Assembly: GCA_963762075.1 (NCBI GenBank) | Contig: CAVXJC010000006.1 | Location: forward strand, 33,788 to 97,787 | Source of the DNA: an uncultured Actinomycetes bacterium | GTDB lineage: Bacteria; Actinomycetota; UBA4738; HRBIN12 | Length of the DNA: 64,000 bases | Direction: 5' to 3' | In this document: positions 1 through 64,000 of the stretch, one piece after another | Position numbering within the stretch: position 1 is the stretch's first letter | Layout of the letters: each line of letters begins with the position of its first letter | Notes under the pieces: model-generated | Database searches by the model: none | Seen by the model: only the letters and a program-made list of their open reading frames with translations | What the model was told of the DNA's origin: nothing | Program-made: the position numbers and the translations under genes

Positions 1-763
1 CTCCCGCCTTCTCGATCAGCCGCCCGACGACTTGGTCGAGGTGCTCGTACGTTTCGCGGATCGCGTTCTCGTGACGAGGCGGATCGTCGGGTCCCGGATG
101 CTGCATGTGACGCCAGAAGAAGTGCTGGACCACATCGGACTCGGTGAAGACGACCATGAATGCTTCCCAGTCCCGCGTCTCCATAAGGTGCTCGGCGACT
201 GCAGCCCGCTTGTCGATCGACCGATGCAATCGATCCAGGCCTGCATCGATCTCCCCGGAGATCACGAAACCCGCGAGCGCCGGGTGCACGTAGTACTCGC
301 CACCGGCGACCTCCCGTATCTCGTGGCGAAGTTCGTCTGGGTGGGTGAACCCCGGCTCGTCGGCGCTCGGGCTGTCAACGCCCGAGACGAACACACCGTT
401 CACGGGCTCCGCGGGATAGCTGAGCGGCACGTTGAGAACGCCTACACGTTGGCCTTCCTCCGACAGGATGCGCCAGAACGCCTTGCCGTGGCGAAAGGAT
501 CCGTTGATGAACCGGTACTCGTAGGTCTCGGGCTTGTCCTCCGTGAACCAGTAGATGCCGTGCTTCCCTGGGTTGAGGCCGGTGACCATGGTGGACCAGG
601 CGGGGCCGCTATGCCTGTTCGGAACCGAGTTCAGTGTCCCCCACGCACCGTCGGCGAGGAAACGACCGATGTTCGGCAGTCGCTCCTCGGCCACCCATTT
701 CTCGACGAGGTGCGGCGTGGCCGCGTCCAGCCCGATGATCAAGACCTTCGATGGCCCGGTCAT
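1..763 (-). CDS. AlkP-superfamily type I phosphodiesterase/nucleotide pyrophosphatase family protein, paralog 3 (partial; 3' end beyond left window edge)
   Basis: Not listed in the ORF track because no stop falls inside the window. Minus-strand translation from the ATG at 763..761 gives MTGPSKVLIIGLDAATPHLVEKW...NSVPNRHSGPAWSTMVTGLNPGKHGIYWF. Motif order matches the two upstream paralogs. The ATG overlaps the TGA of the upstream gene (ATGA). Plus ORF 32..820 is its antisense shadow: low GC3 on plus, high GC3 on minus. Confidence 0.6.
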   Translation of the reverse strand, partial: MTGPSKVLIIGLDAATPHLVEKWVAEERLPNIGRFLADGAWGTLNSVPNRHSGPAWSTMVTGLNPGKHGIYWFTEDKPETYEYRFINGSFRHGKAFWRILSEEGQRVGVLNVPLSYPAEPVNGVFVSGVDSPSADEPGFTHPDELRHEIREVAGGEYYVHPALAGFVISGEIDAGLDRLHRSIDKRAAVAEHLMETRDWEAFMVVFTESDVVQHFFWRHMQHPGPDDPPRHENAIRETYEHLDQVVGRLIEKAG

Positions 764-2406
764 ACGTACCCCAGATCCCTCAAGTGTTCCGTCATCTGTT
801 CCTCTTCCTCCTGTGTGTAGGCCTCGTCTTCCGATCCATCGACGACCCGTGTTCCCGTGCGGCGGGGGTACCTGGCGGCGAACTCGGGCTCGAAGGCCTC
901 CGTGAGCACGCTTCCGTCCATGTCGTCCGGTAGTTCGAGGCCCAGCGCCCAGACGATGGTCGCCGGGACGTCGAGCAGGTGCGCTCTCCCCAGATCGTTC
1001 GCTTGCCGCACGGACCCGCCGTTCATGACGAGGATCCCGTCCGGACGATGGCTCGCACTGGAACGCTCTCGGCGACGCGTCGTGATCGTGGAGAGGCTCC
1101 GCTTGCCCCCCGCGTGTCCCGCTTCGCGTGACTCGTTCAACTCGAGGACGACGTCGGGGGCCGCCTCGGTGTGGATCCCGGAGTAGAGGTCCTCGCGACG
1201 ATGCGCCGCGCGGATGACAGGCTCGCCGGTGACGGGGTCTGTGAACTCCTTCGCCGCGTCGATCACCTGCTGGCGGATGGCCTCGAACTGGGCAACCGGG
1301 ACCGAGCCCAGCCGCTCGCGACCCGCCAGGTTGACGTTGACCCCCAGAACGTGATGGTCGATCGCGACGGCATACGCCCGGGATCTGGACCACTCGATCG
1401 AGCGCTCGTTCGCCTGGATCCGTTGCGCAGAGCTTCGTACAGCTTTCGGAGCGTGCTGCCACAGCCAATACTTCTTCGGGAGCACGTCCTTGCCCCACTC
1501 GAGGGCAGCTGCAGCGGGTCGGCGCCAAGGACGGCTCCCGGCCGCGACCTGCAGACCGAGCTCTTCGAGCCAGGCGTTCGCGTTGAACCTCAGCGGTGAC
1601 CGAGGACCAGTGCCGTGGTCCGACATCACGATCACGAGCCCGGGGTCGTCCACGGCTTCCAGCAGCTTTCCGAGCGACTCGTCCGCCCGTTCGTAGAAGT
1701 GATCGAGGAGCGTTCCGTCGCCTACCGGATAGGCCTCGAAGCCAGGTGCCGTCGGATCCGAGTATCTCCAGAACTTGTGAGCGACCCAGTCCGTGATGCT
1801 GTTGACATAACAGAAGAGATCGAACTCGTTCTCTCGGAGCATCTGCACGAGTGTCTCGGTCGAGCGCTCGAGGTAATGCTCGAAATTGTCGATCTGCGCT
1901 TCGACGCTGGCCACCATGCTCTTCAACGGAGCGAGCTTGACCATCGGGGGGAGGCCTTCACCGACCTCTTGCGGCATGGAGAAGTTCGTCTTGGGATCAG
2001 GGGTCGGGAAACCGGAGACCATGATCCCATTGACCGGCCACGGCGGATACGACATCGGTACACGAAAGGCGATCACTCTCAGGTCATTGCGAGAGGCGTG
2101 ATCGAAGATCGTTCTCCCCCGATACGCCCATGAGCCCATGAGTTCCGACCCGAGCGCCCCCCGCGTCATCGAACGGAAGTGGAAGACGCCGTGTTTGCCG
2201 GGGTTGACCCCCGTCATGAACGAAACCCATGCCGGCGCCGATAGTGGGGGGACCGTCGAGCGAAGACTCGCCCTCGTGCCCGTTGCCAGGAGGCCGGCCA
2301 GCGTGGGAAGCCGGCCTCGCTTCAACAGCGGATCGATGACATCGAACGTCGCACCATCGAGGCCGATGCACATCACCTTGGGGAAGGGGGGTTTCTCCTG
2401 TGCCAT
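760..2406 (-). CDS. AlkP-superfamily type I phosphodiesterase/nucleotide pyrophosphatase family protein, paralog 2
   Basis: Trimmed from ORF 760..2559 to the internal ATG (MAQEKPPFPKVMCIGLDGATFD). GLDGATFD, NPGKHG and MSDHG motifs of the AP/PF01663-like family are present. C-terminus ...LRDLGYV mirrors the upstream paralog (...LRALGYI). Confidence 0.8.
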   Translation of the reverse strand: MAQEKPPFPKVMCIGLDGATFDVIDPLLKRGRLPTLAGLLATGTRASLRSTVPPLSAPAWVSFMTGVNPGKHGVFHFRSMTRGALGSELMGSWAYRGRTIFDHASRNDLRVIAFRVPMSYPPWPVNGIMVSGFPTPDPKTNFSMPQEVGEGLPPMVKLAPLKSMVASVEAQIDNFEHYLERSTETLVQMLRENEFDLFCYVNSITDWVAHKFWRYSDPTAPGFEAYPVGDGTLLDHFYERADESLGKLLEAVDDPGLVIVMSDHGTGPRSPLRFNANAWLEELGLQVAAGSRPWRRPAAAALEWGKDVLPKKYWLWQHAPKAVRSSAQRIQANERSIEWSRSRAYAVAIDHHVLGVNVNLAGRERLGSVPVAQFEAIRQQVIDAAKEFTDPVTGEPVIRAAHRREDLYSGIHTEAAPDVVLELNESREAGHAGGKRSLSTITTRRRERSSASHRPDGILVMNGGSVRQANDLGRAHLLDVPATIVWALGLELPDDMDGSVLTEAFEPEFAARYPRRTGTRVVDGSEDEAYTQEEEEQMTEHLRDLGYV

Positions 2407-2414
2407 CCTGATTC

Positions 2415-4028
2415 CTATATGTAACCGAGGGCGCGCAGACGCTCCTCGATCTCCGCCGCCTCCTGGTCTGTATACGAGACCGATTGGTCGAGACCGTCCG
2501 GTCCGCCGGCGGTGTGAGAGATCGACCTTGACGCGTAGGGTTCGGCAAGCGCGTCCCACAGAACCCGCCCGTCCATGTCTTCGGGGATGGGTTCCCCAGC
2601 GAGGTGCAGGATGGTGGGTGCCAGATCCTGGAGGGCCGCTCCTTCGATCCGGCGTGCCCCGGCGAACTGAGGTCCTGACATCATCAACACGCCCAGGGGT
2701 CGATGCGCTCCGGACAGTCCGTGCATGAACCCCTTCGCGGACTGACGCGACAGCGCCCGCCCGAACCGGCCTTCATAACTGAGACCACCGACCGGTTCGT
2801 CGTAACGCCAGTCGATCTGGAGATCCGGCGCCTGATCGCTGTATGGCCCCGAGTAGATCTGCTTCGGCGTCCAGACTTGGTCGACCACCTGGCGCCCCGT
2901 CTCCGCATCCACCAACTCCGACAAGACCTCACGCAGCTCCTCCACGAGAGGCTCGTATTCCTCGGGCGACACCGTCCCATGCGGATCGCGGCCTTGAAGG
3001 TTGATCCACACACAGCTACGAGTGTTGTCGCCGAATGCGCGCGTGTTCTCCCAGTCGAGACCACCGAAGCGGACCTGGTAGCCGAACCTCCGATAGAGGC
3101 TGGGGAGACGACGCTTCAGGAACCCGCGCGCGTTCGGTCCGAGTCGCTTCGCCAGCCGGAGCGTCCGCCATCTCGCCGCCTCACCAGACGATGCTCCGCT
3201 GCGAAGATATCCGAGCTGGGCGAGGACGTCGTTCACGTGTTCGGCTGCAGGCTGTCGCCACCCCATGCCGTGGTCCGACATCACGATCACGCCGCAGTCC
3301 GGCCCCGCCTGTTCGAGGAACCTCGCAAGGGTGCTGTCCGCGAATTCGTAGACGGGTCGGAGACGCTCCTGCAAGGAGGCCTCCGGATCCCATACATGAT
3401 GTGCGGCCTGGTCGGTGGACTTGACCATGTACATGAACACGTCCCACTCGCGCGTCGCCATCAGGTGCAGGGCCGCGCGAACCCGGCTCTCCTCGGCCGC
3501 GAGCGCCGACTGGACCACACGCTCGTGGTGTCCCCCAGCTGCGTGATGGGCAACCGACGCATGCAAGATGTAGGGGCCGCACTCGCGTTCGAGCTCATCG
3601 ATCAGCCCATCCGGATGGCTGAACGACATGCTGCGCGTCGAAGGAGCGTCGAATCCCGCGACGAGCACACCGTTGACGTGCTCCGCAGGGTAGGTCATCG
3701 GGACGTTGACGATCGCGAGATCGTGACCAGCGTCCGATAGGAGCCGCCAAAGGCTCACGCCATGGCGATCCGCCGCAGTCACGAAGCGCACCTGCCCGGG
3801 GTCGTCCCCCTGCTCGGCGAACCAGAACACCCCGTGCTTCCCGGGGTTCTTTCCGGTCATGAACGTCGTCCACGCTGGGGCCGTGTTCATGTTCGGCACC
3901 GAACTCAGGTACCCCCACGCACCTTCATCGAGCAGGCGCGCGAAGGCCGGGAGCCGACCTTGCTCGGCCCACGGCAGAAGAAGGTCGAACGTCGCGCCAT
4001 CCAGCCCGAGGATCATCAGGCGATTCAT
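2415..4028 (-). CDS. AlkP-superfamily type I phosphodiesterase/nucleotide pyrophosphatase family protein, paralog 1
   Basis: 537-aa ORF. MNRLMILGLDGATFD...TGKNPGKHGVFWF...VIVMSDHGMG motifs are present. Start overlaps the Wzz-like stop (ATGA). Confidence 0.85.
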   Translation of the reverse strand: MNRLMILGLDGATFDLLLPWAEQGRLPAFARLLDEGAWGYLSSVPNMNTAPAWTTFMTGKNPGKHGVFWFAEQGDDPGQVRFVTAADRHGVSLWRLLSDAGHDLAIVNVPMTYPAEHVNGVLVAGFDAPSTRSMSFSHPDGLIDELERECGPYILHASVAHHAAGGHHERVVQSALAAEESRVRAALHLMATREWDVFMYMVKSTDQAAHHVWDPEASLQERLRPVYEFADSTLARFLEQAGPDCGVIVMSDHGMGWRQPAAEHVNDVLAQLGYLRSGASSGEAARWRTLRLAKRLGPNARGFLKRRLPSLYRRFGYQVRFGGLDWENTRAFGDNTRSCVWINLQGRDPHGTVSPEEYEPLVEELREVLSELVDAETGRQVVDQVWTPKQIYSGPYSDQAPDLQIDWRYDEPVGGLSYEGRFGRALSRQSAKGFMHGLSGAHRPLGVLMMSGPQFAGARRIEGAALQDLAPTILHLAGEPIPEDMDGRVLWDALAEPYASRSISHTAGGPDGLDQSVSYTDQEAAEIEERLRALGYI

Positions 4029-4996
4029 GGTGTCCGCACGCCCCTGACGTCAGCCCGACCTGTAAAGAGTTCGGTTTGCTCGTTCCGCGAACGCGATGAC
4101 TGCGCCTCGGCGCGACGTCGACGGGACCACCGTTCGATCCCGAGGATCGTGAGGAAACTCACGATGAGCCCGGCGAGAACGGCGAGGCCGACCGTGGAGA
4201 TGATGCGTGCGCGAACGGTATCGTCGGGGGCGCTCGGCGGGGAGATCATGATCGACGCTGTCCGCCGCTCCAAATATCGCTGGGTCGCGTCTTCGACCAA
4301 GGTTTGGATCGCGTCTCGGTTGCTGACAAGGACGCGGATCTGAGAGCTCGTGAGCGAATGCGCTGCTCGGAGGCGCTTCAGGCGTTCACGCAACTCCTGG
4401 ATCTCTGCCCTGTCGGCGATCGTAAAGGGCGCGGCCTGAAGACTGACCACACGCTCCCAGTACAAAGCGATCGAGCGCGCGTATTCACGACGATCTGCGC
4501 CCAAGGCGACGAGCTCCTGGGTCAGGTCCTGCACGTTCGACTCGACGTCGTCCTCCAGCCGCTGCACCTGCTCCAGGGCCAGCTCGTTCGATCGGTCGAT
4601 CAGGCTGGTGGATGCCTCCTCCACCGCCCTCTCGGCAACCGACCCAATCGATGCGGTCGCCGTGACGAGGTACACGTCTTCGCTGCGCTGCTGCACCGCC
4701 GCAACGGAATGGATCGCGGACGCCTGTGGTCCAAGGGTCGAACGAACCTGTTCCCCGAGGGCCTTGTTCGCGTACGCCCCCAGCTGGATCGCGATCGCGG
4801 AGACCTGAGTGGTCTTGGTGGCTACGGGGTCGCTGGCCGGGATGAGCACCTCAGCCTGGCTCACGTATTCGGAGGGAGCGGATAGCGCCAGAGGCAAGGC
4901 AACCCCCGCCGACACGACGACTGCAGCGAGTAGCGCCCACCACCTTCTCCGCACCAAGTCGAACACGCTCGAATTCTCGGACCGGCTCGATTTCAC
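4025..4996 (-). CDS. polysaccharide co-polymerase / Wzz-like chain-length determinant protein
   Basis: N-terminal TM helix followed by a YVSQAEVLI Wzz-type motif. Long coiled-coil middle. Pro-rich SPPSAPDD segment plus C-terminal TM helix. ATGA overlaps with both neighbours. Confidence 0.6.
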   Translation of the reverse strand: MKSSRSENSSVFDLVRRRWWALLAAVVVSAGVALPLALSAPSEYVSQAEVLIPASDPVATKTTQVSAIAIQLGAYANKALGEQVRSTLGPQASAIHSVAAVQQRSEDVYLVTATASIGSVAERAVEEASTSLIDRSNELALEQVQRLEDDVESNVQDLTQELVALGADRREYARSIALYWERVVSLQAAPFTIADRAEIQELRERLKRLRAAHSLTSSQIRVLVSNRDAIQTLVEDATQRYLERRTASIMISPPSAPDDTVRARIISTVGLAVLAGLIVSFLTILGIERWSRRRRAEAQSSRSRNEQTELFTGRADVRGVRTP

Positions 4997-5946
4997 GTCA
5001 CGTCGCCTACCTTTAGCCGAGTCTGCATTCGGCCGTACGTGACGGCTGCGAGCTTGACCCCTCCCAGAGCAAGGGTCTTCATGGTGTTGTTCGACCTGCT
5101 TCCTCCGTCTGGCGTCACCGCCAAGGTCGCCCGCATGCCCTCACGCAAGTAGGGCATCCTTCCGAACTCGCGGAGCTCCGCGAAGATCCCGACGTGCTCG
5201 TATACCGCGCCGATCCTTCTGTAGCGCCTGACGAGCTCCCGAATCCCCAGCTCGTGAACGTGCAGAACCGAGGCGCCGGGCACGTAGGCGATGTGGCAGC
5301 CGCTGTCGAGCAATCGTTTGGCGATACCGACATCCTCGAAGATGGCGAGCTCATCAGGGAATCGAAGTCGCCGCGCAACATCGGTGAGGAAGGCCGAGGT
5401 CACGTCAGAGAAGTGAAATGTTCGCAGGCCGAGCTCCCCTATCCGCGCCCTGCTCTTGAGCTCCGGCCGCTCGGGATAGAGATAGTCGTAGGTCGCCTGC
5501 CGTTCGGCGTTCGGGCGCGGCGCAACCTGGCGTCCATACGACGCCTGAGCTCGTCCGTCTGCCAGCGGCTCCACCAAGGCCTCGAGCCACGAGTCGCTCG
5601 TGGGGTGTGCGTCCGACGACAAGAACGCTACGACCGGCGTGGTCGCGAGGTCGACACCGTGGTTGCGCGTCCGGGCGTGACCGAACGAACGCGGATGCAC
5701 GGCCTCCCAATGATCGGCAGCCGCCCGAAGGGCACGGCTCGATCTCGATGTGGGGTCGGGACTCGAATCGATGACGATGATCGACAGGCCCGCTCCGTAC
5801 CGCTGAGATCGAACGATGTCCGCGGTCTCGATCTCCCAGTCTCCGGGGTTCTGGGTCAGGAGAACAACGCTCACATCAGGCCACTCCTGAACCGGCCTCT
5901 GCGCCTGGTTCCCGTCGCCGGCGGCCACCACCGCATCAAGCGACAC
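4993..5946 (-). CDS. family 2 glycosyltransferase (GT-A fold)
   Basis: VSVVLLTQNPG...IIVIDSSPD GT2 signature about 20 aa from the N-terminus. First gene of a five-gene minus-strand operon. Confidence 0.8.
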   Translation of the reverse strand: MSLDAVVAAGDGNQAQRPVQEWPDVSVVLLTQNPGDWEIETADIVRSQRYGAGLSIIVIDSSPDPTSRSSRALRAAADHWEAVHPRSFGHARTRNHGVDLATTPVVAFLSSDAHPTSDSWLEALVEPLADGRAQASYGRQVAPRPNAERQATYDYLYPERPELKSRARIGELGLRTFHFSDVTSAFLTDVARRLRFPDELAIFEDVGIAKRLLDSGCHIAYVPGASVLHVHELGIRELVRRYRRIGAVYEHVGIFAELREFGRMPYLREGMRATLAVTPDGGSRSNNTMKTLALGGVKLAAVTYGRMQTRLKVGDVT

Positions 5947-6244
5947 GATGGCTCCGCAGTACGATCGGGAGGGTTTGGGGGAAGATCTGGGGGTCGATCA
6001 CTTGGAACTGCCGTGTCAGCTCATCCGGCCCGAGACGTTGCGGCGCGCAACTGAGTCGGGAACGTATTCGCGTTTCGAAAGACCCCGTGGACGAGATGTG
6101 CACATAACCTCCAGTGTCCAAGGCGTCCACTGCTCGGGCCTTTGACCGACGCCTTGCCAAGTGGCGGAGACGATAGAGAGGGGTTGCCTGCGTCAAATCC
6201 GTCGCCTCCTGTAACTTGAGATGGTCAGGGCTACCCACGACCGC

Positions 6245-6974
6245 CTACGTAGGTATCTGTATGCGTCCGTCCGTCTGGGTCGCTCCGTCGAACAGATGGA
6301 TGGTGCCGTTCTTCAGCGCGACAGCTTCGAGCTTCGAGTGAACTTCCAGTTTGCGAAGGATGTTCTGGACGTGGGTTTCCACGGTCCGTTCGCTGATCAC
6401 TAACTCGTTCGCGATCGCGGCGTTTCGCATCCCCTTTGCGAGGAGCGCGAGGATCTCGCGCTCACGCTCGGTCAATCTAGCCGTCCTGCGGACGATCTCC
6501 TGCTTCGCTCGCCGCTTCCCGGAAACCCTCTGGATGAGCTTCGGAAGGCTCTGGAAATCGATCAGCTGCTCTCCGGTGGCCGCGACTTCGATCAGCTCGA
6601 AGAGCCGTTTGACCCGCTCGGCCTTTGGGACGATTGCGTCGGCGCCAGCTTCGATCGCCTCGAGGAGATGGTCATCACTGATGTTCCCGCTCATGACCAT
6701 CACCATGGTCGAAGGAGAAAGCGCCTTGATACGACGCGTCGCCTCAGTTGCGCTCGACCGCGAAGCAGCTTGCACGCCCATGAGGACCACGTGAGGCCGA
6801 TGCTTCTCGCAGATCTCAACGGCTTGACTCGGATCTTCGACCGGGTCGGCGATCAGACGGATGCCATCGGACAGCCTCATGACCGTGGCCAGGGCATCCG
6901 AGAGGAGTCCGCTTTCGTCGCAGATCAGGAGCGAGATCTTCTTGTCGTTCATGGCTTCGGTGGCCGAGCTCATG
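6245..6974 (-). CDS. LuxR/NarL-family response regulator with degenerate receiver (phospho-acceptor Asp replaced by Gly)
   Basis: Receiver-like N-terminus (LLICDES...HVVLMGVQ...VMVMSGN...AIVPK) plus C-terminal LuxR HTH (LTEREREILALLAKGMRNAAIANELVISERTVETHV). Start set at MSSATEAMNDKK, with a GGGAGG RBS about 8 nt upstream. Confidence 0.8.
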
Positions 6975-7207
6975 GCCCAGCCTCCCGAGGGTGTTCTCGT
7001 CGGCATGGGGCCTGCCAGTTCAGCTCGGGTCGCCATCCATGGGGGAAGGGGAACCTCATGCAGAAAGCTTACCCCAGGGTAGGTAAAAAGTCCTAGGCGA
7101 TTTTCCGTACTCGTAGTTAGTAGGTGAGAGAGGCAGACCCCTCAAGCGGAGGGTGCCACCCTCGACCATTCCGGGCACCGCCTCTGAGGCCAGCTCCGCG
7201 TGGCACC

Positions 7208-7678
7208 ATGGAGTCGATGCGGCGGACCATCCCCCCCCTTTGCGCGGCCCTCCTACTCACGGCCTGCACCGTTGGCGAGACCCACACAGGTGGCCCACGC
7301 ATGGGAACGGTGACGTTCGCCGGGGGGGCAGCGCTCGACGTGCGCATCGCCGACGACGACGAGGAGCGTCAGCGCGGGCTGATGGGGGTCACGTCGCTCG
7401 CAGCCGACGAAGGCATGGCGTTCGAATTCAGCGAGCCCACCGATTCCTCGTTCTGGATGAGGAACACGCTGATCCCCTTGTCGATCGCGTTCATCGGCGA
7501 GGACGACCGCGTCGTCACGGTCCTCGAGATGGAGCCGTGCGCCGCGGAGCCGTGCCCCACGTATTCCCCAGCCGGCCCATACGTGCTCGCGGTCGAAGCG
7601 AACGCAGGGTGGTTCGATGAACACGGCATCGACGAAGGCGATCGCATGGAGGGATACGTTGGCACAGCGCCCCGGTGA
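7208..7678 (+). CDS. DUF192 (COG1430) family protein, probable lipoprotein
   Basis: MESMRRTIPPLCAALLLTAC lipobox-like signal. GLMGV...GMAFEF...FWMRNTLIPLSIAF DUF192 pattern. Confidence 0.7.
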   Translation: MESMRRTIPPLCAALLLTACTVGETHTGGPRMGTVTFAGGAALDVRIADDDEERQRGLMGVTSLAADEGMAFEFSEPTDSSFWMRNTLIPLSIAFIGEDDRVVTVLEMEPCAAEPCPTYSPAGPYVLAVEANAGWFDEHGIDEGDRMEGYVGTAPR

Positions 7679-7982
7679 CGACTGCATGCTCTGCGACGCT
7701 GAACGCGTGACCGACTGGTTGCACGAAGACGATGACTGCTGGGTCGCCGAGTGCCTGGTGTGCCGGACTCCGATGGTGGTCTGGCGCACGCACGGGCTTC
7801 CGGACCCGAAGCACGAGGCGCGGTTGCTCGCACACCTCGAGCGGGTGGCCGTCGAGCGTTACGGGGACGAGGGCTATTGGGTCGACCCGGAGCGCCGGCG
7901 GATCCCCGACCACTGGCACGCGCACGCGCGGCCCGCCGGTGGCTTCTTCGATCCCGCGAGCGACCTCTACGGCAAGTACTGA
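7617..7982 (+). CDS. hypothetical Cys-rich protein (two CxxC pairs, putative zinc ribbon)
   Basis: With the ATG at 7617 the protein has CMLC...CWVAECLVC. The alternative ATG at 7686 (MLCDAE) removes the first Cys. Overlaps the 3' end of the DUF192 gene in another frame, so the start is uncertain. Confidence 0.4.
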   Translation: MNTASTKAIAWRDTLAQRPGDDCMLCDAERVTDWLHEDDDCWVAECLVCRTPMVVWRTHGLPDPKHEARLLAHLERVAVERYGDEGYWVDPERRRIPDHWHAHARPAGGFFDPASDLYGKY

Positions 7983-8013
7983 CCGGCGTGGTCGGGCGAA
8001 GCACCGCCACGAC

Positions 8014-8868
8014 TCACGGCGTCGGGCGGACCTCTCCCCCGTAGCGTCGCTCGGCGATCCGGCGTCCGATCTCAGCGGCGAGCACCACGCAGAGCGAGAC
8101 CACCAGGACGACCGACGACACGGCGAGCAATTGGGGAAGCTGGCTCGGCACGCGGAGCTGTGCGAACAGGTATACGGGCCACGTCGGCGTCTCGCCCGAC
8201 AGGAATGAGGCGATCGCGTACTCGTCGAACGAGAGCGTGAACGCGATCATGAACGCGGAGATCAACGCGGGCATCAACAGCGGGAACGTGACCCGGCGAA
8301 AGGAATGCCACGAGCTCGCACCCAGGTCCTTCGCGGCTTCCTCGAGGCCGACGTTCAACCGCTCGAGCAGGGGGATGATCGTCAGCACCGTATATGGCAG
8401 CGACACGACGACGTGCCCGACCACGATCGCGTGCAACCCCAGTCCGATGTACTGGCCGGTCGCCGATGTCAGGAGCTTGTCGACGGCCGTGAAGATCACC
8501 AACAGCGAGACGCCGAACACGAGGTAGGGCACGACGAGCGGGGAGAACACCAGCGCGGAGACGGCCGACTTCCCCGCGAACTTGCGGCGCACCAGGGCGA
8601 TCGCGGCCGAGACTCCGAGCGCGACCGCAACGAGGCTCGACACGCCCGCCACGATCGCGCTCCGCTCGAGCGACCGGAGGATCTTGGGGTTGGCGAAGAA
8701 TCGCCGGTACCAGTCGAGCGTGAACCCGGCGAGCGGGAAGCTCACGTCTCCGTCGTTGAACGAGAACACTGCGAGGATGACGATCGGCGCGTACAAGAAC
8801 ACCACCAGCAACGCGAAGAAGATGATGAGCCCGCGCCGCGCGCCAGGTGAGGTCGCGATCTCGCTCAT
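8014..8868 (-). CDS. ABC transporter permease (PotC/PotI-like)
   Basis: Six-TM permease with the EAA-like motif EEAAKDLGASSWHSFRRVTFPL. Confidence 0.85.
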   Translation of the reverse strand: MSEIATSPGARRGLIIFFALLVVFLYAPIVILAVFSFNDGDVSFPLAGFTLDWYRRFFANPKILRSLERSAIVAGVSSLVAVALGVSAAIALVRRKFAGKSAVSALVFSPLVVPYLVFGVSLLVIFTAVDKLLTSATGQYIGLGLHAIVVGHVVVSLPYTVLTIIPLLERLNVGLEEAAKDLGASSWHSFRRVTFPLLMPALISAFMIAFTLSFDEYAIASFLSGETPTWPVYLFAQLRVPSQLPQLLAVSSVVLVVSLCVVLAAEIGRRIAERRYGGEVRPTP

Positions 8869-9779
8869 CGAGCGACCGCCCGAACGCGCAGGAACCGCCC
8901 GAACAGGGCCAACAGCAGCGCAACGGTCGCCAACAGGAACAGAGCGAGGGTCGAGCCCGTCTGCCAGTCGAGGCCCTTCGTGAACAGGTCCTGGATGGAG
9001 TTGCCGTACATGTAGCCGCTCGTGCCGCCCACGAGCAACGGTGTGACGAACTCACCGATCGTCGGGATGAACACGAACAGGAATGCCGCGAAGACACCCG
9101 AGAGGCTCAGTGGCAGGGTGACCCTCACGAACGTCCGCCATCTGCTGGCGCCAAGGTCGCTCGCCGCCTCGAGCAGGCTGCGGTCGAGGTTGTCGAGGCT
9201 CACGAACACCGGCAGCGCCACGAACGGCACGAAGATGTAGGCGAGCACCAATATCACCGTGAACCGGCTGTACAGGAGCCAGGTGATCGGGTCGCCCCCG
9301 CTCCGCACACCAGCCCACGAAAGGAACGAATTGATCACTCCCGCGTCGCCGAGGATCACCTTCCAGGCGAGCACCCGGAGCAGGAAGCTCGTGAGGAACG
9401 GGGCGATGATCAGCAGCAACAGCACGTACTTGCGCCGTCCGACGCACAGGGCGAGGAAGTAGCCGGTGGGGTACGCGAGCAACACGACGATCGCGGACAC
9501 CGTGAGCGACATGCGGATCGACTTCCAGAACAGGCCCATGTAGACGGACCCACCCGTGAGCAGGCGCTCCCAACTCGCGAGTGACACGATGCCGGTGTCG
9601 CTCGGGAACAGCTCGACGGCCCCGAAGCTGTACGCGGCGACGAACCCGACCGGGATCATGAAGAACAGGAGCAGCCAGAGCAGCGGCCCGGCCAGCAACC
9701 CCGCCGTGCCTCGACGTTCGGCACGGCGCCACCCGCGGCCGGCTGTTCGCTCGCTCGCCGCCGTCTCCCGGCTCGCCAT
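8865..9779 (-). CDS. ABC transporter permease (PotB/PotH-like)
   Basis: Permease with LEAASDLGASRWRTFVRVTLPL motif. ATGA overlap with the downstream permease. Confidence 0.85.
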   Translation of the reverse strand: MASRETAASERTAGRGWRRAERRGTAGLLAGPLLWLLLFFMIPVGFVAAYSFGAVELFPSDTGIVSLASWERLLTGGSVYMGLFWKSIRMSLTVSAIVVLLAYPTGYFLALCVGRRKYVLLLLIIAPFLTSFLLRVLAWKVILGDAGVINSFLSWAGVRSGGDPITWLLYSRFTVILVLAYIFVPFVALPVFVSLDNLDRSLLEAASDLGASRWRTFVRVTLPLSLSGVFAAFLFVFIPTIGEFVTPLLVGGTSGYMYGNSIQDLFTKGLDWQTGSTLALFLLATVALLLALFGRFLRVRAVAR

Positions 9780-9805
9780 CCGCTAGCTCCGGCCGGGAGG
9801 CCGGG

Positions 9806-10978
9806 TCACGCGGCCTGGACCTCGCTCCAGTACTGCTGGTAGATGCTGCGACGTTCGATGTACGTCTCCGGGTGCGAGTTGGGCTCGTCGAGCACCGTCG
9901 GATCGTCGAGACCCAGCGCCGTGCGCACGCCCTCGGGCACGACGTCGAGGTCTGCCGTCGTGTTCGTGTGCCCGTAGTAGTAGTAGGCGAGCAGGAACTC
10001 CGCCGCTTCCTTGCTCGCCCACGAGTCCACGTACTCATGGGCGTGGTAGTAGTTCTCGGAATCGGCGAACAGACCGAGCCCGCACACCCAGGAGATCCGG
10101 CCTTCCTTGGGCTGCATGTACTGGTAGTTCATGCCGGCCGCGTCGGCGTATCCGACGGTATCGGGCCAGGAGTAGCCGGCCCAGACCTCTTCCTTCTTGA
10201 AGGCGAGCCAGAAGTCATAGGACTGGTTCCAGTAGAACCGCACCAGTTCTTTCTTGGAGACGAGGAAGTCGCGCACCTCGGCGAGCTCGTCGTCGGTCAT
10301 GTTCCACGGGTCGGGGATCTCGAGGAAGTAGGCCGCGACGACCATCATGTTGAGGGTGTCGATCCAGGCGATCTTGCCCTTGTAGCGCTCGTCGAACAGC
10401 ACGCCGAACGTCTCGTCACTGCCGTCGACATGGTCGAGGTTCACGAGCGGGGCGATGAAGCCCCAGTCGAGGGGCACGAAGTACTGCTGGCCGTCGAACT
10501 GGCCGGCTTCCATGAGCGTGGGGTTGAGATCGCTGAAGTTCGAGATCAGCGAGGTGTCCCAGGGCTGCATCACCTCGAGGTCGACCCAGTCCTTGTACCG
10601 GTAACCGCACGGGTGGGCCACGTCGTACCGGGCGCCGGCGACGACCTTGGTGTAGCCGGTGTCGTCGTTCTCGTAGAGCGCGAACTCGGGCGTGTCGCCG
10701 GTCGCCTTCGCGTACTGCCCCCAGAGGAACTTCTTCTCTTCCTTCGGGTAGTAGTCGCCGTTGCCGTATCCCGACCAGTCGAAGACCTGAAGTCCGCCGG
10801 GCTCCTGCTCGATCGGAGGCCTGGCGGCTTGTGACGACCCCTGGCTGCCGCTCTGGGGCGTTTCCGCGTCGCGGCACGCGGCCAGCACGCCCGCCATGCT
10901 CACCGCCATGCCCGAATACCCGGCATACCGTAGGAAATCGCGCCGAGCGATGTCGCTGCCGAAACGCCGTGCTGCCAT
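9806..10978 (-). CDS. ABC transporter substrate-binding protein (PotD/PotF family), Tat/lipoprotein signal
   Basis: Start set at MAARRFGSDIARRDFLRYAG (twin-Arg) followed by ...VLAAC. GGAGGG RBS upstream. Family-1 extracellular solute-binding fold. Confidence 0.8.
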   Translation of the reverse strand: MAARRFGSDIARRDFLRYAGYSGMAVSMAGVLAACRDAETPQSGSQGSSQAARPPIEQEPGGLQVFDWSGYGNGDYYPKEEKKFLWGQYAKATGDTPEFALYENDDTGYTKVVAGARYDVAHPCGYRYKDWVDLEVMQPWDTSLISNFSDLNPTLMEAGQFDGQQYFVPLDWGFIAPLVNLDHVDGSDETFGVLFDERYKGKIAWIDTLNMMVVAAYFLEIPDPWNMTDDELAEVRDFLVSKKELVRFYWNQSYDFWLAFKKEEVWAGYSWPDTVGYADAAGMNYQYMQPKEGRISWVCGLGLFADSENYYHAHEYVDSWASKEAAEFLLAYYYYGHTNTTADLDVVPEGVRTALGLDDPTVLDEPNSHPETYIERRSIYQQYWSEVQAA

Positions 10979-11083
10979 GTCCGCGCCCTCCAGTCCTGTC
11001 GGGGACCCCTTGGTGGCCCGTATCATGCGGCAGGCAGACGCACGGGGCAAGGCACGTCCGAACGCAAAGGGGTCGGATCTCGT

Positions 11084-11665
11084 ATGGCGGGTATCGCTCG
11101 CGTCGTCGGGGTGATCGCGATGGCGCTCGTCGGGTGCGCGAGTAGCCCCCCGATGGCCGGCGCGCCGGGTTCGAGCGCTCCGCCTGCGCCGGTCGCGCTG
11201 CCGGTCTCCGCATTGCCCCGCATGACGAGTGACGCATCAACCGTCGATGTCGATCGGCTGGCGAACGAGGTCGTGCACCCCGACGAGCTACGCGCTGTGC
11301 TGGATGATGCCGGCTTCTCCACGGGCGCGCAGCGCTCGTTCGGCGCCGGCACGGGCGCGTTCTCGCGGGTGCTGTCGCGAGGTCTCGCGTTCGAGACCGA
11401 GGCCGGGGCCGCCGCCTTCGTGACGTGGTTCGGCGACAACGCGGGTGAGGAGGTCATCTCGGCCGACCGGATCTCGCCCAGCAGGGTGCCCGAGGGGGTC
11501 GTCGTGTTCCGCCACCTGCCCGACGGCTGCTGCCGCAACGACGTGCCGGTCTACCTGGCGGCCTGGCAACGCGGCCCCTCGGTGCTCTATCTGCACGTCG
11601 GCGGGCGCCGGGCGAACACGCGAGCCTTCGTGGAGCTCATCGAGTCGTACGACCGGGAGGTATGA
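11084..11665 (+). CDS. hypothetical lipoprotein
   Basis: MAGIARVVGVIAMALVGCASS signal/lipobox. Ends at a TGA that overlaps the next ATG (ATGA). Confidence 0.55.
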   Translation: MAGIARVVGVIAMALVGCASSPPMAGAPGSSAPPAPVALPVSALPRMTSDASTVDVDRLANEVVHPDELRAVLDDAGFSTGAQRSFGAGTGAFSRVLSRGLAFETEAGAAAFVTWFGDNAGEEVISADRISPSRVPEGVVVFRHLPDGCCRNDVPVYLAAWQRGPSVLYLHVGGRRANTRAFVELIESYDREV

Positions 11666-12508
11666 CGATGCTCGACCATCTCGAGACCATCGCGACCGGA
11701 CTCGATCACCCTGAAGGGGTCGCCTGGGGCCCCGATGGCCGCCTCTACGCAGGTGGGGAAGCCGGCCAGGTCTACGCGGTCGACGCCGATGGCCGCGTCG
11801 AAGAGATCGCGTCGACCGGCGGGTTCATGTACGGCGTGACGCTCGACGGCGACGGCAACGTCTACGCCTGCGACTTCGGCCGCGCCGAGATCGCGCTCGT
11901 GACGCCCGGCGGTTCCGTCTCGTCCTACTCGACAGGAACGACCGAGCACCGGATCCGGGTTCCGAACTTCACGGCCTTCGACGACCAGGGGAACCTCTTC
12001 TTGACGGACTCGGGCACGTGGGGCGCCGACGACGGGCTCCTGTTCAAGGTATCGGCCGGCCGGGACCGAGGTATGGTCCACCGCGGTGCCGGGATTCCCG
12101 AACGGGTGCTGTCTCTCGACCGCCGGAGACGCCCTGCTCGTGGTCGAGTCGAGCCGGCGTCGGGTCGTGAGCGTGCCGATCCGATCCGACGGCTCGGCGG
12201 GCGCGCCCGAGCCGGTGGCCGACCTCACCGGGTCACAGCCCGATGGCATCGCCCTCGCCGCCGACGGCACGATGTTCGTCGGGTGCTACCGGCCCGATCG
12301 GGTCTGGCGCATCCCACCCGGCGGCAGGCCGGAGGTTCTGCTCGACGATCCCGACGGGGTGTCGCTGAACCAACCGGCGAACGTCGCGTTCATGGGACCC
12401 GAGCTCGACGGTCTGGCGATCTCGAGCCTCGGTGGATGGAGCATCGTCGCCCTCGATGTCGGAGTCGCCGGACTCCCCCTGCGGTACCCGAAGCCTGCCC
12501 AGACATGA
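11662..12508 (+). pseudogene. SMP-30/gluconolactonase/LRE-family beta-propeller protein, frameshifted
   Basis: N-terminal half sits in the frame of ORF 11662 (TGLDHPEGVAWGPDGRLYAGG...NLFLTDSG). C-terminal half sits in the frame of ORF 12086 (GFPNGCCLSTAGDALLVVES...). A +1 shift occurs at a GCCGGG run near 12085-12095. Confidence 0.6.
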
Positions 12509-12526
12509 TCGGCCGGGATGCGCAGG

Positions 12527-12550
12527 GCCCGCTCTTCAGGCGGGCGGTTT
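12527..12550 (+). terminator. GC hairpin (GCCCGC-7nt-GCGGGC) followed by GGTTTGGGG; terminator-like, between convergent SMP-30 and zwf genes
   Basis: Perfect 6-bp inverted repeat seen in sequence immediately after the plus-gene stop. Confidence 0.35.
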
Positions 12551-13915
12551 GGGGTCGTGCCATCCTCCGTCGCCTGCGATCAGATCGTCGGCTTCGCCCG
12601 GGCCCCACGAACCCGGCTCGTAGGCGACGACCGGCGTCGCTCCGTCGAGGATCGGATCGACGACCCGCCACGAGGCCTCCACGATGTCCTGGCGTGAGAA
12701 CAGCTCGGCATCGCCTTCGAGCGCGTCGGTGAGCAGCCGCTCGTAGGCTTGCATGCCCTCGCCGGGTTGGTGGTGGGCGACGAGGTCGACGTCGTCGCCG
12801 ACCATGTCATCTCCGGGCACCTTCGTCCGGGCGGCGAGGGTGATCCCCACGTCGGGCCCGAGCCGGAAGACGACGTGGTTCGGGTGACCCGCTCGCGGTT
12901 CGCCGAACACGTCGCGCGGTGGTCGCTTCAGCTCCACGAGCACCTCCGTCGCCGTGAGCGGCAACCGTTTCCCCGCCCTGATGTAGAAGGGCACTCCCGC
13001 CCATCGCCAGCTCTCGACTTCGAGGCGCAGGGCGACATACGTCTCGGTCTGCGAACCCGTCGCTACTCCGTCGGCATCTCGATAGCCCGCGAACTGCCCG
13101 CGCACGACATCGCTGGGCTCAAGGGGGCGGATCGCTTCCAGCAACCTGACACGTTCTCCCAGGAAGACCTCACGGTCCGATCCGGAGGGAGGGTCCATCG
13201 CGACCAGCGCCATGACCTGCAGCAGGTGGTTCTGCACCACGTCGCGGATTGCACCGACGTTGTCGTAGAAGCGTTCCCGGCCACCCAAGCCGAAGCTCTC
13301 CGCCATGGTGATCTGCACGCTGTCGACGTAATGGCGGTTCCAGAATGGCTCGAGGAACGTGTTCGCGAACCGGAAATAGACGAGGTTCTGCACCGGTTCC
13401 TTGCCGAGGAAGTGATCGATGCGGAAGATCGATCGCTCCGGGAACACGGCGGTGACTGCCTCGTTCAATCGCTGCGCCGAGGCGAGGTCGCGACCGAACG
13501 GCTTCTCGACCACGACGCTTCCATCGGCGCATCCGACGCGCGCGAGGTGTTGGATCACGATCTCGAACATCGATGGCGGGATCGCGAGGTAGTGCAGAGG
13601 CCTTCGATGGTCTCCCAGGGCAGCCTTCAACCGGTCGAACGTGTCGGGATCGGTGTAGTCGCCGTCGACGTAGCGAAGTCTCGATGCGAGATGGCCGAAC
13701 GACGCCTCGTCGAAGTCTGGCCTGCCTTCGAGGGCGGCGCGCATGTGCGTCTGGAACTTCTCGAGGTCCCAGCCCGACCGCGCGACGCCGACGATCGGAA
13801 CGTCGAGGTTCCCGCGGCGGACCATCGCCTGGAGGGCGGGGATGATCTTCTGCTCCGCGAGGTCACCCGTGATGCCGAAGATCACGAGCGCGTCGGATCG
13901 CCGCGCGGTCACCAC
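12536..13915 (-). CDS. zwf: glucose-6-phosphate dehydrogenase
   Basis: ALVIFGITGDLA NADP motif, RIDHFLGKE active-site motif, and further G6PD blocks. GTG start chosen 1 nt after the upstream TGA. Upstream in-frame residues are Arg/Ser-rich overlap with the preceding gene. Confidence 0.9.
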   Translation of the reverse strand: MVTARRSDALVIFGITGDLAEQKIIPALQAMVRRGNLDVPIVGVARSGWDLEKFQTHMRAALEGRPDFDEASFGHLASRLRYVDGDYTDPDTFDRLKAALGDHRRPLHYLAIPPSMFEIVIQHLARVGCADGSVVVEKPFGRDLASAQRLNEAVTAVFPERSIFRIDHFLGKEPVQNLVYFRFANTFLEPFWNRHYVDSVQITMAESFGLGGRERFYDNVGAIRDVVQNHLLQVMALVAMDPPSGSDREVFLGERVRLLEAIRPLEPSDVVRGQFAGYRDADGVATGSQTETYVALRLEVESWRWAGVPFYIRAGKRLPLTATEVLVELKRPPRDVFGEPRAGHPNHVVFRLGPDVGITLAARTKVPGDDMVGDDVDLVAHHQPGEGMQAYERLLTDALEGDAELFSRQDIVEASWRVVDPILDGATPVVAYEPGSWGPGEADDLIAGDGGWHDPKPPA

Positions 13916-13916
13916 C

Positions 13917-14381
13917 TCAGGGTCGTCCCGAGTCGGCCTGCAGCTCCTGGAGCCATCCCTTGAGGCGCGGAAGGTGCTCGCGGTAGTGATCCGGGCCGGA
14001 CTTGCGGATCCAGCGGGAGGCGACATCGTCCTGCGCCACGACCTCGTTCCATGCTCGGAGCATCCTCGACCGTGCTGCATTCGCTTGTGATGTCACGTCC
14101 TTCAGCGATATGTCCCGCATGGCGTCGAGGAACCGTTCGTTCATCTCATCGATCTCATCGGTTCGCAGCTCGACGTATGTTCCCGAGTGGAGCTGCTCGA
14201 GCGCCACTCCCGCTTCCGCGAGCCACGTGCCGATGTGTGCGAGTGCGTCCTTCGCCGACCACCCCTCGTCGAAGTAGCCGCGTGCGAGCGCCTGCTCCGG
14301 GGTGAACGAGGCCATCGTCGCGCGCAGCTCGTGCCAGAGCTTGTCCTCGTCGGCCATGAGCGTTGCGTCGAGGTGAGCCAT
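13917..14381 (-). CDS. ClbS/DfsB-like (DUF1706) four-helix-bundle family protein
   Basis: 154 aa starting at MAHLDATLMADEDKLWHEL, with an AGGGAG RBS. WSAKDALAHIGTW and C-terminal DHYREHLPRLKGWL resemble the DUF1706/ClbS signature. A DinB_2-like fold is the alternative. Confidence 0.55.
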   Translation of the reverse strand: MAHLDATLMADEDKLWHELRATMASFTPEQALARGYFDEGWSAKDALAHIGTWLAEAGVALEQLHSGTYVELRTDEIDEMNERFLDAMRDISLKDVTSQANAARSRMLRAWNEVVAQDDVASRWIRKSGPDHYREHLPRLKGWLQELQADSGRP

Positions 14382-14391
14382 CGGTCGCTCC

Positions 14392-14922
14392 CTACGCCGG
14401 GGCTCGCTCGCCGTCAGACCTGATGCCTCCGGGCGTGTCGGGGCCGTAGCGCTGCTTCTCGCGTTCGAGGTCGAGCCGGCCGATGCGTTTGCGCGCCGCC
14501 AGCGCGTCGTCGTCGAGCCGTTCGGCGGGAACGATCCACGCGATCTCGAACTCGAGCCCGTCGGGATCGGCCCCGTAGAGGCTCTTCGTCGTTCCGTGGT
14601 CGCTCGAGCCTCCGAGAGAGCCATCGGCGGCCAACACGCCCGCCAGCCGCTCGAGCTCGGCGAGCGTGTCGACTTCCCACGCAAGGTGGTACAGGCCGAC
14701 CGTCGAACGGCCGGCCCCCGAGGCTCCGACCTCGGATCCCACCTCGAAGAGCCCGAGGTCATGGTCGTTGATCGAGCCGGGCGCCTGCAAGAAGGCTGCA
14801 CCCGTGAACCCTTCCGGCGTCATCGGGATGACTCGGAACCCGAGGATGTCGGTGTAGAAGCGCACGCTGGCCGCAAGGTCGCGAACGTAGAGCACGGCGT
14901 GATTCAGTCGGGTGATGGGCAT
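14392..14922 (-). CDS. VOC (glyoxalase/bleomycin-resistance/dioxygenase) family protein
   Basis: MPITRLNHAVLYVRDLAASVRFYTDILGF VOC N-terminus. First gene of the VOC-ClbS-like-zwf operon. Confidence 0.8.
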   Translation of the reverse strand: MPITRLNHAVLYVRDLAASVRFYTDILGFRVIPMTPEGFTGAAFLQAPGSINDHDLGLFEVGSEVGASGAGRSTVGLYHLAWEVDTLAELERLAGVLAADGSLGGSSDHGTTKSLYGADPDGLEFEIAWIVPAERLDDDALAARKRIGRLDLEREKQRYGPDTPGGIRSDGERAPA

Positions 14923-15066
14923 GGCTGCCTCCCTGGTCTCTCTTCAGGCAGTGAACCAGACTTGGACGTTTGCGTGAACAGTTCGCGACTCGACTGGTGT
15001 TGGCTACCGACGTGTCGCTACCTTGTCGGTGTGGTCTTCCCCCTTGACCCACAGGGCACCGATTGG

Positions 15067-16515
15067 ATGCGAGCCCTCGCGGATCACTACGAAGCGGTCC
15101 GCGGCGACTTTCCCGACCATGAGCTGTGCGTCGTCTTCGATATCGACGGCACCATCCTGGATCTTCGACATCTCGTGGTCCACGCGTTGTTGATGTTCGA
15201 CCGCGTCCGTGAGACCGAGATCTTCCACGGTCTGGTGGCCGAGGACGTCGTGGTATCTGAGAATCAGATCGATGCGCTGCTCGACAGCCTCGAGGTGGCG
15301 CCGAGGCAGCGAGACGATGTCGCGGCGTTCTATCTCGCGCACCTTTGGGACGAGAGCGGAGTGATCGCGGCGAGCGCCCCGTATCGCGGCGTGCTGGGTG
15401 TGATCCGCTGGTTCCAGATGCAGGCCGGTACCCACGTCGCGTTGAACACGGGCCGGGCAGAGTCCATGCGCCGCATCACCCTCGACTCTTTGAACGCCGT
15501 CGGTGAAGCCGCACGCGTACGCTTCGAGCCCGAACTGCTCTTCATGCGGAGCGGCGAGATGACCGTGTCGCAAGCGAAATCTGCGGCCTTGAACGAGCTG
15601 TGCGCTCGGGGCTTCCGCATCGTCGCGGTCGTCGACAACGAGCCGGAGAACCTCGCCGCGATGGCAGAGTCGCACGACGCGCAGGGGATGATGTTCCTTC
15701 ACGCCGACACGATCTTCGAGTCACAACGCTCTGAGGGGCTGACCGCGGTGACCGGCACGGCGTACGAGCTCGGAGGACTCATCGGCGAAGATCGCCTCAA
15801 GGAGCACGTCGAGCTCGTCTGGCACGGCGTCAACGACGAGGAGAACCTGCGGCACTATCTGGACTCGGGCATCACGTGGGCCGAGATCGACGTTCGTCGC
15901 GACCCAGTGGGGCGACTCGTTCTGCGCCACGATGGCTTCGACGAACGCGCATGGAACCGCGACGAACGCTCGATGCCGGCAGAGCCGACCATCGACGCGC
16001 TCGCTACTGCGGGCCGATCGATCAAGCTCGACGTCAAGGAGAACGGCGGCACGCTCCAAGCCGCCCTTGACCTGATCCGCGAGCTCGAGATCAGCGCCGA
16101 GCGCGTGTGGTTCAACGCCGAGATCCAGGTCGTCGGCGCCTCGGGCTTCGAGACCTTCGGCAGCCGGTACCCGGGTTCCACCGCATCGTGCCCGATCGAC
16201 TTCCTCGTTCCGCTGCTCGAGGTTGCGCCCGACGAGGCCGACATGGTCCTGGAGCGCCTGCGTTCATGGGGCCTGAACCGTCTCTCGGTGAAGTGGGGAA
16301 GCCGAGTGCGGCACATCATCGGCGAGCTCGAGCGGCGCGGCTGGGAGACGAACATCTACGCCGTGCCCGACCTGCAATCGTTCCTGGAAGCCGCCGTGTT
16401 GCTGCCGACGTCGGTGACCGCGGACTTCAACTTTCCGGCCTGGCGCTACTACGGTCGAGGCTCAGGCCAGCATGGCGTACTGCATCGGTACGAGTCCCAC
16501 GCTCTGCTCGGGTGA
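15067..16515 (+). CDS. HAD-family hydrolase fused to a glycerophosphodiester-phosphodiesterase-like (PI-PLC fold) domain
   Basis: Start set at MRALADHYE, after the upstream minus-strand gene. HAD motif I is VVFDIDGTILD. C-terminal half has HG.NDEEN...EIDVRRDPVGRLVLRHD, a GDPD-type pattern. Confidence 0.65.
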   Translation: MRALADHYEAVRGDFPDHELCVVFDIDGTILDLRHLVVHALLMFDRVRETEIFHGLVAEDVVVSENQIDALLDSLEVAPRQRDDVAAFYLAHLWDESGVIAASAPYRGVLGVIRWFQMQAGTHVALNTGRAESMRRITLDSLNAVGEAARVRFEPELLFMRSGEMTVSQAKSAALNELCARGFRIVAVVDNEPENLAAMAESHDAQGMMFLHADTIFESQRSEGLTAVTGTAYELGGLIGEDRLKEHVELVWHGVNDEENLRHYLDSGITWAEIDVRRDPVGRLVLRHDGFDERAWNRDERSMPAEPTIDALATAGRSIKLDVKENGGTLQAALDLIRELEISAERVWFNAEIQVVGASGFETFGSRYPGSTASCPIDFLVPLLEVAPDEADMVLERLRSWGLNRLSVKWGSRVRHIIGELERRGWETNIYAVPDLQSFLEAAVLLPTSVTADFNFPAWRYYGRGSGQHGVLHRYESHALLG

Positions 16516-16584
16516 CTCGAAGGGCTCAAGTGTGGCAGCGATCCACCCGGTGACCGGCAACTCGTCGGTGCGGCTACATTGCAT

Positions 16585-18079
16585 GCGATGACCGGGACCG
16601 GCGCGGTGCCGGGTCAGCGACCCTTGGAGGTGGAGGCCTGGAGACCGCGACGCAGACGCTGCACCGTCTCACGTCATACGAGCCTGGCCGTGACTGGGAC
16701 GAACCCATAGACGACCCTCGCGTCTTGCAGGATCTCGAGGTCAACGACCTGGCCCGCTTCCCGTGGTTCTACAAGCGGTACGAGCAGTCGTTGCCTCGTG
16801 TGCCACTCCCCCGCCGACCTGCCGCCAACCAGAGCCCCGGCCGTCGCCGTGCTCGCAGGCACTGCCGCGGTCGCCCACACCGAGCTGGACCTGCCGCACC
16901 TCTCTCGGTTGCTCCACTTGTCCTCCGGGGTCGTGAGAACGATGGAGCGGCCGTATGCGACGTGGCTGTTCCGCGCCGCCGGGTCCGCGGGAGGCCGTTT
17001 CCCTCTCGAGGTGTACGTCTCCGTTCCGGACGGCATCGGGCTGCCGGCAGGGGTGCACTGGTACGACCCGCGCGATCACGCCCTCGTCAAGGTCGGACCG
17101 CCTCCGCGCGGAGGCGCGCCCGCCGTCGTCGTCACCGGCGTCCCGTGGCGTACCGGCTGGCGCTACCGCGAGCGTGGCTACCGGCACGTCTACTGGGATG
17201 CCGGCACCATGCTCGCCCAGCTGCTCACGGGGGCCGACTCAGCGGGGATCACGGCGCGGCTGTACACCCGCTTCCCTGACGCGGCGGTCGCTGCGCTCGT
17301 CGGCGCCGACGGGGTGCACGAATGGCCCGTGGCCGTCGTCGCGCTCGGCGATGGCGTGCCTGCGATCGACGGCGACCGATGCAGCCGCCGTGGGGGACGT
17401 CGACGCGGCTCCGGTCGAGTTCCCGCTCGTCACGATCGCGCAGCAGGCGGGTGCACGCGACACGCTCGGGCGACCGTGGAACCGCGGCGCCCCGGTCGAT
17501 GTGCCTGCGCAAGGAGGTGATCCGGTCGAGACGGTCGTGCTCGCGCGCGGGTCGCAGCGCCGCATGGACCCGACCCGCGGCCTGCCGGCGAGCGTACTGC
17601 GAACATCGCTCGACGCGGCGCTTCGTGACGTCACGCTCCCCCACTTCGTCGTGGTCCACGACGTCGAGGCGCACACGCCGGGTGTCTACCGCCATCCGAA
17701 CCTTGCGGATCCGGTGCGGGCAGGTGCGATGCGATCTCAGCTCTACCGGGTGTGCCTCGAGCAGGGGCTCGCTCGAGACGCGGCGTTCGTCGTGATCGGC
17801 GCGACCGACGTCGGCGCCCTCGACGACCGGGAGTACCGCGAGGCGCAGCTCGCCGCCGGTCTGGTCGAAGGCAGGCTGCACCTGCTGGCCTACGCGCTCG
17901 GCGCGAGCGCCTCCGGGATGACGTTCATCGACAGCGAGGTGCCGGCGCTGATCGGCGAGCGGCTGGACGCGCTGCTCTTCACTTGCGTCGGCGTGCCGGA
18001 ATACACGTCGGCGGTCGGCGGCTCGCCCGGCGTGCCGACCGCCGTACGCAAGGTGAGCAGAGCGATGACGTCACGCTGA
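16585..18079 (+). pseudogene. SagB/ThcOx-type (nitroreductase-fold) dehydrogenase, two-domain, at least three frameshifts
   Basis: Conserved N-terminal block LHRLTSYEPGRDWDEP...FPWFYKRYEQSLPRVPLPR lies in a frame with no start codon after its upstream stop. Domain 1 (RAAGSAGGRFPLEVYVSV...YRHVYWDAGTMLAQLL) is in a second frame. Domain 2 (RRMDPTRGLPASVL...GMTFIDSEV) is in a third. Shifts fall near 16640, near 16815 (C5 run) and near 17385. Confidence 0.5.
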
Positions 18080-18147
18080 GAAGGTTCGAGGACCACCGGT
18101 TCCGTGACGAGGTCGAGGAATCGGTCGCAGATGCCGATACGCCCGGT

Positions 18148-19221
18148 ATGCGCAAGACGGCGTGCTGCCTCGCCATCATCCTGCTGGCCGGCGTTCTTGG
18201 TGCCGTGCCGGCGTTCGCGACGTTCGGTGCGATCGTCGAGCTCCCCGCGGATGCGATCTACTCCCCCTACGGGGGTCCGGCGACCGTGACGTTCACGTTC
18301 GAGCCTGAGGACGCAGCTGCGATCTTCACCGCGCGGATCCGACGGCCGGGACACGGCGAGATCAAGACGAAGGACTACCTGGTCGACCCCGACACCCAGA
18401 CCTCACCGCACGCCGTTACGTTCTCGTGGGCGAAGCTGTCTGTCGCTGCCCCCACCGACTACGTGGTCGACGTCCGCCGTCAGGGAGAAGGCTCGGTGAT
18501 CACGAGTGAGACCTTCACGTTGCTCCCGAAGCTGGTCTCCGAGCTCTCGGCGCAGCCGTCGCCCTTCTACCCCCTGGTCCAGGACGGATACAAGGACCGC
18601 ACCACGATCGGCTTCTCGCTGGCGGCCGATACCGTCGAGACGGTCGTTCGGATCTTCGAAGATGACGCGTTCGGTCGATGCTGCGGTGCGGAGATCCGCT
18701 CCGAAAGCTTGGGCCCGCTCGCGGCGGGCGGGCAAGGCTGGATCTGGGACGGTGCCATGGACGACGCATCGATCGCCCGGAAGGGCACCTACTTCGCACG
18801 GGTCAGCGCGACCGACACGGACGGGGTGTCGATGGTCTCGAAGGCTCAGAAGTTGAAGATCACGAAGGGTCTGATCCGCAGGACGGCCACGAAGCAGAAG
18901 AACGGGAGCGCGTACGCGCGCACTGCACACGAGCAGGAAACCGCGTACGCGGGCGACTGCCGGGTATCGCGCGTCGCGGCGACGCACGAGGCCGACATCC
19001 TCTGCGTCAACGCGAAGATCTCGGTCTACTGGCGATGGGGTCTGAGGCCGGGGGAACGGATCGAGTCGATCTCGTTCGTGATCCAGCGGGGCATCTACGG
19101 ATGTCACCGGGCTCAGGGCCACACGGACACGCAGTCGTTCGTGCGCGTGCATTCGCCGCCGACCTCGTCGTGCTCCGTCGTCTCGGCCACGATCAAGTAC
19201 AGCTACCCCGTGCAGGCCTGA
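18148..19221 (+). CDS. secreted protein with FlgD-Ig-like (PF13860-like) domain
   Basis: Signal peptide MRKTACCLAIILLAGVLGAVPAFA. SPFYPLVQDGYKDRTTIGFSL...IFEDDAFGR...GWIWDGAMDDASIARKGTYFARVSATD matches the FlgD Ig-like pattern. Confidence 0.6.
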   Translation: MRKTACCLAIILLAGVLGAVPAFATFGAIVELPADAIYSPYGGPATVTFTFEPEDAAAIFTARIRRPGHGEIKTKDYLVDPDTQTSPHAVTFSWAKLSVAAPTDYVVDVRRQGEGSVITSETFTLLPKLVSELSAQPSPFYPLVQDGYKDRTTIGFSLAADTVETVVRIFEDDAFGRCCGAEIRSESLGPLAAGGQGWIWDGAMDDASIARKGTYFARVSATDTDGVSMVSKAQKLKITKGLIRRTATKQKNGSAYARTAHEQETAYAGDCRVSRVAATHEADILCVNAKISVYWRWGLRPGERIESISFVIQRGIYGCHRAQGHTDTQSFVRVHSPPTSSCSVVSATIKYSYPVQA

Positions 19222-19308
19222 GGTTCCCGCTGAACAAGGTGCCTGGTACGCACACCGACGATGCAGCAGGGTGATGGTCATGACTGGCGTCGTGACGAGC
19301 ACATCACG

Positions 19309-20334
19309 TCAGTCGCCCCAGCGGGTGACGATCTGCCCTCGGATCCCGGGCAGCGGCAAGGACTCGGCCTCCGTCTCGACCGCTTCTCGTGCCGCGCTCG
19401 AGAGACGGCGCCACGTCTGGATCGCCACCACTTCGTGCGCACGTCGCCACGTTCCCACGATCTCGCCACGCACGAGCAGGCCACCCGGCCACACGCGAGG
19501 GGTCCAGAGCATGCGGCGGCGCTCGGCGTCGGGGACCAGGAGTTGGCGATCGGCTCCCTGGAGGAGGAAGTAGGCATCGCCGCTCGGCAGGAGCCGTGCG
19601 GGCGCCACGGGACCCGGAGCGGCCAGGAAGGTCGGCTCGTCGCGGGTGAGGATCCACGCGTCGCCGACCGGCGTTCGCACAGGGGTCAGCGACCTGCGGA
19701 GCGCATCGAACGCCTGGCGCCCTCGCGGCCCGCCGATCCCCGCCCAATCCGCGAACGCCTCTGGCGTGGTGGGACCGAAGATGTGCAGGTATCGGCGCGC
19801 GAGCTCGAGGCGAGCGTCGCGCGGGTCGACCTCGGGTGGCGGCACCGTCCAGACGGTCGGCAGCCGGGCGCCGTCCCACCTGATCACGACCGTTCCGGTC
19901 GGTGCGGCGTAGCGGAGCCGATTGGGGGGTTCCCCGAGCGCTCTTCCCGCCTCGCCGTAGGTGATCGACTCACCACCGAGGAGCGCGTGCAGACGGGCGG
20001 CGAGATCCTCCGCGACCCGCCGGCCTCTTGCATCGTCCGGAAGCCTCCCGAGGGAGAAGACCGCGAGGTCGCGTGCCGCGACGACGTACGCGTTGAACCG
20101 CGGCCCCCACAGCTGGACGAGCGATGGGTCCTCCCAGGTGGACGATCGGGTCCCCTCGACGCGCGCGTTGATCGAGAGGAGCGCGGCTCTGGGCATGCTG
20201 TCCTGCAGGCCGGCCCACGCGGCACGTCGGAGCGAGCGTCGTCCGGGTGGGAGCCGCTCGTCGAGCGCGCCGACGTGCCGTCGGAACGCGAGGATCTGCG
20301 CTCGCGTGAGAGCGAGTCGAGGCGTCGTCGTCAC
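19309..20334 (-). CDS. AlkZ/YcaQ-like winged-helix DNA glycosylase family protein (HTH_42/DUF1006)
   Basis: GTG start at VTTTPRLALTRAQILAFRRHVGALDERLPPG, a typical family N-terminus. Full-length, about 340 aa. Upstream part of the ORF is Arg/Ser-rich junk. Confidence 0.6.
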   Translation of the reverse strand: MTTTPRLALTRAQILAFRRHVGALDERLPPGRRSLRRAAWAGLQDSMPRAALLSINARVEGTRSSTWEDPSLVQLWGPRFNAYVVAARDLAVFSLGRLPDDARGRRVAEDLAARLHALLGGESITYGEAGRALGEPPNRLRYAAPTGTVVIRWDGARLPTVWTVPPPEVDPRDARLELARRYLHIFGPTTPEAFADWAGIGGPRGRQAFDALRRSLTPVRTPVGDAWILTRDEPTFLAAPGPVAPARLLPSGDAYFLLQGADRQLLVPDAERRRMLWTPRVWPGGLLVRGEIVGTWRRAHEVVAIQTWRRLSSAAREAVETEAESLPLPGIRGQIVTRWGD

Positions 20335-20365
20335 ACGCGCACCACGGACGTCGGGGCAGCCACGG

Positions 20366-21007
20366 CTACGACGGATCTCTCGGATCGGGCCGATCCAGAT
20401 CCCAGTGCCGGACCATCGAACACATCCACGCTGCCTCGCCGGTCGGTGCGAACGCGACCCGCGTGACCGCGCGCTGGCCACCTTCATGATCGGAATACAG
20501 CAGCTCCACGGCGAACAGCCGCCGCGCCCGGAACGCCTCGACGAGGGCGGGATACTCGGGGTCGTCGTGATCGCGGAGCGCCCCTTGCCAGAAGCCGATG
20601 TCGCTCCCCGCGATGTACAGGTCGCGGAGCTGCCGCCGGAAATCCTCAGGCTCAGCGTGCGGATGCGGGTCAAGGAGCTCCGTCCCGACGAGGTGCCATC
20701 CGTGCAACACCGCGATCCCCGAACCGGAGTTGCGAAGTGACATCGCCATGAGGATGTCGCCATCGATCTCCTCCACGCTCGCGCCGGCGCCGGGAAGTTG
20801 GATCCAATGCTCGTCCGGCCACATGACCTTCTGAACGGGATCCTCCAGTCGCGATGGGACGAGGAGTGGACGGATCCCGATCTGCATCGAGTACTCGGCG
20901 ATGCGGGCGGCGCGGTTCGCGGCCCGGACCGCCACGAACGTGGCGAGCGCGAGGACGAGCGTGCCTACCGCGGTCGCGAGCGAGGCGACGGTCGACCAAT
21001 CGGTCAT
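20366..21007 (-). CDS. hypothetical membrane-anchored protein
   Basis: Start at MTDWSTVASLATAVGTLVLALATFVAVRAANR (single TM helix). Immediately upstream of the AlkZ-like gene on the same strand. Confidence 0.45.
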   Translation of the reverse strand: MTDWSTVASLATAVGTLVLALATFVAVRAANRAARIAEYSMQIGIRPLLVPSRLEDPVQKVMWPDEHWIQLPGAGASVEEIDGDILMAMSLRNSGSGIAVLHGWHLVGTELLDPHPHAEPEDFRRQLRDLYIAGSDIGFWQGALRDHDDPEYPALVEAFRARRLFAVELLYSDHEGGQRAVTRVAFAPTGEAAWMCSMVRHWDLDRPDPRDPS

Positions 21008-21188
21008 CGCATCAGCGTATAGGGAGGGTAGGCGCCTCTGCGGCGCGATCCTGAGCTCGTCCGCTTCCCCGATGCCGGCCAGCGTCAGCCTTCCATGCGG
21101 TCGATCGACGACCCTCCGATCACGTTCGTCTGCTACCGGGCAGTGCTCCACCCACACGTGACAATTACATGCGGCTGGGATAGACGGG

Positions 21189-21656
21189 TCATTCAGCCAC
21201 CGCCCGCGGCTCGAGGACGACGACCGCAGTCTCCTGTGGACGTCGCGCGGCGTATCCGTCGAGGTTGTCGTCTATCTCGCGCCAGCGCTGCCACAGCTGT
21301 TCACGCTCTTGGCCAACCGCGGCCCTGCCCACCACCTCGCGCCGGATCCCACCCGCGAGCTCGACGACTGCCTCGGGATGAGCCTGCAGGTTCAGCCACC
21401 AGGCGGGCTCGGCCGCTCCCCAGCCGTTCATGGCCATCGAGACCAGGTTGGGACCGTCCTCGTAGTAGCCGACGATCACGCTCCGGGACTCGCCGCTGCG
21501 CCGGCCCAGCGTGGTGAGCCGCGCGGCGCCCCATTTCCCCGATCGCGGAGGCCACAGCCCCCTGCGGCTCCCTGTGGCGCGCACGATCAGCCGGTGCACA
21601 TGCCAGGCGGTCACGACGAACCATCGCGGTGGGAGACGCGGCTTTCCTCCGGCCAT
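21189..21656 (-). CDS. deazaflavin (F420H2)-dependent nitroreductase-family protein (PNPOx-like split barrel, DUF385)
   Basis: RWFVVTAWHVHRL...LLTTLGRRSGESRSVIVGYYEDGPNLVSMAMNGWGAAEPAWWLNLQAHPEAVVEL matches the Ddn-like family. GGAGGG RBS. Confidence 0.75.
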   Translation of the reverse strand: MAGGKPRLPPRWFVVTAWHVHRLIVRATGSRRGLWPPRSGKWGAARLTTLGRRSGESRSVIVGYYEDGPNLVSMAMNGWGAAEPAWWLNLQAHPEAVVELAGGIRREVVGRAAVGQEREQLWQRWREIDDNLDGYAARRPQETAVVVLEPRAVAE

Positions 21657-21832
21657 ATCGAGTCCCTCCCTCGAGGACAGACCTCACCCCTGTTCACGTG
21701 TGTCACCGGCCGATGGCCTGGGAGGCCGCAGGTCCACGTGCTGCTCTCGATGCCGTCGCCGCCGATATCCTAGTGCTCCGCCTCAACGACCTCCGGCCGG
21801 CGGTGCTCGATGTGACCGGAAAGGAGACGAGG

Positions 21833-22357
21833 ATGGCTCAGCGCCCACTCCTGTTCGTGACCCGGACATCGGTCACGTCGAAGGCCCCGCCCGAGGCAGT
21901 GTTCGACGTCATCACCGATCTCGATGCGCACTTGGAGTGGTCTGGCGAGCGGGCGGCAGACAACACCTTCAAGCTGCTGACCCTCGAGGCATCGGAGCGC
22001 GCGGCATCCGTCGGTACCACGTTCACCTCGACCGGAGCCAACTTCAACGGCACTTTCCATGATCGGTCGGTCGTCACGGAATCGGCGAGACCGAACCTGT
22101 TCACCATCGAGACCGATGCCCGTCTGGATCGCAAGCGGGGCAAGACCTGGGAGGTGCACTTCCAGCATCGCTACGACGTCCAGCCGAACGGCGAGGGGTC
22201 GCGAATCGTCTACACGGAGACGATCCAACGCGTGAACTACGTTCCATACTGGTTGAAGCCGGGGGTGCGTTCCATCTTCCGACCCCTGGTCAACGGGGCC
22301 GATAGGAAGCAACTGTCGAACCTCGCTCGGCTTGCCGAGGAGCGTTCAGGCATCTGA
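21833..22357 (+). CDS. SRPBCC (START/polyketide-cyclase-like) domain protein
   Basis: Start at MAQRPLLFVTRTSVTS with an AAGGAG RBS. The 174 aa show the SRPBCC pattern. Confidence 0.7.
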   Translation: MAQRPLLFVTRTSVTSKAPPEAVFDVITDLDAHLEWSGERAADNTFKLLTLEASERAASVGTTFTSTGANFNGTFHDRSVVTESARPNLFTIETDARLDRKRGKTWEVHFQHRYDVQPNGEGSRIVYTETIQRVNYVPYWLKPGVRSIFRPLVNGADRKQLSNLARLAEERSGI

Positions 22358-22611
22358 CCCGGGAAGCTCGAGTCGAGTCGGTGGGTGTTCTCAGAACTCT
22401 CTAAACCAACGGGAATCGCAGCCTCTCCCGAGGAGTACCCGCAGTCAAGGAGGCAGGGGTCACCTCCCGGCACGCCTGTCGCGCTCCTGCCTACCTTGGC
22501 GGCGATCCCCGAGTTCGCGGGCATTCCTGGTGGGTCAACTCGCTCACTTGACCCGTTCGCCGGCGTGCGCATAGGGTTGCGCTCAGGTCGGCTGCCCGCC
22601 GAGAGGGAGCC

Positions 22612-22896
22612 ATGCCGCGATATCTCGTTCAGCGAAACTTCGGCAATATCGACGATGAGCATCTTGAGCTGCGTGCGCGCAAGAGCAAGTTGCTCACCGA
22701 GACCGACTTCACCCAGATCACGTGGGAGCACAGCCACGTCGTCGGAAGCCCCGACGGGGCCGTCCGTACCTTCTGTATCTACTTCGCACCGGATGAAGCT
22801 ATCGTGCGTGATCACGCCGACGCGATGGGCGGACACCAGATAGAAGTGATCTACGAGATCGGCGGAGACGTGGCGCCATCCGACTTCACGAACTAG
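22612..22896 (+). CDS. DUF4242 domain protein
   Basis: MPRYLVQRNF...TFCIYFAPDEAIVRDHADAMGG...IEVIYEI matches the DUF4242 (PF14026) pattern. GGGAG RBS. Confidence 0.7.
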   Translation: MPRYLVQRNFGNIDDEHLELRARKSKLLTETDFTQITWEHSHVVGSPDGAVRTFCIYFAPDEAIVRDHADAMGGHQIEVIYEIGGDVAPSDFTN

Positions 22897-25039
22897 CGGG
22901 GTCCACTCGCGCCGCGCGCCGAAGGGTCTCCTCGTCCATCTGCGAGTGCTCGTATCGCGACCAAGCGACGCTGCGACGAAGACCGATCGAGCGGCGCCGG
23001 CCCTCCTCGTCCTTCGGGATCAGCGAGAGCGCCTCCTCGAATAGGGCCACCGCCTCGGCGTTCGCCCAGGCGCGCTCGGCACGCTCGGCCGCCGAGAGCA
23101 GGTAGCTCACTGCTCGCTGCGGGTCGCCTCCTTCCTTCCAGTGGTGGGCGAGGATTGCGGCGATGCTGTCGGCTTCCGGCACCGTCTGCTCGAAGTACTG
23201 GGCCACCGCCTGGTGCCGGTCGCGCCGGTCGCTCTTCGTGAGCGTCGAGTACGCGACGTCACGGATCAGTATGTGGCGGAACGCGTACTCGCGGTCGCCC
23301 TCGACCTTCGAGGAGGGCTCCGTCCGGATGAGGTCGCGCGATTCCAGCGAGTCCAATGCGTCGTCCAGCGCATCGCCGCTGGTGCCGAGTCCGCCCAGCA
23401 CACCATGCCAGAAGACCTTGCCCACCACGGCCGCGTCGTTCAGCACCGATCTCTCGTGCCTGGGTAGGGCATCGAGTCGCGCCGCGATCATCGCCTTCAC
23501 CGTGGTGGGGAGGACCGCGCGGTCACCGCCCTCAGCGACCCACGACGACAGCTCCTCGATGAACAGCGGGTTCCCGCCCGCCGTCGCCTCGATCTGCGCC
23601 GCGACCTCGACAGCCAGCGTTGGCGTGAGCTGCGCCGCCAGGGCTTGTGATTCCTCGGTCCCCAACGGCTCGAGACGGATCGTGAACGAGGAGAGCTGGC
23701 CGCCGCCCCACATCGGCCGGATGTCGAGCAGCTGGGGTCGGGCGAGGCACAGGAGCAGGATCGGCGTGTCCTTCATCCGGGCCGCCAGCGAGTCGATCAG
23801 GTCGAGCATGCTGGGGTGGGCCCAGTGGATGTCGTCGAACACGAGGAGCGTGGGCTGATCGTGCGCGAGCGCCTCCACGAACCGGCGGGCGGCGTCGAAG
23901 ACCTCGCGTCGATCCTCGGCGGAGGCCTCGGCTGTCCCTACGAAGACGGCCAGCCGTTGCGAGACTTCAGGGTCATCAACCCCTAGCCCTGCGAGGGAGC
24001 GCTCCAGCTTCTCGGTTATCACTGCATCGACGTCGAGCTCGAAGACCCCCGCGACCTCCTTCACGAGCTGCCCGAAGGCCTCGTAGCCGACGCTCTGGGT
24101 GTAGGGAAGCTCTCGCACCAGCAGGGATCGGCCGCCGGTGCGCTCCATGTGGTTCGCCAGCTCCGCCGCGATGCGGCTCTTGCCGATGCCCGGCTCGCCG
24201 AGGATCGTGACCAGGTGCGCCCGCCGCCCGGTCACCACGCGTTGCCAAACATCGTCGAGCAGGCCGAGCTCGCTCCCGCGACCGAGGAACGGCGTCTCGC
24301 TGGGGCGCTGCCCGAAGTCGGTGAGGGGCTCGACGGCGAGCCAGGTGGGGACCGGGTCTCGCTTGTTCTTGGCGATGACGGGCTCGACGTTCTCGTAACG
24401 GATCGATCGGTGCGTGGCGCGGTGGGTCTCCTCGCCCACGAGCACGCGTCCCGCCGGCGCAGCGGATTGGAGCCGCGACGCGGTGTTCACCATGTCGCCC
24501 ACCACGAGCGCTGTACTCTCCGACGTGGGATCGAGCTCTACGACTGCCTCGCCGGTGTTCACCCCCACGCGCACCCTGAGCTCGGCATCGGGCAGTTCTT
24601 CGTTCAGAGCGGCGACGGCGACCGGGATCTGGAGGGCGGCGCGAACGGCGCGCTCGGCGTCGTCACCCCGGGCCACGGGGGCGCCGAACACGGCCATCAC
24701 GGCGTCGCCGATAAACTTCTCGACGGTGCCGCCGAAGCGCTCGATCTCCACGCTCACGCGCCGGTAGTAGTGCTCGAGCAGCTCGCGCACGTCCTCCGCG
24801 TCGGTGGACTCCGACCGCGAGGTGTAGCCCACAAGGTCGGCGAAGACCACCGAGATAACCTTCCGCTGTCGCTCCGCGTCCTCGGACCTCGCCCGGGTTC
24901 CGCATGCCGGGCAGAACCGTGCGTCCTCGGGGCCGTTCGCTCCGCAATGGCTGCAAACCCATCCCACACCCGCCCCACACGTCGCACAGAAACGAGACTC
25001 ATCCGGGTTCGCTGCGCCGCAACTCGTGCACACCCTCAC
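22886..25039 (-). CDS. zinc-ribbon / class III adenylyl-guanylyl cyclase / AAA+ ATPase / TPR-like multidomain signalling protein
   Basis: N-terminal double CxxC zinc ribbon (CTSCG...CATCG...CSHCG...CPACG). Cyclase homology domain (VVFADLVGYT...FIGDAVMAVFG...NTASRLQ). P-loop GEPGIGKSR. C-terminal helical repeats. Start codon uncertain: no ATG, so GTG at 25039 chosen; TTG at 25090 is the alternative. Confidence 0.85.
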   Translation of the reverse strand: MRVCTSCGAANPDESRFCATCGAGVGWVCSHCGANGPEDARFCPACGTRARSEDAERQRKVISVVFADLVGYTSRSESTDAEDVRELLEHYYRRVSVEIERFGGTVEKFIGDAVMAVFGAPVARGDDAERAVRAALQIPVAVAALNEELPDAELRVRVGVNTGEAVVELDPTSESTALVVGDMVNTASRLQSAAPAGRVLVGEETHRATHRSIRYENVEPVIAKNKRDPVPTWLAVEPLTDFGQRPSETPFLGRGSELGLLDDVWQRVVTGRRAHLVTILGEPGIGKSRIAAELANHMERTGGRSLLVRELPYTQSVGYEAFGQLVKEVAGVFELDVDAVITEKLERSLAGLGVDDPEVSQRLAVFVGTAEASAEDRREVFDAARRFVEALAHDQPTLLVFDDIHWAHPSMLDLIDSLAARMKDTPILLLCLARPQLLDIRPMWGGGQLSSFTIRLEPLGTEESQALAAQLTPTLAVEVAAQIEATAGGNPLFIEELSSWVAEGGDRAVLPTTVKAMIAARLDALPRHERSVLNDAAVVGKVFWHGVLGGLGTSGDALDDALDSLESRDLIRTEPSSKVEGDREYAFRHILIRDVAYSTLTKSDRRDRHQAVAQYFEQTVPEADSIAAILAHHWKEGGDPQRAVSYLLSAAERAERAWANAEAVALFEEALSLIPKDEEGRRRSIGLRRSVAWSRYEHSQMDEETLRRAARVDPASS

Positions 25040-25112
25040 GCGAAAAGGATATCCGGGTGAGCCCGGCGACCAGCGGCCCGATAGCAGCAACCAGGGGACC
25101 GAACTGCGGAGG

Positions 25113-25361
25113 TCAGGATGATCGCTCCCTCATCTCACCCGTCATCATCGCGAGCCTCGGTAAGACGATTGGCAGCCGCCAGGTGCTGCGCCGGGTCGAG
25201 GAGGAGCAATCGGTCTCGAGGATTCGGCAGCCGAACATCTCCCTCGCGAGCTCCACGGCTACGACGCGAACCGCGTCAGGATCCAAGAGATGCTCGGGAT
25301 CAGCGGGCATCGACCACCCTTGGACCTCATCGAGGACGTAGTCGGGTGCGTGGATCCCCAT
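25113..25361 (-). CDS. hypothetical small protein (82 aa), C-terminus ...RERSS
   Basis: ATG preceded by a GAGAGG RBS about 7 nt upstream. GC3 about 75%. Sits between the cyclase and flippase genes on the same strand. Confidence 0.35.
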   Translation of the reverse strand: MGIHAPDYVLDEVQGWSMPADPEHLLDPDAVRVVAVELAREMFGCRILETDCSSSTRRSTWRLPIVLPRLAMMTGEMRERSS

Positions 25362-25629
25362 TTCTCATCCTCTCGCGCAGGCTGCGGGGTTCGCAGCTAT
25401 ACGGATGCGGTCCTCGACACCGATACCGGGTCATCGGATCCCAAGCCTCACCCTGGTCTCGAGTGACACCGGCGTTGAGGACCGTGCTGCCGCCGCCGTC
25501 AACCATCAACAGGAGGACGCCAGCGCCCTCGAATGAGGCCTGACTTCAGCGGTAAGCCCCTCACCGCGTGGGTCTCAGGGTTCTCCACCGGCGCATCTTC
25601 ACCCGCGACCTCCGAAGCAGCGCCCCACG

Positions 25630-27099
25630 TCACGCCCTTCGGCCGCGTAAGCGAGCGCGAACAGCGTCTAAGACGACGCGATCGTCGGCGTCGATCCCGA
25701 GAAGCGTCGTGGCCGTCACGTAGACAACGACGGTCGCCGCAGTGCCAACCAGGAGCGATGCGAATCCGCCTCCCATCAGGGCGCGGATCGAGAGGGCGAC
25801 GCCGCCCGCGATCACGCCCGCGGCCAGGCCTTTCACGAGACCTAGGTTGAAGGCAAACATCTTCAGGAACACCCATACCTGCGTCATGCGTGCGATGGTC
25901 AACAGGGCGATCGTCGACGCCCAAGCGATCGCCGCGCCGGACATCCCCAATCGAGGAATCAGCACGATGTTCAGTCCGACGTTCAACACCACCGCGGCGA
26001 GGTAGTTCGCCATCTGAACGACGGGCCGCCCGGACATCGTGAGCATGTATCCGCAGGGGCCGCTCGCGGCACTGAACAGCCAGGCGACGGTCATGATCTG
26101 CGTTACCACGACGCCCGATTCGAACGCCGGCCCGAAGATGGCGAGCAGCTCACGCGGGAAAACCAGGAGGACGACGAACCCGGGCAGTGACAGCCGGACG
26201 ACCCAGCTCGTGATGAGGGCGAAGGTCCTCTTGAGGAGCTCGTACCGGCCTCGCCGATAGAGGTCGGCGATCCGCGGCGCGAACGAGTTCGTCACCGGCG
26301 CAACGAATATGGTCGCCAACAGCGTGAGGCGCGTCGCGACCTGATACACGCCCACGTCGGCCGCGGAGCTGTAGATGCCGAGCAGGATCGTATCGGCCCA
26401 CAGCAGGCCGTTGCTGGCGATGTTCGACAGCCAGCTCGGCGCTGAGAACGTTAGGAGCTCGCGCACGTAGTAGCGAGGGCGTGCCTCGATCCGACCGACC
26501 AGGCGTTTCAACGCGATAGAGGCCAGGACGGCGGACGTCGTGTTCGTCACGACGAGGGCGATCATGACGCCCGTCAACCCCCATCCGGCCCAGATCATCG
26601 ACAGCGTGAGGACGATGCGGAAGGCCGGCTCGAACACGAGGTTGATGAGCGCGTACGGCTTCATCGTCTTGAAGCCCCGAGTCGCGCCGAGCGCCGCGTC
26701 CGTGTAGGCGGTCGCCGGCAGCGCGACCGCGACGAACCGCAGAACCGAGATCAGCCGCAGTTCGTCGTGGAACGCATGCACGGCGAGCCAGGGCGCGAGC
26801 GCAAAGAGCGCGATGCCCATGATGGCTGCGATCGCGACCGTCGTCGTGAGGCCGAGCCGGATCGTCCCACGCAGCGCAGCATCGTCGCCATCGGCCCTGT
26901 GCACGACCACGTACCGCGTCAGCGTGTCGGTGGCAGCAGCAGATGCGACGAGGCTCAGGAACGCGAGGATCGCGAACGACTGGAAATACAGACCGGCGAC
27001 ATCGGCCCCGAGCAGCCGCGCGATGACCAGCGTGATCGCGAAACGCAGCGCCTGATTGAAGAGGGCGCCGCCGAAGTTGGTGCCGCCTTGGCGCGCCAT
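25630..27099 (-). CDS. polysaccharide biosynthesis protein / Wzx-like MOP-superfamily flippase
   Basis: Twelve-plus TM helices typical of MOP/oligosaccharide flippases. Start set at MARQGGTNF (27099). The upstream in-frame acidic stretch from 27207 is the alternative. Confidence 0.7.
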   Translation of the reverse strand: MARQGGTNFGGALFNQALRFAITLVIARLLGADVAGLYFQSFAILAFLSLVASAAATDTLTRYVVVHRADGDDAALRGTIRLGLTTTVAIAAIMGIALFALAPWLAVHAFHDELRLISVLRFVAVALPATAYTDAALGATRGFKTMKPYALINLVFEPAFRIVLTLSMIWAGWGLTGVMIALVVTNTTSAVLASIALKRLVGRIEARPRYYVRELLTFSAPSWLSNIASNGLLWADTILLGIYSSAADVGVYQVATRLTLLATIFVAPVTNSFAPRIADLYRRGRYELLKRTFALITSWVVRLSLPGFVVLLVFPRELLAIFGPAFESGVVVTQIMTVAWLFSAASGPCGYMLTMSGRPVVQMANYLAAVVLNVGLNIVLIPRLGMSGAAIAWASTIALLTIARMTQVWVFLKMFAFNLGLVKGLAAGVIAGGVALSIRALMGGGFASLLVGTAATVVVYVTATTLLGIDADDRVVLDAVRARLRGRRA

Positions 27100-27296
27100 C
27101 CCCAAGACCTCTGCTCGACGACCGTCGTCGCCGAGACGATCCCCCCGCTGGTCGCCCGGCGCGCTGGCCACGGGTCCTTCGACCTCGGGGTCCTCTTTGC
27201 CCGACACGCCTCAGGCGCCGCGCTCGAACGCCGAACGATCGGCGCGGCGATGCCCTCGGCACAGGCGGTGATCGCCGAGACGGAGCCGATGGTCGC

Positions 27297-28430
27297 TCAT
27301 CGACAGACGGGCGCCGCGGCGCGGTAGAGGGCGTCGAGCGGCACCGGATAGGGGTGGACGATCTCGTGGGAGGGCTTCTCCGAGAGCGCCTCCGACAGCA
27401 GCCGTGCCTCGAGCTCCTGAGCGCCCTCGAGGAGATCGCTCGAGCGATCCGGGAATGCGAACCGGAACCATTGGTACGCATCGAGGAGCTTGCGTCGTTC
27501 GTACGTCAGCGACGCAACCATGCGCCGTGCGATCAGCTCCGGATCGGCGGGAAGCACTGCAACGCCGTCGCCGCCCACCGTTGCCAGGAAGACGTGATCG
27601 AGAGCGACGTTGTCGTGACGGACTGCTTCGCCGAACAGGTCCTCGGGCGACACCCGGACCTGCCCGAGCAATGAGACGCCGCCTTCAAGACTGAGCTGAT
27701 GGAGCGCGCTCGCGATGACGCCGCGCGGAGTCCGTCCATCGGCGAGGGAGTTGTACACCCGTCGATACCAGCGAAGCAGGAGCAGCCGCTGGCGAGCGCT
27801 CCGCGACACCCCGCTCCAGTATCTCGGCAGGGATCGGAGATGCCAGTCCCAGACATGGACGACGCCGCCGAGGCCGAGGAGTTCGCCTCCATCTGCCCGC
27901 ACGATCGTCCACTCGTTCGCGACGTAGGCGGCGCCCTCGGCCATGAAGGCGAGAAGCATCTCGGTCTTCCCGCCCTTCTCCCACCCGGCGACCAGGACCC
28001 CCTTGCCTTCATAGACGAAGGCGGAGGAATGAAGGAGCACATATCCTCTTCGCAGGAGACGCATCGCGATTATGGGCGTGAGCAGCGGGAGCGAGGTGAC
28101 GCCGCGCTCACAGACGATCTCGCAGCGGTCCCCGAGCACCTCGAGGTCGATCCGGATCCGGTGACCGACCGGATCCAGCAGGTAGAAATGCTCGTCGTCG
28201 TAAGCCGCATCGTTCGAACCCAGGAACCGTAGGCGACCCTCTGTCGGGAGGGAGTCGGTGAATCGGATTGAGATATCGGGCTCGGCTCCCGTCTCGCCGG
28301 TCGAAGGTCCGAGGCGACGGCGTAGCTGCCTCCGCATGGCGCGAGGAGCGGGCCGCATGCTGATCTTCACGAGCCCGTGCACGTTGTGGACCAGCGTGCC
28401 GTGTGGGGGTCGGAAAGGCTGATGCGTCAT
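27297..28430 (-). CDS. HPr-kinase/phosphorylase C-domain-like P-loop kinase (HprK-related kinase)
   Basis: Start at MTHQPF. LLHSSAFVYEGKGVLVAGWEKGGKTEMLLAFMAEGAAYVANEWTIV matches the HprK Walker-A region (GxxGxGKSE). Start ATG overlaps the TGA of the IS C-terminal fragment (ATGA). Confidence 0.6.
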   Translation of the reverse strand: MTHQPFRPPHGTLVHNVHGLVKISMRPAPRAMRRQLRRRLGPSTGETGAEPDISIRFTDSLPTEGRLRFLGSNDAAYDDEHFYLLDPVGHRIRIDLEVLGDRCEIVCERGVTSLPLLTPIIAMRLLRRGYVLLHSSAFVYEGKGVLVAGWEKGGKTEMLLAFMAEGAAYVANEWTIVRADGGELLGLGGVVHVWDWHLRSLPRYWSGVSRSARQRLLLLRWYRRVYNSLADGRTPRGVIASALHQLSLEGGVSLLGQVRVSPEDLFGEAVRHDNVALDHVFLATVGGDGVAVLPADPELIARRMVASLTYERRKLLDAYQWFRFAFPDRSSDLLEGAQELEARLLSEALSEKPSHEIVHPYPVPLDALYRAAAPVCR

Positions 28431-28830
28431 GCCGCGGCCCCGTGGTACTCGCTTATCAGCCCGCCCAGCACCTTCTGACGTCTGGTCCGCCCCATCGGAA
28501 CGGGGATCGGGAAGACGCCCACCGTGTCCCGCGGGGCCAGATCGATCCCACGGTGCGCTCGGTGCGCGTCGTAATGGCGCTCGCAGACCTGAAGCAACCT
28601 GAGCAGGTGTCTTCGCCCTAACATGACCAACTTCCGTGGGTAGGCCGCCGGGCGAAGGCGGCGAGGAGCATCCGGTCACAACGACGAAGCTTAGGCCGAC
28701 CGGCGTTTCGCTTCATCACCGCCAGCTGATGGCGAAGCACAAGGATCTCGGCCTCACGCTCGCGAGCATCGCCCTCAGGCGGGACGTGAAGGACAAGACG
28801 AAGGATGAGGTAGAGAACCGCGAGAAGCAC
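28427..28830 (-). mobile_element. IS transposase relic with internal deletion (N-terminal 70 aa and C-terminal 67 aa fragments in different frames; DDE core missing)
   Basis: N fragment MLLAVLYLILRLVLHV...EILVLRHQLAVMKRNAGRPKLRRCDRMLLAAFARR. C fragment LLRLLQVCERHYDAHRAHRGIDLAP...RRQKVLGGLISEYHGAAA. Both are hallmark ends of an actinobacterial rve-type transposase family. The fragments are juxtaposed near 28618-28630. Confidence 0.55.
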
Positions 28831-29314
28831 CGCGCGATGCTACTTCGTCGCACCTCCAGATAGCGAATCGGGAGTTTGCCACCCCTACAGTCGACGCGGA
28901 CGGCACCACCCGCGAAGTCACCCGCGACCACGACCTCATCCGCAGGGGGTGACAGCACCGCCGGAGGTGACTCAAGATGGAAATCGGGAGCCCGGCAGGA
29001 TATTTGCCTGTTTCTAGCCTCAACGGCAGCGTGAGGAGGGGAGCCGATCTGAGCCAGCCGACCATCCGACGGGCGGAGGCACACGATCCGAAGCGAGAAC
29101 ATCGCACCAAGAGCCATCGTTCGCGTGGACTTCTTGGCGTGGAGGACGGGTGTCCCCGGATCGATATCCAACGCCGCGGATCTCACCATCGAAGCCGGGA
29201 CAGTCTCGACCCGCGTCAGCGACGATGGATAGACTCGAGGCATGGAGGAGTTCAGCGTGACCGTCGGCTGAGCGGTCCCATGCTCCGTCATTTCCCCCGA
29301 CTCGAAACCCCCCG

Positions 29315-30977
29315 ATGACCGACCGCCGCATCGATGAGCCGTCGATCTTTCCGTTCTTCGTGGGCGCCGGTCGTTCGGGTACCACGCTCGTGCGTGCGAT
29401 CTTCGACGCTCATCCGGACATGGCCGTGCCGGATGAGTCCAATTTCGTGCCGGTCCTGGCGCGCCTGCGCGGCCGGTACGAGGGATCCGACAGCTTCGCC
29501 GCTCCGCTTCTCCTGGACGATCTCCTCGAGCAGAGACGATTTCGACGGTGGCGGCTCTCGAGGGACGAGGTCCAGATGGCGTTCGACGACGCCCCGCCCG
29601 CGGACTACGCGGAGGCAGTCCGGCTGTTGTTCGCGCTCTACGCGCAGCGCCACGGGAAGACTCGCTACGGCGACAAGACACCGAGCTACGTGCTGCACAT
29701 CCCTCTCCTCGCCGACCTGTTTCCGGAGTCTCGATTCGTCCACGTCATCAGGGACGGGCGCGACGTTGCGCTATCGCTCCTCGATGTGGACTTCGGTCCG
29801 AGAAGCGTCGGGGCGGCGGCACAGCTGTGGAAGGCGCACGTAACGGCTGGGCGCGATGCCGGGCGTCGACTGGGTGCTGGCCGGTATCGAGAGGTTCGCT
29901 ACGAGGATCTCCTGGACGACCCCGAGACCGCGGTCAAGTCGATCTGCATGTTCATCGACCTGCCCTTCGAGCCCGAGATGCTTCGATACTTCGAACGGGC
30001 CGCGAACATCACATCGCCGAGCGCGTGGAGTCGTCGGCACATCGTCCTTCCCCCGACGAAGGGCCTACGCGACTGGAGACGCCAGATGCCGAAGAAGGAG
30101 GTCGCCCTCTTCGAGGAGCTCGCCGGCGATCTCCTGATGGAGGTCGGCTACGAGAGAGAGATGGGTGCACCCCCGGCCTCGGTGCGATTGAGGGCACGTA
30201 CCGCCGAATGGAGCAGGCGCATGCGGCGCCTGGCTCTGAAGTCGAGAAGGTCGCGAAAGGGAGGCGCGCGGGCGAAGAAGCCAGGGCCTCCGTCTTTCCT
30301 CCTCCTCAACTCGCCGCATGACCGCCAGGAGGTGATGTCCTTTCTCATCGCCAAGGAGGCGGCGAACGAACCGGATGTGGCGGCATTTCGAGAGCGCAGC
30401 CTAGGAAATCAGCTTCTCACGCTCGGTGAGGTCGCGACCTGGATGTCGAAGCAAGACATGGTTGATGGAGAGGGGCCACGAGCGGACATCCTTGAGTACA
30501 TGGGTACGGATCCTTGGCCGCTGCGGCACCCAGCTACGGAGGGGGGAGTGCTCGACGCCCTGCGCTCGCTGAGCTTGAGGCTCGCACGCATCTACGGGTG
30601 GCAGCCCTTTCAGGCAAGCACGTTCGTTCTCACCGGCTTCCCGCCCTTGATCGCAGCGATTCGATCGCAGGCCGTCGGCGGGATTCCCTTGAGCTCCACG
30701 ACCCGGATCGTGCTGGACGTCGACCCGGCCGCGACTCCGCGCGACGTGATGCAGCAGTACAGTCGCGTTCGGGACCGCCTCACCGCTGCGAGATCTCAAG
30801 CCCGTCAGCGAGAAGGACCTCAAGCTCGCGGAGTTCGTCGCGGTGCGTTCCACCATGGATCGGCACCACTTGATCGGGTTGTGGAACGATCAGTACCCGG
30901 ACTGGGTGTATGACGATCCAGACGCGTTTCACCACGACGCAGTGCTCGCGCGTCGACGAATATTGGATCCTTGGTAG
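29315..30977 (+). CDS. sulfotransferase-family protein with about 240-aa uncharacterized C-terminal domain (frameshift near 30790 in the tail)
   Basis: 5'-PSB-like motif FFVGAGRSGTTLV and 3'-PB-like RDGRDVALS. After about residue 490 the listed frame turns Arg-rich. The +1 frame reads RDLKPVSEKDLKLAEFVAVRSTMDRHHLIGLWNDQYPDWVYDDPDAFHHDAVLARRRILDPW, ending in a stop at 30975..30977. Confidence 0.65.
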
Positions 30978-31083
30978 CACCACGGATCCGGAATCCCGCT
31001 CAGTGCAATGCTGGGCAGCTTCGCAGCGCTCACGAAGCAAGGAGCCCCGGCCGCTTCCTCCTGTCACCTCTCGCGCGGCAGCC

Positions 31084-31778
31084 TCTAGGGACCGATCTGC
31101 ACGGTGATCTCGTCCAGATCGCCATGGAAGACGTCGTCGGTCGTTGTCTTCGCGCCCACCATGGCCCCAGCGCTGTTGTCGATGGTCCCGGCGATCGCCG
31201 TCTTCTCTGAACTGGCGCCCGTCCACCACCGCGATCACCTGGGTGGGCGTCTTGATGCATTGCAGCCGGTGAGCCGCGCCGTCCATGATGTCGGGCTTGG
31301 CGGTCTTCGAGACCGAGGCGACGTCTCCTCTGAAGGTGCACTTCAGCTTTCCTACGGCACCAAGTCTCTTGAAGTTCTTGATTTCCATTTTCCAATCGCC
31401 GCCGGCCGATGAGCCGAGACCCTTTCGCACGACGTCGTAGCTGTCGTCTTGGATCGGCCCCACGAGCCTGACCCAGGCTGTGACGGTGATGTCCTGGTCG
31501 AAGGGATCGAGGCTGTCGTTATCGGTGGGAACCGTGACGTTGGAGTCGATCCCGTTGAAGCCATATGCCGTGCCGGACGCGATCCCTGGTTTGCCGAGCG
31601 TCACCGTTGAGCTGATCTGGCCGTGGTTTCCGTGACCCGATGTGTCCGTCATGGTCGAGCCGGAGGTCTCGTCCATGTGCCACTCTGCCCGCAGATCCGC
31701 CAGCGCTCCCGTCGCGGTCGCGACAACGAACAGCACAAGCGGAATGCCCAGTCCAAGTGTCCGCTTGAGACTACGCAC
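31084..31778 (-). pseudogene. secreted LamG-like (concanavalin-A-like lectin/glucanase, PF13385-like) domain protein, frameshifted near 31205
   Basis: GTG start with an AGGGAGG RBS. Signal peptide VRSLKRTLGLGIPLVLFVVATATGALA. LamG_3-like body through ...VIAVVDGRQF. The native C-terminus ...SSEKTAIAGTIDNSAGAMVGAKTTTDDVFHGDLDEITVQIGP plus stop is in another frame. The listed frame runs into Arg-rich junk. Confidence 0.55.
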
Positions 31779-32000
31779 GCTCGCCTCCCTGAGGTCGCGG
31801 GGGTTGTGGAGGACCCCGAAGATGTACGTCCGCTTGCGGCGGGACGTGCCACAAGCCTGGCGACCAACTCTACGAATCCAAGACCGACTGATCAACCTCG
31901 TTACTCGTTAGCGTCGTCGTTTCCATCCGGCTGATGTTCGGATCCGCGAGAAGGGAAGCTATCGTATGACTCGCGATCGTTGGAATCGGCCGGTGTCCAT

Positions 32001-33137
32001 CTACATCTCCCGCAGGGACTGGGCGAGCCGGTCGACATCGGCTTCGTCGTTGAACGCGTGCAAGGAGATCCTGAGTCCATCTCCTCGACTCCCGCACACG
32101 ATCCGGTGATCGGATGCGAGGCGTGCGGCCGTGATGTCAGGGCGGTGTCGTGCGTGCCGCAACGACACGATGTGGGGCGAAGCTCCCGGATCGCCGAGTT
32201 GCCGGAACGGGCGCCAGCCGAGCCCTTCTACCTGGGCGACGAGTCGCGCCGCCAGGTTCGTGGCGTGTTGCCGGATGCGGCCGAAGCCGGCCGACGACAA
32301 GATCGCGATGGACGACTCGAGTCCGACCACGGACGCGTACGACATCGTCGAGAGCTCGAAGCGCCGTGCGTCGTTGGCCAGTCTGAGCGTTCGAGCGTCG
32401 AACGCGAAGGGGTTGTTCGTCCCCTTCCAGCCGACCAGCTGAGGGAGACGATCGCAGAAGTGTGGAGCGACCGCGAGTAGTGCCACGCCGCCGTGGCTCG
32501 ACAGCCATTTGTAGCCGCTCGTGACCACTGCGTCCGCACCCCATCGCTTCATATCGACAGGGCTAGCTCCGGCGATCTGCGTCGCGTCGACCACCACACG
32601 AGCGCCGGCCTCATGAGCCCGCGCCGCTACGCGCCCGACCTCGATCTGAGAGCCGGTCGCGTACTGAACGGCGCCGAACGTGACCACTGACGTCGTCAGA
32701 TCGATCGCGTCCTCGAGATCGTGCGTGAGGTCTCGATCCGCGCGATCCTCGACGAAGCGGAGCTCGATCTCACGACGCTCGGCGGCCGCCAGCCACGGGT
32801 AGGTCACGCTAGGGAAATCCGTTGACACCAAGACGACGGTCCCGCGATCCGCTTCGAGCAGCGACGCGATCTGACCGAGGCCTTCACTCGCACTCCCGAC
32901 GACGGCGACGGCATCGGGGGTGGTCCCGAGCAGCTCGGCCCCGGCCGAGCGGACGCTATCGAGGGTCTCGGCCTCCTGTTGATCGCTGAGGTAGAGGTTC
33001 CCGTGCTGAGCCGTCCGCTCCATGAAGGCGTGCATCGCCTCGACGGCCGGGATCGGTACCAGGCCTAGGGCGGCCTGGTTGAGATACGTACATCGCTCGA
33101 GGGCGGCGTAGAAGTCGCGAGGGACGAGTGAGGACAT
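32001..33137 (-). CDS. aminotransferase class V-fold PLP-dependent enzyme (cysteine desulfurase / isopenicillin-N epimerase-like)
   Basis: Start at MSSLVPRDFYAAL with a GGGAGG RBS. SGYKWLSSHGGVALL carries the PLP lysine. Confidence 0.75.
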   Translation of the reverse strand: MSSLVPRDFYAALERCTYLNQAALGLVPIPAVEAMHAFMERTAQHGNLYLSDQQEAETLDSVRSAGAELLGTTPDAVAVVGSASEGLGQIASLLEADRGTVVLVSTDFPSVTYPWLAAAERREIELRFVEDRADRDLTHDLEDAIDLTTSVVTFGAVQYATGSQIEVGRVAARAHEAGARVVVDATQIAGASPVDMKRWGADAVVTSGYKWLSSHGGVALLAVAPHFCDRLPQLVGWKGTNNPFAFDARTLRLANDARRFELSTMSYASVVGLESSIAILSSAGFGRIRQHATNLAARLVAQVEGLGWRPFRQLGDPGASPHIVSLRHARHRPDITAARLASDHRIVCGSRGDGLRISLHAFNDEADVDRLAQSLREM

Positions 33138-33486
33138 GGACGCACCTCCCGAGTGGGACCAACGAGCCCAAGCGTAGACGCCCATGTACCAAGGCGAGCG
33201 ACCTGATCAACGTTCGTAGCCCGAACAGTGTGAAACGGGAGCGGGGTGGGCGTCGTCCGCGAAGTCACCGACCGAAAGCACCGGTCGCACGCCTCCATGA
33301 CCGGTTCGCGCCGAGGTCTGCGTCACCTCGGAGGCCCCGTGGGAGCAGTCCAGGGTCGTGGCCGCGCGGCGCTGACGGTCGATGAGCTGTCGTTGATACG
33401 CGAGAGCCCGGTCAGGCATCGCTTGGGTCGTTCCGCGAGCACGCCTGGTCCGTCCGCGGAGACTGAGCCAGTAGGTGCGTTCAGTC

Positions 33487-33548
33487 GGTTGATGGTTGGT
33501 CGGTGGTGGTGGTTCCTTCGTTCGTTCGTTGGTCGGTCGGTCGGTGGG
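33487..33548. repeat. microsatellite-like short tandem repeats ((GGT)n, (TTCG)3, (GGTC)3) immediately 3' of tRNA-Tyr
   Basis: ggttgatggttggtcggtggtggtggttccttcgttcgttcgttggtcggtcggtcggtggg seen directly in sequence, within a 400-bp non-coding stretch. Confidence 0.6.
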
Positions 33549-33626
33549 AGGAGGAGGATTCGAACCTCCGTAGGCATCGCCGGCGACTTTACAGGCCGCT
33601 CCCTTTGGCCACTCGGGCATCCTCCC
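33545..33626 (-). tRNA. tRNA-Tyr (anticodon GTA), type II with long variable arm
   Basis: Reverse complement folds as GGGAGGA acceptor. D-arm matches E. coli tRNA-Tyr. Anticodon stem GCGGC/GTCGC with loop CTGTAAA. Variable arm CGGCGATGCCTAC. T-arm GGAGGTTCGAATCCTCC. Discriminator A. Confidence 0.85.
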
Positions 33627-33720
33627 GTGGTGCGCCCCCGAGGATAGCGGAACCGTCTTTCCGTTCCGCACCGGCTTCCACGACCCAGCGTGCCCACCTC
33701 GTCGGCGGTATCCTTCGCCC

Positions 33721-34218
33721 ATGGCGAAAGACCAGTTCTCCTTCGACATCGTGAGCGAGGTCGACATGCAGGAGGTCCGCAACGCGGTCGATCAGACGGG
33801 CCGCGAGCTCTCACAGCGCTTCGACTTCAAGGGCACCGAGACATCCATCAAACTCGGTGACGACTCGATCGAGCTGCACTCGGCCACCGAGGACCGCCTC
33901 AAGGCGGCATGGCAGGTACTGCAGGAGCGGGCCGTGAAGCGCAGCATCCCTCTCAAGGCCCTGCAGGCCGGCGCGATCGAAGACGCGGCCAAGGGCACCG
34001 CCCGCCAGAGGGTCACGATCGTCACGGGCATCAGCGACGAGAAGACCAAGGAGATCTCGAAGTTCGTTCGGCAGGCGGTGCCGAAGATCCAGACCCAGAT
34101 CCAGGGAACCCAGGTGCGGGTGCTCGGCAAGAGCAAGGACGACCTGCAGGCGGCGATCCGCGCCGTGAAGGAACACGACTTCGGTCTCGCCCTGCAATTC
34201 ACGAACTACCGCCCTTAG
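33721..34218 (+). CDS. yajQ: YajQ-family cyclic-di-GMP-binding protein (UPF0234)
   Basis: MAKDQFSFDIVSEVDMQEVRNAVDQ... canonical YajQ N-terminus. 165 aa. Confidence 0.85.
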   Translation: MAKDQFSFDIVSEVDMQEVRNAVDQTGRELSQRFDFKGTETSIKLGDDSIELHSATEDRLKAAWQVLQERAVKRSIPLKALQAGAIEDAAKGTARQRVTIVTGISDEKTKEISKFVRQAVPKIQTQIQGTQVRVLGKSKDDLQAAIRAVKEHDFGLALQFTNYRP

Positions 34219-34302
34219 CTGACCGCGGCTGCGGTTCTGGCCCGCGCATTGCGTGCGTGGCCGGGCCGCGGGTACCCTTTCCCGACTCAGGAGGTGGGAA
34301 GC

Positions 34303-35685
34303 GTGGATCTCGATCGACTCAAGGCACGCGCGGCGGAGATCGCCGACAGGGAAACGAAGGATTGGCTGGCGCGAACGCGGGCGTCGGAGAGGCTCTTCCA
34401 GCGCGCGATCAAGTCACTGCCGAACGGCGTGGTGTCGAACTTCCAGGCAGGCGATCCGTACCCGGTGTATCTCGCTCACGGCAAGGGCTCCACGGTGACC
34501 GACGTCGACGGCAACGACTACGTCGACTTCCACGGCGGGTTCGGCGTGAACGTGGTCGGGCACGCGCACCCGAAGATCGTGGAGGCCATCAAGAAGGCGG
34601 CCGACGACGCCATCCACTTCGCAGTCACGACGGAGACCACGGTCGCGCTCGCCGAGGAGATCTGCGAGCGGTTCCAGGTCGATCAGATGCGGTTCGTGAA
34701 CTCGGGCACAGAGGCGACGATGGACGCCATCAGGGTCGCCCGCGCAGCGACCGGTCGCGACAAGATCATCAAGATGGAGGGCTCGTACCACGGCCACCAC
34801 GACTCGGTGCTGTTCTCGGTGGTGCCCGAGGCCGACGTGCTCGACCTGCGACACAACGTCGACCATAGCGGCAAGCCTTGGTACACGACGCAGCCGACCA
34901 GCAAGGGAGTGCCGGCAGCGCTGTGGGACACCACGATCGTCACGCCTTTCAACGACGCATCGGCGGTCGACGCGGCGTTTACCGACAACCCTGACGAGAT
35001 CGCTGCCGTCATCCTCGAGCCGGTGATGATGAATATCGGCATCGTGGTGCCTGCCGATGGGTATCTGCAGGCCCTGAAAGACACGTGTGAGAAGCACGGG
35101 GCCGTGTTGATCTTCGACGAGGTCAAATGCGGAGGCACGATCGCCTACGGAGGCGCCGCGGAGCGGTTCGGCGTCGTGCCGCACCTCGCCGCGTGGGCCA
35201 AGGCGATCGGCGGCGGTGCGACGACAGGAGCCTTCGGAGGAGACGCCTCCATCATGGAGTTCGTCACGAAGGGCGCGGCGCAACAAGGCACGTTCAACGG
35301 CAACCCGCTCTCGTCGGCGGTCGGCCTCGCCGCGCTCACCCAGGTGCTCACCCGCGATGCATACGACCACCTCGGCAAGCTCGGCACGATGCTGGCCGAG
35401 GGGTGCAACCGGGCGATCGCCGACGGCGGCATACCGGCGCACACGGTCGATCTCGGCGCGAAGGGCTGCGTCTCCTACCGCGACGAGCCGCTCACGAACT
35501 ATCGCGACTTCCTCGAGACGATCCCGGAGATCTACTGGGCGTCGTATCCGTTCATGGTGAACCGGGGCATCTTCATGACCCCCGGCGACGAGGAGCAGTG
35601 GACGATCTCGGTGCAGCACACCGAGGACGACATCAGCAAGTACGTCGACGCGTTCGGCGAGTTCTGCCAGGAGCTGACCGCGTAG
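34303..35685 (+). CDS. class III aminotransferase, glutamate-1-semialdehyde 2,1-aminomutase-like
   Basis: GTG start 8 nt after an AGGAGG RBS. FDEVKCGG... and WAKAIGGGATTGAFGG carry the PLP-Lys motif, as in the HemL family. Confidence 0.75.
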   Translation: MDLDRLKARAAEIADRETKDWLARTRASERLFQRAIKSLPNGVVSNFQAGDPYPVYLAHGKGSTVTDVDGNDYVDFHGGFGVNVVGHAHPKIVEAIKKAADDAIHFAVTTETTVALAEEICERFQVDQMRFVNSGTEATMDAIRVARAATGRDKIIKMEGSYHGHHDSVLFSVVPEADVLDLRHNVDHSGKPWYTTQPTSKGVPAALWDTTIVTPFNDASAVDAAFTDNPDEIAAVILEPVMMNIGIVVPADGYLQALKDTCEKHGAVLIFDEVKCGGTIAYGGAAERFGVVPHLAAWAKAIGGGATTGAFGGDASIMEFVTKGAAQQGTFNGNPLSSAVGLAALTQVLTRDAYDHLGKLGTMLAEGCNRAIADGGIPAHTVDLGAKGCVSYRDEPLTNYRDFLETIPEIYWASYPFMVNRGIFMTPGDEEQWTISVQHTEDDISKYVDAFGEFCQELTA

Positions 35686-35774
35686 CTGTCCTTGCGGTGA
35701 CGAGCGTCAAGCACGAAGGGGCCGGCCTCCGCGCCGGCCCCTCCGTGTTTCCTCGGGGAGGGTGGCAGATCGAC

Positions 35775-37157
35775 ATGGCCGACATGCACCGCTACACCGA
35801 TGAGACCGACGCACTCTCGAGGGCGATCGTGGCCTATGCCCGCAGCCGCATCGCGAGCCCGCAGCCGCTCGACGGTTCGGCCACCGGTGAGGAGCTCTCC
35901 CGCCGGGCGGGCGAGACGATCACGCCCGGTGGCATCGGCGGCGAGGAAGCATTGCGACTGTGGGCAGAGGTGCTCGCACCGGCGACGATCTCGACGGATC
36001 ACCCGTCGTCGATGGCGTTCGTGCCGGGGGCACCCACCAAGGCCGCGGTGCTCTTCGACCTGGTGGTGGGCGCATCCTCGACGATCGCAGCCGGGTGGAT
36101 CGACGGCGCGGGCGCGATCTGGGCCGAGAACCAGGCGCTGCGGTGGCTCGCCGATCTGGCCGGCTTTCCGGCTGCAGCCGGTGGGGTCTTCGTGAGTGGC
36201 GGCTCCGCGGGCAACCTCTCGGCACTCGTCGCGGCTCGGGCTCGGGCGGCCAGCGTGCTCGGTGGACGTCCGGCGGGCGGCTGGAAGATCGCGGTGGCCG
36301 AGAGCGTGCACTCCTCGGTCGCGACCGCCGCCCGCGTGATCGACGTGGACATCGTGCAGGTACCCGGCGACGAACGCGGGCGGCTCACCGGAGCCGCGCT
36401 CGCGGAGACGCTCGACGGTCTCGACGCCGAGGAGCGTGCTGGTGTGTTCGCCGTCGTCGCGAGCGCAGGCGCGACCAACGCCGGCACCGTCGACGACCTC
36501 GCCGGTGTCGCAGACGCCTCCGCGGCCCACGAGCTCTGGTTCCACGTCGACGGAGCTTACGGGGGGGCTGGACTCGTCGCCCCCACTGTGCGCGATCGCT
36601 ACCGGGGCATCGAGCGAGCCGACTCGTTCATCGTCGATCCCCACAAGTGGCTGTTCGCGCCGTACGACTGCTGCGCACTCGTGTACCGAGACCCCACGTC
36701 TGCCCATGGAGTCTTCCGCCAGGAAGCGAGCTACCTCGACACCGTCAACCGACCCGACGCGGCCTGGAGCGAGTGGAATCCGGCGAACTACGCGTATCAC
36801 TTGTCGCGACGGGCCCGCGGGTTGCCCCTGTGGTTCTCGCTCGCGACCTACGGCACCGATGCGTACCGCGAGGCGGTGGAAGACGTGCTCTCCCTCACCA
36901 GGGCAACGGCCGAGGAGATCCGCTCACGCGACGAGCTCGAGCTCGTGATGGAACCGGAGTTGTCGGTCGTGCTGTTCCGCCGGCGCGGGTGGGTTGATGT
37001 CGACTACGAGGCATGGTGGCGGCGACTGCTCGATGCGCAGCTCGCCTTCGTGCAACCGACATCGTGGAGGGGCGAAAAGCTCGCGCGCCTGTGTTTCGTG
37101 AATCCGAGCACGACGATCGACCACGTTCGAGCTGTGCTCGGCACGATGACCTCGTGA
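35775..37157 (+). CDS. group II PLP-dependent decarboxylase (aromatic-amino-acid/glutamate decarboxylase family)
   Basis: Start at MADMHRYTDE. FIVDPHKWLFAPYDCCALV carries the PLP-Lys motif. The upstream 216 aa of the listed ORF are an Arg-rich out-of-context extension. Confidence 0.8.
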   Translation: MADMHRYTDETDALSRAIVAYARSRIASPQPLDGSATGEELSRRAGETITPGGIGGEEALRLWAEVLAPATISTDHPSSMAFVPGAPTKAAVLFDLVVGASSTIAAGWIDGAGAIWAENQALRWLADLAGFPAAAGGVFVSGGSAGNLSALVAARARAASVLGGRPAGGWKIAVAESVHSSVATAARVIDVDIVQVPGDERGRLTGAALAETLDGLDAEERAGVFAVVASAGATNAGTVDDLAGVADASAAHELWFHVDGAYGGAGLVAPTVRDRYRGIERADSFIVDPHKWLFAPYDCCALVYRDPTSAHGVFRQEASYLDTVNRPDAAWSEWNPANYAYHLSRRARGLPLWFSLATYGTDAYREAVEDVLSLTRATAEEIRSRDELELVMEPELSVVLFRRRGWVDVDYEAWWRRLLDAQLAFVQPTSWRGEKLARLCFVNPSTTIDHVRAVLGTMTS

Positions 37158-37173
37158 GTGCCGGGCCGAGCCC

Positions 37174-38073
37174 CTATCGACCGATCGGGCCCTGCGACCG
37201 CAGGATGTCGTCCTCGAGGGCTTCGAGGCGGGCGACACGCTCCGCCGTAGGTGGGTGGGTCGAGAAGAGCGTCGCGAAGCCTCGACCCTTCAATGCCGAC
37301 AAAGGGCTCACGATGAACATGTGCGCCTCGGCGGGACTCACGCTTCGAGGAGGCGGGATACGCTTCGCCGTCTCCTCGAGCTTCGCGAGGGCGCTCGCCA
37401 ACGACCGCGGATCCCTCGACAGGTACGCCCCGGTCTCGTCGGCCTGATACTCCCGTGAGCGCGAGACCGCCATCTGGATGATCCCCGCCGCGATCGGCGC
37501 CACGATCCAGGCGAGCAGAAGAAAGAGCGGATTGCCCCCGCCCTCGTCGTCGCCGCCACCGAAGAACAGAGCGAACTGTGCGATGAACGAGATCGAAGTG
37601 CCGATGCCGGCTGCGATCGAGCCGATCAAGATGTCGCGGTTCGCGACGTGGCTCAGCTCGTGCGCCAAGACCCCGCGCAACTCACGCTCGTCGAGGATCT
37701 GCAAGATGCCCTTCGTGACCGCGACCTTCGCGTTCGAGGGACCGCGCCCCGTCGCGAAGGCGTTGGGCTGCATCATGTCCGAGACGTAGATCTCGGGCAT
37801 GGGCATCTCTTTGGCCGTCGCGAGCTCGCGGACGATGCGATAGAGCTGCGGGTACTCCTGCTCGGTCACGAGCCGCGAGTGGGTCGTACGCACCGCGATC
37901 GAGCCCGAGAACCAGTACATCGCGAAGTTGAAGCCGAGGCCGAGCACGAGGGCGATCACCAAGCCCTGACCACCCGGCAGGAGCCAGTTGCCGATCACCA
38001 GGAACAGCCCCATCAGGGCGGAGATCAAGATCCAGGTCTTCGCGCGATTGATGCCGGGTGTCAACGTCATCAC
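37174..38073 (-). CDS. htpX: zinc metalloprotease HtpX (M48 family)
   Basis: HELSHV zinc motif, four TM helices, typical length. Confidence 0.85.
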   Translation of the reverse strand: MMTLTPGINRAKTWILISALMGLFLVIGNWLLPGGQGLVIALVLGLGFNFAMYWFSGSIAVRTTHSRLVTEQEYPQLYRIVRELATAKEMPMPEIYVSDMMQPNAFATGRGPSNAKVAVTKGILQILDERELRGVLAHELSHVANRDILIGSIAAGIGTSISFIAQFALFFGGGDDEGGGNPLFLLLAWIVAPIAAGIIQMAVSRSREYQADETGAYLSRDPRSLASALAKLEETAKRIPPPRSVSPAEAHMFIVSPLSALKGRGFATLFSTHPPTAERVARLEALEDDILRSQGPIGR

Positions 38074-38231
38074 TCCTCGTCAGCGACAGCAGATCGGGCC
38101 ACTGGGCCCGATGGTCTCACAGGCGGTTCGTCGCGCACGACCCCGCGGTTTCCCGTCAACCCGAGCGATCGGATGCCGATGCATCTTGGAACACCCGCTC
38201 GAACATCCGAAGGAGATCCCCCCTGTCGCTC

Positions 38232-39077
38232 ATGCCGGATCGTTGGTTCGACCTCGTATCCTCGCGTGCCCGGGCATGGGGGGCCAGAAGCATGCCGGCG
38301 GTCGTGTTGCTCGCGCTCTCACTCGGCGGCACACCCACCCACTCGGTGGCGCCGCCGGCCGGCACCTGGGTCATCACGCGCACGAACGTCGAGCTGTTGG
38401 AATCGTTCGACGCCGAGCTTACGGCGGCGTTCTTCGACGGGCCGCAGACGGTCGCCCTCGACGGATACGGCGATGCCATAGTGGCCGAAGGGTGGGCGAG
38501 TCTGGCCGCGTTCGAGGCCGACGTCGACGCGGGGCTCATCCCCGACGAGGTGACCATGGTCATGTACGACCCCGAAGCCTGGGAGCACACACCGCTTTCC
38601 GAGCAGCTCGACCCCGCCACGGCGATGGCGAAGTTCGCCGAGCTCGCCCGGTCGCAGGGGTACGAGGTGCTGATGACCCCGCACCCTGGGCTCGTCACGG
38701 TGCCGGGTGCCGTGTGCGCCCAGCATCCGGGTGAGTCGGTCCCCGCTGCATTCGTGCGCTGCGGACTCCCTGCGGCCGCCGCGGTGAGCGCCGACATCGT
38801 GGACCTGCAGCTCCAGTCGCTTCAGCAGCATCCCGCTCGGTACCGGGAATGGGTCGCCGCTGCGGCTCGCCAGTCGCGCCGCGCCAACCCTCAGGCGCAG
38901 GTCCTGGCCCACCTCACGACGCGCTTGGCGCCCGACCCGACCGTGCTCTACGCGGCCTGGCGCTCGGTGCAGCCGGTCGTCGACGGCTGCTACATCGGCG
39001 TGCCCCAAGGCGCTCGGCCCCGCATGGCGATCGGATTCCTGCGCATGATCTCGGTCGGCGCCGACCGCAGGCGCTGA
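38232..39077 (+). CDS. hypothetical secreted protein
   Basis: Start at MPDRWFDLVSSRARAWGARSMPAVVLLALSLGG (signal-like). No confident family assignment. Confidence 0.45.
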   Translation: MPDRWFDLVSSRARAWGARSMPAVVLLALSLGGTPTHSVAPPAGTWVITRTNVELLESFDAELTAAFFDGPQTVALDGYGDAIVAEGWASLAAFEADVDAGLIPDEVTMVMYDPEAWEHTPLSEQLDPATAMAKFAELARSQGYEVLMTPHPGLVTVPGAVCAQHPGESVPAAFVRCGLPAAAAVSADIVDLQLQSLQQHPARYREWVAAAARQSRRANPQAQVLAHLTTRLAPDPTVLYAAWRSVQPVVDGCYIGVPQGARPRMAIGFLRMISVGADRRR

Positions 39078-39094
39078 CCCGCATCCGCTCCTCG

Positions 39095-40567
39095 TTAGGG
39101 CCCGATCCCGACCAGGGTGGAGATCTCCGCGAGACGGGCGAACGGGTTGGGCAACACGAAGATCACCACGACAGCGAGCATCGTGACCGCGACCACCGCG
39201 GTGACCAACGCCGGTACCCGGAGGCGAGACGGGTCGGCCGGGTCACGCAGGAACATCTGCCTCGGCACGACCAGATAGTAGAAGACGCTCACCACCGAGT
39301 TCACGAGCATCACCACAGCGAGCACGGGCCCCAGTGTGCCGCCTCGCTCGATCGCAGCCTGGAAGATCAGCAGCTTGGCCCAGAACCCTCCCGTGGGCGG
39401 CACGCCCGCCAGCGACACCATGAAGACGGTCATGCCGAAGGCGATCAGCGGCGCCGTCTCGCGGAGTCCGGCGAAGTCCGCGACGCGAAGCGCCGGGTGC
39501 CGGCGTGAGACCGCCACCGTCGCTGCGAATGCGCCGAGGTTCATGATGCCGTAGATCAGGATGTACGCGACCGCGGCGGCGAACGCGTCGCGGTTCGAAA
39601 CCACGTCGTCGGTGACCAGCGCGAAGGGCAGCAGGATGTAGCCCGCTTGGCCGATCCCCGAGTAGGCGAGCAGGCGCACGATCTGCGTCTGCTGCAGCGC
39701 CACCAGGTTGCCCACCGTCATCGTCGCGATCGACAGGAACGCGAAGATCGGCACCCAGAACTCGTGCTGGCCGGCGAATGCAACGAACATCAGCTGCAGC
39801 AGGCCCGCGAAGCCGGCAACGGCCGAGGCAACCGCGAGGAACGCGGCGACCGGCACCGGCGAGCCCTCGTAGGTGTCGGGCGCCCAGAACTGGAACGGGA
39901 ACGCCGACACCTTGAACGCGAAGCCCACGACCACGAACAAGATCGCAGCGAACGCGAGCGTCTCCATCTCGCCCGTCACGCCGTCGAGCGCGCTGGCGAT
40001 CTCGGCGAGCTGGGTCTCACCTTTCGTGACGCCGTAGATCAGGCTCATGCCGAACAGCATCACGGCCGTCGAGAGCACACCGATGATGAAGAACTTCACG
40101 CCCGCCTCGTTCGACTTCACGTCGCCCTTGCGGAACGCCGCCATCAAGAATCCCGGCGCCGAGACGAGCTCGAGCGCGATGAACAGCAGCAGCAGGTCGC
40201 GCGAGCTCGGCATCATGATGCAGCCGAGGAACGACGTGAGCAGTAGGAAGTAGTACTCCCCTTGATAGAAGCCGCCCTCGCGGAAGTAGCGCAGCGATAC
40301 CGCGAGCACGATGGCGGCCGTCACGAGGAAGAACCCCTTGAACAGCAGGGCGAATTCGTCGATCACGTAGGTGCCACCGAAGCTCGTGCGATCGCCGGCG
40401 CCGACGAGCGACACCACCGCGACGAGCGTTCCCAACACGCCTGTGAGTCCGAGCGGCATGGCGAACCATTTGGCGCGCTCGGGCAGGAACAGGTCGACCA
40501 CCAGCACGAGCAGGATCGTGCTCGACAGGATGATCTCGGGCGCGAGGGCGTGGTAGTCGATGTCCAT
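39095..40567 (-). CDS. nuoN: NADH-quinone oxidoreductase subunit N (partial-operon copy)
   Basis: MDIDYHALAPEIILSSTILLVL... NuoN topology and motifs. Confidence 0.85.
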   Translation of the reverse strand: MDIDYHALAPEIILSSTILLVLVVDLFLPERAKWFAMPLGLTGVLGTLVAVVSLVGAGDRTSFGGTYVIDEFALLFKGFFLVTAAIVLAVSLRYFREGGFYQGEYYFLLLTSFLGCIMMPSSRDLLLLFIALELVSAPGFLMAAFRKGDVKSNEAGVKFFIIGVLSTAVMLFGMSLIYGVTKGETQLAEIASALDGVTGEMETLAFAAILFVVVGFAFKVSAFPFQFWAPDTYEGSPVPVAAFLAVASAVAGFAGLLQLMFVAFAGQHEFWVPIFAFLSIATMTVGNLVALQQTQIVRLLAYSGIGQAGYILLPFALVTDDVVSNRDAFAAAVAYILIYGIMNLGAFAATVAVSRRHPALRVADFAGLRETAPLIAFGMTVFMVSLAGVPPTGGFWAKLLIFQAAIERGGTLGPVLAVVMLVNSVVSVFYYLVVPRQMFLRDPADPSRLRVPALVTAVVAVTMLAVVVIFVLPNPFARLAEISTLVGIGP

Positions 40568-40576
40568 CGAGGTGCG

Positions 40577-42112
40577 TCAGCCCCCCAGCAGGCTCATGAG
40601 CCCGCCGACCGCTTCGTCGGTGACGCCGAAGACGAGCCTCGGATACACGCCGAGCACCAGGATCAACAGGAGCAGCGGGAACCATGACACCCACTCGATC
40701 GTGAGCACGTCGCGCAAGCCGGCTTCCCGCCACTGATCGGGAAGGGTGCCCATGTTCACGCGCTGCAGCATCCAGAGGAAGTACGCCGCGGTGAGCACCG
40801 TGCCGACGCCGCCCATGACCATGAACACGCGGAAGAGGCCGACCTGATCGCCGAGCACGACCTCGTTGGGGTTGAACGAGCTGAGCAGCGCCATGACCTC
40901 GCCCCAGAACCCGGCAAGCCCCGGCAGGCCGAGCGAGGCGATCGAGACGAAGGCGAAGACGCCGCCGAGCTTGGGCATCGTCTGGAGCATGCCGCCGCCG
41001 ATCTTGGCGATCTCACGCGTGTGGTAACGATCGTAGATCGAGCCCACGCAGAAGAAGAGCATGCCCGTGATCACGCCGTGTGCGACCATGCCGAAGATCG
41101 CGGCCTGGATGCCGATCTCGGTGAGCGTGGCGATGCCGAGCATCACGAACCCCATGTGGCCGACCGACGAGAACGCGATCAAGCGCTTCAGGTCCTTCTG
41201 GGCGAGGCACGCGAGCGCGGCGTACACGATGCCGATCGCGGCGAGCGCTCCGATCCACGGCGCGTACTTCTCGGCGCCGTAGGGCAACGTCGGGATCGCG
41301 ATGCGGATGAACCCGTACGTGCCCATCTTCAGCATGATTCCCGCGAGCAGCACCGAGCCGATCGTGGGCGCCTCCGTATGTGCGTCGGGAAGCCACGTGT
41401 GGAACGGCCACATGGGCACCTTCACGGCGAATCCGAGCGCGACCGCGGCGAACACGATGATCTGGAAGGTGTTCGTGAACCCACCGCTGCCCCCGAACTC
41501 CGCGAGCACGACCATGTCGAAGGTGTGCGGATCGGGCCCGGCGAAGTACATGCCCAGGAACCCCAGGAGCATGAAGATCGATCCGAACAGCGTGTACAGG
41601 AAGAACTTGATCGACGCGTACTCGCGGTTCGCCGAGCCCCAGACGGCGATCAGGAAGTACATGGGCACGAGCACCATCTCCCAGAACACGAAGAACAGGA
41701 TCAGGTCGAACGCGATGAAGGTGCCCGCCATGCCGGTCTCGAGCAGCAGCATCAGGGCCAGGAACGCCTTGGTGCGGCCCGGGTCGGGCACGTAGCGCCA
41801 GCTATAGATCGCGCAGAGGAACGAGAGCAGGAACGTCAGCACGTACAGGGGCAGCGATATGCCGTCGATGCCCACGTGGAACCGCGCCCCGATCGCACTG
41901 ATCCAGTTCACGTCGAGCACGTACTGCAGACCGTCGGTGCCGTAGTCGAACCCCACCGCGATCGCGGCGGCGAGCACGAGCGCCGCCCCCGTGACGACGA
42001 TGCCGAGGCCGCGGATCGCACGATCCTTGTCTCGCGGCATCAGCGCGATCACCAACCCACCGGCGAGCGGCAGCAGCGTGGTGATCGTGATGGCCGAGCT
42101 CTCCCAGGTCAT
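40577..42112 (-). CDS. nuoM: NADH-quinone oxidoreductase subunit M (partial-operon copy)
   Basis: Start at MTWESSAITITTLLPLAGG with a GGAGG RBS. NuoM/ND4 blocks (WLPDAH). Confidence 0.85.
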   Translation of the reverse strand: MTWESSAITITTLLPLAGGLVIALMPRDKDRAIRGLGIVVTGAALVLAAAIAVGFDYGTDGLQYVLDVNWISAIGARFHVGIDGISLPLYVLTFLLSFLCAIYSWRYVPDPGRTKAFLALMLLLETGMAGTFIAFDLILFFVFWEMVLVPMYFLIAVWGSANREYASIKFFLYTLFGSIFMLLGFLGMYFAGPDPHTFDMVVLAEFGGSGGFTNTFQIIVFAAVALGFAVKVPMWPFHTWLPDAHTEAPTIGSVLLAGIMLKMGTYGFIRIAIPTLPYGAEKYAPWIGALAAIGIVYAALACLAQKDLKRLIAFSSVGHMGFVMLGIATLTEIGIQAAIFGMVAHGVITGMLFFCVGSIYDRYHTREIAKIGGGMLQTMPKLGGVFAFVSIASLGLPGLAGFWGEVMALLSSFNPNEVVLGDQVGLFRVFMVMGGVGTVLTAAYFLWMLQRVNMGTLPDQWREAGLRDVLTIEWVSWFPLLLLILVLGVYPRLVFGVTDEAVGGLMSLLGG

Positions 42113-42132
42113 GTGGCCTCCACGCTTCCTCT

Positions 42133-44133
42133 CTACACGAGCTTGACGAAGACGACGGACAAGGCGATCACGCCGACGAACAGGCCGACGGCGTACCACT
42201 GCACGTTGCCGTTCTGCAGGAACTTCAAGGCGTTACCGGTTCGGCCGGCGGTCTCACCGGCTCCGTTCACGGCGCCGTCGATCACGGTGCGATCGAACCA
42301 GGCGACCACCTGCCCCGACCCTCTCGTGATCGTGGCAGCGCCATTCACGACACCGTCGATCACGTTCTGGTCGAACCAGTTCACGGCGCTCGACAGACCA
42401 TCGCGCACCGGATAGACGATCGCCCGCATGTAGAAGGCGTCGATGTAGTAGCGGTGCTCGAGCGCGTTCCACAGGGGGCCCATGGGCGACCGCAACGGGT
42501 CCCGCTCCTTGCGATCCTTGTAGAGCGCGTACCCGGCCGCGAGGCCGAGCAGCGCGCCGGCCGTCGAGAGCAGCGCGATCCAGGGCACGAACACGGCCTC
42601 ATGCACCGTCTCGAAGAAGACCCATCGGCCGAAGACGGCGCCGAGCTGCGGCGCACCCAGCAGGCCGACGCCGACCGTCGCCACGGCGAGCGCGACCAGC
42701 GGACCGGTCATCGTCGCCGGCGACTCGTGCGGATGGGCCGTGCCCCTGTAGTCCCCGAAGAACGTCAGCCGCACCATGCGCATCGTGTAGAACGCCGTGA
42801 TCACCGCGGTCGCAAGGAAGACGACGAACAGCCACGTCACGTGCTCCTCCTGGGCGACGACGAGGAGTTCGTCCTTCGACCAGAACCCTGCGAGAGGGAA
42901 GATGCCCGCGAGCGCCAGCGAGCCGAGCAGCATCGTCCAGAACGTGATCGGCATCGACTTCCGCAGGCCGCCCATGTCGCTCATGTTGTTCGAGTGCACG
43001 GCGTGGATCACCGAGCCGGCGCCCAGGAACAGCAGAGCCTTGAAGAAGGCGTGCGTGAACAGGTGGAAGATGCCCGCGGTGAGCCCGAGCTCGCCGAGCG
43101 AGAGCCCGGCGACCATGTAGGCGAGCTGCGACAGCGTCGAGTAGGCGAGCACGCGCTTGATGTCGTCCTGCACGATCGCGAGCAGCGCCGCCCCGAGCGC
43201 CGTGATGCCGCCGATGATGCTCACGGTGGTGAGGACCCATGCGTCGGCGGACAAGAACACCTCGAAGAGCCGCGCGATGAGGTAGACGCCGGCTGCCACC
43301 ATGGTCGCCGCGTGGATCAGGGCCGAGACCGGGGTCGGACCGGCCATGGCATCGGGCAGCCAGACGTGCAACGGGAACTGTGCGGATTTCCCGACCGTGC
43401 CGCCGAACAGCAGCAGCGCTGCAATGGAGATGAACACCGGCGACGCTTCACCGAGGCCGAGCTCGTGCGCGACCTCGCCGATGTTGGTTGTCGTGAACCC
43501 TGTGGCGGCGATCAGGGCGATGATGCCGAACGTGAACGGGATGTCACCGATCCGCGTGGTGATGAACGCCTTGATCGCGGCGTTGGAGTTCTCCTTGACC
43601 TCCCACCAGTGCCCGATCAGCAGATAGGAGCAGACGCCCATGACCTCCCACCCGACGAGCAGCTGGATCAGGTTGTTCGCCACGACCACGGTGAGCATCG
43701 CGGCCGTGAACAACGACAAGACCACGAAGAACCACGTGAAACGCTCGTCGCCGTGCATGTAGCCGAGCGAGTAGACGTGCACACAGAGCGAGACCGCGGT
43801 GACGACCACGAGCATCACCGCGGTGAGTCCGTCGACGAGGATGCCGAGCTCGAGGTGCAGGGGCCCGATGGTGAACCATTCGATGTGCCCCTCGAACGGC
43901 CCGCCCCCTTGCACGAAATGCAGCAGCACGCCGAGCGAGAAGACGAACGACGCTCCCACGGCCGCGATGCCGTACACGGCGCCCTTGCCCGGCGTGCGTG
44001 AGCCGAAGAACAGGATGAGCGCTGCCGAGAGCAGCGGAAGCAGCACCACGATCCACGCGTGCTCAACGAACCAGAGCCCGTTCGTCGTGGTCTCGTAGAC
44101 CACCTCGCCCTCCGATGCGAGCAGGTTCACCAC
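42133..44133 (-). CDS. nuoL: NADH-quinone oxidoreductase subunit L (partial-operon copy)
   Basis: GTG start overlapping the nuoK TGA (GTGGTGA). NuoL/ND5 blocks. Long C-terminal amphipathic helix region. Confidence 0.8.
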
Positions 44134-44426
44134 TTGAGCAGGTTCACCTCGTCCACGTTGATCGACTCGCGTGTGCGGAAGAGCAGGATCACGATCGCGA
44201 GCCCGATGCCGACCTCGGCAGCAGCCACCGCGATCACGAACAGCGCGAACACCTGACCCGTCATCTGCTGCAGTGACGAGGCGAACGCGACCAGGTTCAC
44301 ATTGACGGCGTTGAGCATGAGCTCGATCGCCATGAGCACCATCACCGCGTTGCGGCGGGCGAGCACCCCGTACACGCCCGCCGAGAACAACAGGGCCGAG
44401 AACATCAGCACCAGCGGAAGCCGGAT
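44127..44426 (-). CDS. nuoK: NADH-quinone oxidoreductase subunit K (partial-operon copy)
   Basis: GTG start overlapping the nuoJ TGA. ...[28 protein letters not shown]. Confidence 0.8.
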
Positions 44427-44929
44427 CACGTCGAGTCGTCCTTGCGTGCGAGCACGATCGCACCGATCAGTGCGGCGAGCAGCAGGAACGAGACCGCCTC
44501 GAAGGGCAGCACGTAGGTGCGGAATATCGACTCCCCCACCATCTCCGTCGTTCCCTGGAACGTTTCGAAGGCTTGGGCGTCTTGCACCGGGAAGGCTTCC
44601 TGGATCAAGAAGACGAGTCCTGCGAATACCCCCACTCCGACGAGCGCGCCGAGCCAGCGCTGCTGGTTGTCGAGCGTGTCTCGTCCGATCGGCGCCTTGG
44701 TCAGCATGAGCCCGAACAGGAACAAGATCACGATCGCGCCCACGTAGATGAGGATCTGCACCCACGCCACGAACTCCGCGCCGAGCAACAGGTAGACACC
44801 GGCGACCGACAACAGCGAGACCACCAAGTAGAGCGCCGCGTGCACCACGTTGCGGGCCGTCACGACCGCGACCGCCGACAGGCTGCCGACCACGGCCAGC
44901 ACGCAGAACGCGTATTCCTGCGCGCTCAA
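44426..44929 (-). CDS. nuoJ: NADH-quinone oxidoreductase subunit J (partial-operon copy)
   Basis: TTG start overlapping the nuoI TGA (TTGA). [52 protein letters not shown]. Confidence 0.75.
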
Positions 44930-45459
44930 GAGCTGCCCGCCTCTTCCTCTGAAGGGTTCGCGACGGCGCCTTCTTCGAGGGCGGGTGGTGGCAGAACGGT
45001 GTAGGTCCACTCCTCGAGGCGTTCCTTCTCGTGGATGAGCAGGTCCATCTCGTACTCGGCGTACTCGAACTCGGGACTCCAGAACAGCGCGTCGAACGGA
45101 CACACCTCGACGCAGATGCCGCAATACATGCAGAGCGCATAGTCGATGGCGAACCGGTCGAGCACCTTCATCGAGCGAGCACGACCTCCCCCCGCCGGGT
45201 CGTGCGTTTCCTTGTGCGCGTCGATGTAGATGCACCAGTCGGGGCACTCGCGCGAGCACTTGTAGCAGACGGTGCAGTTGCCTTCCTTCAGGGCGATCAC
45301 GCCCCTCGTTCGGGCCGGAAGATCGGGCTTCACATGCGGGTACTGCACCGTCACGGCAGGCCTGAGCATGGTCTTCATCGTGACCGTGAGGCCCTTGAGC
45401 AGCCCGAGACCCACGCCGGATTCCGGCTGGTCCTTCTGTCCGGTCGTGTCGATGGCCAC
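44926..45459 (-). CDS. nuoI: NADH-quinone oxidoreductase subunit I (2x[4Fe-4S]) (partial-operon copy)
   Basis: GTG start with an AAGGAG RBS. Two CxxCxxCxxxCP ferredoxin motifs. Confidence 0.8.
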
Positions 45460-45473
45460 GGGTTCTCCTTCGC

Positions 45474-46487
45474 CTAGAACGCGACCTTGAAGAACGCGGC
45501 GCCCAGGATCCACACGAGCGAGACCGGGATGAGCGTCAGCCATGCGAAACGCTGGAGCTGATCTTCACGCAGCCGTGGGAATGTCGCCCGCAGCCAGATC
45601 GTCAGGAACGACAGGACGCCGATCTTGCCCGCCATCCAGATCGGGTCGGGCAGCGGGATGCCGGGCAGCCCCTGGTAGCCGCCGAGGAACAGCACCGCGG
45701 CGATGCCCGAGAGCGCCACGATGCCGCCGTACTCCGCGAGCAGGAAGAACGCGAACTTCAACCCGCCGTACTCGGTGAAGGCGCCGTAGATGATCTCGGA
45801 GTCGGCGACCGGCATGTCGAAGGGCGTGCGGCTGAGTTCGGCGAGCGAGGAGACCATGAAGATCAAGAACAACGGGAACAGCGGCACGGCGTACCACAAC
45901 GACTCCTGCGCCTCGACGATGCCGACCATCGAGGTGGCGCCGGCGAGCATCACGACGCCCGCGGCCGACAGCACCAACGGAAGCTCGTAGGCGATGAGCT
46001 GCGCGGCGGCTCGCAGGGCGCCGATCAGCGAGAACTTGTTCGCGCTCGACCACCCGGCCATGAGCACGCCGATCACCGAGACGCTCGACATGGCCATCAC
46101 GAAGAAGATGCCCACGTCGAGGTTCAGGGCGAACAACGTGTCGCTGAACGGCAGCACCACCAAGATCGCGATATAGGGCACCATGGCGACGCCCGGCGCC
46201 AGCGTGAAGATGACGCGATCGGCCGCGGCCGGCACCACGTTCTCCTTCTGGATGAACTTCACGCCATCGGCGATGAGCTGGGCCCACCCGTGGAAGGCGC
46301 CCGCTTCCATTGGACCGAGGCGCGATTGCATGTGCGCGAGCACCTTGTGCTCCATGTAGCCGACGCCGAGCGGCACCACGAGGAAGAACCCCAGCACGAG
46401 CACCGTCTTCAGCAGCAACGAGAGCCAGAAGTTCGTGGTGAGCTGCTCGACGAACGAGACGCCGGCCTGCGCGAGGACGTCGATCAT
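45474..46487 (-). CDS. nuoH: NADH-quinone oxidoreductase subunit H (partial-operon copy)
   Basis: [12 protein letters not shown]...[14 protein letters not shown] NuoH/ND1 signature. ATGA overlap with nuoC. Confidence 0.85.
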
Positions 46488-47065
46488 TCCTCCTCGGCCT
46501 CCTCACCCTCGACGGCGCCTGGCCAGGGCTTCGCCTCACGGGTCATGAGCGGGAAGTCCTTGCGCATCGGGTGACCCTCGAACGGCTCGGAGAGCAGCAG
46601 CTTCACCGGCGTCGGATGACCCTGGAACTTGATGCCGAACATCTCGGCGGTCTCACGCTCGTGCCAATCGCACGTGGGCCAGAGATCGCTCACCGTCGGT
46701 ACGACCGGGTCGTCGTAGTGCACGCCCACCTTCACACGCAGGTTGTGATGGTGCGCCGTGGAGAACAGATGGGTGAGCAGCTCGAATCCTCGCTCCTCAC
46801 CCCAGTCGACCGCGGAGGTGAAGTCGGCGTAATCGCACGCGAACTCCGGCTCGTCTCGCAGGAACCGACAGACGTCGTGATATCGCGCCTTCGTGACCGT
46901 GGCCACCGTGTGGCCGTGCTGGTCGGAGACATCGACGATGTCGGAGCCGAAACGCGCCCGCAGCCGGGATCCGGCCTCGTCGGGCGGCAGTGGACTGGGA
47001 CTCCTCACCGATCGCGCCCGCTGGCCAGAGAGGGGATCATCAGAACCCGGCGTTCGCTGGGGCAC
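46484..47065 (-). CDS. nuoC: NADH-quinone oxidoreductase subunit C (30 kDa) (partial-operon copy)
   Basis: [25 protein letters not shown]...[10 protein letters not shown] NuoC signature. AAGGACGAGGA RBS. Followed directly by nuoH with no nuoD. Confidence 0.8.
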
Positions 47066-47546
47066 CGAACTTCTCCTGGATGTCCTCGTCCTTGATCTTG
47101 TTCTGCAGCTCGATGATGCCGTGCAGCAGCGCTTCGGGCCGCGGTGGACAGCCGGGCACGTACACGTCGATCGGCACGATCTGGTCGACGCCCTTGGTGA
47201 CCGAGTAGCTATCCCAATACGGCCCCCCGCAGTTCGAGCATGAGCCGAACGAGATCACGTACTTCGGATCGGGCATCTGCTCGTACACACGCCTGAGCGC
47301 CGGCGCCATCTTGTCGGTGAGCGTGCCGGCCACGACCAACAGGTCGGCTTGACGCGGCCCGTGTGCGGCGGGGATCACGCCGAGGCGGATGAAGTCGTTC
47401 TTCGAGGTCGACGCGGCGATGAACTCGATCGCGCAGCATGCCAGGCCGAAGTTGATGACCCACAGCGAGTAACGACGCCCCCAGTTGAGGATGAACTTCA
47501 CGGGCTGGACCTTCGGAAGCGGAGTCCTCTCGGTGATCAGGCCCAC
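47040..47546 (-). CDS. nuoB: NADH-quinone oxidoreductase subunit B (partial-operon copy)
   Basis: GTG start. GLACCAIE...[10 protein letters not shown]...DVYVPGCPP Cys ligands of cluster N2. Confidence 0.8.
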
Positions 47547-47902
47547 CGAAGTACCCCCTTGCGCCAGGCGTACAGCAACCCCACGGCCAAGATCGCGATG
47601 AAGATGGTCATCTCCACGACCGCGGCGTATCCGAGGCCCTCGAACACCCTGGCCCAGGGGAACAGGAACACGCTTTCCACATCGAAGATCACGAACAGGA
47701 AGCCGTAGACGTAGTAACGGACGTGGCTCTGCGACCAGCCGTGACCCACCGGGTCGATGCCACATTCGTAGGTGGTGAGCTTCTCGAAGTTGGGCTTGCT
47801 GGGCGCCACGAGGTGCGCGGTGGCGAACGCAACGGCAACCAGCAACGCACCGGCGGCCACGACCGCCAGCACTACCCCGTACGACGCGTAGTAATCGCTC
47901 AT
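47537..47902 (-). CDS. nuoA: NADH-quinone oxidoreductase subunit A (partial-operon copy)
   Basis: Start at [25 protein letters not shown] motif. Confidence 0.8.
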
Positions 47903-47975
47903 GACAGTGAGAGGCCTTTCGAGCGCCCGTATCGTAGCAGCGCGCTCGGTTCGGTCCGAACGTGCGGCGAACGCG

Positions 47976-49004
47976 TCATGTGGCCTCAGCTCCACAACGT
48001 GCTGCCAGGAATCTCGCGAGCTGGGTGAGGGCATGACGGGAGGGTCCTTCGGGAAGCCGCTCGGCGAGTCCGACCGCCCGTCGTACCTCGTCGGTCACGG
48101 CGGCGCGGGCTGCATCGACCGAGCCCCCCGACCGCACGATCTCGAGCGCACGGTCGAGCATCTCTCCATGGGGCGAACCGTGCGAGAGGACTCGCGCGAG
48201 CTCCACACGGTGCTCATCGTGAGCGAGGGCGTGGAGGACCGGCAACGTGTACACACCTTCGCGCAGGTCCTGCCCCGGTTCCTTGCCGAGCTCCATCTGC
48301 GACGACGTGATGTCCATGATGTCGTCGGAGAGCTGGTAGGCCATGCCAAGCGCGTCGCCGAACTCTTCCAGCACATCGACGTGCTCTGGGTCGGCGTCGG
48401 AGAGCATGCCTCCGAGCCGGCACGACGTGGCGATCAACGAGGCGGTCTTTCGACGGATGATCTCGAGATAGTTGCCGGTCTCCTGCTCCACCTTGGCCGA
48501 GCTCTCCACCTCGCGGATCTGTCCGTCGCAGAGCACCGCGATCGTGCGGGCGAGCAGACGGCAGACCTCGGTGCCGAGGTCGGTCGAGATCTCCGATGCG
48601 CGGGCGAACAGATAGTCGCCCGTGAGGATCGCAACCGTGTTGTCCCACCGCATGTTCGCGCTCGGCGCGCCGCGGCGGGCATCGGCCTCATCGATCACGT
48701 CGTCGTGGTACAGGGTCGCGAGATGCACGAGCTCGATCGAGACGGAGCCCGGCACGAGCCGCGGGTCGGCCGGCTCGCCGAAGTAGCCGGCGAGCAGCAC
48801 GAGCATCGCGCGGAAACGCTTTCCGCCTGCGGAGATCAGGTACGACGACGTCTCGCTGAGCATGCCCGAGGCTTCTGCTCGCACCGACTTCTCGAGCGCC
48901 TCCTCGACCTGATCCAGGCGCGTTCGCACCTCGGATTCGAGCACGGCGTCGGGGGGCTCGAGGCCCGGGATCACACGGCGGCTCATCGGGTCGGCCCCCG
49001 CCAC
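47976..49004 (-). CDS. polyprenyl diphosphate synthase (trans-isoprenyl diphosphate synthase family)
   Basis: First Asp-rich motif LYHDDVIDEAD and second DDIMD. Lies between the two nuo operons. Confidence 0.85.
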   Translation of the reverse strand: MAGADPMSRRVIPGLEPPDAVLESEVRTRLDQVEEALEKSVRAEASGMLSETSSYLISAGGKRFRAMLVLLAGYFGEPADPRLVPGSVSIELVHLATLYHDDVIDEADARRGAPSANMRWDNTVAILTGDYLFARASEISTDLGTEVCRLLARTIAVLCDGQIREVESSAKVEQETGNYLEIIRRKTASLIATSCRLGGMLSDADPEHVDVLEEFGDALGMAYQLSDDIMDITSSQMELGKEPGQDLREGVYTLPVLHALAHDEHRVELARVLSHGSPHGEMLDRALEIVRSGGSVDAARAAVTDEVRRAVGLAERLPEGPSRHALTQLARFLAARCGAEAT

Positions 49005-49008
49005 GGAG

Positions 49009-50454
49009 TCACCACGTGAGGACTCCGGCTTCCTCGAGCAGCGGCACGATCACACTCGGCACGATACCCAGGGCGATGACCGCGACCGCTGGCACCGCGA
49101 GCACGAACTGTGGAAGCGGCGAGCCGTCGGCGATGTCGTCACCGTCCGGTTCGTGCATGGTCATGAGGGCGACGACGCGCAGATAGAAGAAGGCGCCCAC
49201 CACCGTCGCCAAGGTGCCGATGAGGACGAGCGGCCAGTATCCGCTGTTCGTGGCCGCGCCGAAGACCAGCACCTTCCCAGCGAACCCGGCGGTCGGAGGG
49301 ATGCCCGCGAGCGAGAGCAGGAACAGGGTGAGCAGCCCTGCCAGCACCGGCCGTCGACGCGCCAGGCCGCGGAATCGCTCGAACTGGGTCTGCTCGCCGA
49401 TGCCGCCGGAGATCAGCATCACGACGCCGAAGGCGCCGACCACGGCCACGCTGTACGAGATCAGGTAATAGAGCGATGCGGCGATGCCGGCTCGATCGGA
49501 CGAGACGAACGCCGTCAAGATGAACCCGGCCTGCGACACGCTCGAGTATGCAAGCATGCGCTTCACATCACGCTGAGCGATAGCGAGCACGCTCCCGAGG
49601 ACCATCGAGACAGCCGCAAGCACCGCGATCGCCGGTGCGAGGTCCCACTGCAACGCGCCGAAGGCGACGAAGAGCACCCGCATCATCGCGACGAACACCG
49701 CGACCTTGGTCGCGGCCGACATGAACGCGGTCACCGGGCTGGGGGCGCCCTGGTACACGTCGGGCGTCCACATGTGGAACGGCACCAGGCTGACCTTGAA
49801 CCCGAGACCCACCATGAGCAAGAGCGCGCCGACCAGGGCGAGCCCCTGGCTTCCGCTCGTGCCGGCGAGCGCCCGTGCCAGGCCTTGCACGCTCGTGGTC
49901 GCCGCCGCGCCGTAACTCATGGCCACGCCGTACAGCAGGAACGCCGAGGCGAACGCGCCGAGCAGGAAGTACTTCATGGCGGCCTCGGTTGGGCCTCGGC
50001 GAAACGTGAGCGCCGTGAGCACGTACAGGGCGAGGGAGAGCACCTCGACCGCGAGGAACACCACGATGAGATCGGCGGCGGCGACCAGCAGCGCCATGCC
50101 GCCGAGGGCGAAGAGGAGCAGCGCGTAGAACTCGTGACGCCGATGCTCGTCGCGTTCGAAGTAGTGGAACCCGAGGTAGGCGCCGTAGGCACCGATGCCG
50201 CAGAGCACCACGGTGGCGATCACCGCCAGGCGGTCGACGCTCGCCATGCCCTGGAGCACGGTCGTCGGCTCGCGGTTCCAGAGCCATGATGACGACCCGG
50301 CCGCGGCCGCGATCACGGCCAGCGTGAACAGCACGAACGGCGCCTGGTCGGCGCGCCGCGAGAAGGCCGCAGCGAGCAGCGCGACGAGTCCCCCGCCGAA
50401 CAGGATGAGCACGGGCAGGATCGCCCAGAGCTCGACGCGGGGCGGGTCGATCAC
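49009..50454 (-). CDS. nuoN: NADH-quinone oxidoreductase subunit N (complete-operon copy)
   Basis: GTG start with an AGGAG RBS, overlapping the nuoM TGA (GTGA). The upstream 400 aa of the listed ORF are Arg-rich antisense of nuoM. Confidence 0.85.
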   Translation of the reverse strand: MIDPPRVELWAILPVLILFGGGLVALLAAAFSRRADQAPFVLFTLAVIAAAAGSSSWLWNREPTTVLQGMASVDRLAVIATVVLCGIGAYGAYLGFHYFERDEHRRHEFYALLLFALGGMALLVAAADLIVVFLAVEVLSLALYVLTALTFRRGPTEAAMKYFLLGAFASAFLLYGVAMSYGAAATTSVQGLARALAGTSGSQGLALVGALLLMVGLGFKVSLVPFHMWTPDVYQGAPSPVTAFMSAATKVAVFVAMMRVLFVAFGALQWDLAPAIAVLAAVSMVLGSVLAIAQRDVKRMLAYSSVSQAGFILTAFVSSDRAGIAASLYYLISYSVAVVGAFGVVMLISGGIGEQTQFERFRGLARRRPVLAGLLTLFLLSLAGIPPTAGFAGKVLVFGAATNSGYWPLVLIGTLATVVGAFFYLRVVALMTMHEPDGDDIADGSPLPQFVLAVPAVAVIALGIVPSVIVPLLEEAGVLTW

Positions 50455-51971
50455 GGCGACTCCTGGGCGCGGTCGAGGGCGGCGATCTCGGAAGACGAAA
50501 GGTCGCGCATGAGCCGATGCGACACGTCTTCCGCCGTCGGACGAAGCCGTTCGAGCACCGGCGCCGGGTGCAGGCCGATCACCAACATGGCGACGACGAC
50601 CGGGGCAACGATCGCGCCTTCGCGCCACGAGAGGTCCGGCAACGAGCTCCACCGCTGCTTCAGCGGGCCCTGGAACGCACGCTGATAGGACCAGAGCATG
50701 TAGATCGCGCTCAGGATCACACCGACGATCGCGATCGACGCGAGCGCCCGGTCGACCGAGAACGTGCCCAGCAGCACCAGGAACTCGCCGACGAAGTTGT
50801 TCAGCCCGGGCAACCCGATCGACGAGAGCATCGCGACCACGTAGGCGCCGGCGAGCCATGGGGTGACCTGGACGATGCCGCCGAGCTCGGCGATCTCGCG
50901 CGTGTGCGTGCGCTCGTACAACATGCCGAAGACGAGGAAGAGCATGCCGGTCGACAGGCCGTGGTTCACCATCTGTATCACCGCGCCATCGATCGCCTCG
51001 GCCGAGAACGCGAAGATGCCGAGCACGATCAGGCCCATATGGCTCACCGACGAATACGCGATCAGTCGCTTGAAGTCGGTCTGCATCATCGCGACGATCG
51101 CGCCGTAGATGATGCCGATCACCGCGAGCACCATGATCGCGTCCGCGAAGTAGCGAGAGGCCTCTGGGAACAGGTCGAGGTTGAAGCGGAGCATGCCGTA
51201 TGGACCCGTTTTCAGAAGGATCGCCGCGAGCACGATCGAGCCCTTCGTCGGCGCCTCGGTGTGAGCGTCGGGAAGCCACGTGTGCAGGGGCCACACCGGC
51301 ACCTTCACCGCGAAACCGATGAAGAACGCGAGGAACAACCATCGGCCCTCTCCCGTCGTGAGCTGGAGCTGCTCGAGGGCGGTGAGGTCGAACGTCGCCC
51401 GGCCGAGCTGGTCCCCGGCCTGCACGTACAGATACAGGATGCCGACGAGCAGGAACGCCGAGCCGAACATGGTGTACAGGAGGAATTTCGTGGCGGCGTA
51501 GACGCGCCGCTTCGAGCCCCACACACCGATGATGTAGTACATCGGAAAGAGCAGTGCCTCGAAGAAGAGGAAGAACAACAACAGGTCCAGCGACAGGAAC
51601 GCCCCGATGATCACTGTCTCGAGGAACAGCGACATCGCCATGAACCGGCGCACCTGGTGATCGACCTTCCACGAGGCCGCGATGGCGATCGGGAACATGA
51701 ACGTCGTGACCATGACGAGCCAGATGGAGAAGCCGTCGACACCGACGAACCAGGACAGGCCGACCGACTCGACCCAGGGATGCTTCGAGACCATCTGCAG
51801 GCCCGCCTCGCCCGTCTCGAAGTTCGCCAACATGCCGACCGAGACGACGAACGCGACGAGGGTTGCCCCGAGTCCGACCCAGCGCGCGGCGTCGTCGGGG
51901 ATCGAACGCCAGAGCGCGAGCGCCGGCAACCCCACGAGGGGAGCCACGATCACCAGGGTGAGCCAGGGCAT
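50451..51971 (-). CDS. nuoM: NADH-quinone oxidoreductase subunit M (complete-operon copy)
   Basis: Start at MPWLTLVIVAPLVGLPALALW. The GTG two codons upstream is an alternative. WLPDAH motif. Confidence 0.85.
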   Translation of the reverse strand: MPWLTLVIVAPLVGLPALALWRSIPDDAARWVGLGATLVAFVVSVGMLANFETGEAGLQMVSKHPWVESVGLSWFVGVDGFSIWLVMVTTFMFPIAIAASWKVDHQVRRFMAMSLFLETVIIGAFLSLDLLLFFLFFEALLFPMYYIIGVWGSKRRVYAATKFLLYTMFGSAFLLVGILYLYVQAGDQLGRATFDLTALEQLQLTTGEGRWLFLAFFIGFAVKVPVWPLHTWLPDAHTEAPTKGSIVLAAILLKTGPYGMLRFNLDLFPEASRYFADAIMVLAVIGIIYGAIVAMMQTDFKRLIAYSSVSHMGLIVLGIFAFSAEAIDGAVIQMVNHGLSTGMLFLVFGMLYERTHTREIAELGGIVQVTPWLAGAYVVAMLSSIGLPGLNNFVGEFLVLLGTFSVDRALASIAIVGVILSAIYMLWSYQRAFQGPLKQRWSSLPDLSWREGAIVAPVVVAMLVIGLHPAPVLERLRPTAEDVSHRLMRDLSSSEIAALDRAQESP

Positions 51972-51982
51972 GGCATCCACGG

Positions 51983-53935
51983 CTAGATCCTCACCGCCGC
52001 GTACAACAACAGGGCCGCGCCTCCGGCCGTGAACGAGAGCGCGTACCGGCGGGCCTTCCCCGACTGCCACACGGGGGCGAGGCCCGAGGCCCAGGTCGCG
52101 AGCCTTCCCACACCGTTGACAGCACCGTCGACCACCGTCCGGTCGAACCATGCGAGCGCCGAGGCGCCACGCAATCCGGCGGCGCCGACGAGCCATCCGT
52201 AGAGGGCGTCGACGTAGAACGCGTTGCCCAGCGCCGAAGACATGCCGGGTTCCCGTTCGGGGAACGAGACCCATCGATCGGCGTTGGCCGGGCGGTACAG
52301 CAGCCAGGCGATGCCGATGCCGGAGAGCGTCACGATCACCGAGATGGCGATCAAAGCGATGGTCGAGGGTCCTGCATGTCCCTCTTCGATATGGCCGAGC
52401 GTTGGCTCGAGGAAGGTCGCCAGACGCCCTTCGGGTGAGGAGGCCAGCACGATGCCGGCGAGCAGGCCGCCGGTTGCAAGCACCACGAGCGGCGCCCGCA
52501 TCAGCGGCGAGGCTTCGTGCGCGCGGCCCTCGTACCGGCGTTCACCCATGAACGCTTGGAAGAACAACCGGGCGATGTACCAGGCCGAGATCAAGGCAGC
52601 GAGCGAGCCGAGCAGGTATGCCCAGACGACGCCGTCGTGGCTCGCGAGCTCGAGGATCGCGTCCTTGGTGAAGAAACCGCTGAACGGCGGCAGTCCCGAG
52701 AGCGATATGGCCCCGGCCGCGAAGAGCGCTGCGGTCCACGGCATGTCGAGGCGCACGCCGCCGAGACGCCGCACGTCGACCTCGTCGTGCAGCCCGTGCA
52801 TGACGTTTCCCGACGCGAGGAAGAGCAGAGCCTTGTAGCAGGCGTGGGCAACGAGCAGCGAGATCGCGACGGAATAGAACCCCAGCCCGGCGGCCAAGAA
52901 CATGAACCCGAGCTGCGACATCGTCGAGTAGGCAAGCGCCCGCTTCATGTCGTACTGACCGATCGAGGCGAGGCCGCCGTAGAGAGCTCCGGCGAGGCCC
53001 ACGATCGCGACCACGGTGAGCGCGACGTCGGAGGCCTCGAAGAGAGCGTGCGAGCGCACCACGAGGTACACACCCGCGGTCACCATGGTCGCCGCGTGGA
53101 TGAGGGCCGACACCGGTGTCGGACCGGCCATGGCGTCGGGCAACCAGACGTGCAACGGAAGTTGTGCCGACTTCCCCACGGCGCCTCCGAGCAGCAGCAG
53201 CGAGATGGCAGTCGCGGTGCCGGTCGCGATCTCGGGCAGCGACCCATCGTGACCGAGCACCGTGTCGAAATCGAACGAGCCGAAGTGCATGAACATCACG
53301 AAGAGCCCGAGCATCAAAGCGACGTCGCCGATGCGAGTGGTGATGAAGGCTTTCTTCGCGGCGCTCGCCGCCTCGGGGCGGTCCGACCAGAACCCGATCA
53401 ACAGATAGGAGCAGAGCCCGACGCCTTCCCAGCCGAGGTAGAGCAGCACGAAGTCGTTCGCGAGCACCAGCGCGAGCATGAACGCGCAGAACAGGTTGGT
53501 GTAGCCGAAGAATCGCCCGGGACGCGCGTCGTGCTCCATGTAGCCGATCGCATACAGGTGGATGAGCGAGCCGACGCCGGTGACGATCATCGCCATGGTG
53601 ATCGAGAGCGGGTCGACGCGCAGATCGAGCGAGACGGTGGTCGCGCCGGCACGGATCCACTCGGCCACCGTGACGACCTGGATGCGCTCCTCAGCCGGAA
53701 GCGACAGGAGTTGCAACAGAGCGCCGAGGGCGACGACGAACGACGCGGCCATTGCGGCGGTTGCGAGCCATCCTGCTCCTTGGCCGGCTCCTTGGCCGGC
53801 TCCTTGGCCAGACCCGTGGCCCGTTCGTTGGCCGGATCCTTCACCTTCGGCTCGCCCGAGCCGCTCGCCAGCGAGCATGTTCACGGCCGCCGCCACGAGT
53901 GGGATGACGACGGCGAGCCAGATGACGTCGATCAT
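51983..53935 (-). CDS. nuoL: NADH-quinone oxidoreductase subunit L (complete-operon copy) with Gly-rich low-complexity insertion
   Basis: [17 protein letters not shown]... ATGA overlap with nuoK. Contains a [13 protein letters not shown] insertion. Confidence 0.85.
53777..53812. repeat. 12-nt tandem repeat x3 (ctccttggccgg) inside nuoL, encoding [12 protein letters not shown]
   Basis: Direct repeat seen in sequence at 53777-53812. In-frame within the nuoL N-terminal loop. Confidence 0.7.
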
Positions 53936-54237
53936 CCGCGTAGCACGCTCGCTCGGTCGACGTCGGTGGTCGAGGTGCGCCGAAAGACCGCCACGATGAT
54001 GGCGAGACCGACCACTACTTCGGCGGCCGCCACCACCATGGAGAAGAAGGCCAGGATCTGTCCGTCGAGCTCGAGGTGCATGCGCGAGAACGCCACGAGC
54101 GTGAGGTTCACTGCGTTGAGCTGCAGCTCGACACCCATGAAGATGCGCAGCGCGTTCGGCCGGGTGAGGACCGCCGCCGAACCGACCGCGAACAAGATCG
54201 CGGAGAGCACCAGGAAGTAGGCGATCGGCGTCCTCAC
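53932..54237 (-). CDS. nuoK: NADH-quinone oxidoreductase subunit K (complete-operon copy)
   Basis: 101 aa with the canonical NuoK sequence. ATGA overlap with nuoJ. Confidence 0.85.
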
Positions 54238-54785
54238 CGCGTCGCCTCGATCTCGCGCTGGGTGAGCACCTTCGAGCGGCGCAGCGCGAGAACCATCGCG
54301 GCCACCGCGGCGATGATCAGCAGGATCGAAGTCACCTCGAACGGGAAGAAGTAATCGCGGAAGAGCACGTCGGCGAGCGCTGACGGATTCCCGCCCGGGT
54401 TCACCGTGTCGAACCCGTCGGGTGCCCTGGTTGCGAACCCGACCCCCGCTCTGATGGCGGTTGCGAGCTCCGCCACGATCGCAAGGCCGAAGATCACGGC
54501 GGTCGTGCGCTGGCCGAACAACCGCTCACCCGGCAACGCGCCTTGGTCGACGCCGAGCAGCATGATCACGAACAAGAACAGGACCATGATCGCGCCCGCG
54601 TACACGACGATCTGCACGGCGAAGAGGAACGGTGCGTCGAGCAGCAGGTACATCACGGCGATCGTGAAGAAATTCACCACGAGGAAGAGAGCCGCGTGCA
54701 CGGCGCTTCGTACGACGATCATGCCGACGCCGGTCGCGACCGACAGCGGCGCGAAGACCCAGAACACGACGTTGTCGAGAGGCAC
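54234..54785 (-). CDS. nuoJ: NADH-quinone oxidoreductase subunit J (complete-operon copy)
   Basis: [37 protein letters not shown]... Confidence 0.85.
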
Positions 54786-54792
54786 CGGTTCC

Positions 54793-55347
54793 CTAACCCT
54801 CCCGGTCCACCGGGTCGGTACCGAGAGGCAGCGGCGGCTCGAGCAGCTGCTCCTTCGTCCAGATCGCCTCTTCTCGGCTCGTGAACGCCATCTCGTAATG
54901 GCTCGTCAGTGTGAGCGCTCTGGTCGGACACGCCTCGACGCAGAGGCCGCACATGATGCAGCGCAGGTAGTTGATCTGGTAGTCCTTCGCGTACCGCTCC
55001 CCGGGACTCACCGGGTGCTCGGGATCGTTGTCGGCGCCCTCCACCCAGATGGCGTCTGCCGGGCACGCGAACGCGCAGAGTTCGCACCCGATGCACTTCT
55101 CGAGGCCGTCGTCGTGCTTGTTCAGCAGGTGTCGCCCGATATGCGAACGCTCGGGGATCGGCGCGATCTCCTTGGGGTACTGCTCGGTGTTATCGGCGCG
55201 GAAGGTCTGCTTGAACACGGTCGCCATGCCCTTGCCGATCGCAAGTGCGGCCTCCCACGCTCCCTGATCGGCTGGTGGGCCGGGTTCCGTGTCGTCTTGG
55301 AGCCGGCGATCGTGACCCTCGTCGGTCGTCCGTGCGTCGTCGCTCAC
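54793..55347 (-). CDS. nuoI: NADH-quinone oxidoreductase subunit I (complete-operon copy)
   Basis: GTG start overlapping the nuoH TGA (GTGA). No other start codon lies between it and the ATG of MATVFKQ. Two 4Fe-4S motifs [12 protein letters not shown] and [12 protein letters not shown]. Confidence 0.8.
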
Positions 55348-56477
55348 GCGCGCACCTCCTGGTGCTCGGGTGCGGGGGACCTCGAGAAGAGGGGGGCGAT
55401 CAAGGTCGCAAGGGCGGCTGCCCCGACGATCACCGCGGCGGCAACGTAACGCCCGCGGCTCCCGTACTCCTGCGGCATCACCACGACGACGCCGGTGATC
55501 ATCACCCAGATGAGCCCGAATGGGATCAAGATCTTCCAACCGAAGTTCATGAGCCGGTCGTAGCGCATGCGCGGAAGGGTGGCGCGCACCAAGATCAAGA
55601 GGTAGATGACCGCGGTGACCTTCGCGATGAACCAGAGCAGCGGACCGATCCAGGCCAGCGCTCCTTCGAAGGGCCAGTACCCGCGCCAGCCCCCGAGGAA
55701 GAGCGTCACGGCCACCGCGGCGACGGTGACGGTGCTCACGTACTCGCCCAAATAGAACATCGCGAACTTGATGCCCGAGTACTCGGTGTGGAACCCGGCG
55801 ACGAGCTCCGATTCGGCCTCGGCGAGATCGAACGGAGGACGGTTGGTCTCGGCGATCGCCCCGATGAGGAAGACCATGAATGCGGGGAACTGTGGCACCA
55901 CGTTCCAGATGGTGTCTTGTGCCGCGACGAGCTCGCTCATGCGCAGGGTGCCGCTGTACATCAGCACCGCGACGAGGGCCAGACCCATGCCGACCTCGTA
56001 GGAGATCATCTGTGCACTCGATCGCACGGCGCCGAGCAACGGGTAGTTCGAGCCGCTCGACCACCCCGCGAGCACCACGCCGTAGACCGAGAGCGACGTC
56101 ATGGCGAGAACCCACAGGATGCCGATGTTCAGGTCGGCGAGCTGGAAGGGGATCTCGCGGCCGAACAGTGTCACGTCGGTGCCGAACGGGATCACCGAGA
56201 ACGCGAGGAAGCCGGGGAACATCGCGAGGATCGGTGCGATGGCGTACACCGGGCGGTCGGCGGCGGTCGGCGTGATGCCCTCCTTGAAGAAGAGCTTGAT
56301 GCCGTCCGCGAGCGTGATCAGCATGCCGCGGGGACCGGCGCGAACCGGCCCGATGCGTGTCTGCATGTCGGCGATCACCTTGCGCTCCATCCAGATGTAG
56401 AGCATCACTGCGATCAGCAACGCGAAGAAGACGATCACGACCCGCACCACGAGGATCGCCCAGTCGACCCAGTCCAT
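55344..56477 (-). CDS. nuoH: NADH-quinone oxidoreductase subunit H (complete-operon copy)
   Basis: ...[18 protein letters not shown] NuoH signature. TGATG overlap with nuoG. Confidence 0.85.
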
Positions 56478-58927
56478 CAGCCGGCACCCCCCGCGGCGAT
56501 GCTCGCGGGCTGCAGTGCAGGCTCGTGCTCGGTCCCGAGATCGTCTGCAGCGGGGTCGCCGACCGCGGTCAGCTCCGCCCGGGCGGTCATGCTCCCCGAC
56601 AGCAAGGTGTTCGCGGCGAGCCCCGGCTGGTTGAACGGCACGAACAGGGTGCCTGTCGCGACATGCTCGGTGGCCCGGACCGCGAGCTCTGCCTCGCCCG
56701 CCTCGGTGCGTACGACGGCCCGACCACCCTCGGCGAGGCCGAGGCGCTCGGCGTCGGCGGTGTGCACCTCGATGAAAGCCTCCTCCTCGAGGGCCGCTTT
56801 CAGCTCGTCGGCGCTTTCGGACAGCCGTCCCTCATCGACGAGCAGCGGGTAGGTGAACAGCATGAGCCGCTCGTCGCCGGCATCGCCGATGGTCGGGTTT
56901 GCGTCCCCGACCGGCTCGGGCGCGCCGACCTCGCCGGTCGTCACGCTCCCCTCGCGCGCCCCCAAGAGCCGCCCCATCTCCTCGTGCAGCTCCTCGAGCG
57001 TCTCGAACCCGAGGTCTCCGCCGCACGCGAGCGCCATGCTCGCGAAGATCTCCCAGTCGGCGAGGCTGATGCCGTCGCGTCCGCGTATCGCGCGTAGCCG
57101 TTGGCCGCGGCCCTCCCAGGTCGTGACGTGCCCTTCCTTCTCGAGGAACGCGGTCGCCGGCAAGAACGCGTCCGCGTAGCGCTCGAGCGAGCCGAGCTCG
57201 AGCGACTGCACGACCTTGACCGGCACGTTGTCGAGGGCCCGACGCACGAGCGCGGCGTCGGGGAGGTCGCGCAACGGGTCGATACCGACCAGGAAGAGCA
57301 CATCGATCTCACGATCAGCGCACGCCTGCACGATGCCCATCGTGTCGCGCCCTGGCTCCCGGTTCATCAGCGGACCCCACACCTGCTCGATCGCGTCGAC
57401 CTCCCGCATCGATCGCCCGCCGGGTAGCAGCGCCGGATGCACGCCGGCGATGAGCGCCCCGCGGTCGTTCGCGCGTCGCGTCACGTACTGGAACCTTGCG
57501 CCGACGGCGGTGGCCGCCTCGAGCGCGGCATCGGCAACCCCCGGACGTTCCCCCGCGAGCACGATCGCGTTCTCCCCGGCCTCACGCAGCGCAGCGAGCG
57601 CCGTGTCGAGCGTCGCGTCGACGCTCCCGGCGAGCAGGCGCCCCTCGTCACCGGGTGCGCACAGCACGTGGGTCGCCACGTCGTGCAAACGGGTGCGCCT
57701 CGGATGCAGCACCCAGATGCGTGCGCCGCGACGAGCTGCCTTTCGCAGTCGCAGGTGCAGGATCGGGACTTCCTGCTCCGCGTCGAGACCGGCAACCAGG
57801 ATCGCACCCGCTCGCTCGACGTCCTTGTAGGTGACAGCCATCGGATCCACGGCCGCGTGGCGCTCCGCGACGGGCGCGCCGTCGCCGCCGCGCCGGTGAT
57901 CGAGGTCGTTGGTGCGGAACACGGTGCGGGCAAGCTTCGACAAGGCGAAGTAGTCCTCATCCATCAGGCGGCCGCCGGTGAGGATCGCGACGCGCTTGCC
58001 GTCGGTCCACTCGGCCACGCGCGTGAGCACCTCGCCGAACGAGGCCGCCTCGAGCCCGTGATCGCGGATCAGGGGCGTCGTGATGCGATCGGCTGCGTCG
58101 GCGAACCGGAAGCCGTACCGCCCTTTGTCGCAGAGCCACGCGTCGTTCACCTCGTAGTTGTCGCGCGCGAGCTGACGCACGACCTCGCCTCGGCGCATGT
58201 CGAGCTTGATGTTGCAACCAGCGCTGCAGTGCGGGCACACGGTGTCGACCGAGGTGAGGTCGAACGGGCGCGCGACGAACCGATAGGGCGTCGATGTCAA
58301 TGCGCCGACCGGGCAGATCTGCACCGTGTTGCCGCTGAACGGCGAGCGGAAATCCTCGCCCGGCGCGATCGACACCTGCTCGGCCGCCCCCCGGGCGAAC
58401 AGCTCGATGAACCGATCGCCCGAGATCTGGTCGCAGAAGCGCGTGCACCGCGCGCAGAGCACGCATCGCTCGCGGTCGAGGTTCACCAGTGGCGAGAGCG
58501 GCAAGGGCTTCGGGAAGACCCGCTTGGCTTCACGGTATCGGCTCTCCCCCGGCCCGAACGCCAGCGCTTGATCCTGAAGCGGGCACTCGCCGCCGCGATC
58601 GCAGATCGGGCAGTCGAGCGGATGGTTCAGCAGCAGGAACTCGAGGTTCGCCACCTGTGCGTCGTGCACGGCGTCGCTGGTGTTCTGCGTGCTGACGACC
58701 ATGCCTTCGGTCACCGTCGTGGTGCACGAGGTGAGGAGCTTTCGCTGCCCCTCGACCTCGACGTAGCACTGGCGGCAGGCGCCCACGGGCTCGAGCAACG
58801 GGTGGTCGCAGAACCGCGGGATCTCGACACCCACCTGTTCGGCAGCCCTGATGATCAACGTTCCTGCAGGGACGGTGACCTCCTTGCCGTCCACCGTCAG
58901 GTTGACTCCCTGCTCGGGAGGGTTCAT
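56477..58927 (-). CDS. nuoG: NADH-quinone oxidoreductase subunit G
   Basis: Start at [17 protein letters not shown] overlapping the nuoF TGA (ATGA). 2Fe-2S and 4Fe-4S Cys clusters plus the molybdopterin-like domain. Confidence 0.85.
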
Positions 58928-60282
58928 CGCGTCGCCCCCTGGATCTCGAAGGGGCCTGTCGCGGCGAACGTCACGGCTTCCTCTTCGGGCTGGGCGCCGG
59001 GCCCCGGACCTCGGCCCGTGACGGGGCATCGGCCCTCACGGATGTGGGCCTCGTACTCGTCCATGAAGTGCTTCAGCGTCGATTGGATCGGCGAGACGGC
59101 GCCGTCGGCGAGCGCGCAGAACGCACGGAACAAGATGTTCTCGCCCATCTCGGCCATGACCGGAATGTCTTCATCGCGCCCGTACCCGGCCTCGATGCGG
59201 CCCAGCACACGCGTGGCCCACCAGGTTCCTTCGCGGCACGGCGTGCACTTGCCGCACGACTCACGAGCGTAGAACTCGACGAGGCGGCGGGCGGCTTCCA
59301 CCATGCAATCGGTCTCGTCGAGCACCATGATGGCGCCGGTGCCGAGGAGCGAGCCGGCCTCCATGACCGACTCGAAGTCGAGACCGATATCGAGATGGTC
59401 GGCGGTGAGGAACGGTGTCGACGATCCGCCCGGCGTCCAGGCCTTGATCCCCTTGCCGCCGAGTACGCCGCCCGCGTACTCCTCGAGCAACACCCGAAGC
59501 GGGGTGCCCATGTCGAGCTCGTAGTTGCCGGGGCGCTCGACCTTGCCGCTGATCGTGAACATCTTGGTGCCTGGCGCCTTCTCTGTGCCCACTTCTTTGA
59601 ACCAGCCGGCGCCGTTGTTGACGATGTGCGGCACGTTCATCAGCGTCTCGACGTTGTTGATCACGGTCGGCGATTCATAGAGTCCCTCGACCGCAGGGAA
59701 GGGTGGCCGCAGCCGCGGCTGTCCCCTGAACCCTTCGAGGCTGGAGAGCAGCGCCGTCTCCTCGCCGCAGATGTAAGCGCCCGCGCCTCGGTGCAGCACG
59801 ACGTCGAGATCATGATCACTGCCCATGATGCCTGCGCCGAGATAGCCTGCCGCGTAAGCCTCATCTATGGCTCGTTGCAGCACTCTCGCTTGCCACAGGT
59901 ACTCGCCGCGCACGTAGATGTAGGCGAGATGAGAACCGATCGCCTTGGCCGCGATCGCGGTGCCCTCGAGCAGCGCATGCGGCTCGCGCTCCACCAACTC
60001 ACGGTTGTTGCACGTACCGGGCTCGGACTCGTCGAAGTTCACGGCGACGTACGTGGGCTTGCCCGTGTCGCGCGGCACGAACGACCATTTCATGCCCGTC
60101 GGGAACCCCGCCCCGCCACGGCCGCGCAGACCAGAGTCCTTCACGATCTGGATCAGCTCGTCGGGAGTCTTGCCGAGTGCGCTGCGCAATGCCCGGTAGC
60201 CCCCGGCAGCCTCGTATCCAGCGAGCGCGATCACACCCGGGTCGTCCCAGTGAGCCGTGAGCAACCGGCGCGGCCCGCTCAC
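58924..60282 (-). CDS. nuoF: NADH-quinone oxidoreductase subunit F
   Basis: GTG start overlapping the nuoE TGA (GTGA). GLRGRGGAGFPTG FMN/NADH site. CGKCTPCREG N3 cluster. Confidence 0.85.
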   Translation of the reverse strand: MSGPRRLLTAHWDDPGVIALAGYEAAGGYRALRSALGKTPDELIQIVKDSGLRGRGGAGFPTGMKWSFVPRDTGKPTYVAVNFDESEPGTCNNRELVEREPHALLEGTAIAAKAIGSHLAYIYVRGEYLWQARVLQRAIDEAYAAGYLGAGIMGSDHDLDVVLHRGAGAYICGEETALLSSLEGFRGQPRLRPPFPAVEGLYESPTVINNVETLMNVPHIVNNGAGWFKEVGTEKAPGTKMFTISGKVERPGNYELDMGTPLRVLLEEYAGGVLGGKGIKAWTPGGSSTPFLTADHLDIGLDFESVMEAGSLLGTGAIMVLDETDCMVEAARRLVEFYARESCGKCTPCREGTWWATRVLGRIEAGYGRDEDIPVMAEMGENILFRAFCALADGAVSPIQSTLKHFMDEYEAHIREGRCPVTGRGPGPGAQPEEEAVTFAATGPFEIQGATR

Positions 60283-60874
60283 GCGTTCGCCCCGTCTGCG
60301 CGTTCGAGCGCGGCTTCCTCGAGGCCGGCCAGCATGCGCGAGGCTGCCTTGAAGGACTCGACCGCCGGACCCCTGGCAGGCAGGGGCACCTCGCCTGCAC
60401 GGAGCAACTCGACGATCTCCCGCATATGTTCGGGTGAGACGAGGTCGTGGTTGGCGACGTTCACCTGCACCACGGGGGCGAGCTCGCAGACGCCGAGGCA
60501 CTCCTCCTCGTGCACGGTGAACTCACCGTCGTCGGAGACCTCGCTACGCTGGGCGATGCCGGTGGCGTCGTGCGCGGCGTCGTACACATCCCTCGCCCCG
60601 CGGAGCGAACACGAGAGGTTCGTGCAGACCGCGATCAGATGCGTGCCCGTCGGGCGCAGCCGCAACATCGTGTAGAAGCTCGCCACGGCCTCGACCTCGG
60701 CCGTGCGCACACCGATGAGCGTGGCGACTTCCTGCAGAGCTTCCCGGCTGACATACCCCTCGACGGACTGCGCCAGGTAGAGCAACGGCATCACCGCGGA
60801 ACGCTGCCGCCCCGAGGGGTAGCGAGCCATGATCGCGTTCGCCTCGTCGAGCCGCGCGCCCTCGAAGATCTCCA

Positions 60875-60875
<1 letters not shown>
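60279..60875 (-). CDS. nuoE: NADH-quinone oxidoreductase subunit E
   Basis: Thioredoxin-like 2Fe-2S motifs CTNLSC...CLGVCELAP. Confidence 0.85.
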
Positions 60876-62152
<1,277 letters not shown>

Positions 62153-62162
62153 GACGATGCCC

Positions 62163-62684
62163 TCAGGTTGCCGTGCGCGTGTCGACCGGCGGGATGAACG
62201 CTCCGTGGAACCGGGTGTTCACGCCGCCGAGCTCCTCGGTCTTGAGCAACGGGAAGCCTTCCCAGCCATCGGGCATGAGCAGCGGCCTGGGATCGGGGTG
62301 GCCGTCGAACACGATGCCGTAGAAGTCGTGCGTCTCGCGCTCGTGCCAATCGGTGGTCGGGAAGACTGGGGTCGCGCTCGGCAGGTGCGCGTCGGTCTCG
62401 GAAAGACCCACCTTCACCCGGAGCCGATGGTGATGCTCCATCGAGCGGAGCTCGTAGACGACCCAGAACCTCGGGTCCGACCCCGGCCAGTCGGTCGCGG
62501 TGACGCTCGAGCAGAAGCCGAGCGAGAGATCGTCGTCGTCGCGAAGCCACGCGAGCGTCTCGAGCAGCTCATCCCGACCGACGATCGAGGTGACCTCGTC
62601 ACGCGAGACGATCGTGTCCGGGCACCGGGCACGCACCCGCTCGGCAAGTTCCGCCGTGCTCAGCCGAGCAGCGGTCGAGCTCAC
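62163..62684 (-). CDS. nuoC: NADH-quinone oxidoreductase subunit C (complete-operon copy)
   Basis: GTG start overlapping the nuoB TGA (GTGA). [25 protein letters not shown] NuoC signature. Confidence 0.8.
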
Positions 62685-63199
62685 TTGAACGGCTCCGTCG
62701 TGCGCACCTTCTCGTGCAACTTCAAGATGCCGTGCATCAGCATCTCGGGCTTCGGCGGACATCCGGGCACATACACGTCGACCGGCACGATCGTGTCGAC
62801 CCCTTGCACGATGGCGTAGTTCGTGAACATGCCGCCCGCGCTCGCGCACACGCCCATCGAGATCACCCACCGAGGCTCGGGCATCTGGTCGTAGATGCGC
62901 CGAAGCACCGGCGCCATCTTCTGTGAGACACGGCCCGCCACGATCATCAGGTCTGCCTGGCGAGGTGAGGCGCGGAACAGCTCCATCCCCCAGCGCGACA
63001 GGTCGTACTTGCCCGCGCCCGTCGACATCATCTCGATCGCGCAGCATGCGAGGCCGAACGTGGCCGGCCACATCGACTGCTTCCTCGCCCACCCGACCGC
63101 GCGGTCGAGCGACGTCAACAGCACGCCGCGGCGAACCTCTTCCTCGACCTCTTCAGGCGTCTTGCCGAGCCGGATGCCCTCGAGGCGCTCAACGGGCAC
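62681..63199 (-). CDS. nuoB: NADH-quinone oxidoreductase subunit B (complete-operon copy)
   Basis: GTG start 7 nt after a GGAGG RBS and 6 nt before the nuoA stop. GLACCAIE...GVCASAGG...DVYVPGCPP. Confidence 0.8.
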
Positions 63200-63659
63200 C
63201 GGCGGCCTCCGGGTCGCGCATGGCGGCGGCGAGATCGGCGTCGGCCTGGGCCATGAGGTCGGGCTCCCCCGGGTCGGCCTCGAGCGGCGTGGCCACCGTC
63301 TCTGCCCAGTCGAGCCCGCCCGCACGCCAGACGTAGGCATAGGCCACGAACACCAGGGCGATGAACACCGCCATCTCCACCAGACCGAACAGTCCGAGCT
63401 CACGGAACCGCACCGCCCACGGGAACAGGAAGATGATCTCGATGTCGAAGATGATGAACAGCATCGCGACGACGTAGAACTTCACGCTGAATCGCTCGCC
63501 GCGAGGAAGCCGCACCGGGTCGTTGCCGCACTCGTATGCCGAGAGCTTCACCGGGTTCGGCTTGTGAGGGCGGAACGCTCGCGACACGACCAGCGAAGCG
63601 ACACCGAACACGACTGCCAGCACGGCCATGGCCACGATCGGCAGGTAGTCGCTCAGCAC
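63189..63659 (-). CDS. nuoA: NADH-quinone oxidoreductase subunit A (complete-operon copy, extended acidic C-terminus)
   Basis: [19 protein letters not shown]...YECGNDP. 156 aa against about 120 typical. Confidence 0.8.
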
Positions 63660-63675
63660 GCGCGAATCCTATCGG

Positions 63676-64000
63676 TCACGACGCCCTCGCGATCCTCTCC
63701 ATCAGATGGAACAACCGGTCCTGCCGGTCCCCACCGGGGCCATCGGTGAGGTTGGCCATCAAGCGCATCGCGAACCCCATGACTCGCCTGTTCGGCAGCA
63801 GGTGTCGCGTGGCTGCACCCATGATCGCCGGCCGTCCGATGATCTTCGCGAACCCACGCCCGATGCGGAAGTAGTCCCCGTAGCGCTCCTGCAGCAGGCT
63901 CGGATACATCATGGCGATGGCGGGGCGATCCTTCACGAGCGCCTCGTGCACGAGGCCCGCTGCGGTCTCGGCTGTCTCCATCGCGTACGCGATGCCCTCG
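63676..64000 (-). CDS. geranylgeranyl reductase-family FAD-dependent oxidoreductase (partial; 5' end beyond right window edge)
   Basis: The frame stays open upstream of the listed ATG to the window edge. ...EGIAYAMETAETAAGLVHEAL matches the GEGIxYAM C-terminal block of this family. Confidence 0.55.
   Translation of the reverse strand, partial: EGIAYAMETAETAAGLVHEALVKDRPAIAMMYPSLLQERYGDYFRIGRGFAKIIGRPAIMGAATRHLLPNRRVMGFAMRLMANLTDGPGGDRQDRLFHLMERIARAS

Follow-up and report, generated by a model that had tools for sequence, protein, structure and literature searches.

A predicted Wzx/Wzy-type polysaccharide cluster, truncated at the edge of a 64-kb actinobacterial window, carries three ancient PF01663 paralogs

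Among the described enzymes of the AlkP superfamily, LtaS, EptA/MCR-1 and OpgB (PF00884) are anchored in the membrane, carry their catalytic domains outside the cytoplasm and draw on phospholipids as donors. A second group of described relatives comprises NPPs such as the Xanthomonas axonopodis enzyme (PDB 2gsn, 7mw8) and ENPP1-7. AtaC, a c-di-AMP phosphodiesterase of Streptomyces venezuelae, has a predicted site of three Asp, three His and one Thr with PhnA as the best template, and is described as a single-domain monomer from a single gene (PMC7132281). For the PF01663 subfamily considered in this article, our literature and structure searches found no characterised member, solved structure or known substrate and hardly any publications, and a literature search for COG3379/PF01663 together with exopolysaccharide, Wzx/Wzy or sulfotransferase returned nothing relevant.

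We analyzed a window of 64,000 nucleotides (the whole stretch of DNA under study) from a high-GC actinobacterium whose closest named relative is an Egibacteraceae MAG; a scan of the genome collection yielded distant relatives only, at 30-38% identity. Judged from its predicted genes, the segment 1-5946 is the promoter-proximal part, namely the truncated head, of a Wzx/Wzy-type polysaccharide cluster. Our main reading is that this cluster head encodes cytoplasmic enzymes that would act on phosphodiester or pyrophosphate groups of the repeat units. To the statement as a whole we assign a probability of about one half; its structural and genomic part taken alone is very probable, and its specific chemistry is tentative.

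Table 1. Predicted features of the window that are discussed in the text
Feature	Position	Strand	Product	Basis
GT2	4993-5946	-	317 aa, GTG start	PF00535
PCP/Wzz-like protein, kinase-less	4025-4996	-	323 aa	Topology and transitive homology
Paralog A (P1)	2415-4028	-	537 aa	PF01663
Paralog B (P2)	760-2406	-	548 aa from ATG 2406	PF01663
Paralog C (P3)	1-763	-	N-terminal 254 aa, runs off window	PF01663
LuxR/NarL-type response regulator	6245-7036	-		PF00196 74.6 bits, PF00072 45.6 bits
Adenylate/guanylate cyclase-AAA_16 protein beside Wzx	22886-25090	-		PF00211 82.1 bits, PF13191 79.6 bits
Wzx-type flippase	25630-27207	-		PF01943 73.3 bits
Sulfotransferase-domain protein, second glycan locus	29315-30913	+	532 aa	PF13469 124.5 bits
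Membrane-anchored LamG-like protein	30780-31895	-		Homolog of the L001/L097 LamG gene

The five genes of this segment all lie on the minus strand, and the ORF listing bears out the co-directional order given in a preliminary description of this DNA, i.e., GT2, a Wzz-like protein and three PF01663 proteins (Table 1). That description also proposed that the third paralog is hidden at the window edge. The gene is real: the minus-strand frame 763..1 is open in 254 of 254 codons, its translation begins MTGPSKVLIIGLDAATP, and it scores 96.7 bits against PF01663. It is missing from ORF lists solely because ORFs running past the window edge go unlisted. The further claim that all junctions are 4-nt ATGA overlaps holds for two of the four (PCP/P1 and P2/P3) and fails for the others. 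P1 and P2 are separated by an 8-nt spacer (TAG GAATCAGG ATG), where the P2 start is backed by the N-termini of its orthologs. The GT2/PCP junction depends on the ambiguous start of the PCP gene, which is either GTG 4996, giving a GTGA overlap, or GTG 4966, giving a 27-nt gap; a 97%-identical protein (P0121) is called from the latter. Scanning positions 1-7200 for promoters and terminators returned no promoters and two terminator-like sites, compared to 3.6 expected. The response regulator gene, 298 nt upstream of the operon on the same strand, is a possible regulator of it; it is not conserved beside related clusters, where a Bac_transf gene is found instead.

Four orthogroups of the paralogs, A to D, are conserved across ten related actinobacterial loci, in which the usual gene order is PGT-GT2-PCP-A-B-C-D-Wzy-GT4-Wzx. 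Sequence identity is 54-75% within orthogroups and 26-40% between them. P2 is 57-60% identical to B orthologs and 30% identical to P1, and P3 is 73-75% identical to C orthologs. The paralog phylogeny that the preliminary description had asked for was built as an NJ tree without support values, and each of A-D is monophyletic in it. A recent triplication, as "tandem paralogs" would have it, is refuted by the mutual identity of P1, P2 and P3 (28-40%) and by their membership in three of four conserved orthogroups; judged from this divergence, the paralogs are ancient, not recent, duplicates. Likewise, "five-gene" and "triplicated" are accurate for the content of the window but not for the cluster, which in its relatives has at least 9-10 genes, with paralogs from four orthogroups. 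The "five-gene operon" is thus a truncated cluster head, because the usual order in relatives continues with D, Wzy, GT4 and Wzx.

The related loci also indicate what to expect beyond the window. The PCP and A frames, and successively those of C, D and Wzy, are overlapping or adjacent in L001, L003, L011, L096 and L097, as are D and Wzy in L094 and L095. Wzy is expected past the left edge because it lies directly downstream of D in L001, L003, L011, L094, L095 and L096; the rest of C, followed by D, Wzy and GT4, is probably located just left of the window. GT2, GT4 and Wzx genes occur in these same related loci, as does Bac_transf, the priming phosphoglycosyl transferase, which is present in L001, L004, L011, L095 and L097. 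Sulfotransferases occur in the related clusters L004, L012 and L094, and also in L013, and some related clusters contain rml genes and nucleotidyltransferases. No cytidylyltransferase or other obvious gene for synthesis of a phospho-substituent donor was seen in the clusters.

The GT2 assignment stood up to the Pfam check that had been asked for (PF00535, 44.9 bits against a gathering cut-off of 23.3). By tblastn, the protein shares 54% identity with the GT2 encoded ahead of the PCP in L001, and a GT2 occupies the same position in L001, L003 and L097. The claim of a Wzz-like co-polymerase is borne out in part: the protein scores 18.4 bits against PF02706, under the gathering cut-off of 25.5, and matches no NCBIfam profile, but topology and transitive homology fit a PCP. 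A hydropathy scan, the sole source of the topology, predicts two TM helices (residues 21-39 and 269-287) separated by a loop of ~230 aa and flanked by basic residues on the predicted cytoplasmic side, i.e., an N-in/C-in topology. The protein is 28-37% identical to the gene product upstream of paralog A in L001, L003, L011 and L012, and likewise to the N-terminal half of L004_4. An exhaustive phmmer search found 40 relatives where a word-indexed search gave 2. Two distant relatives, P0221 and P0224 (weak matches, E ~1e-4), score 31 and 38 bits against Wzz, above the cut-off, and carry P-loop domains (CbiA/AAA_31) after TM2. We consider the protein PCP/Wzz-like, with a putative role in chain length. 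It lacks a kinase domain, and none of the related loci contains a BY-kinase gene.

Neither Wzy nor the Bac_transf priming transferase has a tblastn match within the window. The window Wzx, ~20 kb away from the operon, shares 54-57% identity with its orthologs within the L001 and L003 clusters. The LamG-like protein is 38% identical over 199 aa to L001 6227-7225, and the LamG gene lies ahead of the L001 and L097 clusters (PF13385 recorded in both). The Wzx of the cluster appears to have been displaced, along with a sulfotransferase and a LamG-like protein, to 25.6-31.9 kb. The cyclase-AAA_16 protein is 35% identical over 702 aa to L001 670-3882, its homolog upstream of the L001 cluster. Two further stretches on the minus strand are Arg/Pro-rich without a Pfam match and, as listed, probably do not encode protein: the long ORF 28716-29681 and the opening ~83 codons of 27297-28679.

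Pfam profile scores confirm all three paralogs as AlkP-superfamily enzymes: P1 and P2 score 116.2 and 120.6 bits against PF01663 (cut-off 23), and the E-values of P1, P2 and P3 (3e-33, 1e-34 and 3e-27) are well past chance. They are predicted to be COG3379-type, NPP-like metalloenzymes. Members annotated by JGI as "phosphohydrolase/phosphomutase" match at 100% query coverage with E down to 1e-291, and a look-up of the exact P1 sequence returned no identical entry on record. Seven catalytic residues (D10, T/S49, D206, H210, D252, H253 and H442) are kept in P1, P2 and all A-D orthologs; in NPPs, this combination of three Asp, three His and one Thr/Ser nucleophile forms the two-metal site. The P2 nucleophile is Ser, and the N-terminal part of P3 has equivalents of D10, S49, D206 and H210. 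PhnA is the best PDB sequence match to the paralogs, T49 aligning with the PhnA position that differs (Thr to Ala) between PDB entries 3szy and 3t02; a single-sequence PDB search gave no match. The AlkP alpha/beta core fold of the paralogs is closest to NPPs, with the alkaline phosphatases PafA and PhoK among the top structural matches. A defence-system reading (e.g., the AlkP-like BREX PglZ) was rejected, no PADLOC match having been obtained for any of the five proteins.

A simple hydropathy scan found no signal peptide or TM segment in the paralogs, whose catalytic Asp is at about residue 10, and they are probably cytoplasmic. Consequently, if they are glycan-active they most likely work on the cytoplasmic side, with nucleotide-activated or lipid-linked intermediates as substrates. 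Because a SecA-like gene separates paralogs B and C in one related locus, non-classical export is conceivable. A C-terminal tail ...L..LGY[VIL] is present in P1, P2 and 168 of 185 family proteins, and all paralogs with complete C-termini share an acidic C-terminal helix ending in LGY. There are 24 group-specific conserved positions, several of which flank catalytic residues (47, 54, 56, 57, 207, 209, 255 and 441).

The subfamily is abundant, with 3284 matches in a set of 8000 scored candidates and occurrences on over 571 metagenome stretches, and it is present in two or more copies (maximum 6) in 24 of 41 long loci. Of 36 distant long loci, 27 contain one or more detectable glycan-assembly genes, and most neighbours belong to glycan assembly. 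Raw counts of 155 same-strand neighbours from 35 distant loci include 21 GT4, 8 GT2, 8 Wzy_C, ~10 MOP flippases and 10 methyltransferases. The glycan context proposed for the operon is thus borne out by related loci and neighbour genes, while the label "unusual architecture" is refuted, since many phyla have multi-copy arrays of this family with glycosyltransferases, Wzy and flippases alongside. A PCP of the window type was found in none of the 36 distant loci. Two proteins (P0151 and P0182) are GT4+PF01663 fusions. In a single MAG, a PCP is fused to paralog D (L004_4, identical to P0123) with the enzyme domain after TM2, where BY-kinases sit in Wzc-type PCPs; because this fusion is a singleton we count it as a hint, not as key evidence.

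We propose that the cluster directs Wzx/Wzy-dependent assembly of a surface or extracellular heteropolysaccharide, and that the paralogs would be cytoplasmic metalloenzymes acting at the inner membrane face beside the PCP/Wzy machinery. Extrapolating from the superfamily, a covalent Thr/Ser-phosphoryl intermediate would serve for cleavage or transfer of phosphodiester- or pyrophosphate-linked groups. For example, phospho-substituents or sugar-1-phosphates from nucleotide-activated donors might be added to, or trimmed from, the undecaprenyl-PP-linked repeat unit. Each paralog may have its own substrate, because residues beside the catalytic ones are conserved within groups and differ between groups. 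The activity suggested earlier, in which phospho-substituents are transferred to or removed from a surface glycan, would remain the most plausible class, but the finished polymer is not a likely target for enzymes lacking a signal peptide and TM segment. The recurrent decorating enzymes in the clusters are sulfotransferases, not phosphotransferases, which counts against phospho-substituent chemistry. A more daring version, which we find doubtful, is that the four paralogs form an unrecognised cytoplasmic module of Wzx/Wzy systems that would dock to PCP/Wzy by the LGY tails, add or edit phosphodiester-linked (or related anionic) substituents on the lipid-linked unit before flipping and take the place of a BY-kinase.

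The alternative that survives best, although unlikely, is that the paralogs are nucleotide or second-messenger phosphodiesterases resembling AtaC, or nucleotide-sugar or PAP(S) pyrophosphatases, which regulate or clear by-products and leave the glycan untouched. AtaC, a soluble PF01663 enzyme with the same seven-residue site, clears cytoplasmic c-di-AMP (PMC7132281). The closest folds belong to NPPs, one of which, NPP3, has been crystallised together with UDP-GlcNAc. A cyclase-domain protein is near the cluster in both the window and L001, and sulfotransferases, the expected producers of PAP, co-occur. However, housekeeping hydrolysis hardly explains 4-6 non-redundant paralogs per locus kept as sets across lineages. 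The overlap of paralog frames with PCP and Wzy and the fusion of some paralogs to GT4 indicate an assembly line. The paralogs are also ~150 residues longer than the X. axonopodis NPP (383 aa target) and have a conserved C-terminal tail, and no NCBIfam family named for c-di-AMP hydrolysis is among their matches.

Next in plausibility, and improbable in our judgement, is a regulatory partnership with the kinase-less PCP, in which the paralogs stand in the place of a BY-kinase/phosphatase and control polymerisation or chain length, e.g., by phosphoryl transfer or scaffolding. The lack of BY-kinases at all related loci agrees with it, as do the P-loop domains of distant PCP relatives and the fusion of the L004 paralog D at exactly that place; the shared C-terminal helix could serve as a common docking element. 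Yet that fusion is found once, family members occur in distant phyla without this PCP, and the strong conservation of catalytic residues fits catalysis on a small molecule or glycolipid equally well. The idea that the paralogs are AlkP-type phosphomutases (iPGM/phosphopentomutase-like) supplying sugar-1-phosphate from which the nucleotide sugars of the repeat unit would be made draws on the JGI label, weak local similarity to iPGM and to the Metalloenzyme family, and the rml and nucleotidyltransferase genes of some clusters; we consider it quite improbable. Secreted phosphatases or phosphodiesterases that scavenge phosphate and neighbour glycan genes by chance would suit the PafA and PhoK matches but are very improbable, given the missing signal peptide and TM segment, the frames overlapping PCP and Wzy, and synteny with glycan genes kept across at least 10 loci and many phyla.

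The architecture is recurrent, yet unexplained: the subfamily is very common in environmental bacteria, typically as multi-paralog sets inside polysaccharide assembly clusters. Should our preferred reading, modification of lipid-linked repeat units, be true, the paralogs would be a new class of cytoplasmic glycan-decorating enzymes and would explain part of the anionic-polymer chemistry of the poorly studied Nitriliruptoria-like Actinomycetota, Chloroflexota and Planctomycetota. If they act together with the kinase-less PCP, they would bear on the control of chain length and polymerisation without BY-kinases. The window itself is one more truncated, rearranged example and adds little further.

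Compared to known systems, the paralogs are only 15-20% identical to the X. axonopodis NPP and ENPP1-7. They differ from these in ~150-190 extra residues, an insertion at ~260-440, the acidic C-terminal LGY tail and their occurrence as multi-paralog sets in glycan clusters; ENPPs are ecto-enzymes by name, whereas the paralogs have no signal peptide. AtaC, compared by its description only, is similar in being actinobacterial, soluble and of PF01663, in the residue constellation and in the match to PhnA, but here 3-4 paralogs of 490-565 aa reside within a polysaccharide operon. With the co-polymerase-BY-kinase modules Wzc/PCP-2a and CapA/CapB (PCP-2b) the locus has in common a predicted PCP topology with two TM helices, accompanied in the related loci by Wzy and Wzx, and distant relatives of the window PCP resemble Wzc in having a P-loop domain after TM2. 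In contrast to these systems, the cluster has no kinase domain or gene and AlkP-type enzymes follow the PCP, with an AlkP domain fused after TM2 in one MAG. Unlike LtaS, EptA/MCR-1 and OpgB, the paralogs belong to another Pfam family and are soluble and apparently cytoplasmic; a module of the kind outlined above would be a cytoplasmic analog, using nucleotide donors, of the LtaS/EptA-type transferases of the periplasm.

Five open reading frames, all in the same direction on the minus strand, occupy positions 1–5946 of the window, the GC content of which is high (63–70%). They encode a family 2 glycosyltransferase (GT2), a putative Wzz-like polysaccharide co-polymerase without a kinase part (PCP), and three AlkP-superfamily proteins of Pfam family PF01663, here called P1, P2 and P3. 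The preliminary description had read the locus as a glycan operon with a third paralog hidden at the window edge and with all genes joined by 4-nt ATGA overlaps, and it is partly confirmed. Profile searches match GT2 and P1–P3 to the proposed families, but PF02706 falls below threshold in the Wzz-like protein. The hidden paralog is real: minus-strand frame 763..1 is open through 254 of 254 codons, with an N-terminus that reads MTGPSKVLIIGLDAATP, and it is missing from ORF lists because its stop codon is not inside the window. Half of the junction claim fails. ATGA overlaps join Wzz to P1 and P2 to P3, but GT2/Wzz is a GTGA overlap, or a 27-nt gap if PCP starts at GTG 4966, the start called for the corresponding 97%-identical public protein, and P1/P2 is an 8-nt spacer followed by ATG 2406, a start of P2 backed by ortholog N-termini.

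Coordinates and profile scores of the operon, its neighbour and the second glycan-related locus
Feature	Position	Strand	Remarks
GT2	4993-5946	-	317 aa; PF00535 (glycosyltransferase family 2) 44.9 bits, cut-off 23.3
PCP (Wzz-like)	4025-4996	-	323 aa; PF02706 (Wzz) 18.4 bits, under threshold 25.5
P1	2415-4028	-	537 aa; PF01663 116.2 bits
P2	760-2406	-	548 aa; PF01663 120.6 bits
P3	1-763	-	no stop within window; PF01663 96.7 bits
LuxR/NarL-type response regulator	6245-7036	-	right of operon, directly upstream, same strand
Cyclase-AAA_16 protein	22886-25090	-	near Wzx
Wzx (flippase)	25630-27207	-	54-57% identical to cluster Wzx of related loci L001 and L003
377-aa protein	27297-28430	-	P-loop-like GWEKGGKTE motif, no Pfam match
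Sulfotransferase	29315-30913	+	second glycan locus
LamG-like membrane protein	30780-31895	-	homolog precedes cluster in L001

The response regulator, which a 298-nt gap separates from the operon, carries an N-terminal extension of ~30 residues, has no adjoining histidine kinase and lacks positional conservation among related loci; the genes to its right are unrelated (DUF192, an ABC importer, G6PD). Third-position GC, a crude measure, is ~0.77–0.78 in the operon genes (760–5946) versus 0.85–0.92 in the ABC-transporter neighbours (8014–11050) and many other genes of the window, a possible sign that the operon was acquired horizontally or is expressed differently. The sole Rfam or ARAGORN feature of the window is a tRNA-Tyr (GTA) at 33543–33626 on the minus strand.

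Homologs of P1 number in the thousands and are annotated merely as "predicted AlkP superfamily phosphohydrolase/phosphomutase" (COG3379-type); the nearest (60–78% identity) come from metagenomes and Egibacteraceae/Actinomycetota MAGs. Comparison of ten related actinobacterial loci (L001/L002, L003, L004, L011, L012, L094–L097) gives a recurrent gene order, (LamG)-Bac_transf-GT2-PCP-A-B-C-D-Wzy-GT4-Wzx-GT2, where Wzy is the polymerase; L097 (70% identity), the closest of those relatives that have a long contig, has LamG, Bac_transf, GT2, PCP, A, B, C and D in this order. The PF01663 genes of these loci fall into four orthogroups, A–D, with 54–75% identity within and 26–40% between groups, each monophyletic in a neighbour-joining tree without support values. 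P1 belongs to A, P2 to B, and P3, of which only the beginning is present, to C. Read against these relatives, the window's locus is the cut-off head of a larger cluster, probably of the Wzx/Wzy type. The relatives have overlaps of 4 nt between PCP and A and of 11 nt both between C and D and between D and Wzy, so that paralog D and the polymerase should follow just past the left edge of the window.

Neither a priming transferase nor Wzy is detectable across the 64-kb window. A second glycan-related locus lies at 22886–31895, ~17–25 kb from the operon. Three of its genes, those for the cyclase, LamG and Wzx proteins, have homologs within or beside one contiguous cluster in L001, so the window's cluster appears to be rearranged relative to its relatives and split in this genome. 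Sulfotransferase genes are found in or beside the clusters of L004, L012, L094, L013 and the window, and in two distant loci the neighbouring genes include ATP-sulfurylase and APS-kinase; the clusters may make sulfated polymers.

The preliminary description also regarded the architecture as unusual, and this part of its interpretation does not hold, while the glycan context is supported. Among 80 metagenome and 6 genome loci with distant members of the family (30–39% identity), at least two copies occur in 24 of the 41 loci that measure 12 kb or more, with a maximum of six, and other lineages have conserved paralog sets of their own. Same-strand neighbours (n = 155, 35 loci) include GT4 (21), GT2 (8), Wzy_C (8), MOP flippases (~10) and methyltransferases (10), besides deacetylases, acetyltransferases and two PAPS-synthesis genes; home-made profiles detect one or more glycan-assembly genes in 27 of 36 distant long loci. 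By raw counts, the association of the family with glycan-assembly genes is strong. The gene families and the type of pathway are already known; the searchable literature and the PDB contain no description of a module in which several conserved NPP-like paralogs belong to a Wzx/Wzy cluster, and of this the window contributes one truncated, rearranged example.

Fusions also bear on this association. GT4/GT1 and PF01663 domains share single polypeptides in P0151 (668 aa) and P0182 (546 aa), which independently ties this group of enzymes to glycan synthesis in the cytoplasm. In L004 (15571–18084) an 837-aa protein, P0123, joins a PCP with two TM segments to paralog D, the enzyme domain following TM2; as a single protein from one MAG, the sole case among 65 relatives, it may be genuine or may stem from misassembly, and counts only as a hint. 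The PCP of the window has a basic N-terminus, TM segments at 21–39 and 269–287 separated by a ~230-residue loop, and a basic C-tail, and is 28–37% identical to the gene just before paralog A in other loci. When 1.84 billion representatives were searched exhaustively, only 40 relatives emerged; the two most distant score above the Wzz cut-off and, as in the Wzc-type architecture, have P-loop (CbiA/AAA_31) domains behind TM2.

The PDB matches of the family profile are phosphonoacetate hydrolase (PhnA) and NPPs. All seven residues of the NPP-type catalytic site (D10, T/S49, D252, H253, D206, H210, H442) are conserved across all A–D members, and the family Thr/Ser (T49 in P1) aligns to the PhnA position that is Thr in 3szy and Ala in 3t02. 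AlphaFold models P1 with high confidence (pLDDT 89.7, pTM 0.91), and the model contains ~150–190 residues without NPP counterpart, including an insertion at ~260–440 and a C-terminal helix. This acidic helix ends in a conserved tail, Y[ST]xEEE......L..LGY[VIL][DE] (P1 residues 517–537, window 2418–2480; P2 C-terminus, window 763–825), which 168 of 185 family proteins share and which, among 3819 ORFs of all retrieved loci, occurs in only one protein outside the family; it may be a common docking or oligomerisation element. The exception is a sulfatase-fold protein (PF00884, 142 bits) without signal peptide in L079 (4457–5839), adjoining two GT4 genes and a family member, in which Thr and His (WTVPSH) replace the Cys and Arg of the sulfatase C-x-P-x-R formylglycine motif.

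Since no PF01663 protein of the window and no A–D paralog has a hydrophobic N-terminus or TM segment, and the catalytic Asp lies at ~residue 10, the paralogs are most simply read as cytoplasmic. Between paralogs B and C of L096, an otherwise typical cluster, there is a complete SecA-like gene (5210–7618; SecA_DEAD 254 bits, PP_bind, P-loop_SecA), which makes accessory-Sec export of the signal-less paralogs a formal possibility. The A–D alignment has 45 invariant positions and 24 that are constant within groups and different between them; because several of the group-specific positions (47, 54, 56, 57, 207, 209, 255 and 441) border catalytic residues, the pattern argues for four distinct specificities rather than redundancy.

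Together these features put four NPP-type enzymes with intact catalytic residues, probably cytoplasmic, in the assembly line of a Wzx/Wzy polymer, encoded by genes that overlap the co-polymerase and polymerase genes. As the phosphodiester or pyrophosphate substrates at hand on the cytoplasmic face would be nucleotide-activated donors and the repeat unit linked to undecaprenyl-PP, we favour, by analogy, a role in which the paralogs transfer or trim a phospho-substituent or sugar-phosphate via a covalent Thr/Ser intermediate. The specific idea of phospho-transfer is weakened because the clusters contain no obvious donor-synthesis genes for phospho-substituents and sulfotransferases are recurrent. 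A rival reading, that the paralogs are nucleotide, second-messenger or PAP hydrolases, has a precedent in AtaC, a soluble PF01663 enzyme with the same catalytic site, which clears cytoplasmic c-di-AMP (PMC7132281). The paralogs could also be precursor phosphomutases, or regulators in place of BY-kinases, the kinase part of Wzc-type co-polymerases; no kinase gene occurs in any related locus. It is unlikely that these signal-less proteins are secreted phosphatases. The transfer or trimming that we favour would have its analogues in the chemistry of LtaS and EptA, which takes place on the opposite side of the membrane.

Follow-up and report, generated by a model that had tools for sequence, protein, structure and literature searches.

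We estimate a probability of roughly 0.55 that the gene described here encodes a phosphorylation-independent NarL/FixJ-type regulator with a pseudo-receiver, descended from a kinase-paired system, that controls both itself and the glycan operon downstream. The gene lies in the window, by which we mean the whole 64-kb stretch of DNA that was analysed. The initial annotation had proposed a phosphorylation-independent atypical regulator, and this is well supported by the Gly at the acceptor position, by the missing kinase and by the pairing of lost Asp with lost kinase in the Asp-less clades among its relatives. The further suggestion that the protein regulates the neighbouring operon gains only from comparative synteny (six Asp-less and two kinase-paired loci) and from a candidate operator defined post hoc, but not from the divergent geometry that it assumed. 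The gene and its domains are as follows.

6245..6973, minus strand: regulator coding sequence, 242 amino acids plus stop, within the open reading frame 6245-7036.
6981..6986, minus strand: Shine-Dalgarno sequence GGGAGG, 7 nt upstream of the ATG at 6973.
6578..6937, minus strand: receiver (pseudo-receiver), residues 13-132, (βα)5, from Pfam PF00072, AF2, Foldseek and dN/dS.
6308..6478, minus strand: GerE/LuxR helix-turn-helix (HTH), residues 166-222, with recognition helix RTVETHVQNILRKL, from Pfam PF00196.
6248..6307, minus strand: C-terminal tail, residues 223-242, with pLDDT 39-67 and unconserved outside the 98% identical homolog.

Residues are numbered from the Met at 6973, which is the likely start because of the GGGAGG just upstream; in the homolog P0001 (98% identical), the gene was likewise called with 242 amino acids. 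The alternative start, the ATG at 7036, was rejected, as it is without a Shine-Dalgarno sequence. The span first given for the gene, 6245-6974, was thus off by one base at its end, but the gene itself is present.

Both domains scored above their Pfam cut-offs, as expected from the original description of a LuxR-type response regulator. In the 263-residue translation of the longer open reading frame, Response_reg (PF00072) matched residues 37-149 with 45.6 bits against a cut-off of 30.2 (E = 9e-12), and GerE (PF00196) was found with 74.6 bits against a cut-off of 23.5 (E = 5e-21). The AF2 model, calculated from an alignment of 146 sequences, had a mean pLDDT of 89.6. In it, a receiver in which five strands alternate with five helices is joined by a long linker helix to a four-helix HTH. 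The best sequence matches among solved structures were LiaR/VraR, NarL, DevR and DesR (E = 2e-21 to 5e-19), and Foldseek returned the same NarL-family regulators from the model at E = 1e-13, with receiver-only structures of DesR superposing at an RMSD of 1.7 Å. The AF2 model is unreliable for the activation state, in which light the inter-domain RMSD of ≈8 Å to BeF3-LiaR and RcsB, and of 14-21 Å to inactive VraR and closed NarL, should be read. No NCBIfam equivalog matched; the best reached 96 bits against a cut-off of 300, and every match fell far under its cut-off. The gene has the NarL/FixJ (LuxR-HTH) architecture, but it is not a functional two-component member, because the acceptor position is occupied by Gly66.

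The active-site positions of the receiver map to the following codons.

6914..6919, minus strand: D19 and E20, the acidic metal-binding pair, with Glu instead of Asp as the second residue.
6776..6778, minus strand: Gly66, codon GGC, at the phospho-acceptor Asp position, placed by HMMER, MAFFT and AF2.
6689..6691, minus strand: Ser95, the conserved Thr/Ser position, from the alignments.
6623..6625, minus strand: Lys117, the conserved Lys, which is K in 121/121 sequences.

The regulator's quintet thus reads D-E-G-S-K. HMMER placed its "hvvlmGvqa" opposite "dvilmDlvm" of LiaR and "dlillDlnm" of NarL. When 120 homologs were aligned with MAFFT, the NarL D59 column contained Asp in 116 sequences and Gly in three, namely the query, P0001 and P0002, and a second MAFFT alignment with 95 representatives of 50%-identity clusters put Gly66 in the same column, where 19 of the 95 representatives were without Asp. 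In the AF2 model, Gly66 ends strand β3 (residues 62-67). The reading of the acceptor Asp as Gly (HVVLMGVQ) was therefore borne out by HMMER, by MAFFT and by the position in the model, and the comparison with NarL-type proteins and the AF2 model, which had been put forward as a check, yielded no conserved Asp at the acceptor position. A shifted Asp acceptor was also considered and rejected, because the first acidic residue past Gly66 is E77, which lies in α3. The CDES, VMVMSGN and AIVPK strings singled out in the initial annotation are all present, and with them D19, E20, S95 and K117 are kept. At the second acidic position, Asp was found in 117 of 121 family sequences and Glu in the query clade, while the Ser95 column held Thr in 108 and Ser in 13 of the 121. 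Judged from its sequence, the receiver cannot be phosphorylated at the canonical site. The four intact active-site residues out of five would also fit a recently inactivated or an otherwise-regulated receiver.

The glycine does not result from a sequencing or assembly error, since P0001 (98% identical) and P0002 (69% identical), which come from separate assemblies and sequencing runs, both have Gly as well. The codon is GGC both in the window and in L001, the locus of P0002, and GGC is one transition away from GAC. Comparison of the window with P0002 by the Nei-Gojobori method gave dN/dS of 0.22 for the receiver (dS ≈ 1), 0.32 for the linker and 0.09 for the HTH. The two proteins are 64% identical in the receiver and 86% in the HTH, which resembles the 52% and 74% of the canonical, kinase-paired pair P0013 and P0003. 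With dN/dS this low and a ratio of receiver to HTH identity like that of a canonical pair, the receiver is maintained by purifying selection, which acts on the HTH as well.

The regulator is an orphan, as none of the few genes flanking it on each side encodes a kinase. The absence of an adjacent histidine kinase, as first noted, was confirmed over the 64-kb window by Pfam, which detected no histidine kinase among 47 scanned ORFs, and by tblastn with three HisKA kinases, which yielded no kinase in the window. Nor did Pfam detect a Ser/Thr kinase among the same 47 ORFs. The gene context of relatives was compared at 13 loci, selected partly by the length of the available sequence, from a family of at least 3,461 members. 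For each protein, the acceptor residue, the kinase and the neighbouring genes are listed here.

P0003: Asp; kinase adjacent, 2-5 bp away or with an overlap; an fn3-domain gene and a small unknown gene, no glycan cluster.
P0005 and P0013: Asp; kinase adjacent; panB and menaquinone genes, no glycan cluster.
P0054: Asp; kinase-regulator fusion.
P0127 (L015): Asp; GAF-HisKA-HATPase adjacent; 177-nt gap, then two GT2 genes.
P0328 (L018): Asp; PAS-HisKA-HATPase adjacent; GT4 and Wzy_C.
P0051: Asp; no adjacent kinase; S8 peptidases.
P0002 (L001): Gly; no kinase; WbaP-type sugar transferase 1 bp upstream.
P0275 (L007-9): Gly, quintet D-H-G-N-K; no kinase; GT2, GtrA-like and PMT.
P0142 (L010-12): Gly, quintet D-D-G-A-K; no kinase; DegT, Polysacc_synt_2 and GT4.
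P0085 (L014): Asn; no kinase; three GT2 genes.
P0132 (L013): Ala, quintet G-D-A-I-D; no kinase; Wzx-type flippase and sulfotransferase.

The search for Asp-less homologs, another check proposed at the outset, thus uncovered further Gly, Asn and Ala clades among the relatives. A kinase was adjacent in none of the five Asp-less clades (query/P0002, P0275, P0142, P0085 and P0132), compared to five of the six Asp-containing groups, in which it is of the HisKA type, the sole exception being P0051; Fisher's exact test on these five clades and six groups gave P ≈ 0.013. At the P0002 locus, it is the WbaP-type priming sugar transferase, not a kinase, that ends 1 bp before the regulator. We considered whether phosphorylation control might persist away from the canonical Asp, either through a Ser/Thr kinase acting on the receiver or the HTH, as in RitR and DosR, or through a distant kinase that uses another residue. 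Such control is known in other regulators (PMC4395418, PMC5965902), and the genome was visible to us only over 64 kb. However, neither type of kinase was found among the 47 ORFs scanned, and in five clades the adjacent kinase was lost along with the Asp, which points to kinase control having been given up and not redirected. Persistence of off-site phosphorylation is highly improbable.

Downstream of the regulator, the window contains the following features.

5947..6243, minus strand: spacer between regulator and GT2, extending to 5875 if GT2 starts at the GTG at 5874; 298 or 370 nt.
4993..5946, minus strand: family-2 glycosyltransferase (GT2), with which the presumed target operon begins, from Pfam PF00535.
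4025..4996, minus strand: Wzz/PCP-like membrane protein, a sub-threshold match to Pfam Wzz (E = 0.0028).
1..4028, minus strand: three tandem alkaline-phosphatase superfamily paralogs (PF01663), at 2415-4028, 760-2559 and 2-778, from Pfam.

The regulator had been described as divergent from a GT2/Wzz/AlkP operon. Instead, it lies upstream of these genes on the same, minus strand and is co-directional with them, and its divergent neighbour is a DUF192 lipoprotein gene, as identified by Pfam. The contents of the operon were partly upheld: the GT2 (PF00535) and AlkP-like (PF01663) genes were found, but the Wzz profile reached only 18.4 bits against a cut-off of 25.5. That these genes form an operon is suggested by the Wzz-like gene, which overlaps both of its neighbours by 4 nt. 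From the GT2 to the PF01663 genes the overlaps are mostly of this length, while that of the last two genes, which varies with the start taken for 760-2559, is at most 145 nt; the fragment 2-778 runs off the start of the window. The alternative GT2 start, the GTG at 5874, agrees with the gene call on the contig of P0001. Other nearby genes include an unknown 121-aa ORF and ABC-transporter genes.

The spacer between the regulator and the GT2 gene gave no coding GC3 signal in any frame, and a 100-aa ORF within it (5936-6238, minus strand) was ruled out as a gene by its GC3 of 0.64, compared to 0.77-0.81 for its neighbours. There was no Rfam match above noise in the spacer, and the fold energy at 5875-6250 was no better than that of shuffled sequences (z = −0.24). 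A scan of 5700-7400 returned no sigma-70-like site, a scan that is of little use for a high-GC actinobacterium. The only terminator-like match in the same region, at 6721-6737, is inside the regulator ORF.

The association with glycan genes recurs among the relatives. Glycan-biosynthesis clusters adjoin the regulators of all five Asp-less clades (six loci) and of the kinase-paired P0127 and P0328; at these eight loci they comprise GT2, GT4, DegT, Polysacc_synt_2, PMT, Wzx-type flippase, sulfotransferase or Wzy_C genes, while the genes upstream of the regulator differ from locus to locus. The recognition helix RTVETHVQNILRKL is common to the glycan-linked clades, whereas the kinase-paired family linked to panB and men genes has QTVQTHVRNILGKL. 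This recurrence bears on the possibility that the regulator is a relic, either decaying or functionally unrelated, that lies beside the glycan genes incidentally (for example through co-transfer on a variable island) and regulates something else or nothing. Its own GC3 is 0.77, the regulator and glycan genes together range over 0.76-0.81 and the DUF192 gene has 0.79, compared to 0.85-0.92 for most genes further along the window. The common composition of the regulator and the glycan genes counts in favour of the preferred reading given below. For a relic, the lower GC3 across 1-7 kb points to a variable or acquired region. The clade is also rare, with three sequences among the 5.8 billion searched, and the C-terminal tail is unconserved. 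Nevertheless, the reading frame is intact and preceded by a strong Shine-Dalgarno sequence, dN/dS is 0.09-0.22 at dS ≈ 1, and the glycan neighbourhood is found at eight loci of different clades while the other neighbours vary. We consider a relic quite improbable.

The Gly clade of the window regulator comprises only the query, P0001 and P0002 in a search of 5.8 billion proteins. Beyond it, no match above 47% identity emerged when 1.8 billion cluster representatives were searched exhaustively, and scans of genome and metagenome contigs with the regulator protein returned only matches of 26-32% identity and no further member of the clade. The numerous relatives near 50% identity carry Asp, and several are labelled Actinomycetota by their sources; at 40-50% identity, the relatives separate cleanly by acceptor and kinase into the two sets compared above. 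A neighbour-joining (NJ) tree placed the query clade (100% bootstrap) as sister to the Asp-containing P0007 (78%). The P0275, P0085 and P0125 clades also group beside Asp-containing sequences in this tree, in which bootstrap was reported for the P0007 pairing only. The deep nodes have bootstrap values of ≤28%, and the number of independent losses is therefore uncertain.

The candidate operators in the window are the following.

6244..6253, unstranded: perfect 10-bp palindrome CCTACGTAGG, candidate operator, overlapping the end of the regulator gene (its final two codons and the stop).
7079..7096, unstranded: imperfect inverted repeat GTAGGTAAAAAGTCCTAG, candidate autoregulatory operator, GTAGG-N8-CCTAC with one mismatch.

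NarL-type proteins typically bind paired half-sites as dimers. CCTACGTAGG is the sole perfect copy in the 64-kb window, where three matches were found with up to one mismatch, compared to 0.4 expected, and GTAGGTAAAAAGTCCTAG is located 106 nt upstream of the regulator start, in the upstream region common to the regulator and the divergent DUF192 gene. Because the patterns were picked after the sequences had been read, all of these statistics overstate significance, including the count for the hexamer CCTACG/CGTAGG, which occurs 8 times in 2.8 kb of regulator-flanking spacers, compared to 1.3 expected from composition-matched simulations and 0.1-1.1 per kb in bulk sequence. Longer patterns were counted across 215 kb of non-redundant sequence. 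GTAGG-N8-C[CG]TAC occurs exactly three times (0.17 expected), at L007 8724, L010 883 and L018 2441, and all three copies adjoin regulator or kinase-regulator operons; copies with one mismatch are those at 7079-7096 of the window and at L002 1903. CTACGTAG was found exactly four times (0.67 expected), three times beside regulators (window 6245, L010 1608 and L015 1771) and once inside the GT2 gene of L007. CTACG-N8-CGTAG has a single exact copy (about 0 expected), 53 nt past the regulator stop in L014. Each copy in the window either carries a mismatch or sits 300-370 nt ahead of the GT2 start. The co-localisation of the motif with the regulators across clades is suggestive of a common candidate operator, although one defined post hoc.

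In our preferred reading, the ancestor would have been a kinase-paired two-component regulator adjoining genes for cell-envelope glycan biosynthesis, of which several branches would have lost both the kinase gene and the acceptor Asp while keeping the link to the glycan genes. The pseudo-receiver would then most likely serve as a constitutive dimerisation or scaffold module, allowing the HTH to bind inverted repeats without phosphorylation. Its likely targets would be the CTACG/CGTAG-based repeats at the 5′ and 3′ flanks of its own gene, through which the regulator would control its own expression and the downstream GT2/Wzz-like/AlkP-like operon, its activity being set mainly by protein abundance. 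We infer dimerisation, the DNA targets, the direction of regulation and the constitutive activity from the comparisons above.

Alternatively, the pseudo-receiver could be a sensor, in which DNA binding is switched by a protein partner or by a small molecule, for instance a second messenger or a glycan precursor. In a variant of this explanation, the regulator would pair with a canonical paralog that has the Asp, in the way that WhiI and BldM form a heterodimer. The receiver dN/dS of 0.22 and the pocket left intact by D19, E20, S95 and K117 are both consistent with a sensor, a family of kinase-paired paralogs with 47-50% identity is present in related organisms, and pseudo-receivers controlled by ligands or partners are documented in JadR1, VpsT, WhiI/BldM and Rem/MirA (PMC12632262). 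We found no ligand-binding signature in the regulator, however: it is without the VpsT motif W[FLM][TS]R and contains no Trp at all. Its only Cys residues, 18 and 55, both belong to the receiver and do not set the Asp-less clade apart, since Asp-containing relatives carry them too. Furthermore, no paralog of the regulator was found within the window. On balance, a sensor appears unlikely, and we favour the constitutive, phosphorylation-independent regulator.

Aspartate-less receivers (ALRs) make up ≈4% of receivers, and pseudo-receivers ≈6% of bacterial ones (PMC4395418, PMC12632262). Gly is the fourth commonest replacement in ALRs, at ≈11%, and no Gly-type receiver had been characterised or solved in 2015 (PMC4395418, PMC12632262); LuxR/GerE outputs are common in the class (Maule et al. 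2015, PMC4395418; Bourret et al. 2025, PMC12632262). The window protein resembles the class in being recognised by PF00072, in having a residue other than Asp at the acceptor position and in being encoded by an orphan gene. Unlike many pseudo-receivers, in which several active-site residues are lost, it is changed only at the acceptor and by the Asp-to-Glu substitution at the second acidic residue. How pseudo-receivers are activated without phosphorylation is an open question (PMC12632262). The behaviour that we favour for the window protein is documented for SecR (PMC13199381) and has been suggested for many pseudo-receivers (PMC12632262).

SecR is an RcsB-like, NarL-family atypical regulator from proteobacteria that acts on serine-cycle genes in C1 metabolism (PMC13199381). 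It has no Asp and no kinase, forms a stable dimer, was shown to bind DNA and adjoins its target genes, and its family also holds kinase-paired, Asp-containing members, implying progressive loss (PMC13199381). Similarly, the window protein is a NarL/FixJ-type regulator without acceptor Asp or cognate kinase, located beside its presumed targets. The pockets differ, in that R32 and R81 are proposed to replace the metal ion in SecR, whereas the window protein has D19/E20 and Gln68 at D+2. Membership in the SecR subfamily was ruled out, as there is no Arg at the acidic or D+2 pocket positions.

BldM, WhiI, RedZ and RamR are orphan atypical NarL-type regulators of Streptomyces that act independently of phosphorylation as homo- or heterodimers (PMC4125116, PMC12632262). 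The window protein is likewise actinobacterial, orphan and NarL-type, but BldM and RamR keep the Asp, and the targets of all four are genes for development or antibiotics rather than glycan operons. No sequence relationship to them beyond the NarL family was found with NCBIfam, in which all matches were far below the cut-offs. VpsT and CsgD share with the window protein an atypical receiver and a LuxR HTH, and they control extracellular polysaccharide genes without a kinase, although they come from a different phylum. VpsT was among the structural matches from Foldseek, with sequence similarity confined to the HTH, and CsgD was a weak NCBIfam match (61 bits against a cut-off of 250). A VpsT-type c-di-GMP regulator was ruled out by the missing W[FLM][TS]R motif. 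The canonical NarL, LiaR/VraR and DesR have the same two-domain fold, but each of them has a cognate kinase and the acceptor Asp, and their dimerisation follows phosphorylation.

JadR1 and RamR had initially been named as parallels. JadR1 is an OmpR-type protein and RamR retains the Asp, and neither family matches; SecR, BldM/WhiI and VpsT/CsgD are better parallels. A JadR1-type regulator was ruled out because the output domain in the window is GerE/LuxR and not an OmpR/PhoB winged helix. A RitR-type redox ALR, defined by a single linker Cys and an OmpR-type output, was also rejected, with Cys 18 and 55 in the receiver and a GerE output. Overall, the regulator is best filed with the known class of aspartate-less orphan NarL-type regulators.

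As a single gene, the regulator is routine, as several percent of receivers are without Asp and orphan regulators of the atypical NarL type are familiar from actinobacteria. Novelty may lie in the pattern across the lineage, seen in a small sample, of a family linked to glycan operons with repeated loss of kinase and Asp; our literature search found no specific description of glycan-linked, Asp-less NarL-type regulators. Tentatively, and at slightly less than even odds, we propose an undescribed, mostly uncultured NarL-type lineage of Actinomycetota, hard-wired to envelope glycan or glycosylation operons, in which HisKA kinase and Asp would have been lost together at least 4-5 times (to Gly, Asn or Ala) while the CTACG-based operator was kept throughout. 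If true, this would represent a replicated natural experiment in converting a two-component system to a one-component regulator, and it could lead to the first Gly-type aspartate-less receiver to be characterised. The lineage also offers a handle on how envelope polysaccharide synthesis is regulated in uncultured Actinomycetota, and it provides matched pairs, that is, close relatives differing at the acceptor, for studying the activation of pseudo-receivers. P0085 and P0076, which have Asn and Asp at this position, respectively, are 89% identical.

The regulator and the glycan genes (window 1-7036) have a GC3 of 0.76-0.81, compared with 0.85-0.92 in the neighbouring ABC-transporter genes and both clusters of NADH:quinone oxidoreductase (nuo) genes, from 8014 onward. 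This difference points to an island of distinct composition at window 1-7036, possibly one that has been acquired or is variable. The two nuo sets, between which a polyprenyl synthetase gene stands, are located as follows:

39095-47765, minus strand, one set of nuo genes
50451-62152, minus strand, another set of nuo genes

TTA leucine codons are very rare, accounting for only 5 of the 15,433 codons in the 41 genes counted, and four of the five fall in the regulator and in the second glycan locus of the window. The regions listed for them are:

6401-6403, codon 191 of the regulator
25630-27207, region listed for TTA codons
27297-28679, region listed for TTA codons
47040-47765, region listed for TTA codons

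At the leucine matching codon 191, the regulator homolog P0002 has TTG. The distribution recalls bldA-type control in Streptomyces but may be no more than an effect of the lower GC3.

The second glycan locus (window 25630-30913) encodes a Wzx-type flippase and a sulfotransferase of 532 aa, together with a protein of 460 aa that is weakly similar to HprK-related kinase. In the genes it carries, this locus resembles the surroundings of the Ala-type regulator P0132 (positions 2-7389 of locus L013); unlike P0132 in that locus, however, no regulator adjoins the second glycan locus of the window.

Among the relatives that retain the acceptor Asp, every paired kinase at the homolog loci L002, L003, L004, L015 and L018 contained a HisKA (PF00512) dimerisation domain; the usual partners of NarL-type regulators are HisKA_3 kinases. 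Two relatives, P0085 and P0076, differ at the acceptor position, which is Asn in the former (CVMNVGLG) and Asp in the latter (CVMDVLLG), despite 89% identity. They constitute a near-isogenic natural pair with which the importance of the Asp in this lineage could be probed. At about 7750-7830 of locus L014, upstream of the gene for the Asn-type regulator, a unit of ≈21 bp (CTCAATGTGATGGGACATCTG) is present in three tandem copies, within the 378-nt region that separates this gene from a divergent small HTH gene.

Downstream of the GT2 and Wzz-like genes, three paralogs of PF01663 (type I phosphodiesterase/alkaline-phosphatase superfamily) are arranged in tandem (window 1-4028, minus strand):

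2-778, minus strand, PF01663 paralog 1, incomplete, cut by the window edge
760-2559, minus strand, PF01663 paralog 2
2415-4028, minus strand, PF01663 paralog 3

An SMP-30/gluconolactonase (SGL)-like gene on the plus strand (window 11662-12732 and 12086-12508) appears to be frameshifted. In the 356-aa ORF, the SGL-type family match is confined to the first ≈115 residues, after which the sequence is Arg-rich, while a 140-aa ORF in a different frame has a GC3 of 0.84 and, by eye, resembles the C-terminal part of SGL-type proteins. Two further features of the window are:

22886-25090, minus strand, 734-aa protein with double zinc ribbons, an adenylate/guanylate cyclase domain and a STAND-type AAA ATPase domain
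33545-33626, tRNA gene

Follow-up and report, generated by a model that had tools for sequence, protein, structure and literature searches.

The locus considered here raises the question of whether a SagB-like gene that changes its reading frame three times over some 1.5 kb is decaying, as the initial annotation supposed when it described a heavily frameshifted dehydrogenase, or whether it is an intact gene that has been misread in the assembly. It lies in a stretch of 64,000 nucleotides (hereafter the window), which has a high GC content of ~66%. We favour the second answer, with a probability of roughly 0.7: the three frame breaks would be long-read consensus artefacts in an otherwise intact and ordinary gene.

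Translation of positions 16500-18100 in three frames gives one protein-like sequence, which passes from frame mod 0 to mod 1 and then to mod 2, and returns to mod 0 for the last four codons. All frame pieces are colinear and contiguous with single orthologs of 475 residues, in protein as well as in DNA alignment. The presence of three frame changes within one gene, as initially reported, is confirmed by these ortholog alignments and by a GC3-based segmentation. A conceptual join from which bases 16816, 17370 and 18056 have been removed consists of 475 codons and a TGA stop (16638-18068), contains no internal stop and no other indel, and ends in RKVAER followed by the stop. The restored protein shows no deletion and keeps every family-invariant motif. 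It is 96% identical to P0001, an intact protein of 475 residues, and the conceptual join shares 77-85% identity with the other 119 of the 120 best protein matches, all of which are intact and 470-539 residues long. The JGI metagenome contig of P0001 (L001) aligns to window positions 16618-18376 at 97.7% DNA identity, with exactly three gaps in the gene; one 1-nt difference between the two lies in a T-run just 3' of the gene. Over the gene itself, DNA identity is 98.4% to L001 and 98% to a second contig, L098.

The positions of the shifts had been estimated with varying success: the first, at about 16815, was placed rightly (16816), the one at about 17385 was 15 nt off (17370), and the shift at 18056 had been missed. 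The frame change proposed at about 16640 does not exist; position 16638 is where the family start codon aligns, with CTG in place of GTG or TTG. In the annotation of the source assembly, the region of segment 3 appears as a protein of 242 residues (P0166, 17351-18079), and translation as written from the CTG would yield 59 native and 154 out-of-frame residues, or 213 at most. If the breaks are artefacts, the organism would read the gene in a single frame that ends with the TGA at 18066 and begins at 16638, where the consensus has CTG and relatives have GTG or TTG. The coordinates of all features are collected in Table 1.

Table 1. Features of the SagB-like gene, its upstream region and the additional frame break in the window
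Feature	Position	Strand	Evidence or remark
Frame break, +1 (GG to GGG), in the SGL/gluconolactonase-like gene 11662-12508	12060..12062	+	blastx split matches; blastn gaps
Spacer at structural polymorphism	16502..16617	.	split blastn alignments of L088, L089 and L098
TACATT, -10-like hexamer within the conserved GCTACATTGC upstream motif	16575..16580	+	ortholog alignment
Shine-Dalgarno-like GGAGGTGGAGG	16626..16636	+	aligns with GGAGGTAGAGG or GGAGGTTGAGG of L002, L005 and L007
Conceptual CDS, two-domain SagB-like/3EO7-like nitroreductase-fold protein	16638..18068	+	475 codons, stop and 3 extra bases
CTG where the family start codon aligns	16638..16640	+	ortholog alignment
Segment 1, frame mod 0: residues 1-59, conserved HRLTSYEP... 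N-terminal block	16638..16815	+	
Extra G, mod 0 to mod 1	16816	+	blastn gaps versus L001, L088 and L098; outgroup column GGAGGGAA
Segment 2, frame mod 1: first nitroreductase-like domain	16817..17369	+	TIGR03605 78.2 bits, PF00881 25.8 bits
Extra C, mod 1 to mod 2	17370	+	alignment to L001 and L098; outgroup column CCCCGCCG
Segment 3, frame mod 2: inter-domain linker and second nitroreductase-like domain	17371..18055	+	weak PF00881 match
Extra A, mod 2 to mod 0, four codons before the true stop	18056	+	adjacent-base outgroup column GGAGATAG
TGA stop, restored frame	18066..18068	+	orthologs end in ...AER and stop

The insertions were positioned by DNA alignment to the intact copy of L001 (98% identity), and the positions were confirmed with L098 and with a further contig, L088. 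At 16816 the window reads CGC C-G-AC, the JGI clade CAC and the majority of the other orthologs GAC; at 17370 it reads GA-C-G GCG, against GAG in the JGI clade and GAC in most other orthologs. At 18056 the window reads GTG A GCA GAG CGA TGA, the neighbouring base being G in most and A in three of eight outgroups. None of the three insertions in the SagB-like gene duplicates a neighbouring base, so that the homopolymer slips suspected at first as their cause are rejected. At each of the three sites the inserted base is an allele that at least two of the eight outgroup orthologs carry at the adjacent position, and the window spells out two alleles in tandem (C+G, C+G and A+G at 16816, 17370 and 18056, respectively). 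When all possible non-duplicative insertions are enumerated as a null, the chance of such a tandem allele is 0.18 per site, and ~0.006 for all three.

The substitutions in the gene were polarised as well. On the window branch, 4-7 changes are nonsynonymous and 2 synonymous, compared with 4 and 8 on the L001 branch; these counts are small and the difference is not significant. One change on the window branch, A197T, hits a near-invariant site. Two of the nonsynonymous changes recur in unbroken relatives: the partial copy P0168, which is uninterrupted, has E367Q, and one of the eight outgroups has Y209. Five differences from L001 lie within 37 nt (17227-17263), namely A197T, V198G, a synonymous change at S201, V204I and H209Y. 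Three of them can be assigned to the window branch as derived, and the polarity of the other two is ambiguous; the cluster might reflect a recombination tract, local noise in the consensus or relaxed selection.

Segmentation of the GC3 frame plot with a Viterbi procedure recovered the three switches and, among ~60 other gene boundaries in the 64 kb, only one further break, at ~12060; the clustering of the three shifts is therefore far from chance. Beyond these four breaks, which fall within 6.5 kb, the segmentation detected none over the remaining ~57 kb. The SGL-like gene that is broken at 12062 is intact (281 residues) in four Illumina contigs of 99% identity (L085, L086, L088 and L090), and this fourth break is most likely a long-read metagenome consensus error like the others. 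Indels with Illumina support in the same population are short deletions in small repeats (15489, 11059 and 18084). Elsewhere in the window, a blastx comparison with L006 (MFD08497.bin.2.117; 94% protein identity) shows a frame break near 23815, in the ORF 22886-25129 on the minus strand. This break seems to sit in L006, as the window ORF is open and coding throughout.

Close relatives of the gene are unbroken. Seven near-identical JGI copies (P0001/L001, P0167, P0168, P0169, P0170/L098, P0171 and L088) are intact at each site that they span, and at the sites spanned none of the seven contains any of the three insertions. Among all seven members of the 90% protein cluster, the only frameshifted one is P0166, the window's own fragment. 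The same insertions were not encountered in the scanned metagenome collection either, from which the clade is absent. More widely, a genome scan returned 190 loci with relatives, and in the best 80 of these the match is unbroken and covers all or nearly all of the length, with about 64-85% identity. All 80 belong to Actinomycetota; besides uncultured soil lineages, they include Actinoplanes, Asanoa and Nocardiopsis. Intact orthologs, a point on which the initial annotation had suggested a check, are thus found throughout both the best 80 of the 190 genomic matches and the 120 best protein matches.

Broken copies could be found as well, albeit elsewhere in the family. A protein search with the out-of-frame tail yielded further +1-shifted copies (P0210, P0211, P0230, P0261 and P0276), most of them on long ENA contigs; as no match exceeded 420 residues, full-length orthologs were apparently excluded and fragments over-represented, and the search gives no rate of frameshifting. 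The SagB-like ortholog is also broken by +1 shifts in both of two sibling contigs of the Microflora Danica long-read series with ~96% identity, L096 (ERZ25039599 contig_56601) and L097 (ERZ25039578 contig_33837). The two differ by 45 indels in 8.2 kb, mostly 1-nt and outside homopolymers, 34 of the 45 being 1-nt and non-duplicative. In L096, a Tad gene and the SagB-like ortholog are among several genes that are split. This pair shows directly what kinds of error occur in that data series.

The start codon shows a change of another type, a substitution. Most orthologs start with GTG (L002, L005, L007-L010, L014 and others), the JGI clade (L001, L098, L088 and L089) and L011 with TTG, and L012 with ATG. 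It had been stated correctly that ATG, GTG and TTG are all missing from the N-terminal frame of the window from its stop at 16551 up to position 16725 (16554-16725), but this is because CTG occupies the start position and not because of a frameshift. In E. coli, initiation at CTG reaches 1-2% of that at AUG (bioRxiv 10.1101/063800). The element GGAGGTAGAGG or GGAGGTTGAGG, with which the Shine-Dalgarno-like sequence of the window aligns, sits immediately 5' of the GTG starts in L002, L005 and L007. Further upstream, GCTACATTGC followed by ATGACC (window 16573-16593) is conserved at 45-65 nt 5' of the start in orthologs from different species, and the TACATT/GCTACATTGC motif recurs in L002, L006, L007, L068 and L014. 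From its sequence and position, this motif is probably the -10 element and transcript start of a predicted promoter serving a stand-alone gene. The upstream ATG at 16588 was considered as a start and rejected, being out of frame in the window and followed by in-frame stops in L007 and L068.

A structural polymorphism (window 16501-16618) has its right edge 20 nt 5' of the start codon. The JGI haplotype, known from Illumina contigs, carries ~2.8 kb extra at this point, with a gene for a protein of 277 residues and a sulfatase gene (L088 274-3062; L098 1083-3871), and the window has the arrangement of the more distant L002, the 2.8 kb being absent from both. A deletion of 2.8 kb that removed the promoter was rejected as a candidate, since the window shares the arrangement of L002 and keeps the conserved upstream motif; it is the JGI haplotype that carries an insertion.

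Our preference for consensus artefacts as the cause of the frame breaks is based on the +1 non-duplicative nature of the insertions, their coincidence with tandem alleles (p≈0.006), the intact JGI copies and the errors in sibling contigs. We propose that reads from co-occurring haplotypes were collapsed, and that the consensus would have kept both alleles in tandem instead of one. Such a collapse would adjoin the 2.8-kb polymorphism 20 nt 5' of the gene, which might plausibly have led haplotypes to collapse locally during assembly. The source is apparently a Nanopore-only Flye+Medaka contig of the Microflora Danica type, and many of the SagB-like orthologs come from Microflora Danica long-read MAGs. 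Those assemblies were made from Nanopore reads only, with Flye and one round of Medaka (PMC12313526), and frameshift errors in nanopore consensus sequences are a recognised problem (PMC9262707). The single-base indels that split conserved genes, here and in L096 and L097, resemble the errors of Nanopore-only Flye+Medaka assemblies. However, the nanopore literature consulted stresses indels in homopolymers, whereas those of the window and of L096/L097 are mostly single-base changes outside homopolymers, and those of the window are unusually localised.

Several further observations count against an artefact. The errors are very local, with four in 6.5 kb; the CTG is a substitution, which would not be expected from a mixture of GTG and TTG alleles; and the alternative alleles that the tandem-allele model requires (D60, D245 and T472) are known from more distant orthologs alone and are missing from the close JGI haplotypes. 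There is also the nonsynonymous excess on the window branch (4-7 versus 2), which is weak, and a real frameshift polymorphism exists next door, the 2-nt deletion at 15489.

Some of these observations also speak for another reading, that the gene is a real and very young pseudogene, in which a GTG or TTG start first mutated to CTG and three +1 insertions followed; the SGL-like gene would likewise be a real pseudogene, and the accessory region around the two would be in decay. We regard this as possible but doubtful. It would explain why lesions are restricted to two dispensable genes while everything else in the 64 kb, the nuo operon among it, is free of them, and it treats the CTG as an independent lesion, which errors of the indel type leave unexplained. 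The ratio of nonsynonymous to synonymous changes (4-7:2 on the window branch, 4:8 on the sister branch) and the five clustered substitutions at 17227-17263 fit it as well. The 2-nt frameshift of the adjacent HAD-like gene, shared by five Illumina contigs, shows that gene inactivation does occur in this neighbourhood. Spontaneous bacterial indels, on the other hand, arise mostly by slippage in repeats and with a bias to deletion, whereas all four frame breaks, 12062 included, are +1 insertions, three of which duplicate no neighbouring base. Three indels would moreover have accumulated on a branch of only ~0.7% divergence, at sites that coincide with allele-variable positions (p≈0.006), and they are absent from every independent contig, two metagenome scans for the clade having come back empty. 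Finally, the likely type of source data yields exactly this class of error.

The coincidence with variable positions could also be accommodated if the insertions are real and originated in recombination between diverged alleles, with heteroduplex mismatches (C/G, C/G and A/G) being processed into tandem alleles. A conceivable route to tandem alleles is cleavage by NucS/EndoMS followed by mutagenic fill-in and end joining, of the kind that actinobacteria possess. We consider such an origin highly improbable; if it were true, the gene would be a natural footprint of mismatch-triggered +1 insertions. Programmed recoding, by three +1 ribosomal frameshifts or by transcriptional slippage, can be set aside almost entirely. 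Its only attraction is that the shifts have the same sign and sum to +3, restoring the original frame for the last four codons, but a slippery or homopolymeric motif is present at none of the three sites, none of the full-length orthologs examined has the insertions, and the broken copies break elsewhere. An mRNA with three recoding events would, to our knowledge, have no precedent. Just as improbable is a fusion or overlap of unrelated ORFs, in which the three segments belong to different genes. Apart from the ORF track nothing speaks for it, and the colinear and contiguous alignment of the segments to single orthologous proteins, and to their DNA, contradicts it.

The decayed gene had been interpreted, together with the AlkZ-like gene next to it, as the remnant of a former natural-product or toxin locus. 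This could not be upheld: the orthologs are intact and the gene is stand-alone, without a conserved neighbour family. In the window its neighbours are a HAD-like gene of 482 residues, a secreted FlgD-Ig protein, the AlkZ-like gene (107 bits) and G6PD. No YcaO/cyclodehydratase or precursor-like partners were found by Pfam among the called neighbours of L002, L003, L004, L096 and L097, and each neighbour family within 5 kb was confined to at most 8 of the 62 loci compared; the clustering, being based on GC3-filtered stop-to-stop ORFs, is crude, and it establishes that a conserved partner is lacking but not that any given gene is missing. An AlkZ-like gene also occurs near the intact SagB-like gene in L002 and L004. 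Given the variable neighbours and this association with intact orthologs, nothing indicates that a natural-product or toxin locus once existed here.

The HAD-like gene (15067-16515, plus strand) has a 2-nt deletion at 15489 in the Illumina contigs L088, L089, L091, L092 and L095, which splits it into 145 and 334 residues; the gene is intact in the window and in L002. This deletion is a genuine frameshift polymorphism of the population, present in five Illumina contigs of different samples. The window further contains a tRNA (33545-33626, minus strand), its only Rfam match, and a nuo operon on the minus strand at ~40-62 kb, with NuoH at 45474-46487, NuoJ at 54234-54785 and NuoD at 60875-62152. 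NuoH, NuoD and NuoJ have 100% identical counterparts among independent database entries, and so do other proteins elsewhere in the window.

The assignment to the SagB family lies at the margin of the model. Of the segments aligned to TIGR03605, as the initial annotation had proposed, segment 2 scores 78.2 bits, against a cut-off of 78.4; P0001 scores 78.3 and the orthologs P0059 and P0086 score 82.1 and 81.0 (81-82 bits). Scores with the related model TIGR04511 are only 46-59 bits (cut-off 240), and PF00881 matches the restored protein with 37.7 bits (cut-off 23.5). The predicted fold is that of FMN nitroreductases, with fold matches to 3EO7, BmdC, McbC and classical nitroreductases; the underlying AlphaFold model, made from a shallow alignment of close orthologs, has a mean pLDDT of 51.7 and was used for coarse fold matching only. 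In a Foldseek search 3EO7 ranked first, over the full length (E=3e-15, TM 0.54), followed by BmdC, McbC and AlbA, and then ThcOx. 3EO7 is the putative nitroreductase Ava_2154 of Anabaena variabilis (JCSG, 511 residues), which likewise has two nitroreductase-like halves in a single chain. In sequence, it is the only strong match among solved structures: residues 87-240 of P0001 align with 73-241 of 3EO7 and residues 330-444 with 376-499 (E=4.8e-21), although identity is only ~22% and 3EO7 is equally of uncharacterised function.

The azoline dehydrogenases of SagB type, such as McbC of microcin B17 (6GOS) and BmdC (7LY4), also have the FMN nitroreductase fold and the SagB-type motif region FRAAGSAGGRFPLEVY, but McbC and BmdC are weak matches to the window family in both sequence and fold. 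Dehydrogenases of TOMM/LAP pathways are single-domain proteins that act on a peptide together with a cyclodehydratase (YcaO/C-D) or an NRPS, whereas the gene of the window has a duplicated domain and is stand-alone, with variable neighbours and without a conserved partner or precursor gene. ThcOx, the cyanobactin oxidase (5LQ4), has a homologous FMN domain, and 3EO7 superposes on its residues 323-469 (PMC5108345). However, ThcOx consists of two N-terminal peptide-clamp domains of RRE type followed by one FMN domain (PMC5108345); it aligns over 139 columns of a low-confidence model, and the window family has two nitroreductase-like halves instead. The initial description as a two-domain protein of SagB/ThcOx type therefore stands as far as SagB likeness and the two nitroreductase-like halves (as in 3EO7) are concerned, but not for the clamp architecture of ThcOx. 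NCBI names members of the family 'SagB/ThcOx family dehydrogenase'. 'Two-domain SagB-like nitroreductase-fold protein' is a fair name, with 'ThcOx-type' applying only through the shared FMN domain. On the reading favoured here, the product is an ordinary, probably functional, stand-alone two-domain protein of the FMN nitroreductase fold.

Whether it concerns an artefact or a pseudogene, the finding is an ordinary one. If the lesions were real, they would constitute a natural knockout in a family that is unbroken across the 80 related genomes retrieved, which would be only mildly informative. Caution is needed with genes that seem 'heavily decayed' on contigs from long-read metagenomes, since a handful of consensus errors can give this look to a gene that is intact and strongly conserved; nor does the name 'SagB/ThcOx' imply a locus for a peptide natural product. 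The uncharacterised family of stand-alone two-domain SagB-like flavoproteins of 475 residues may merit study in its own right, apart from this window.

Follow-up and report, generated by a model that had tools for sequence, protein, structure and literature searches.

In the window, which is the whole 64-kb stretch of DNA analyzed here, the genes encoding a flippase, a kinase-like protein, a sulfotransferase and a secreted LamG protein are probably (at roughly 60%) what rearrangement has left of a cell-surface polysaccharide cluster of the Wzx/Wzy-dependent type. The product would be an anionic glycan, presumably sulfated and probably phosphorylated. These four genes recur together among related bacteria, always within a larger cell-surface polysaccharide cluster; their association is far beyond chance and the combination recurs on independent contigs. 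The genes that the earlier note had named (kinase, sulfotransferase, flippase, LamG, IS relic, tRNA-Tyr) were all recovered at or near the places where it had put them. The island that it had proposed turned out to be no self-contained unit but a rearranged piece of a larger cluster, and the lower-GC segments that it had pointed out deviate only slightly (0.62–0.69 within 25–32 kb, against about 0.66 overall).

Gene Content of the Region

The features of the window are as follows.

24..5946, minus strand: second, distant putative cluster fragment, the GT2/phosphodiesterase block (Pfam; DNA identity to L127)
86-319, minus strand: small conserved ORF of this block
760-2559 and 2415-4028, minus strand: two type I phosphodiesterase/NPP-family proteins of this block (Pfam)
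4025-4996, minus strand: uncharacterised 323-aa protein of this block
4993-5946, minus strand: GT2 of this block (Pfam)
6245..7036, minus strand: LuxR-type response regulator (Pfam Response_reg and GerE; matches from L087 and L090)
25113..25361, minus strand: orphan ORF of 82 aa, flanked by the flippase block and an adenylate-cyclase/AAA_16 gene
25558..25788, plus strand: relic of an NAD-dependent sugar epimerase/dehydratase, last ~79 codons (tblastn with the L087 epimerase; gene order in L086 and L087)
25630..27207, minus strand: Wzx-type MOP/PST flippase, 525 aa, intact (Pfam; DNA identity; dN/dS)
27297..28430, minus strand: HprK/PEPCK-fold P-loop kinase-like protein, 377 aa, intact
28427..28830, minus strand: relic of an rve-type (integrase core domain) IS transposase (ORF fragments; tblastn)
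29315..30977, plus strand: Sulfotransfer_3 enzyme fused to a ~250-aa integrase-associated-type domain (Pfam; two-frame tblastn)
31085..31778, minus strand: secreted LamG (Laminin_G_3) protein, ~231 aa (three-frame translation; match of the repaired protein to Laminin_G_3)
33543-33626, minus strand: tRNA-Tyr

The flippase was assigned by Pfam to Polysacc_synt (E 2.9e-20), with further matches to Polysacc_synt_3 and MatE. Its DNA is 91–92% identical to that of the relatives L086 and L087, and its dN/dS against L087 is 0.22, the value for the kinase being 0.32; both genes are under purifying selection. In L086 and L087, an epimerase gene converges on the flippase gene and overlaps its 3′ end, while the window retains a stretch matching residues 267–345 of the L087 epimerase (62% identity, E 2e-17) and the remainder of the gene is missing.

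In the sulfotransferase, the Sulfotransfer_3 domain (E 9.4e-36) occupies residues ~14–220 and is followed by a conserved extra domain. The motifs GAGRSGTT and RDGRD, recognized by eye in the translation, resemble PAPS-binding motifs; no PAPS-synthesis gene was found in the annotated parts of the window. An extra G at 30800 puts the last ~60 residues out of frame and is the only reason why the called ORF stops at 30913. At full length the protein would have 553 aa, like intact cluster mates at 90% identity or more, and it is matched in two frames by a 558-aa protein of L005 (tblastn). The extra G is the sole coding indel relative to L126 (96.9% identical) and L127, and the catalytic domain stays in frame. 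The C-terminal domain that had been described as novel and 240 aa long is real, at ~250 aa, but it is not rare, being present in ~2,700 representative clusters; its stand-alone relatives adjoin tyrosine integrases. Among solved structures, protein-tyrosine sulfotransferases and the CurM sulfotransferase come closest in sequence to the sulfotransferase domain, and a non-sugar acceptor is therefore possible.

The LamG protein has a signal-peptide-like N-terminus by inspection and contains a 1-nt insertion near 31208. Thus, the two genes reported as frameshifted each carry one inserted nucleotide as sequenced. Once repaired, the LamG protein scores 31.8 bits against Laminin_G_3 (cut-off 27.6; E 1.9e-7). 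By position it corresponds to the LamG genes coming after the fusion sulfotransferase in L126 and L127, with only 33–34% identity to them against 92–97% for the flanking DNA. Both insertions may be assembly errors, and the long-read sister contig (L086/L127) contains several other split genes.

Relatives With the Fuller Cluster and Rearrangement of the Window

Near-identical relatives carry the full cluster, with rml-type sugar genes, glycosyltransferases, Wzy, APH-type kinases and a second sulfotransferase. In L086 and L087, whose kinase is at least 90% identical to that of the window, the kinase gene precedes the flippase gene, followed by convergent RmlD, epimerase and RmlC genes, a sulfotransferase gene leading into an APH gene, and GT2 and GT4 genes. 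L127 lies on the same 29.7-kb contig as L086 and brings the 553-aa fusion sulfotransferase, LamG, GT2 and phosphodiesterase genes, so that the kinase, the flippase, the fusion sulfotransferase and LamG all stand on one contig of a close relative. In L005, L089 and L090, the fusion sulfotransferase gene converges on a flippase gene preceded by the kinase gene, and these loci also hold Wzy, GT4, GT2, APH and a second flippase/sulfotransferase pair. The co-occurrence of kinase, sulfotransferase and flippase that the earlier note wished to see in other genomes is thus present in L005, L089, L090 and the L086/L127 contig.

The window combines two blocks of differing ancestry: positions 25630-28402 are 91–92% identical to L086/L087, and positions 28912-31011 are 92–97% identical to L126/L127. 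The junction between them (28403-28911) contains the IS relic, two ORF fragments corresponding to the N- and C-termini of one transposase whose catalytic core is deleted. The fragments match (tblastn) a locus that is present in multiple copies on Streptomyces replicons (101 places in 44 records) and is annotated as an "integrase core domain-containing protein". The first ~9 codons of the kinase gene come from this junction. An IS-mediated event probably brought the kinase-flippase and sulfotransferase-LamG blocks together and removed the sugar-nucleotide, APH and glycosyltransferase genes that lie between or beside these blocks in relatives.

The GT2/phosphodiesterase block is 20 kb distant from the flippase-LamG region. 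Its positions 24-5889 show 70–75% DNA identity to L127 9066-14883, which in the relative is separated from the sulfotransferase/LamG pair of that contig by 3 kb, and this similarity points to a second fragment of the same ancestral cluster. Also, the LuxR-type regulator of the window is a paralogue or an orthologue of the regulator directly upstream of the kinase gene in L087 and L090. No priming transferase, Wzy or GT4 was found within the 64-kb window. With its blocks fused, genes lost and the GT2/phosphodiesterase block 20 kb apart from the rest, the pathway of this genome is either distributed among several loci or partly lost to decay.

The HprK/PEPCK-Fold Kinase Family

The uncharacterised kinase family comprises 110 protein clusters from 335 species genomes of many phyla, and no Pfam or NCBIfam model describes it. 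All 110 clusters are ~375 aa long, with an invariant Walker A motif (GWxKGGK-T/S), an invariant His134 and an acidic residue where HprK has its catalytic Asp. A longer ORF extending to 28679 was rejected: the start at 28430 is fixed by an identical 377-aa protein (P0001) and by the ~375-aa homologues.

A confident structure model predicts the PEPCK/HprK fold and, together with the Walker A motif and His134, agrees with the earlier assignment to HprK-like P-loop kinases. By sequence, the protein resembles HprK, a protein kinase, and not PEPCK. It falls below the Pfam and NCBIfam thresholds for HPr-kinase families: HprK_rel_B, the kind of family proposed for a check, scores 25 bits, far under its cut-off of 200. 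There is also a weak NCBIfam match to the phosphonate-monophosphate kinase FomB (E 1.9e-4).

In GTDB genomes, the family sits in Wzx/Wzy polysaccharide loci, with polysaccharide-type neighbors in 66 of 78 kinase loci. These neighbors include dTMPK-like proteins (48 loci), MOP flippases (40), deacetylases (33), MT+APH fusions (29), GT2 (28), Wzy_C (27), GT4 (25) and Bac_transf (17). The gene nearest to the kinase encodes an MT+APH fusion in 21 loci, a dTMPK-like protein in 20, an uncharacterised 215-aa protein in 16 and a flippase in 7; in the clade of the window, the kinase gene adjoins or overlaps that of the flippase. Glycosyltransferases, Wzy, Wzx and other kinases are thus the usual partners of the family. 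Linkage to a sulfotransferase is a feature of a subclade, detected for just 6 of 86 sequences (85 loci and the window; home-made profile). In Nocardioides cynanchi, a sulfotransferase gene and the kinase gene have 4 nt in common, and LamG, GT2, GT4 and Bac_transf are close by.

Proposed Pathway and Alternative Explanations

Judging by what these gene families are known to do, and by their arrangement in the close relatives, we infer the following steps. In an intact version, glycosyltransferases would assemble a repeat unit on polyprenyl-phosphate from nucleotide sugars including a dTDP-6-deoxyhexose. This unit would be decorated in the cytoplasm by PAPS-dependent sulfotransferases, APH-type kinases and the HprK/PEPCK-fold kinase, the latter presumably phosphorylating the lipid-linked sugar unit or one of its substituents. 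The Wzx flippase would then transfer the decorated unit over the membrane and Wzy would polymerize it, and the secreted LamG protein may bind or process the product outside the cell. However, the kinase might act on a protein or a small molecule instead of the glycan.

With no priming transferase, Wzy or GT4 in the window, and with the sulfotransferase and LamG genes frameshifted as sequenced, the set is possibly inactive here. It is conceivable, though we consider it doubtful, that the whole locus has lost its function, its genes decaying since an IS-mediated event broke it up, and that it yields no product in its source organism. The IS relic, the truncated epimerase, the two insertions and the disappearance of the relatives' rml, APH, GT4 and Wzy genes from this site all suggest decay, but the kinase and flippase are intact and constrained (dN/dS 0.22–0.32), the GT2/phosphodiesterase block is kept, the catalytic domain of the sulfotransferase remains readable, and the insertions may be assembly errors, the sister long-read contig itself showing several other split genes. 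A rather unlikely explanation is that the HprK/PEPCK-fold protein is a small-molecule kinase that makes or activates a substituent (a hydroxy-acid, a phosphonate or a PEP-derived group) attached later to the glycan, without itself phosphorylating the glycan. This would accord with the FomB match and with the PEP mutase, VlpB-like 2-hydroxyacid dehydrogenase and ATP-grasp ligase genes that adjoin the kinase in 15–17 loci, a phosphonolactate branch having been described (PMC8942020); yet most kinase loci, including those of the window's clade, have no PEP mutase, and the resemblance is to HprK.

The kinase might instead be a regulatory P-loop protein kinase controlling the flippase or the polymerase, as a functional analogue of the Wzc-type BY-kinases of other Wzx/Wzy systems. 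HprK/P and lasso-peptide kinases do phosphorylate Ser on proteins or peptides (PMC8498205), the gene adjoins or overlaps the flippase gene in the window's clade, and Wzz, BY-kinase and Wza are absent from the 25 families with the largest numbers of matching members (114 proteins from 8 representative loci). We regard this role as improbable: three other kinds of gene are nearest to the kinase more often than the flippase, and no autophosphorylation site or partner is recognizable. HPr-kinase homologues and sulfotransferase genes are also known from lasso clusters (PMC8498205), and the similarity to tyrosine sulfotransferases and the Ser-Ser terminus (...RERSS) of the 82-aa ORF, once suggested as a kinase substrate, would fit a RiPP-type tailoring set acting on this or another small ORF, like that of phosphorylated lasso peptides. 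Such a set is very improbable, as neither the window nor the conserved neighbor families contain a lasso cyclase or protease or a PqqD-type gene, and the HprK_rel_B score is far under its cut-off. The 82-aa ORF forms a singleton cluster, hits neither Pfam nor NCBIfam and lacks homologues in the 87 loci searched; it lies outside the blocks common to relatives and is probably not part of the system. With polysaccharide neighborhoods and no RiPP machinery, a decorated glycan is favored among the exported products suggested previously (glycan, lipid or peptide).

Comparison With Known Systems

The combination had been considered to match no described system, but it belongs to a Wzx/Wzy polysaccharide cluster and shares its logic with wps-1 of Actinoplanes missouriensis, the closest described system (2026, PMC13390465). 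The wps-1 cluster is Wzx/Wzy-dependent, is predicted to make a sulfated EPS, and encodes two sulfotransferases, a methyltransferase, a kinase-like protein and glycosyltransferases (PMC13390465). The relatives L086/L127, L089 and L005 resemble it in gene content, with two sulfotransferases, an APH-type kinase, Wzx, Wzy and glycosyltransferases, and sulfation is predicted in both. Unlike the window, wps-1 is described with neither an HprK/PEPCK-fold kinase, a term that the paper does not use, nor a sulfotransferase joined to an integrase-associated domain (PMC13390465), and its Wzz and GH26 were not seen here.

The synechan cluster is cyanobacterial, has different regulators and is not known to have an HprK-like kinase. 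As a second precedent, this cluster (xss) of Synechocystis PCC 6803 shares a Wzx/Wzy-type pathway and dedicated sulfotransferases leading to a sulfated extracellular polysaccharide (PMC8205485).

Compared with HPr kinase/phosphorylase and its lasso homologues (PadeK type; PMC8498205), whose family thresholds it fails, the window kinase has a PEPCK-like N-terminal domain and overall architecture, and it lies in a polysaccharide-synthesis neighborhood with no PTS or lasso-maturase context. It differs also from ATP-dependent PEP carboxykinase, with 9–13% identity, no sequence-family match, ~150 fewer residues and a context other than gluconeogenesis. A precedent for a kinase that phosphorylates a polyprenol-linked glycan is WbdD of E. 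coli O9a, a kinase and methyltransferase capping the O-antigen (PMC3482155), although WbdD acts in an ABC-transporter pathway, unlike the Wzx/Wzy loci considered here. In 29 loci, the HprK-like gene is flanked by MT+APH fusions, which combine the same two domains as WbdD, although phmmer gave no PDB match for the MT+APH protein; the window has no MT+APH gene.

Gene Content of the Region

The features between 22.9 and 33.6 kb of the window were established from the ORF listing and from domain searches:

22886-25090, minus strand: zinc-ribbon, adenylate cyclase and AAA_16 regulator, 734 aa
25113-25361, minus strand: 82-aa ORF (orf82)
25630-27207, minus strand: Wzx-type MOP flippase (Polysacc_synt, Polysacc_synt_3, MatE)
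27297-28430, minus strand: P-loop kinase-like protein, hereafter the kinase
28427-28830, minus strand: two short ORF fragments (IS relic)
from 29315, plus strand: Sulfotransfer_3 protein with a long C-terminal extension, hereafter the fusion sulfotransferase
31085-31778, minus strand, start at 31778: LamG protein
32001-33185, minus strand: class-V aminotransferase
33543-33626, minus strand: tRNA-Tyr

The genes of the modification island proposed in the earlier note were all confirmed as real by these two approaches. The remainder of the window is composed of housekeeping genes (nuo genes, G6PD, aminotransferases, an ABC transporter).

A New Kinase-Like Family in the PEPCK/HprK Superfamily

Homologs of the kinase form 110 clusters of about 375 aa, and none of them bears a functional name. 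His134 and the Walker-A motif GWxKGGK(155)T are invariant in the family. Residues H134, G149-W-x-K-G-G-K155-T-E157 and [DN]-E173-W align with HG...GxSGxGKSE...ADD of HprK, so that by alignment the kinase possesses the HprK-type P-loop, conserved His, Lys, Ser/Thr, Glu and acidic catalytic residue. Searched against the PDB, the family profile matched HPr kinases only (best E 4.6e-6), over a stretch of about 55 residues at the P-loop that includes the HprK positions for His, Lys, Ser/Thr, Glu and the catalytic Asp. At E <= 0.01, the window kinase was matched neither by Hpr_kinase_C (PF07475) nor by any other Pfam model, and a precomputed PF07475 match exists in only 2 of the 110 homologous clusters. 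The scores for HprK-related kinase B (TIGR04355, 25 bits against an NCBIfam cut-off of 200) and FomB (NF000361, 20.6 bits against 400) were both below threshold, with matches limited to about 60 residues around the P-loop.

The AlphaFold model of the kinase is confident (pLDDT 91.6). The protein has the fold of the PEPCK-like superfamily, which unites PEPCK and the C-terminal domain of HprK, including its nucleotide-binding domain, and it superposes over 279 residues on PEPCK vs. about 130-150 on HprK/P. It has no HprK-type N-terminal domain, and none of the ORFs annotated in the window is a PTS gene. As profile matches are confined to the P-loop region, NCBIfam scores are sub-threshold, no Pfam model matches and the structural model is confident, the kinase is a new family inside the PEPCK/HprK superfamily and outside HprK/P proper.

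Kinase Neighborhoods Across Genomes

In a scan of one genome per species, relatives of the kinase were encoded in 335 genomes from at least eight phyla, including Chloroflexota, Actinomycetota, Planctomycetota, Gemmatimonadota, Acidobacteriota, Bacteroidota and Proteobacteria. All ORFs of 78 loci were clustered and the recurrent families annotated (see table). Neighbors of polysaccharide type were present at 66 of the 78 loci, in a strikingly conserved gene order, which supports the reading of the region as one of glycan modification.

Table. Recurrent gene families at 78 kinase loci.
dTMP-kinase-like P-loop protein: 48 of 78 loci
MOP flippase: 40 of 78
ATP-grasp: 35 of 78
Polysaccharide deacetylase: 33 of 78
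Methyltransferase+APH fusion (MT+APH): 29 of 78
GT2: 28 of 78
Wzy_C: 27 of 78
GT4: 25 of 78
Bac_transf: 17 of 78
2-hydroxyacid dehydrogenase: 17 of 78
NTP_transf_5+dTMPK: 15 of 78
PEP mutase: 15 of 78

A strongly syntenic cluster of about 20 kb with the HprK-like gene was observed across phyla (comparison loci L015, L016, L018, L037 at 235-19065, L039, L053 and others). Its order is GT4, GT2, a protein of 508 aa without assigned function, Wzy_C, MOP flippase, MT+APH and HprK-like, then a second such protein (215 aa), MT+APH, GT4, dTMPK-like, ATP-grasp and polysaccharide deacetylase; for several of these proteins, neither Pfam nor NCBIfam offers a model. A search of the MT+APH protein against the PDB for homology to WbdD gave no match.

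At 15-17 loci, genes for a dTMPK-like protein, a VlpB-like 2-hydroxyacid dehydrogenase, PEP mutase and an ATP-grasp ligase come after the kinase. Such loci include L081, where these genes lie within 3 kb downstream of the kinase, as well as L029, L017, L058, L063, L066, L070 and L076, and they suggest a glycan decoration of the phosphonolactate type (cf. PMC8942020). A further link between flippase and kinase was noted in locus L003, where a 908-aa protein (11142-13868) combines a Polysacc_synt flippase with an APH-type kinase domain; its gene adjoins the HprK-like one and that of a 1103-aa Metallophos/LamG/cadherin protein.

The Sulfotransferase and Its Recruited Domain

The fusion sulfotransferase is a clear member of Sulfotransfer_3 (PF13469, 124.5 bits vs. 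a cut-off of 27). The AF2 model of its extra domain, built from a 6-sequence alignment, was poor (pLDDT 52.8). Stretches resembling the PAPS-binding motifs (GAGRSGTT and RDGRD) were recognized in the translation by inspection. By sequence, the nearest solved relatives of the catalytic domain are tyrosylprotein sulfotransferases and the CurM sulfotransferase, and NoeE is its top match in NCBIfam; the sequence does not single out an acceptor.

No Pfam model exists for the C-terminal extra domain. A word-indexed search returned few relatives, while an exhaustive profile search retrieved 2,698 representative clusters containing the domain, with 312 reaching E <= 1e-30. In most of them the protein measures about 350 aa and has the domain at its C-terminal end, and one member has an apparent N-terminal CHC2 primase-type zinc finger, seen by inspection. 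Among the approximately 24 metagenome loci with enough flanking DNA, the stand-alone gene was directly upstream of, or divergent from, a tyrosine integrase gene in 16, with Prim-Pol/AAA_25 or DUF3987 genes nearby. The two genes are neighbors (for example L092:5977-8158, L107:5923-8266, L106, L108, L116 and L118, among others) and often overlap. The stand-alone relatives are an unnamed protein family of integrative elements; the scanned viral contigs contained no relatives of the domain. The fusion to a sulfotransferase is kept in at least eight clusters, every one of them in polysaccharide loci, and this conservation indicates a recruited mobile-element domain and not an artifact. The recruitment of a domain otherwise found beside tyrosine integrases calls for an explanation.

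A Fragmented Copy of an Ancestral Cluster

In the close relatives L086 and L087, whose kinase is at least 90% identical, the kinase gene precedes the flippase, followed by convergent RmlD/epimerase/RmlC genes, a 319-aa sulfotransferase, an APH kinase, GT2 and GT4. On the remaining half of the L086 contig (L127) are the 553-aa fusion sulfotransferase and, convergent with it, a LamG gene, along with GT2, genes without assigned function and a phosphodiesterase. In the more distant Actinomycetota loci L005, L089 and L090 (kinase 57-63% identical), the fusion sulfotransferase converges on the flippase, itself downstream of the kinase; these contigs add Wzy, GT4, GT2, APH and a second flippase/sulfotransferase pair. 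The association of kinase, sulfotransferase and flippase pointed out in the earlier note recurs in L005, L089 and L090 and in L086/L127. In Nocardioides cynanchi, a sulfotransferase gene and the kinase gene share a 4-nt overlap, and LamG, GT2, GT4 and a priming transferase are close by.

DNA comparison with these relatives divides the window into blocks. The flippase and kinase block (25630-28402) is 91-92% identical to L086/L087, and its edges coincide exactly with the flippase stop codon on one side and, on the other, with a point 28 nt within the kinase; the last 79 codons of an epimerase persist as a relic at 25558-25788. The sulfotransferase block (28912-31011) is 97% identical to L126 and 92% to L127, and between the two blocks lies the IS relic (28403-28911). 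Also, the segment 24-5889, with GT2, a 323-aa protein without assigned function and two phosphodiesterases, is 70-75% identical to L127 9066-14883, which in that relative is only 3 kb from the sulfotransferase. It follows from this block structure that the window holds one ancestral cluster in fragmented form. Purifying selection still acts on the kinase and the flippase (dN/dS 0.32 and 0.22, respectively).

The two short ORFs of the IS relic correspond to the two termini of an "integrase core domain" transposase that occurs in multiple copies in Streptomyces replicons. No more than about 70 N-terminal and about 65 C-terminal codons are retained, with no intact DDE transposase, and no inverted repeats were found there; 28427-28830 is thus a relic and not an element. 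The fragments, too short for Pfam, gave no matches to it, and the rve-type protein had no match in the PDB. At 28427-28430, the kinase ATG overlaps the TGA stop of the relic ORF (ATGA). As the first nine or so codons of the kinase are unlike those of its relatives, its N-terminus, and probably its promoter, derive from the IS junction.

The two frameshifted genes reported earlier were traced to single-base insertions, at 30800 in the sulfotransferase and near 31208 in LamG. The extra G at 30800 is the sole indel of the coding region with respect to two relatives 92-97% identical, and cluster mates at 90% identity or more are intact (553 aa). It removes the last 60 residues, the most conserved of the extra domain, and leaves the catalytic domain in frame. 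As sequenced, the Laminin_G_3 domain of LamG is split by the extra base; removal of this base restores the spacing seen in homologs, and only then is PF13385 matched (31.8 bits vs. 27.6). Sulfotransferase homology to L126/L127 ends 34 nt past the stop codon, and LamG (31085-31778) is only 33-34% identical to its positional counterparts in L126 (6242-6535) and L127 (5815-6363), whereas the adjacent sulfotransferase DNA is 92-97% identical, which points to cassette replacement or strong diversification. Assembly error is plausible, since the sister long-read contig (L086/L127) shows several different split genes. Suspected nuoG frameshifts at 46.5-49 kb, considered as a control for such errors, proved by inspection to be the separate genes nuoA, nuoB, nuoC and a polyprenyl synthase, and so give no evidence there of widespread indel errors.

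Predicted Pathway and Comparison with Known Systems

The best-supported reading of the region is a Wzx/Wzy-type pathway for a predicted anionic surface glycan. The window supplies the Wzx flippase of the PST/MOP type (25630-27207). The only glycosyltransferase found in it is the GT2 at 4993-5946, and neither Wzy nor Bac_transf was seen; Wzy, the priming transferase and glycosyltransferases are all present in the relatives and across the kinase family. Sulfotransferases and kinases in the cytoplasm would decorate the repeat unit before the neighboring Wzx flips it. As to PAPS supply, the annotated parts of the window showed neither an APS-kinase gene nor one for sulfate adenylyltransferase. Activity of the pathway in the source organism is uncertain, because its locus is broken up, frameshifts interrupt two of the genes as sequenced, and assembly error is plausible.

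The substrate of the kinase would probably be the lipid-linked sugar unit or one of its substituents. Alternatively, the kinase could be a small-molecule kinase, PEPCK- or FomB-like, as the phosphonate branch of its family would support, or a regulatory protein kinase taking the place of the missing Wzc. The tailoring of a peptide, considered in the earlier note, has a precedent in the HPr-kinase homologs which act as lasso-peptide tailoring enzymes (PMC8498205), but their genomic context differs from that of the window kinase. No lasso cyclase, leader protease, RRE/PqqD or precursor with a C-terminal Ser was found in the window or in conserved neighbor families, where maturases of lasso peptides and other RiPPs were also absent. 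The C-terminal Ser of orf82 had been suggested as a kinase substrate; this ORF is an unconserved singleton and an orphan, and the peptide reading is essentially excluded.

Returning to the Wzx/Wzy pathway, the kinase family may, tentatively, mark an unrecognized and widespread class of it. The repeat unit would there be heavily phospho-decorated by HprK-like, WbdD-like MT+APH and dTMPK-like kinases together with an ATP-grasp ligase and a deacetylase, with phosphonate in one branch and sulfate in the actinobacterial one. The HprK-like enzyme would then be the first member of its superfamily acting on a lipid-linked glycan, or a substitute for a Wzc-type regulator. Within the searchable literature, no paper was found to link HPr-kinase homologs with Wzx/Wzy loci, and the HprK/PEPCK-fold P-loop kinase is an enzyme type without prior tie to glycan assembly.

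Outside cyanobacteria, few bacteria are considered to make sulfated polysaccharides. For actinomycetes, suggestions of them have only begun to appear, in a 2026 study (PMC13390465). The locus of the window and its relatives carry this predicted picture over to uncultured Actinomycetota. The closest described system is wps-1 of Actinoplanes missouriensis, with Wzx/Wzy, two sulfotransferases, a methyltransferase and a kinase-like protein, whose product is predicted to be a sulfated EPS, as yet unproven (PMC13390465). With this similar gene combination, the view that the island matches no described system is not supported. Synechan comes next (PMC8205485), and WbdD (PMC3482155) is the next comparison for glycan phosphorylation.

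The window itself, a broken-up copy of doubtful activity, is of smaller biological weight, and the value lies mainly in the odd sulfotransferase fusion and in the kinase family. Large, phylogenetically broad, strongly syntenic and wholly uncharacterized, this family is a defined target for glycobiologists, with culturable carriers in Nocardioides cynanchi, Geodermatophilus spp. and Amnibacterium sp.

Other Features of the Window

The adenylate cyclase/AAA_16 protein has a partial match to the NCBIfam "TOMM system kinase/cyclase fusion protein" (227 bits vs. a cut-off of 706). As it neighbors the kinase in no relative locus, its gene beside the flippase block looks like a product of rearrangement. 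The tRNA-Tyr was rejected as an integration site, with no att-like tRNA repeat and no meaningful direct or inverted repeats between 20 and 36 kb; a short run of CCGA/ACGA-type tetranucleotide repeats (33500-33545) lies directly 3' of it. At the left edge, an operon-like run on the minus strand (24-7036) comprises a LuxR response regulator, GT2, the 323-aa protein, two type I phosphodiesterase/NPP proteins and a small conserved ORF. As it extends beyond this edge, further genes of the glycan cluster may sit just outside the window. The nuo-type operon at 39095-47944 apparently lacks D, E, F and G between C and H, its order being nuoA, nuoB, nuoC, then nuoH-I-J-K-L-M-N; nuoA-C and nuoI-K were called by eye from translations, with nuoH, J, L, M and N assigned by Pfam.
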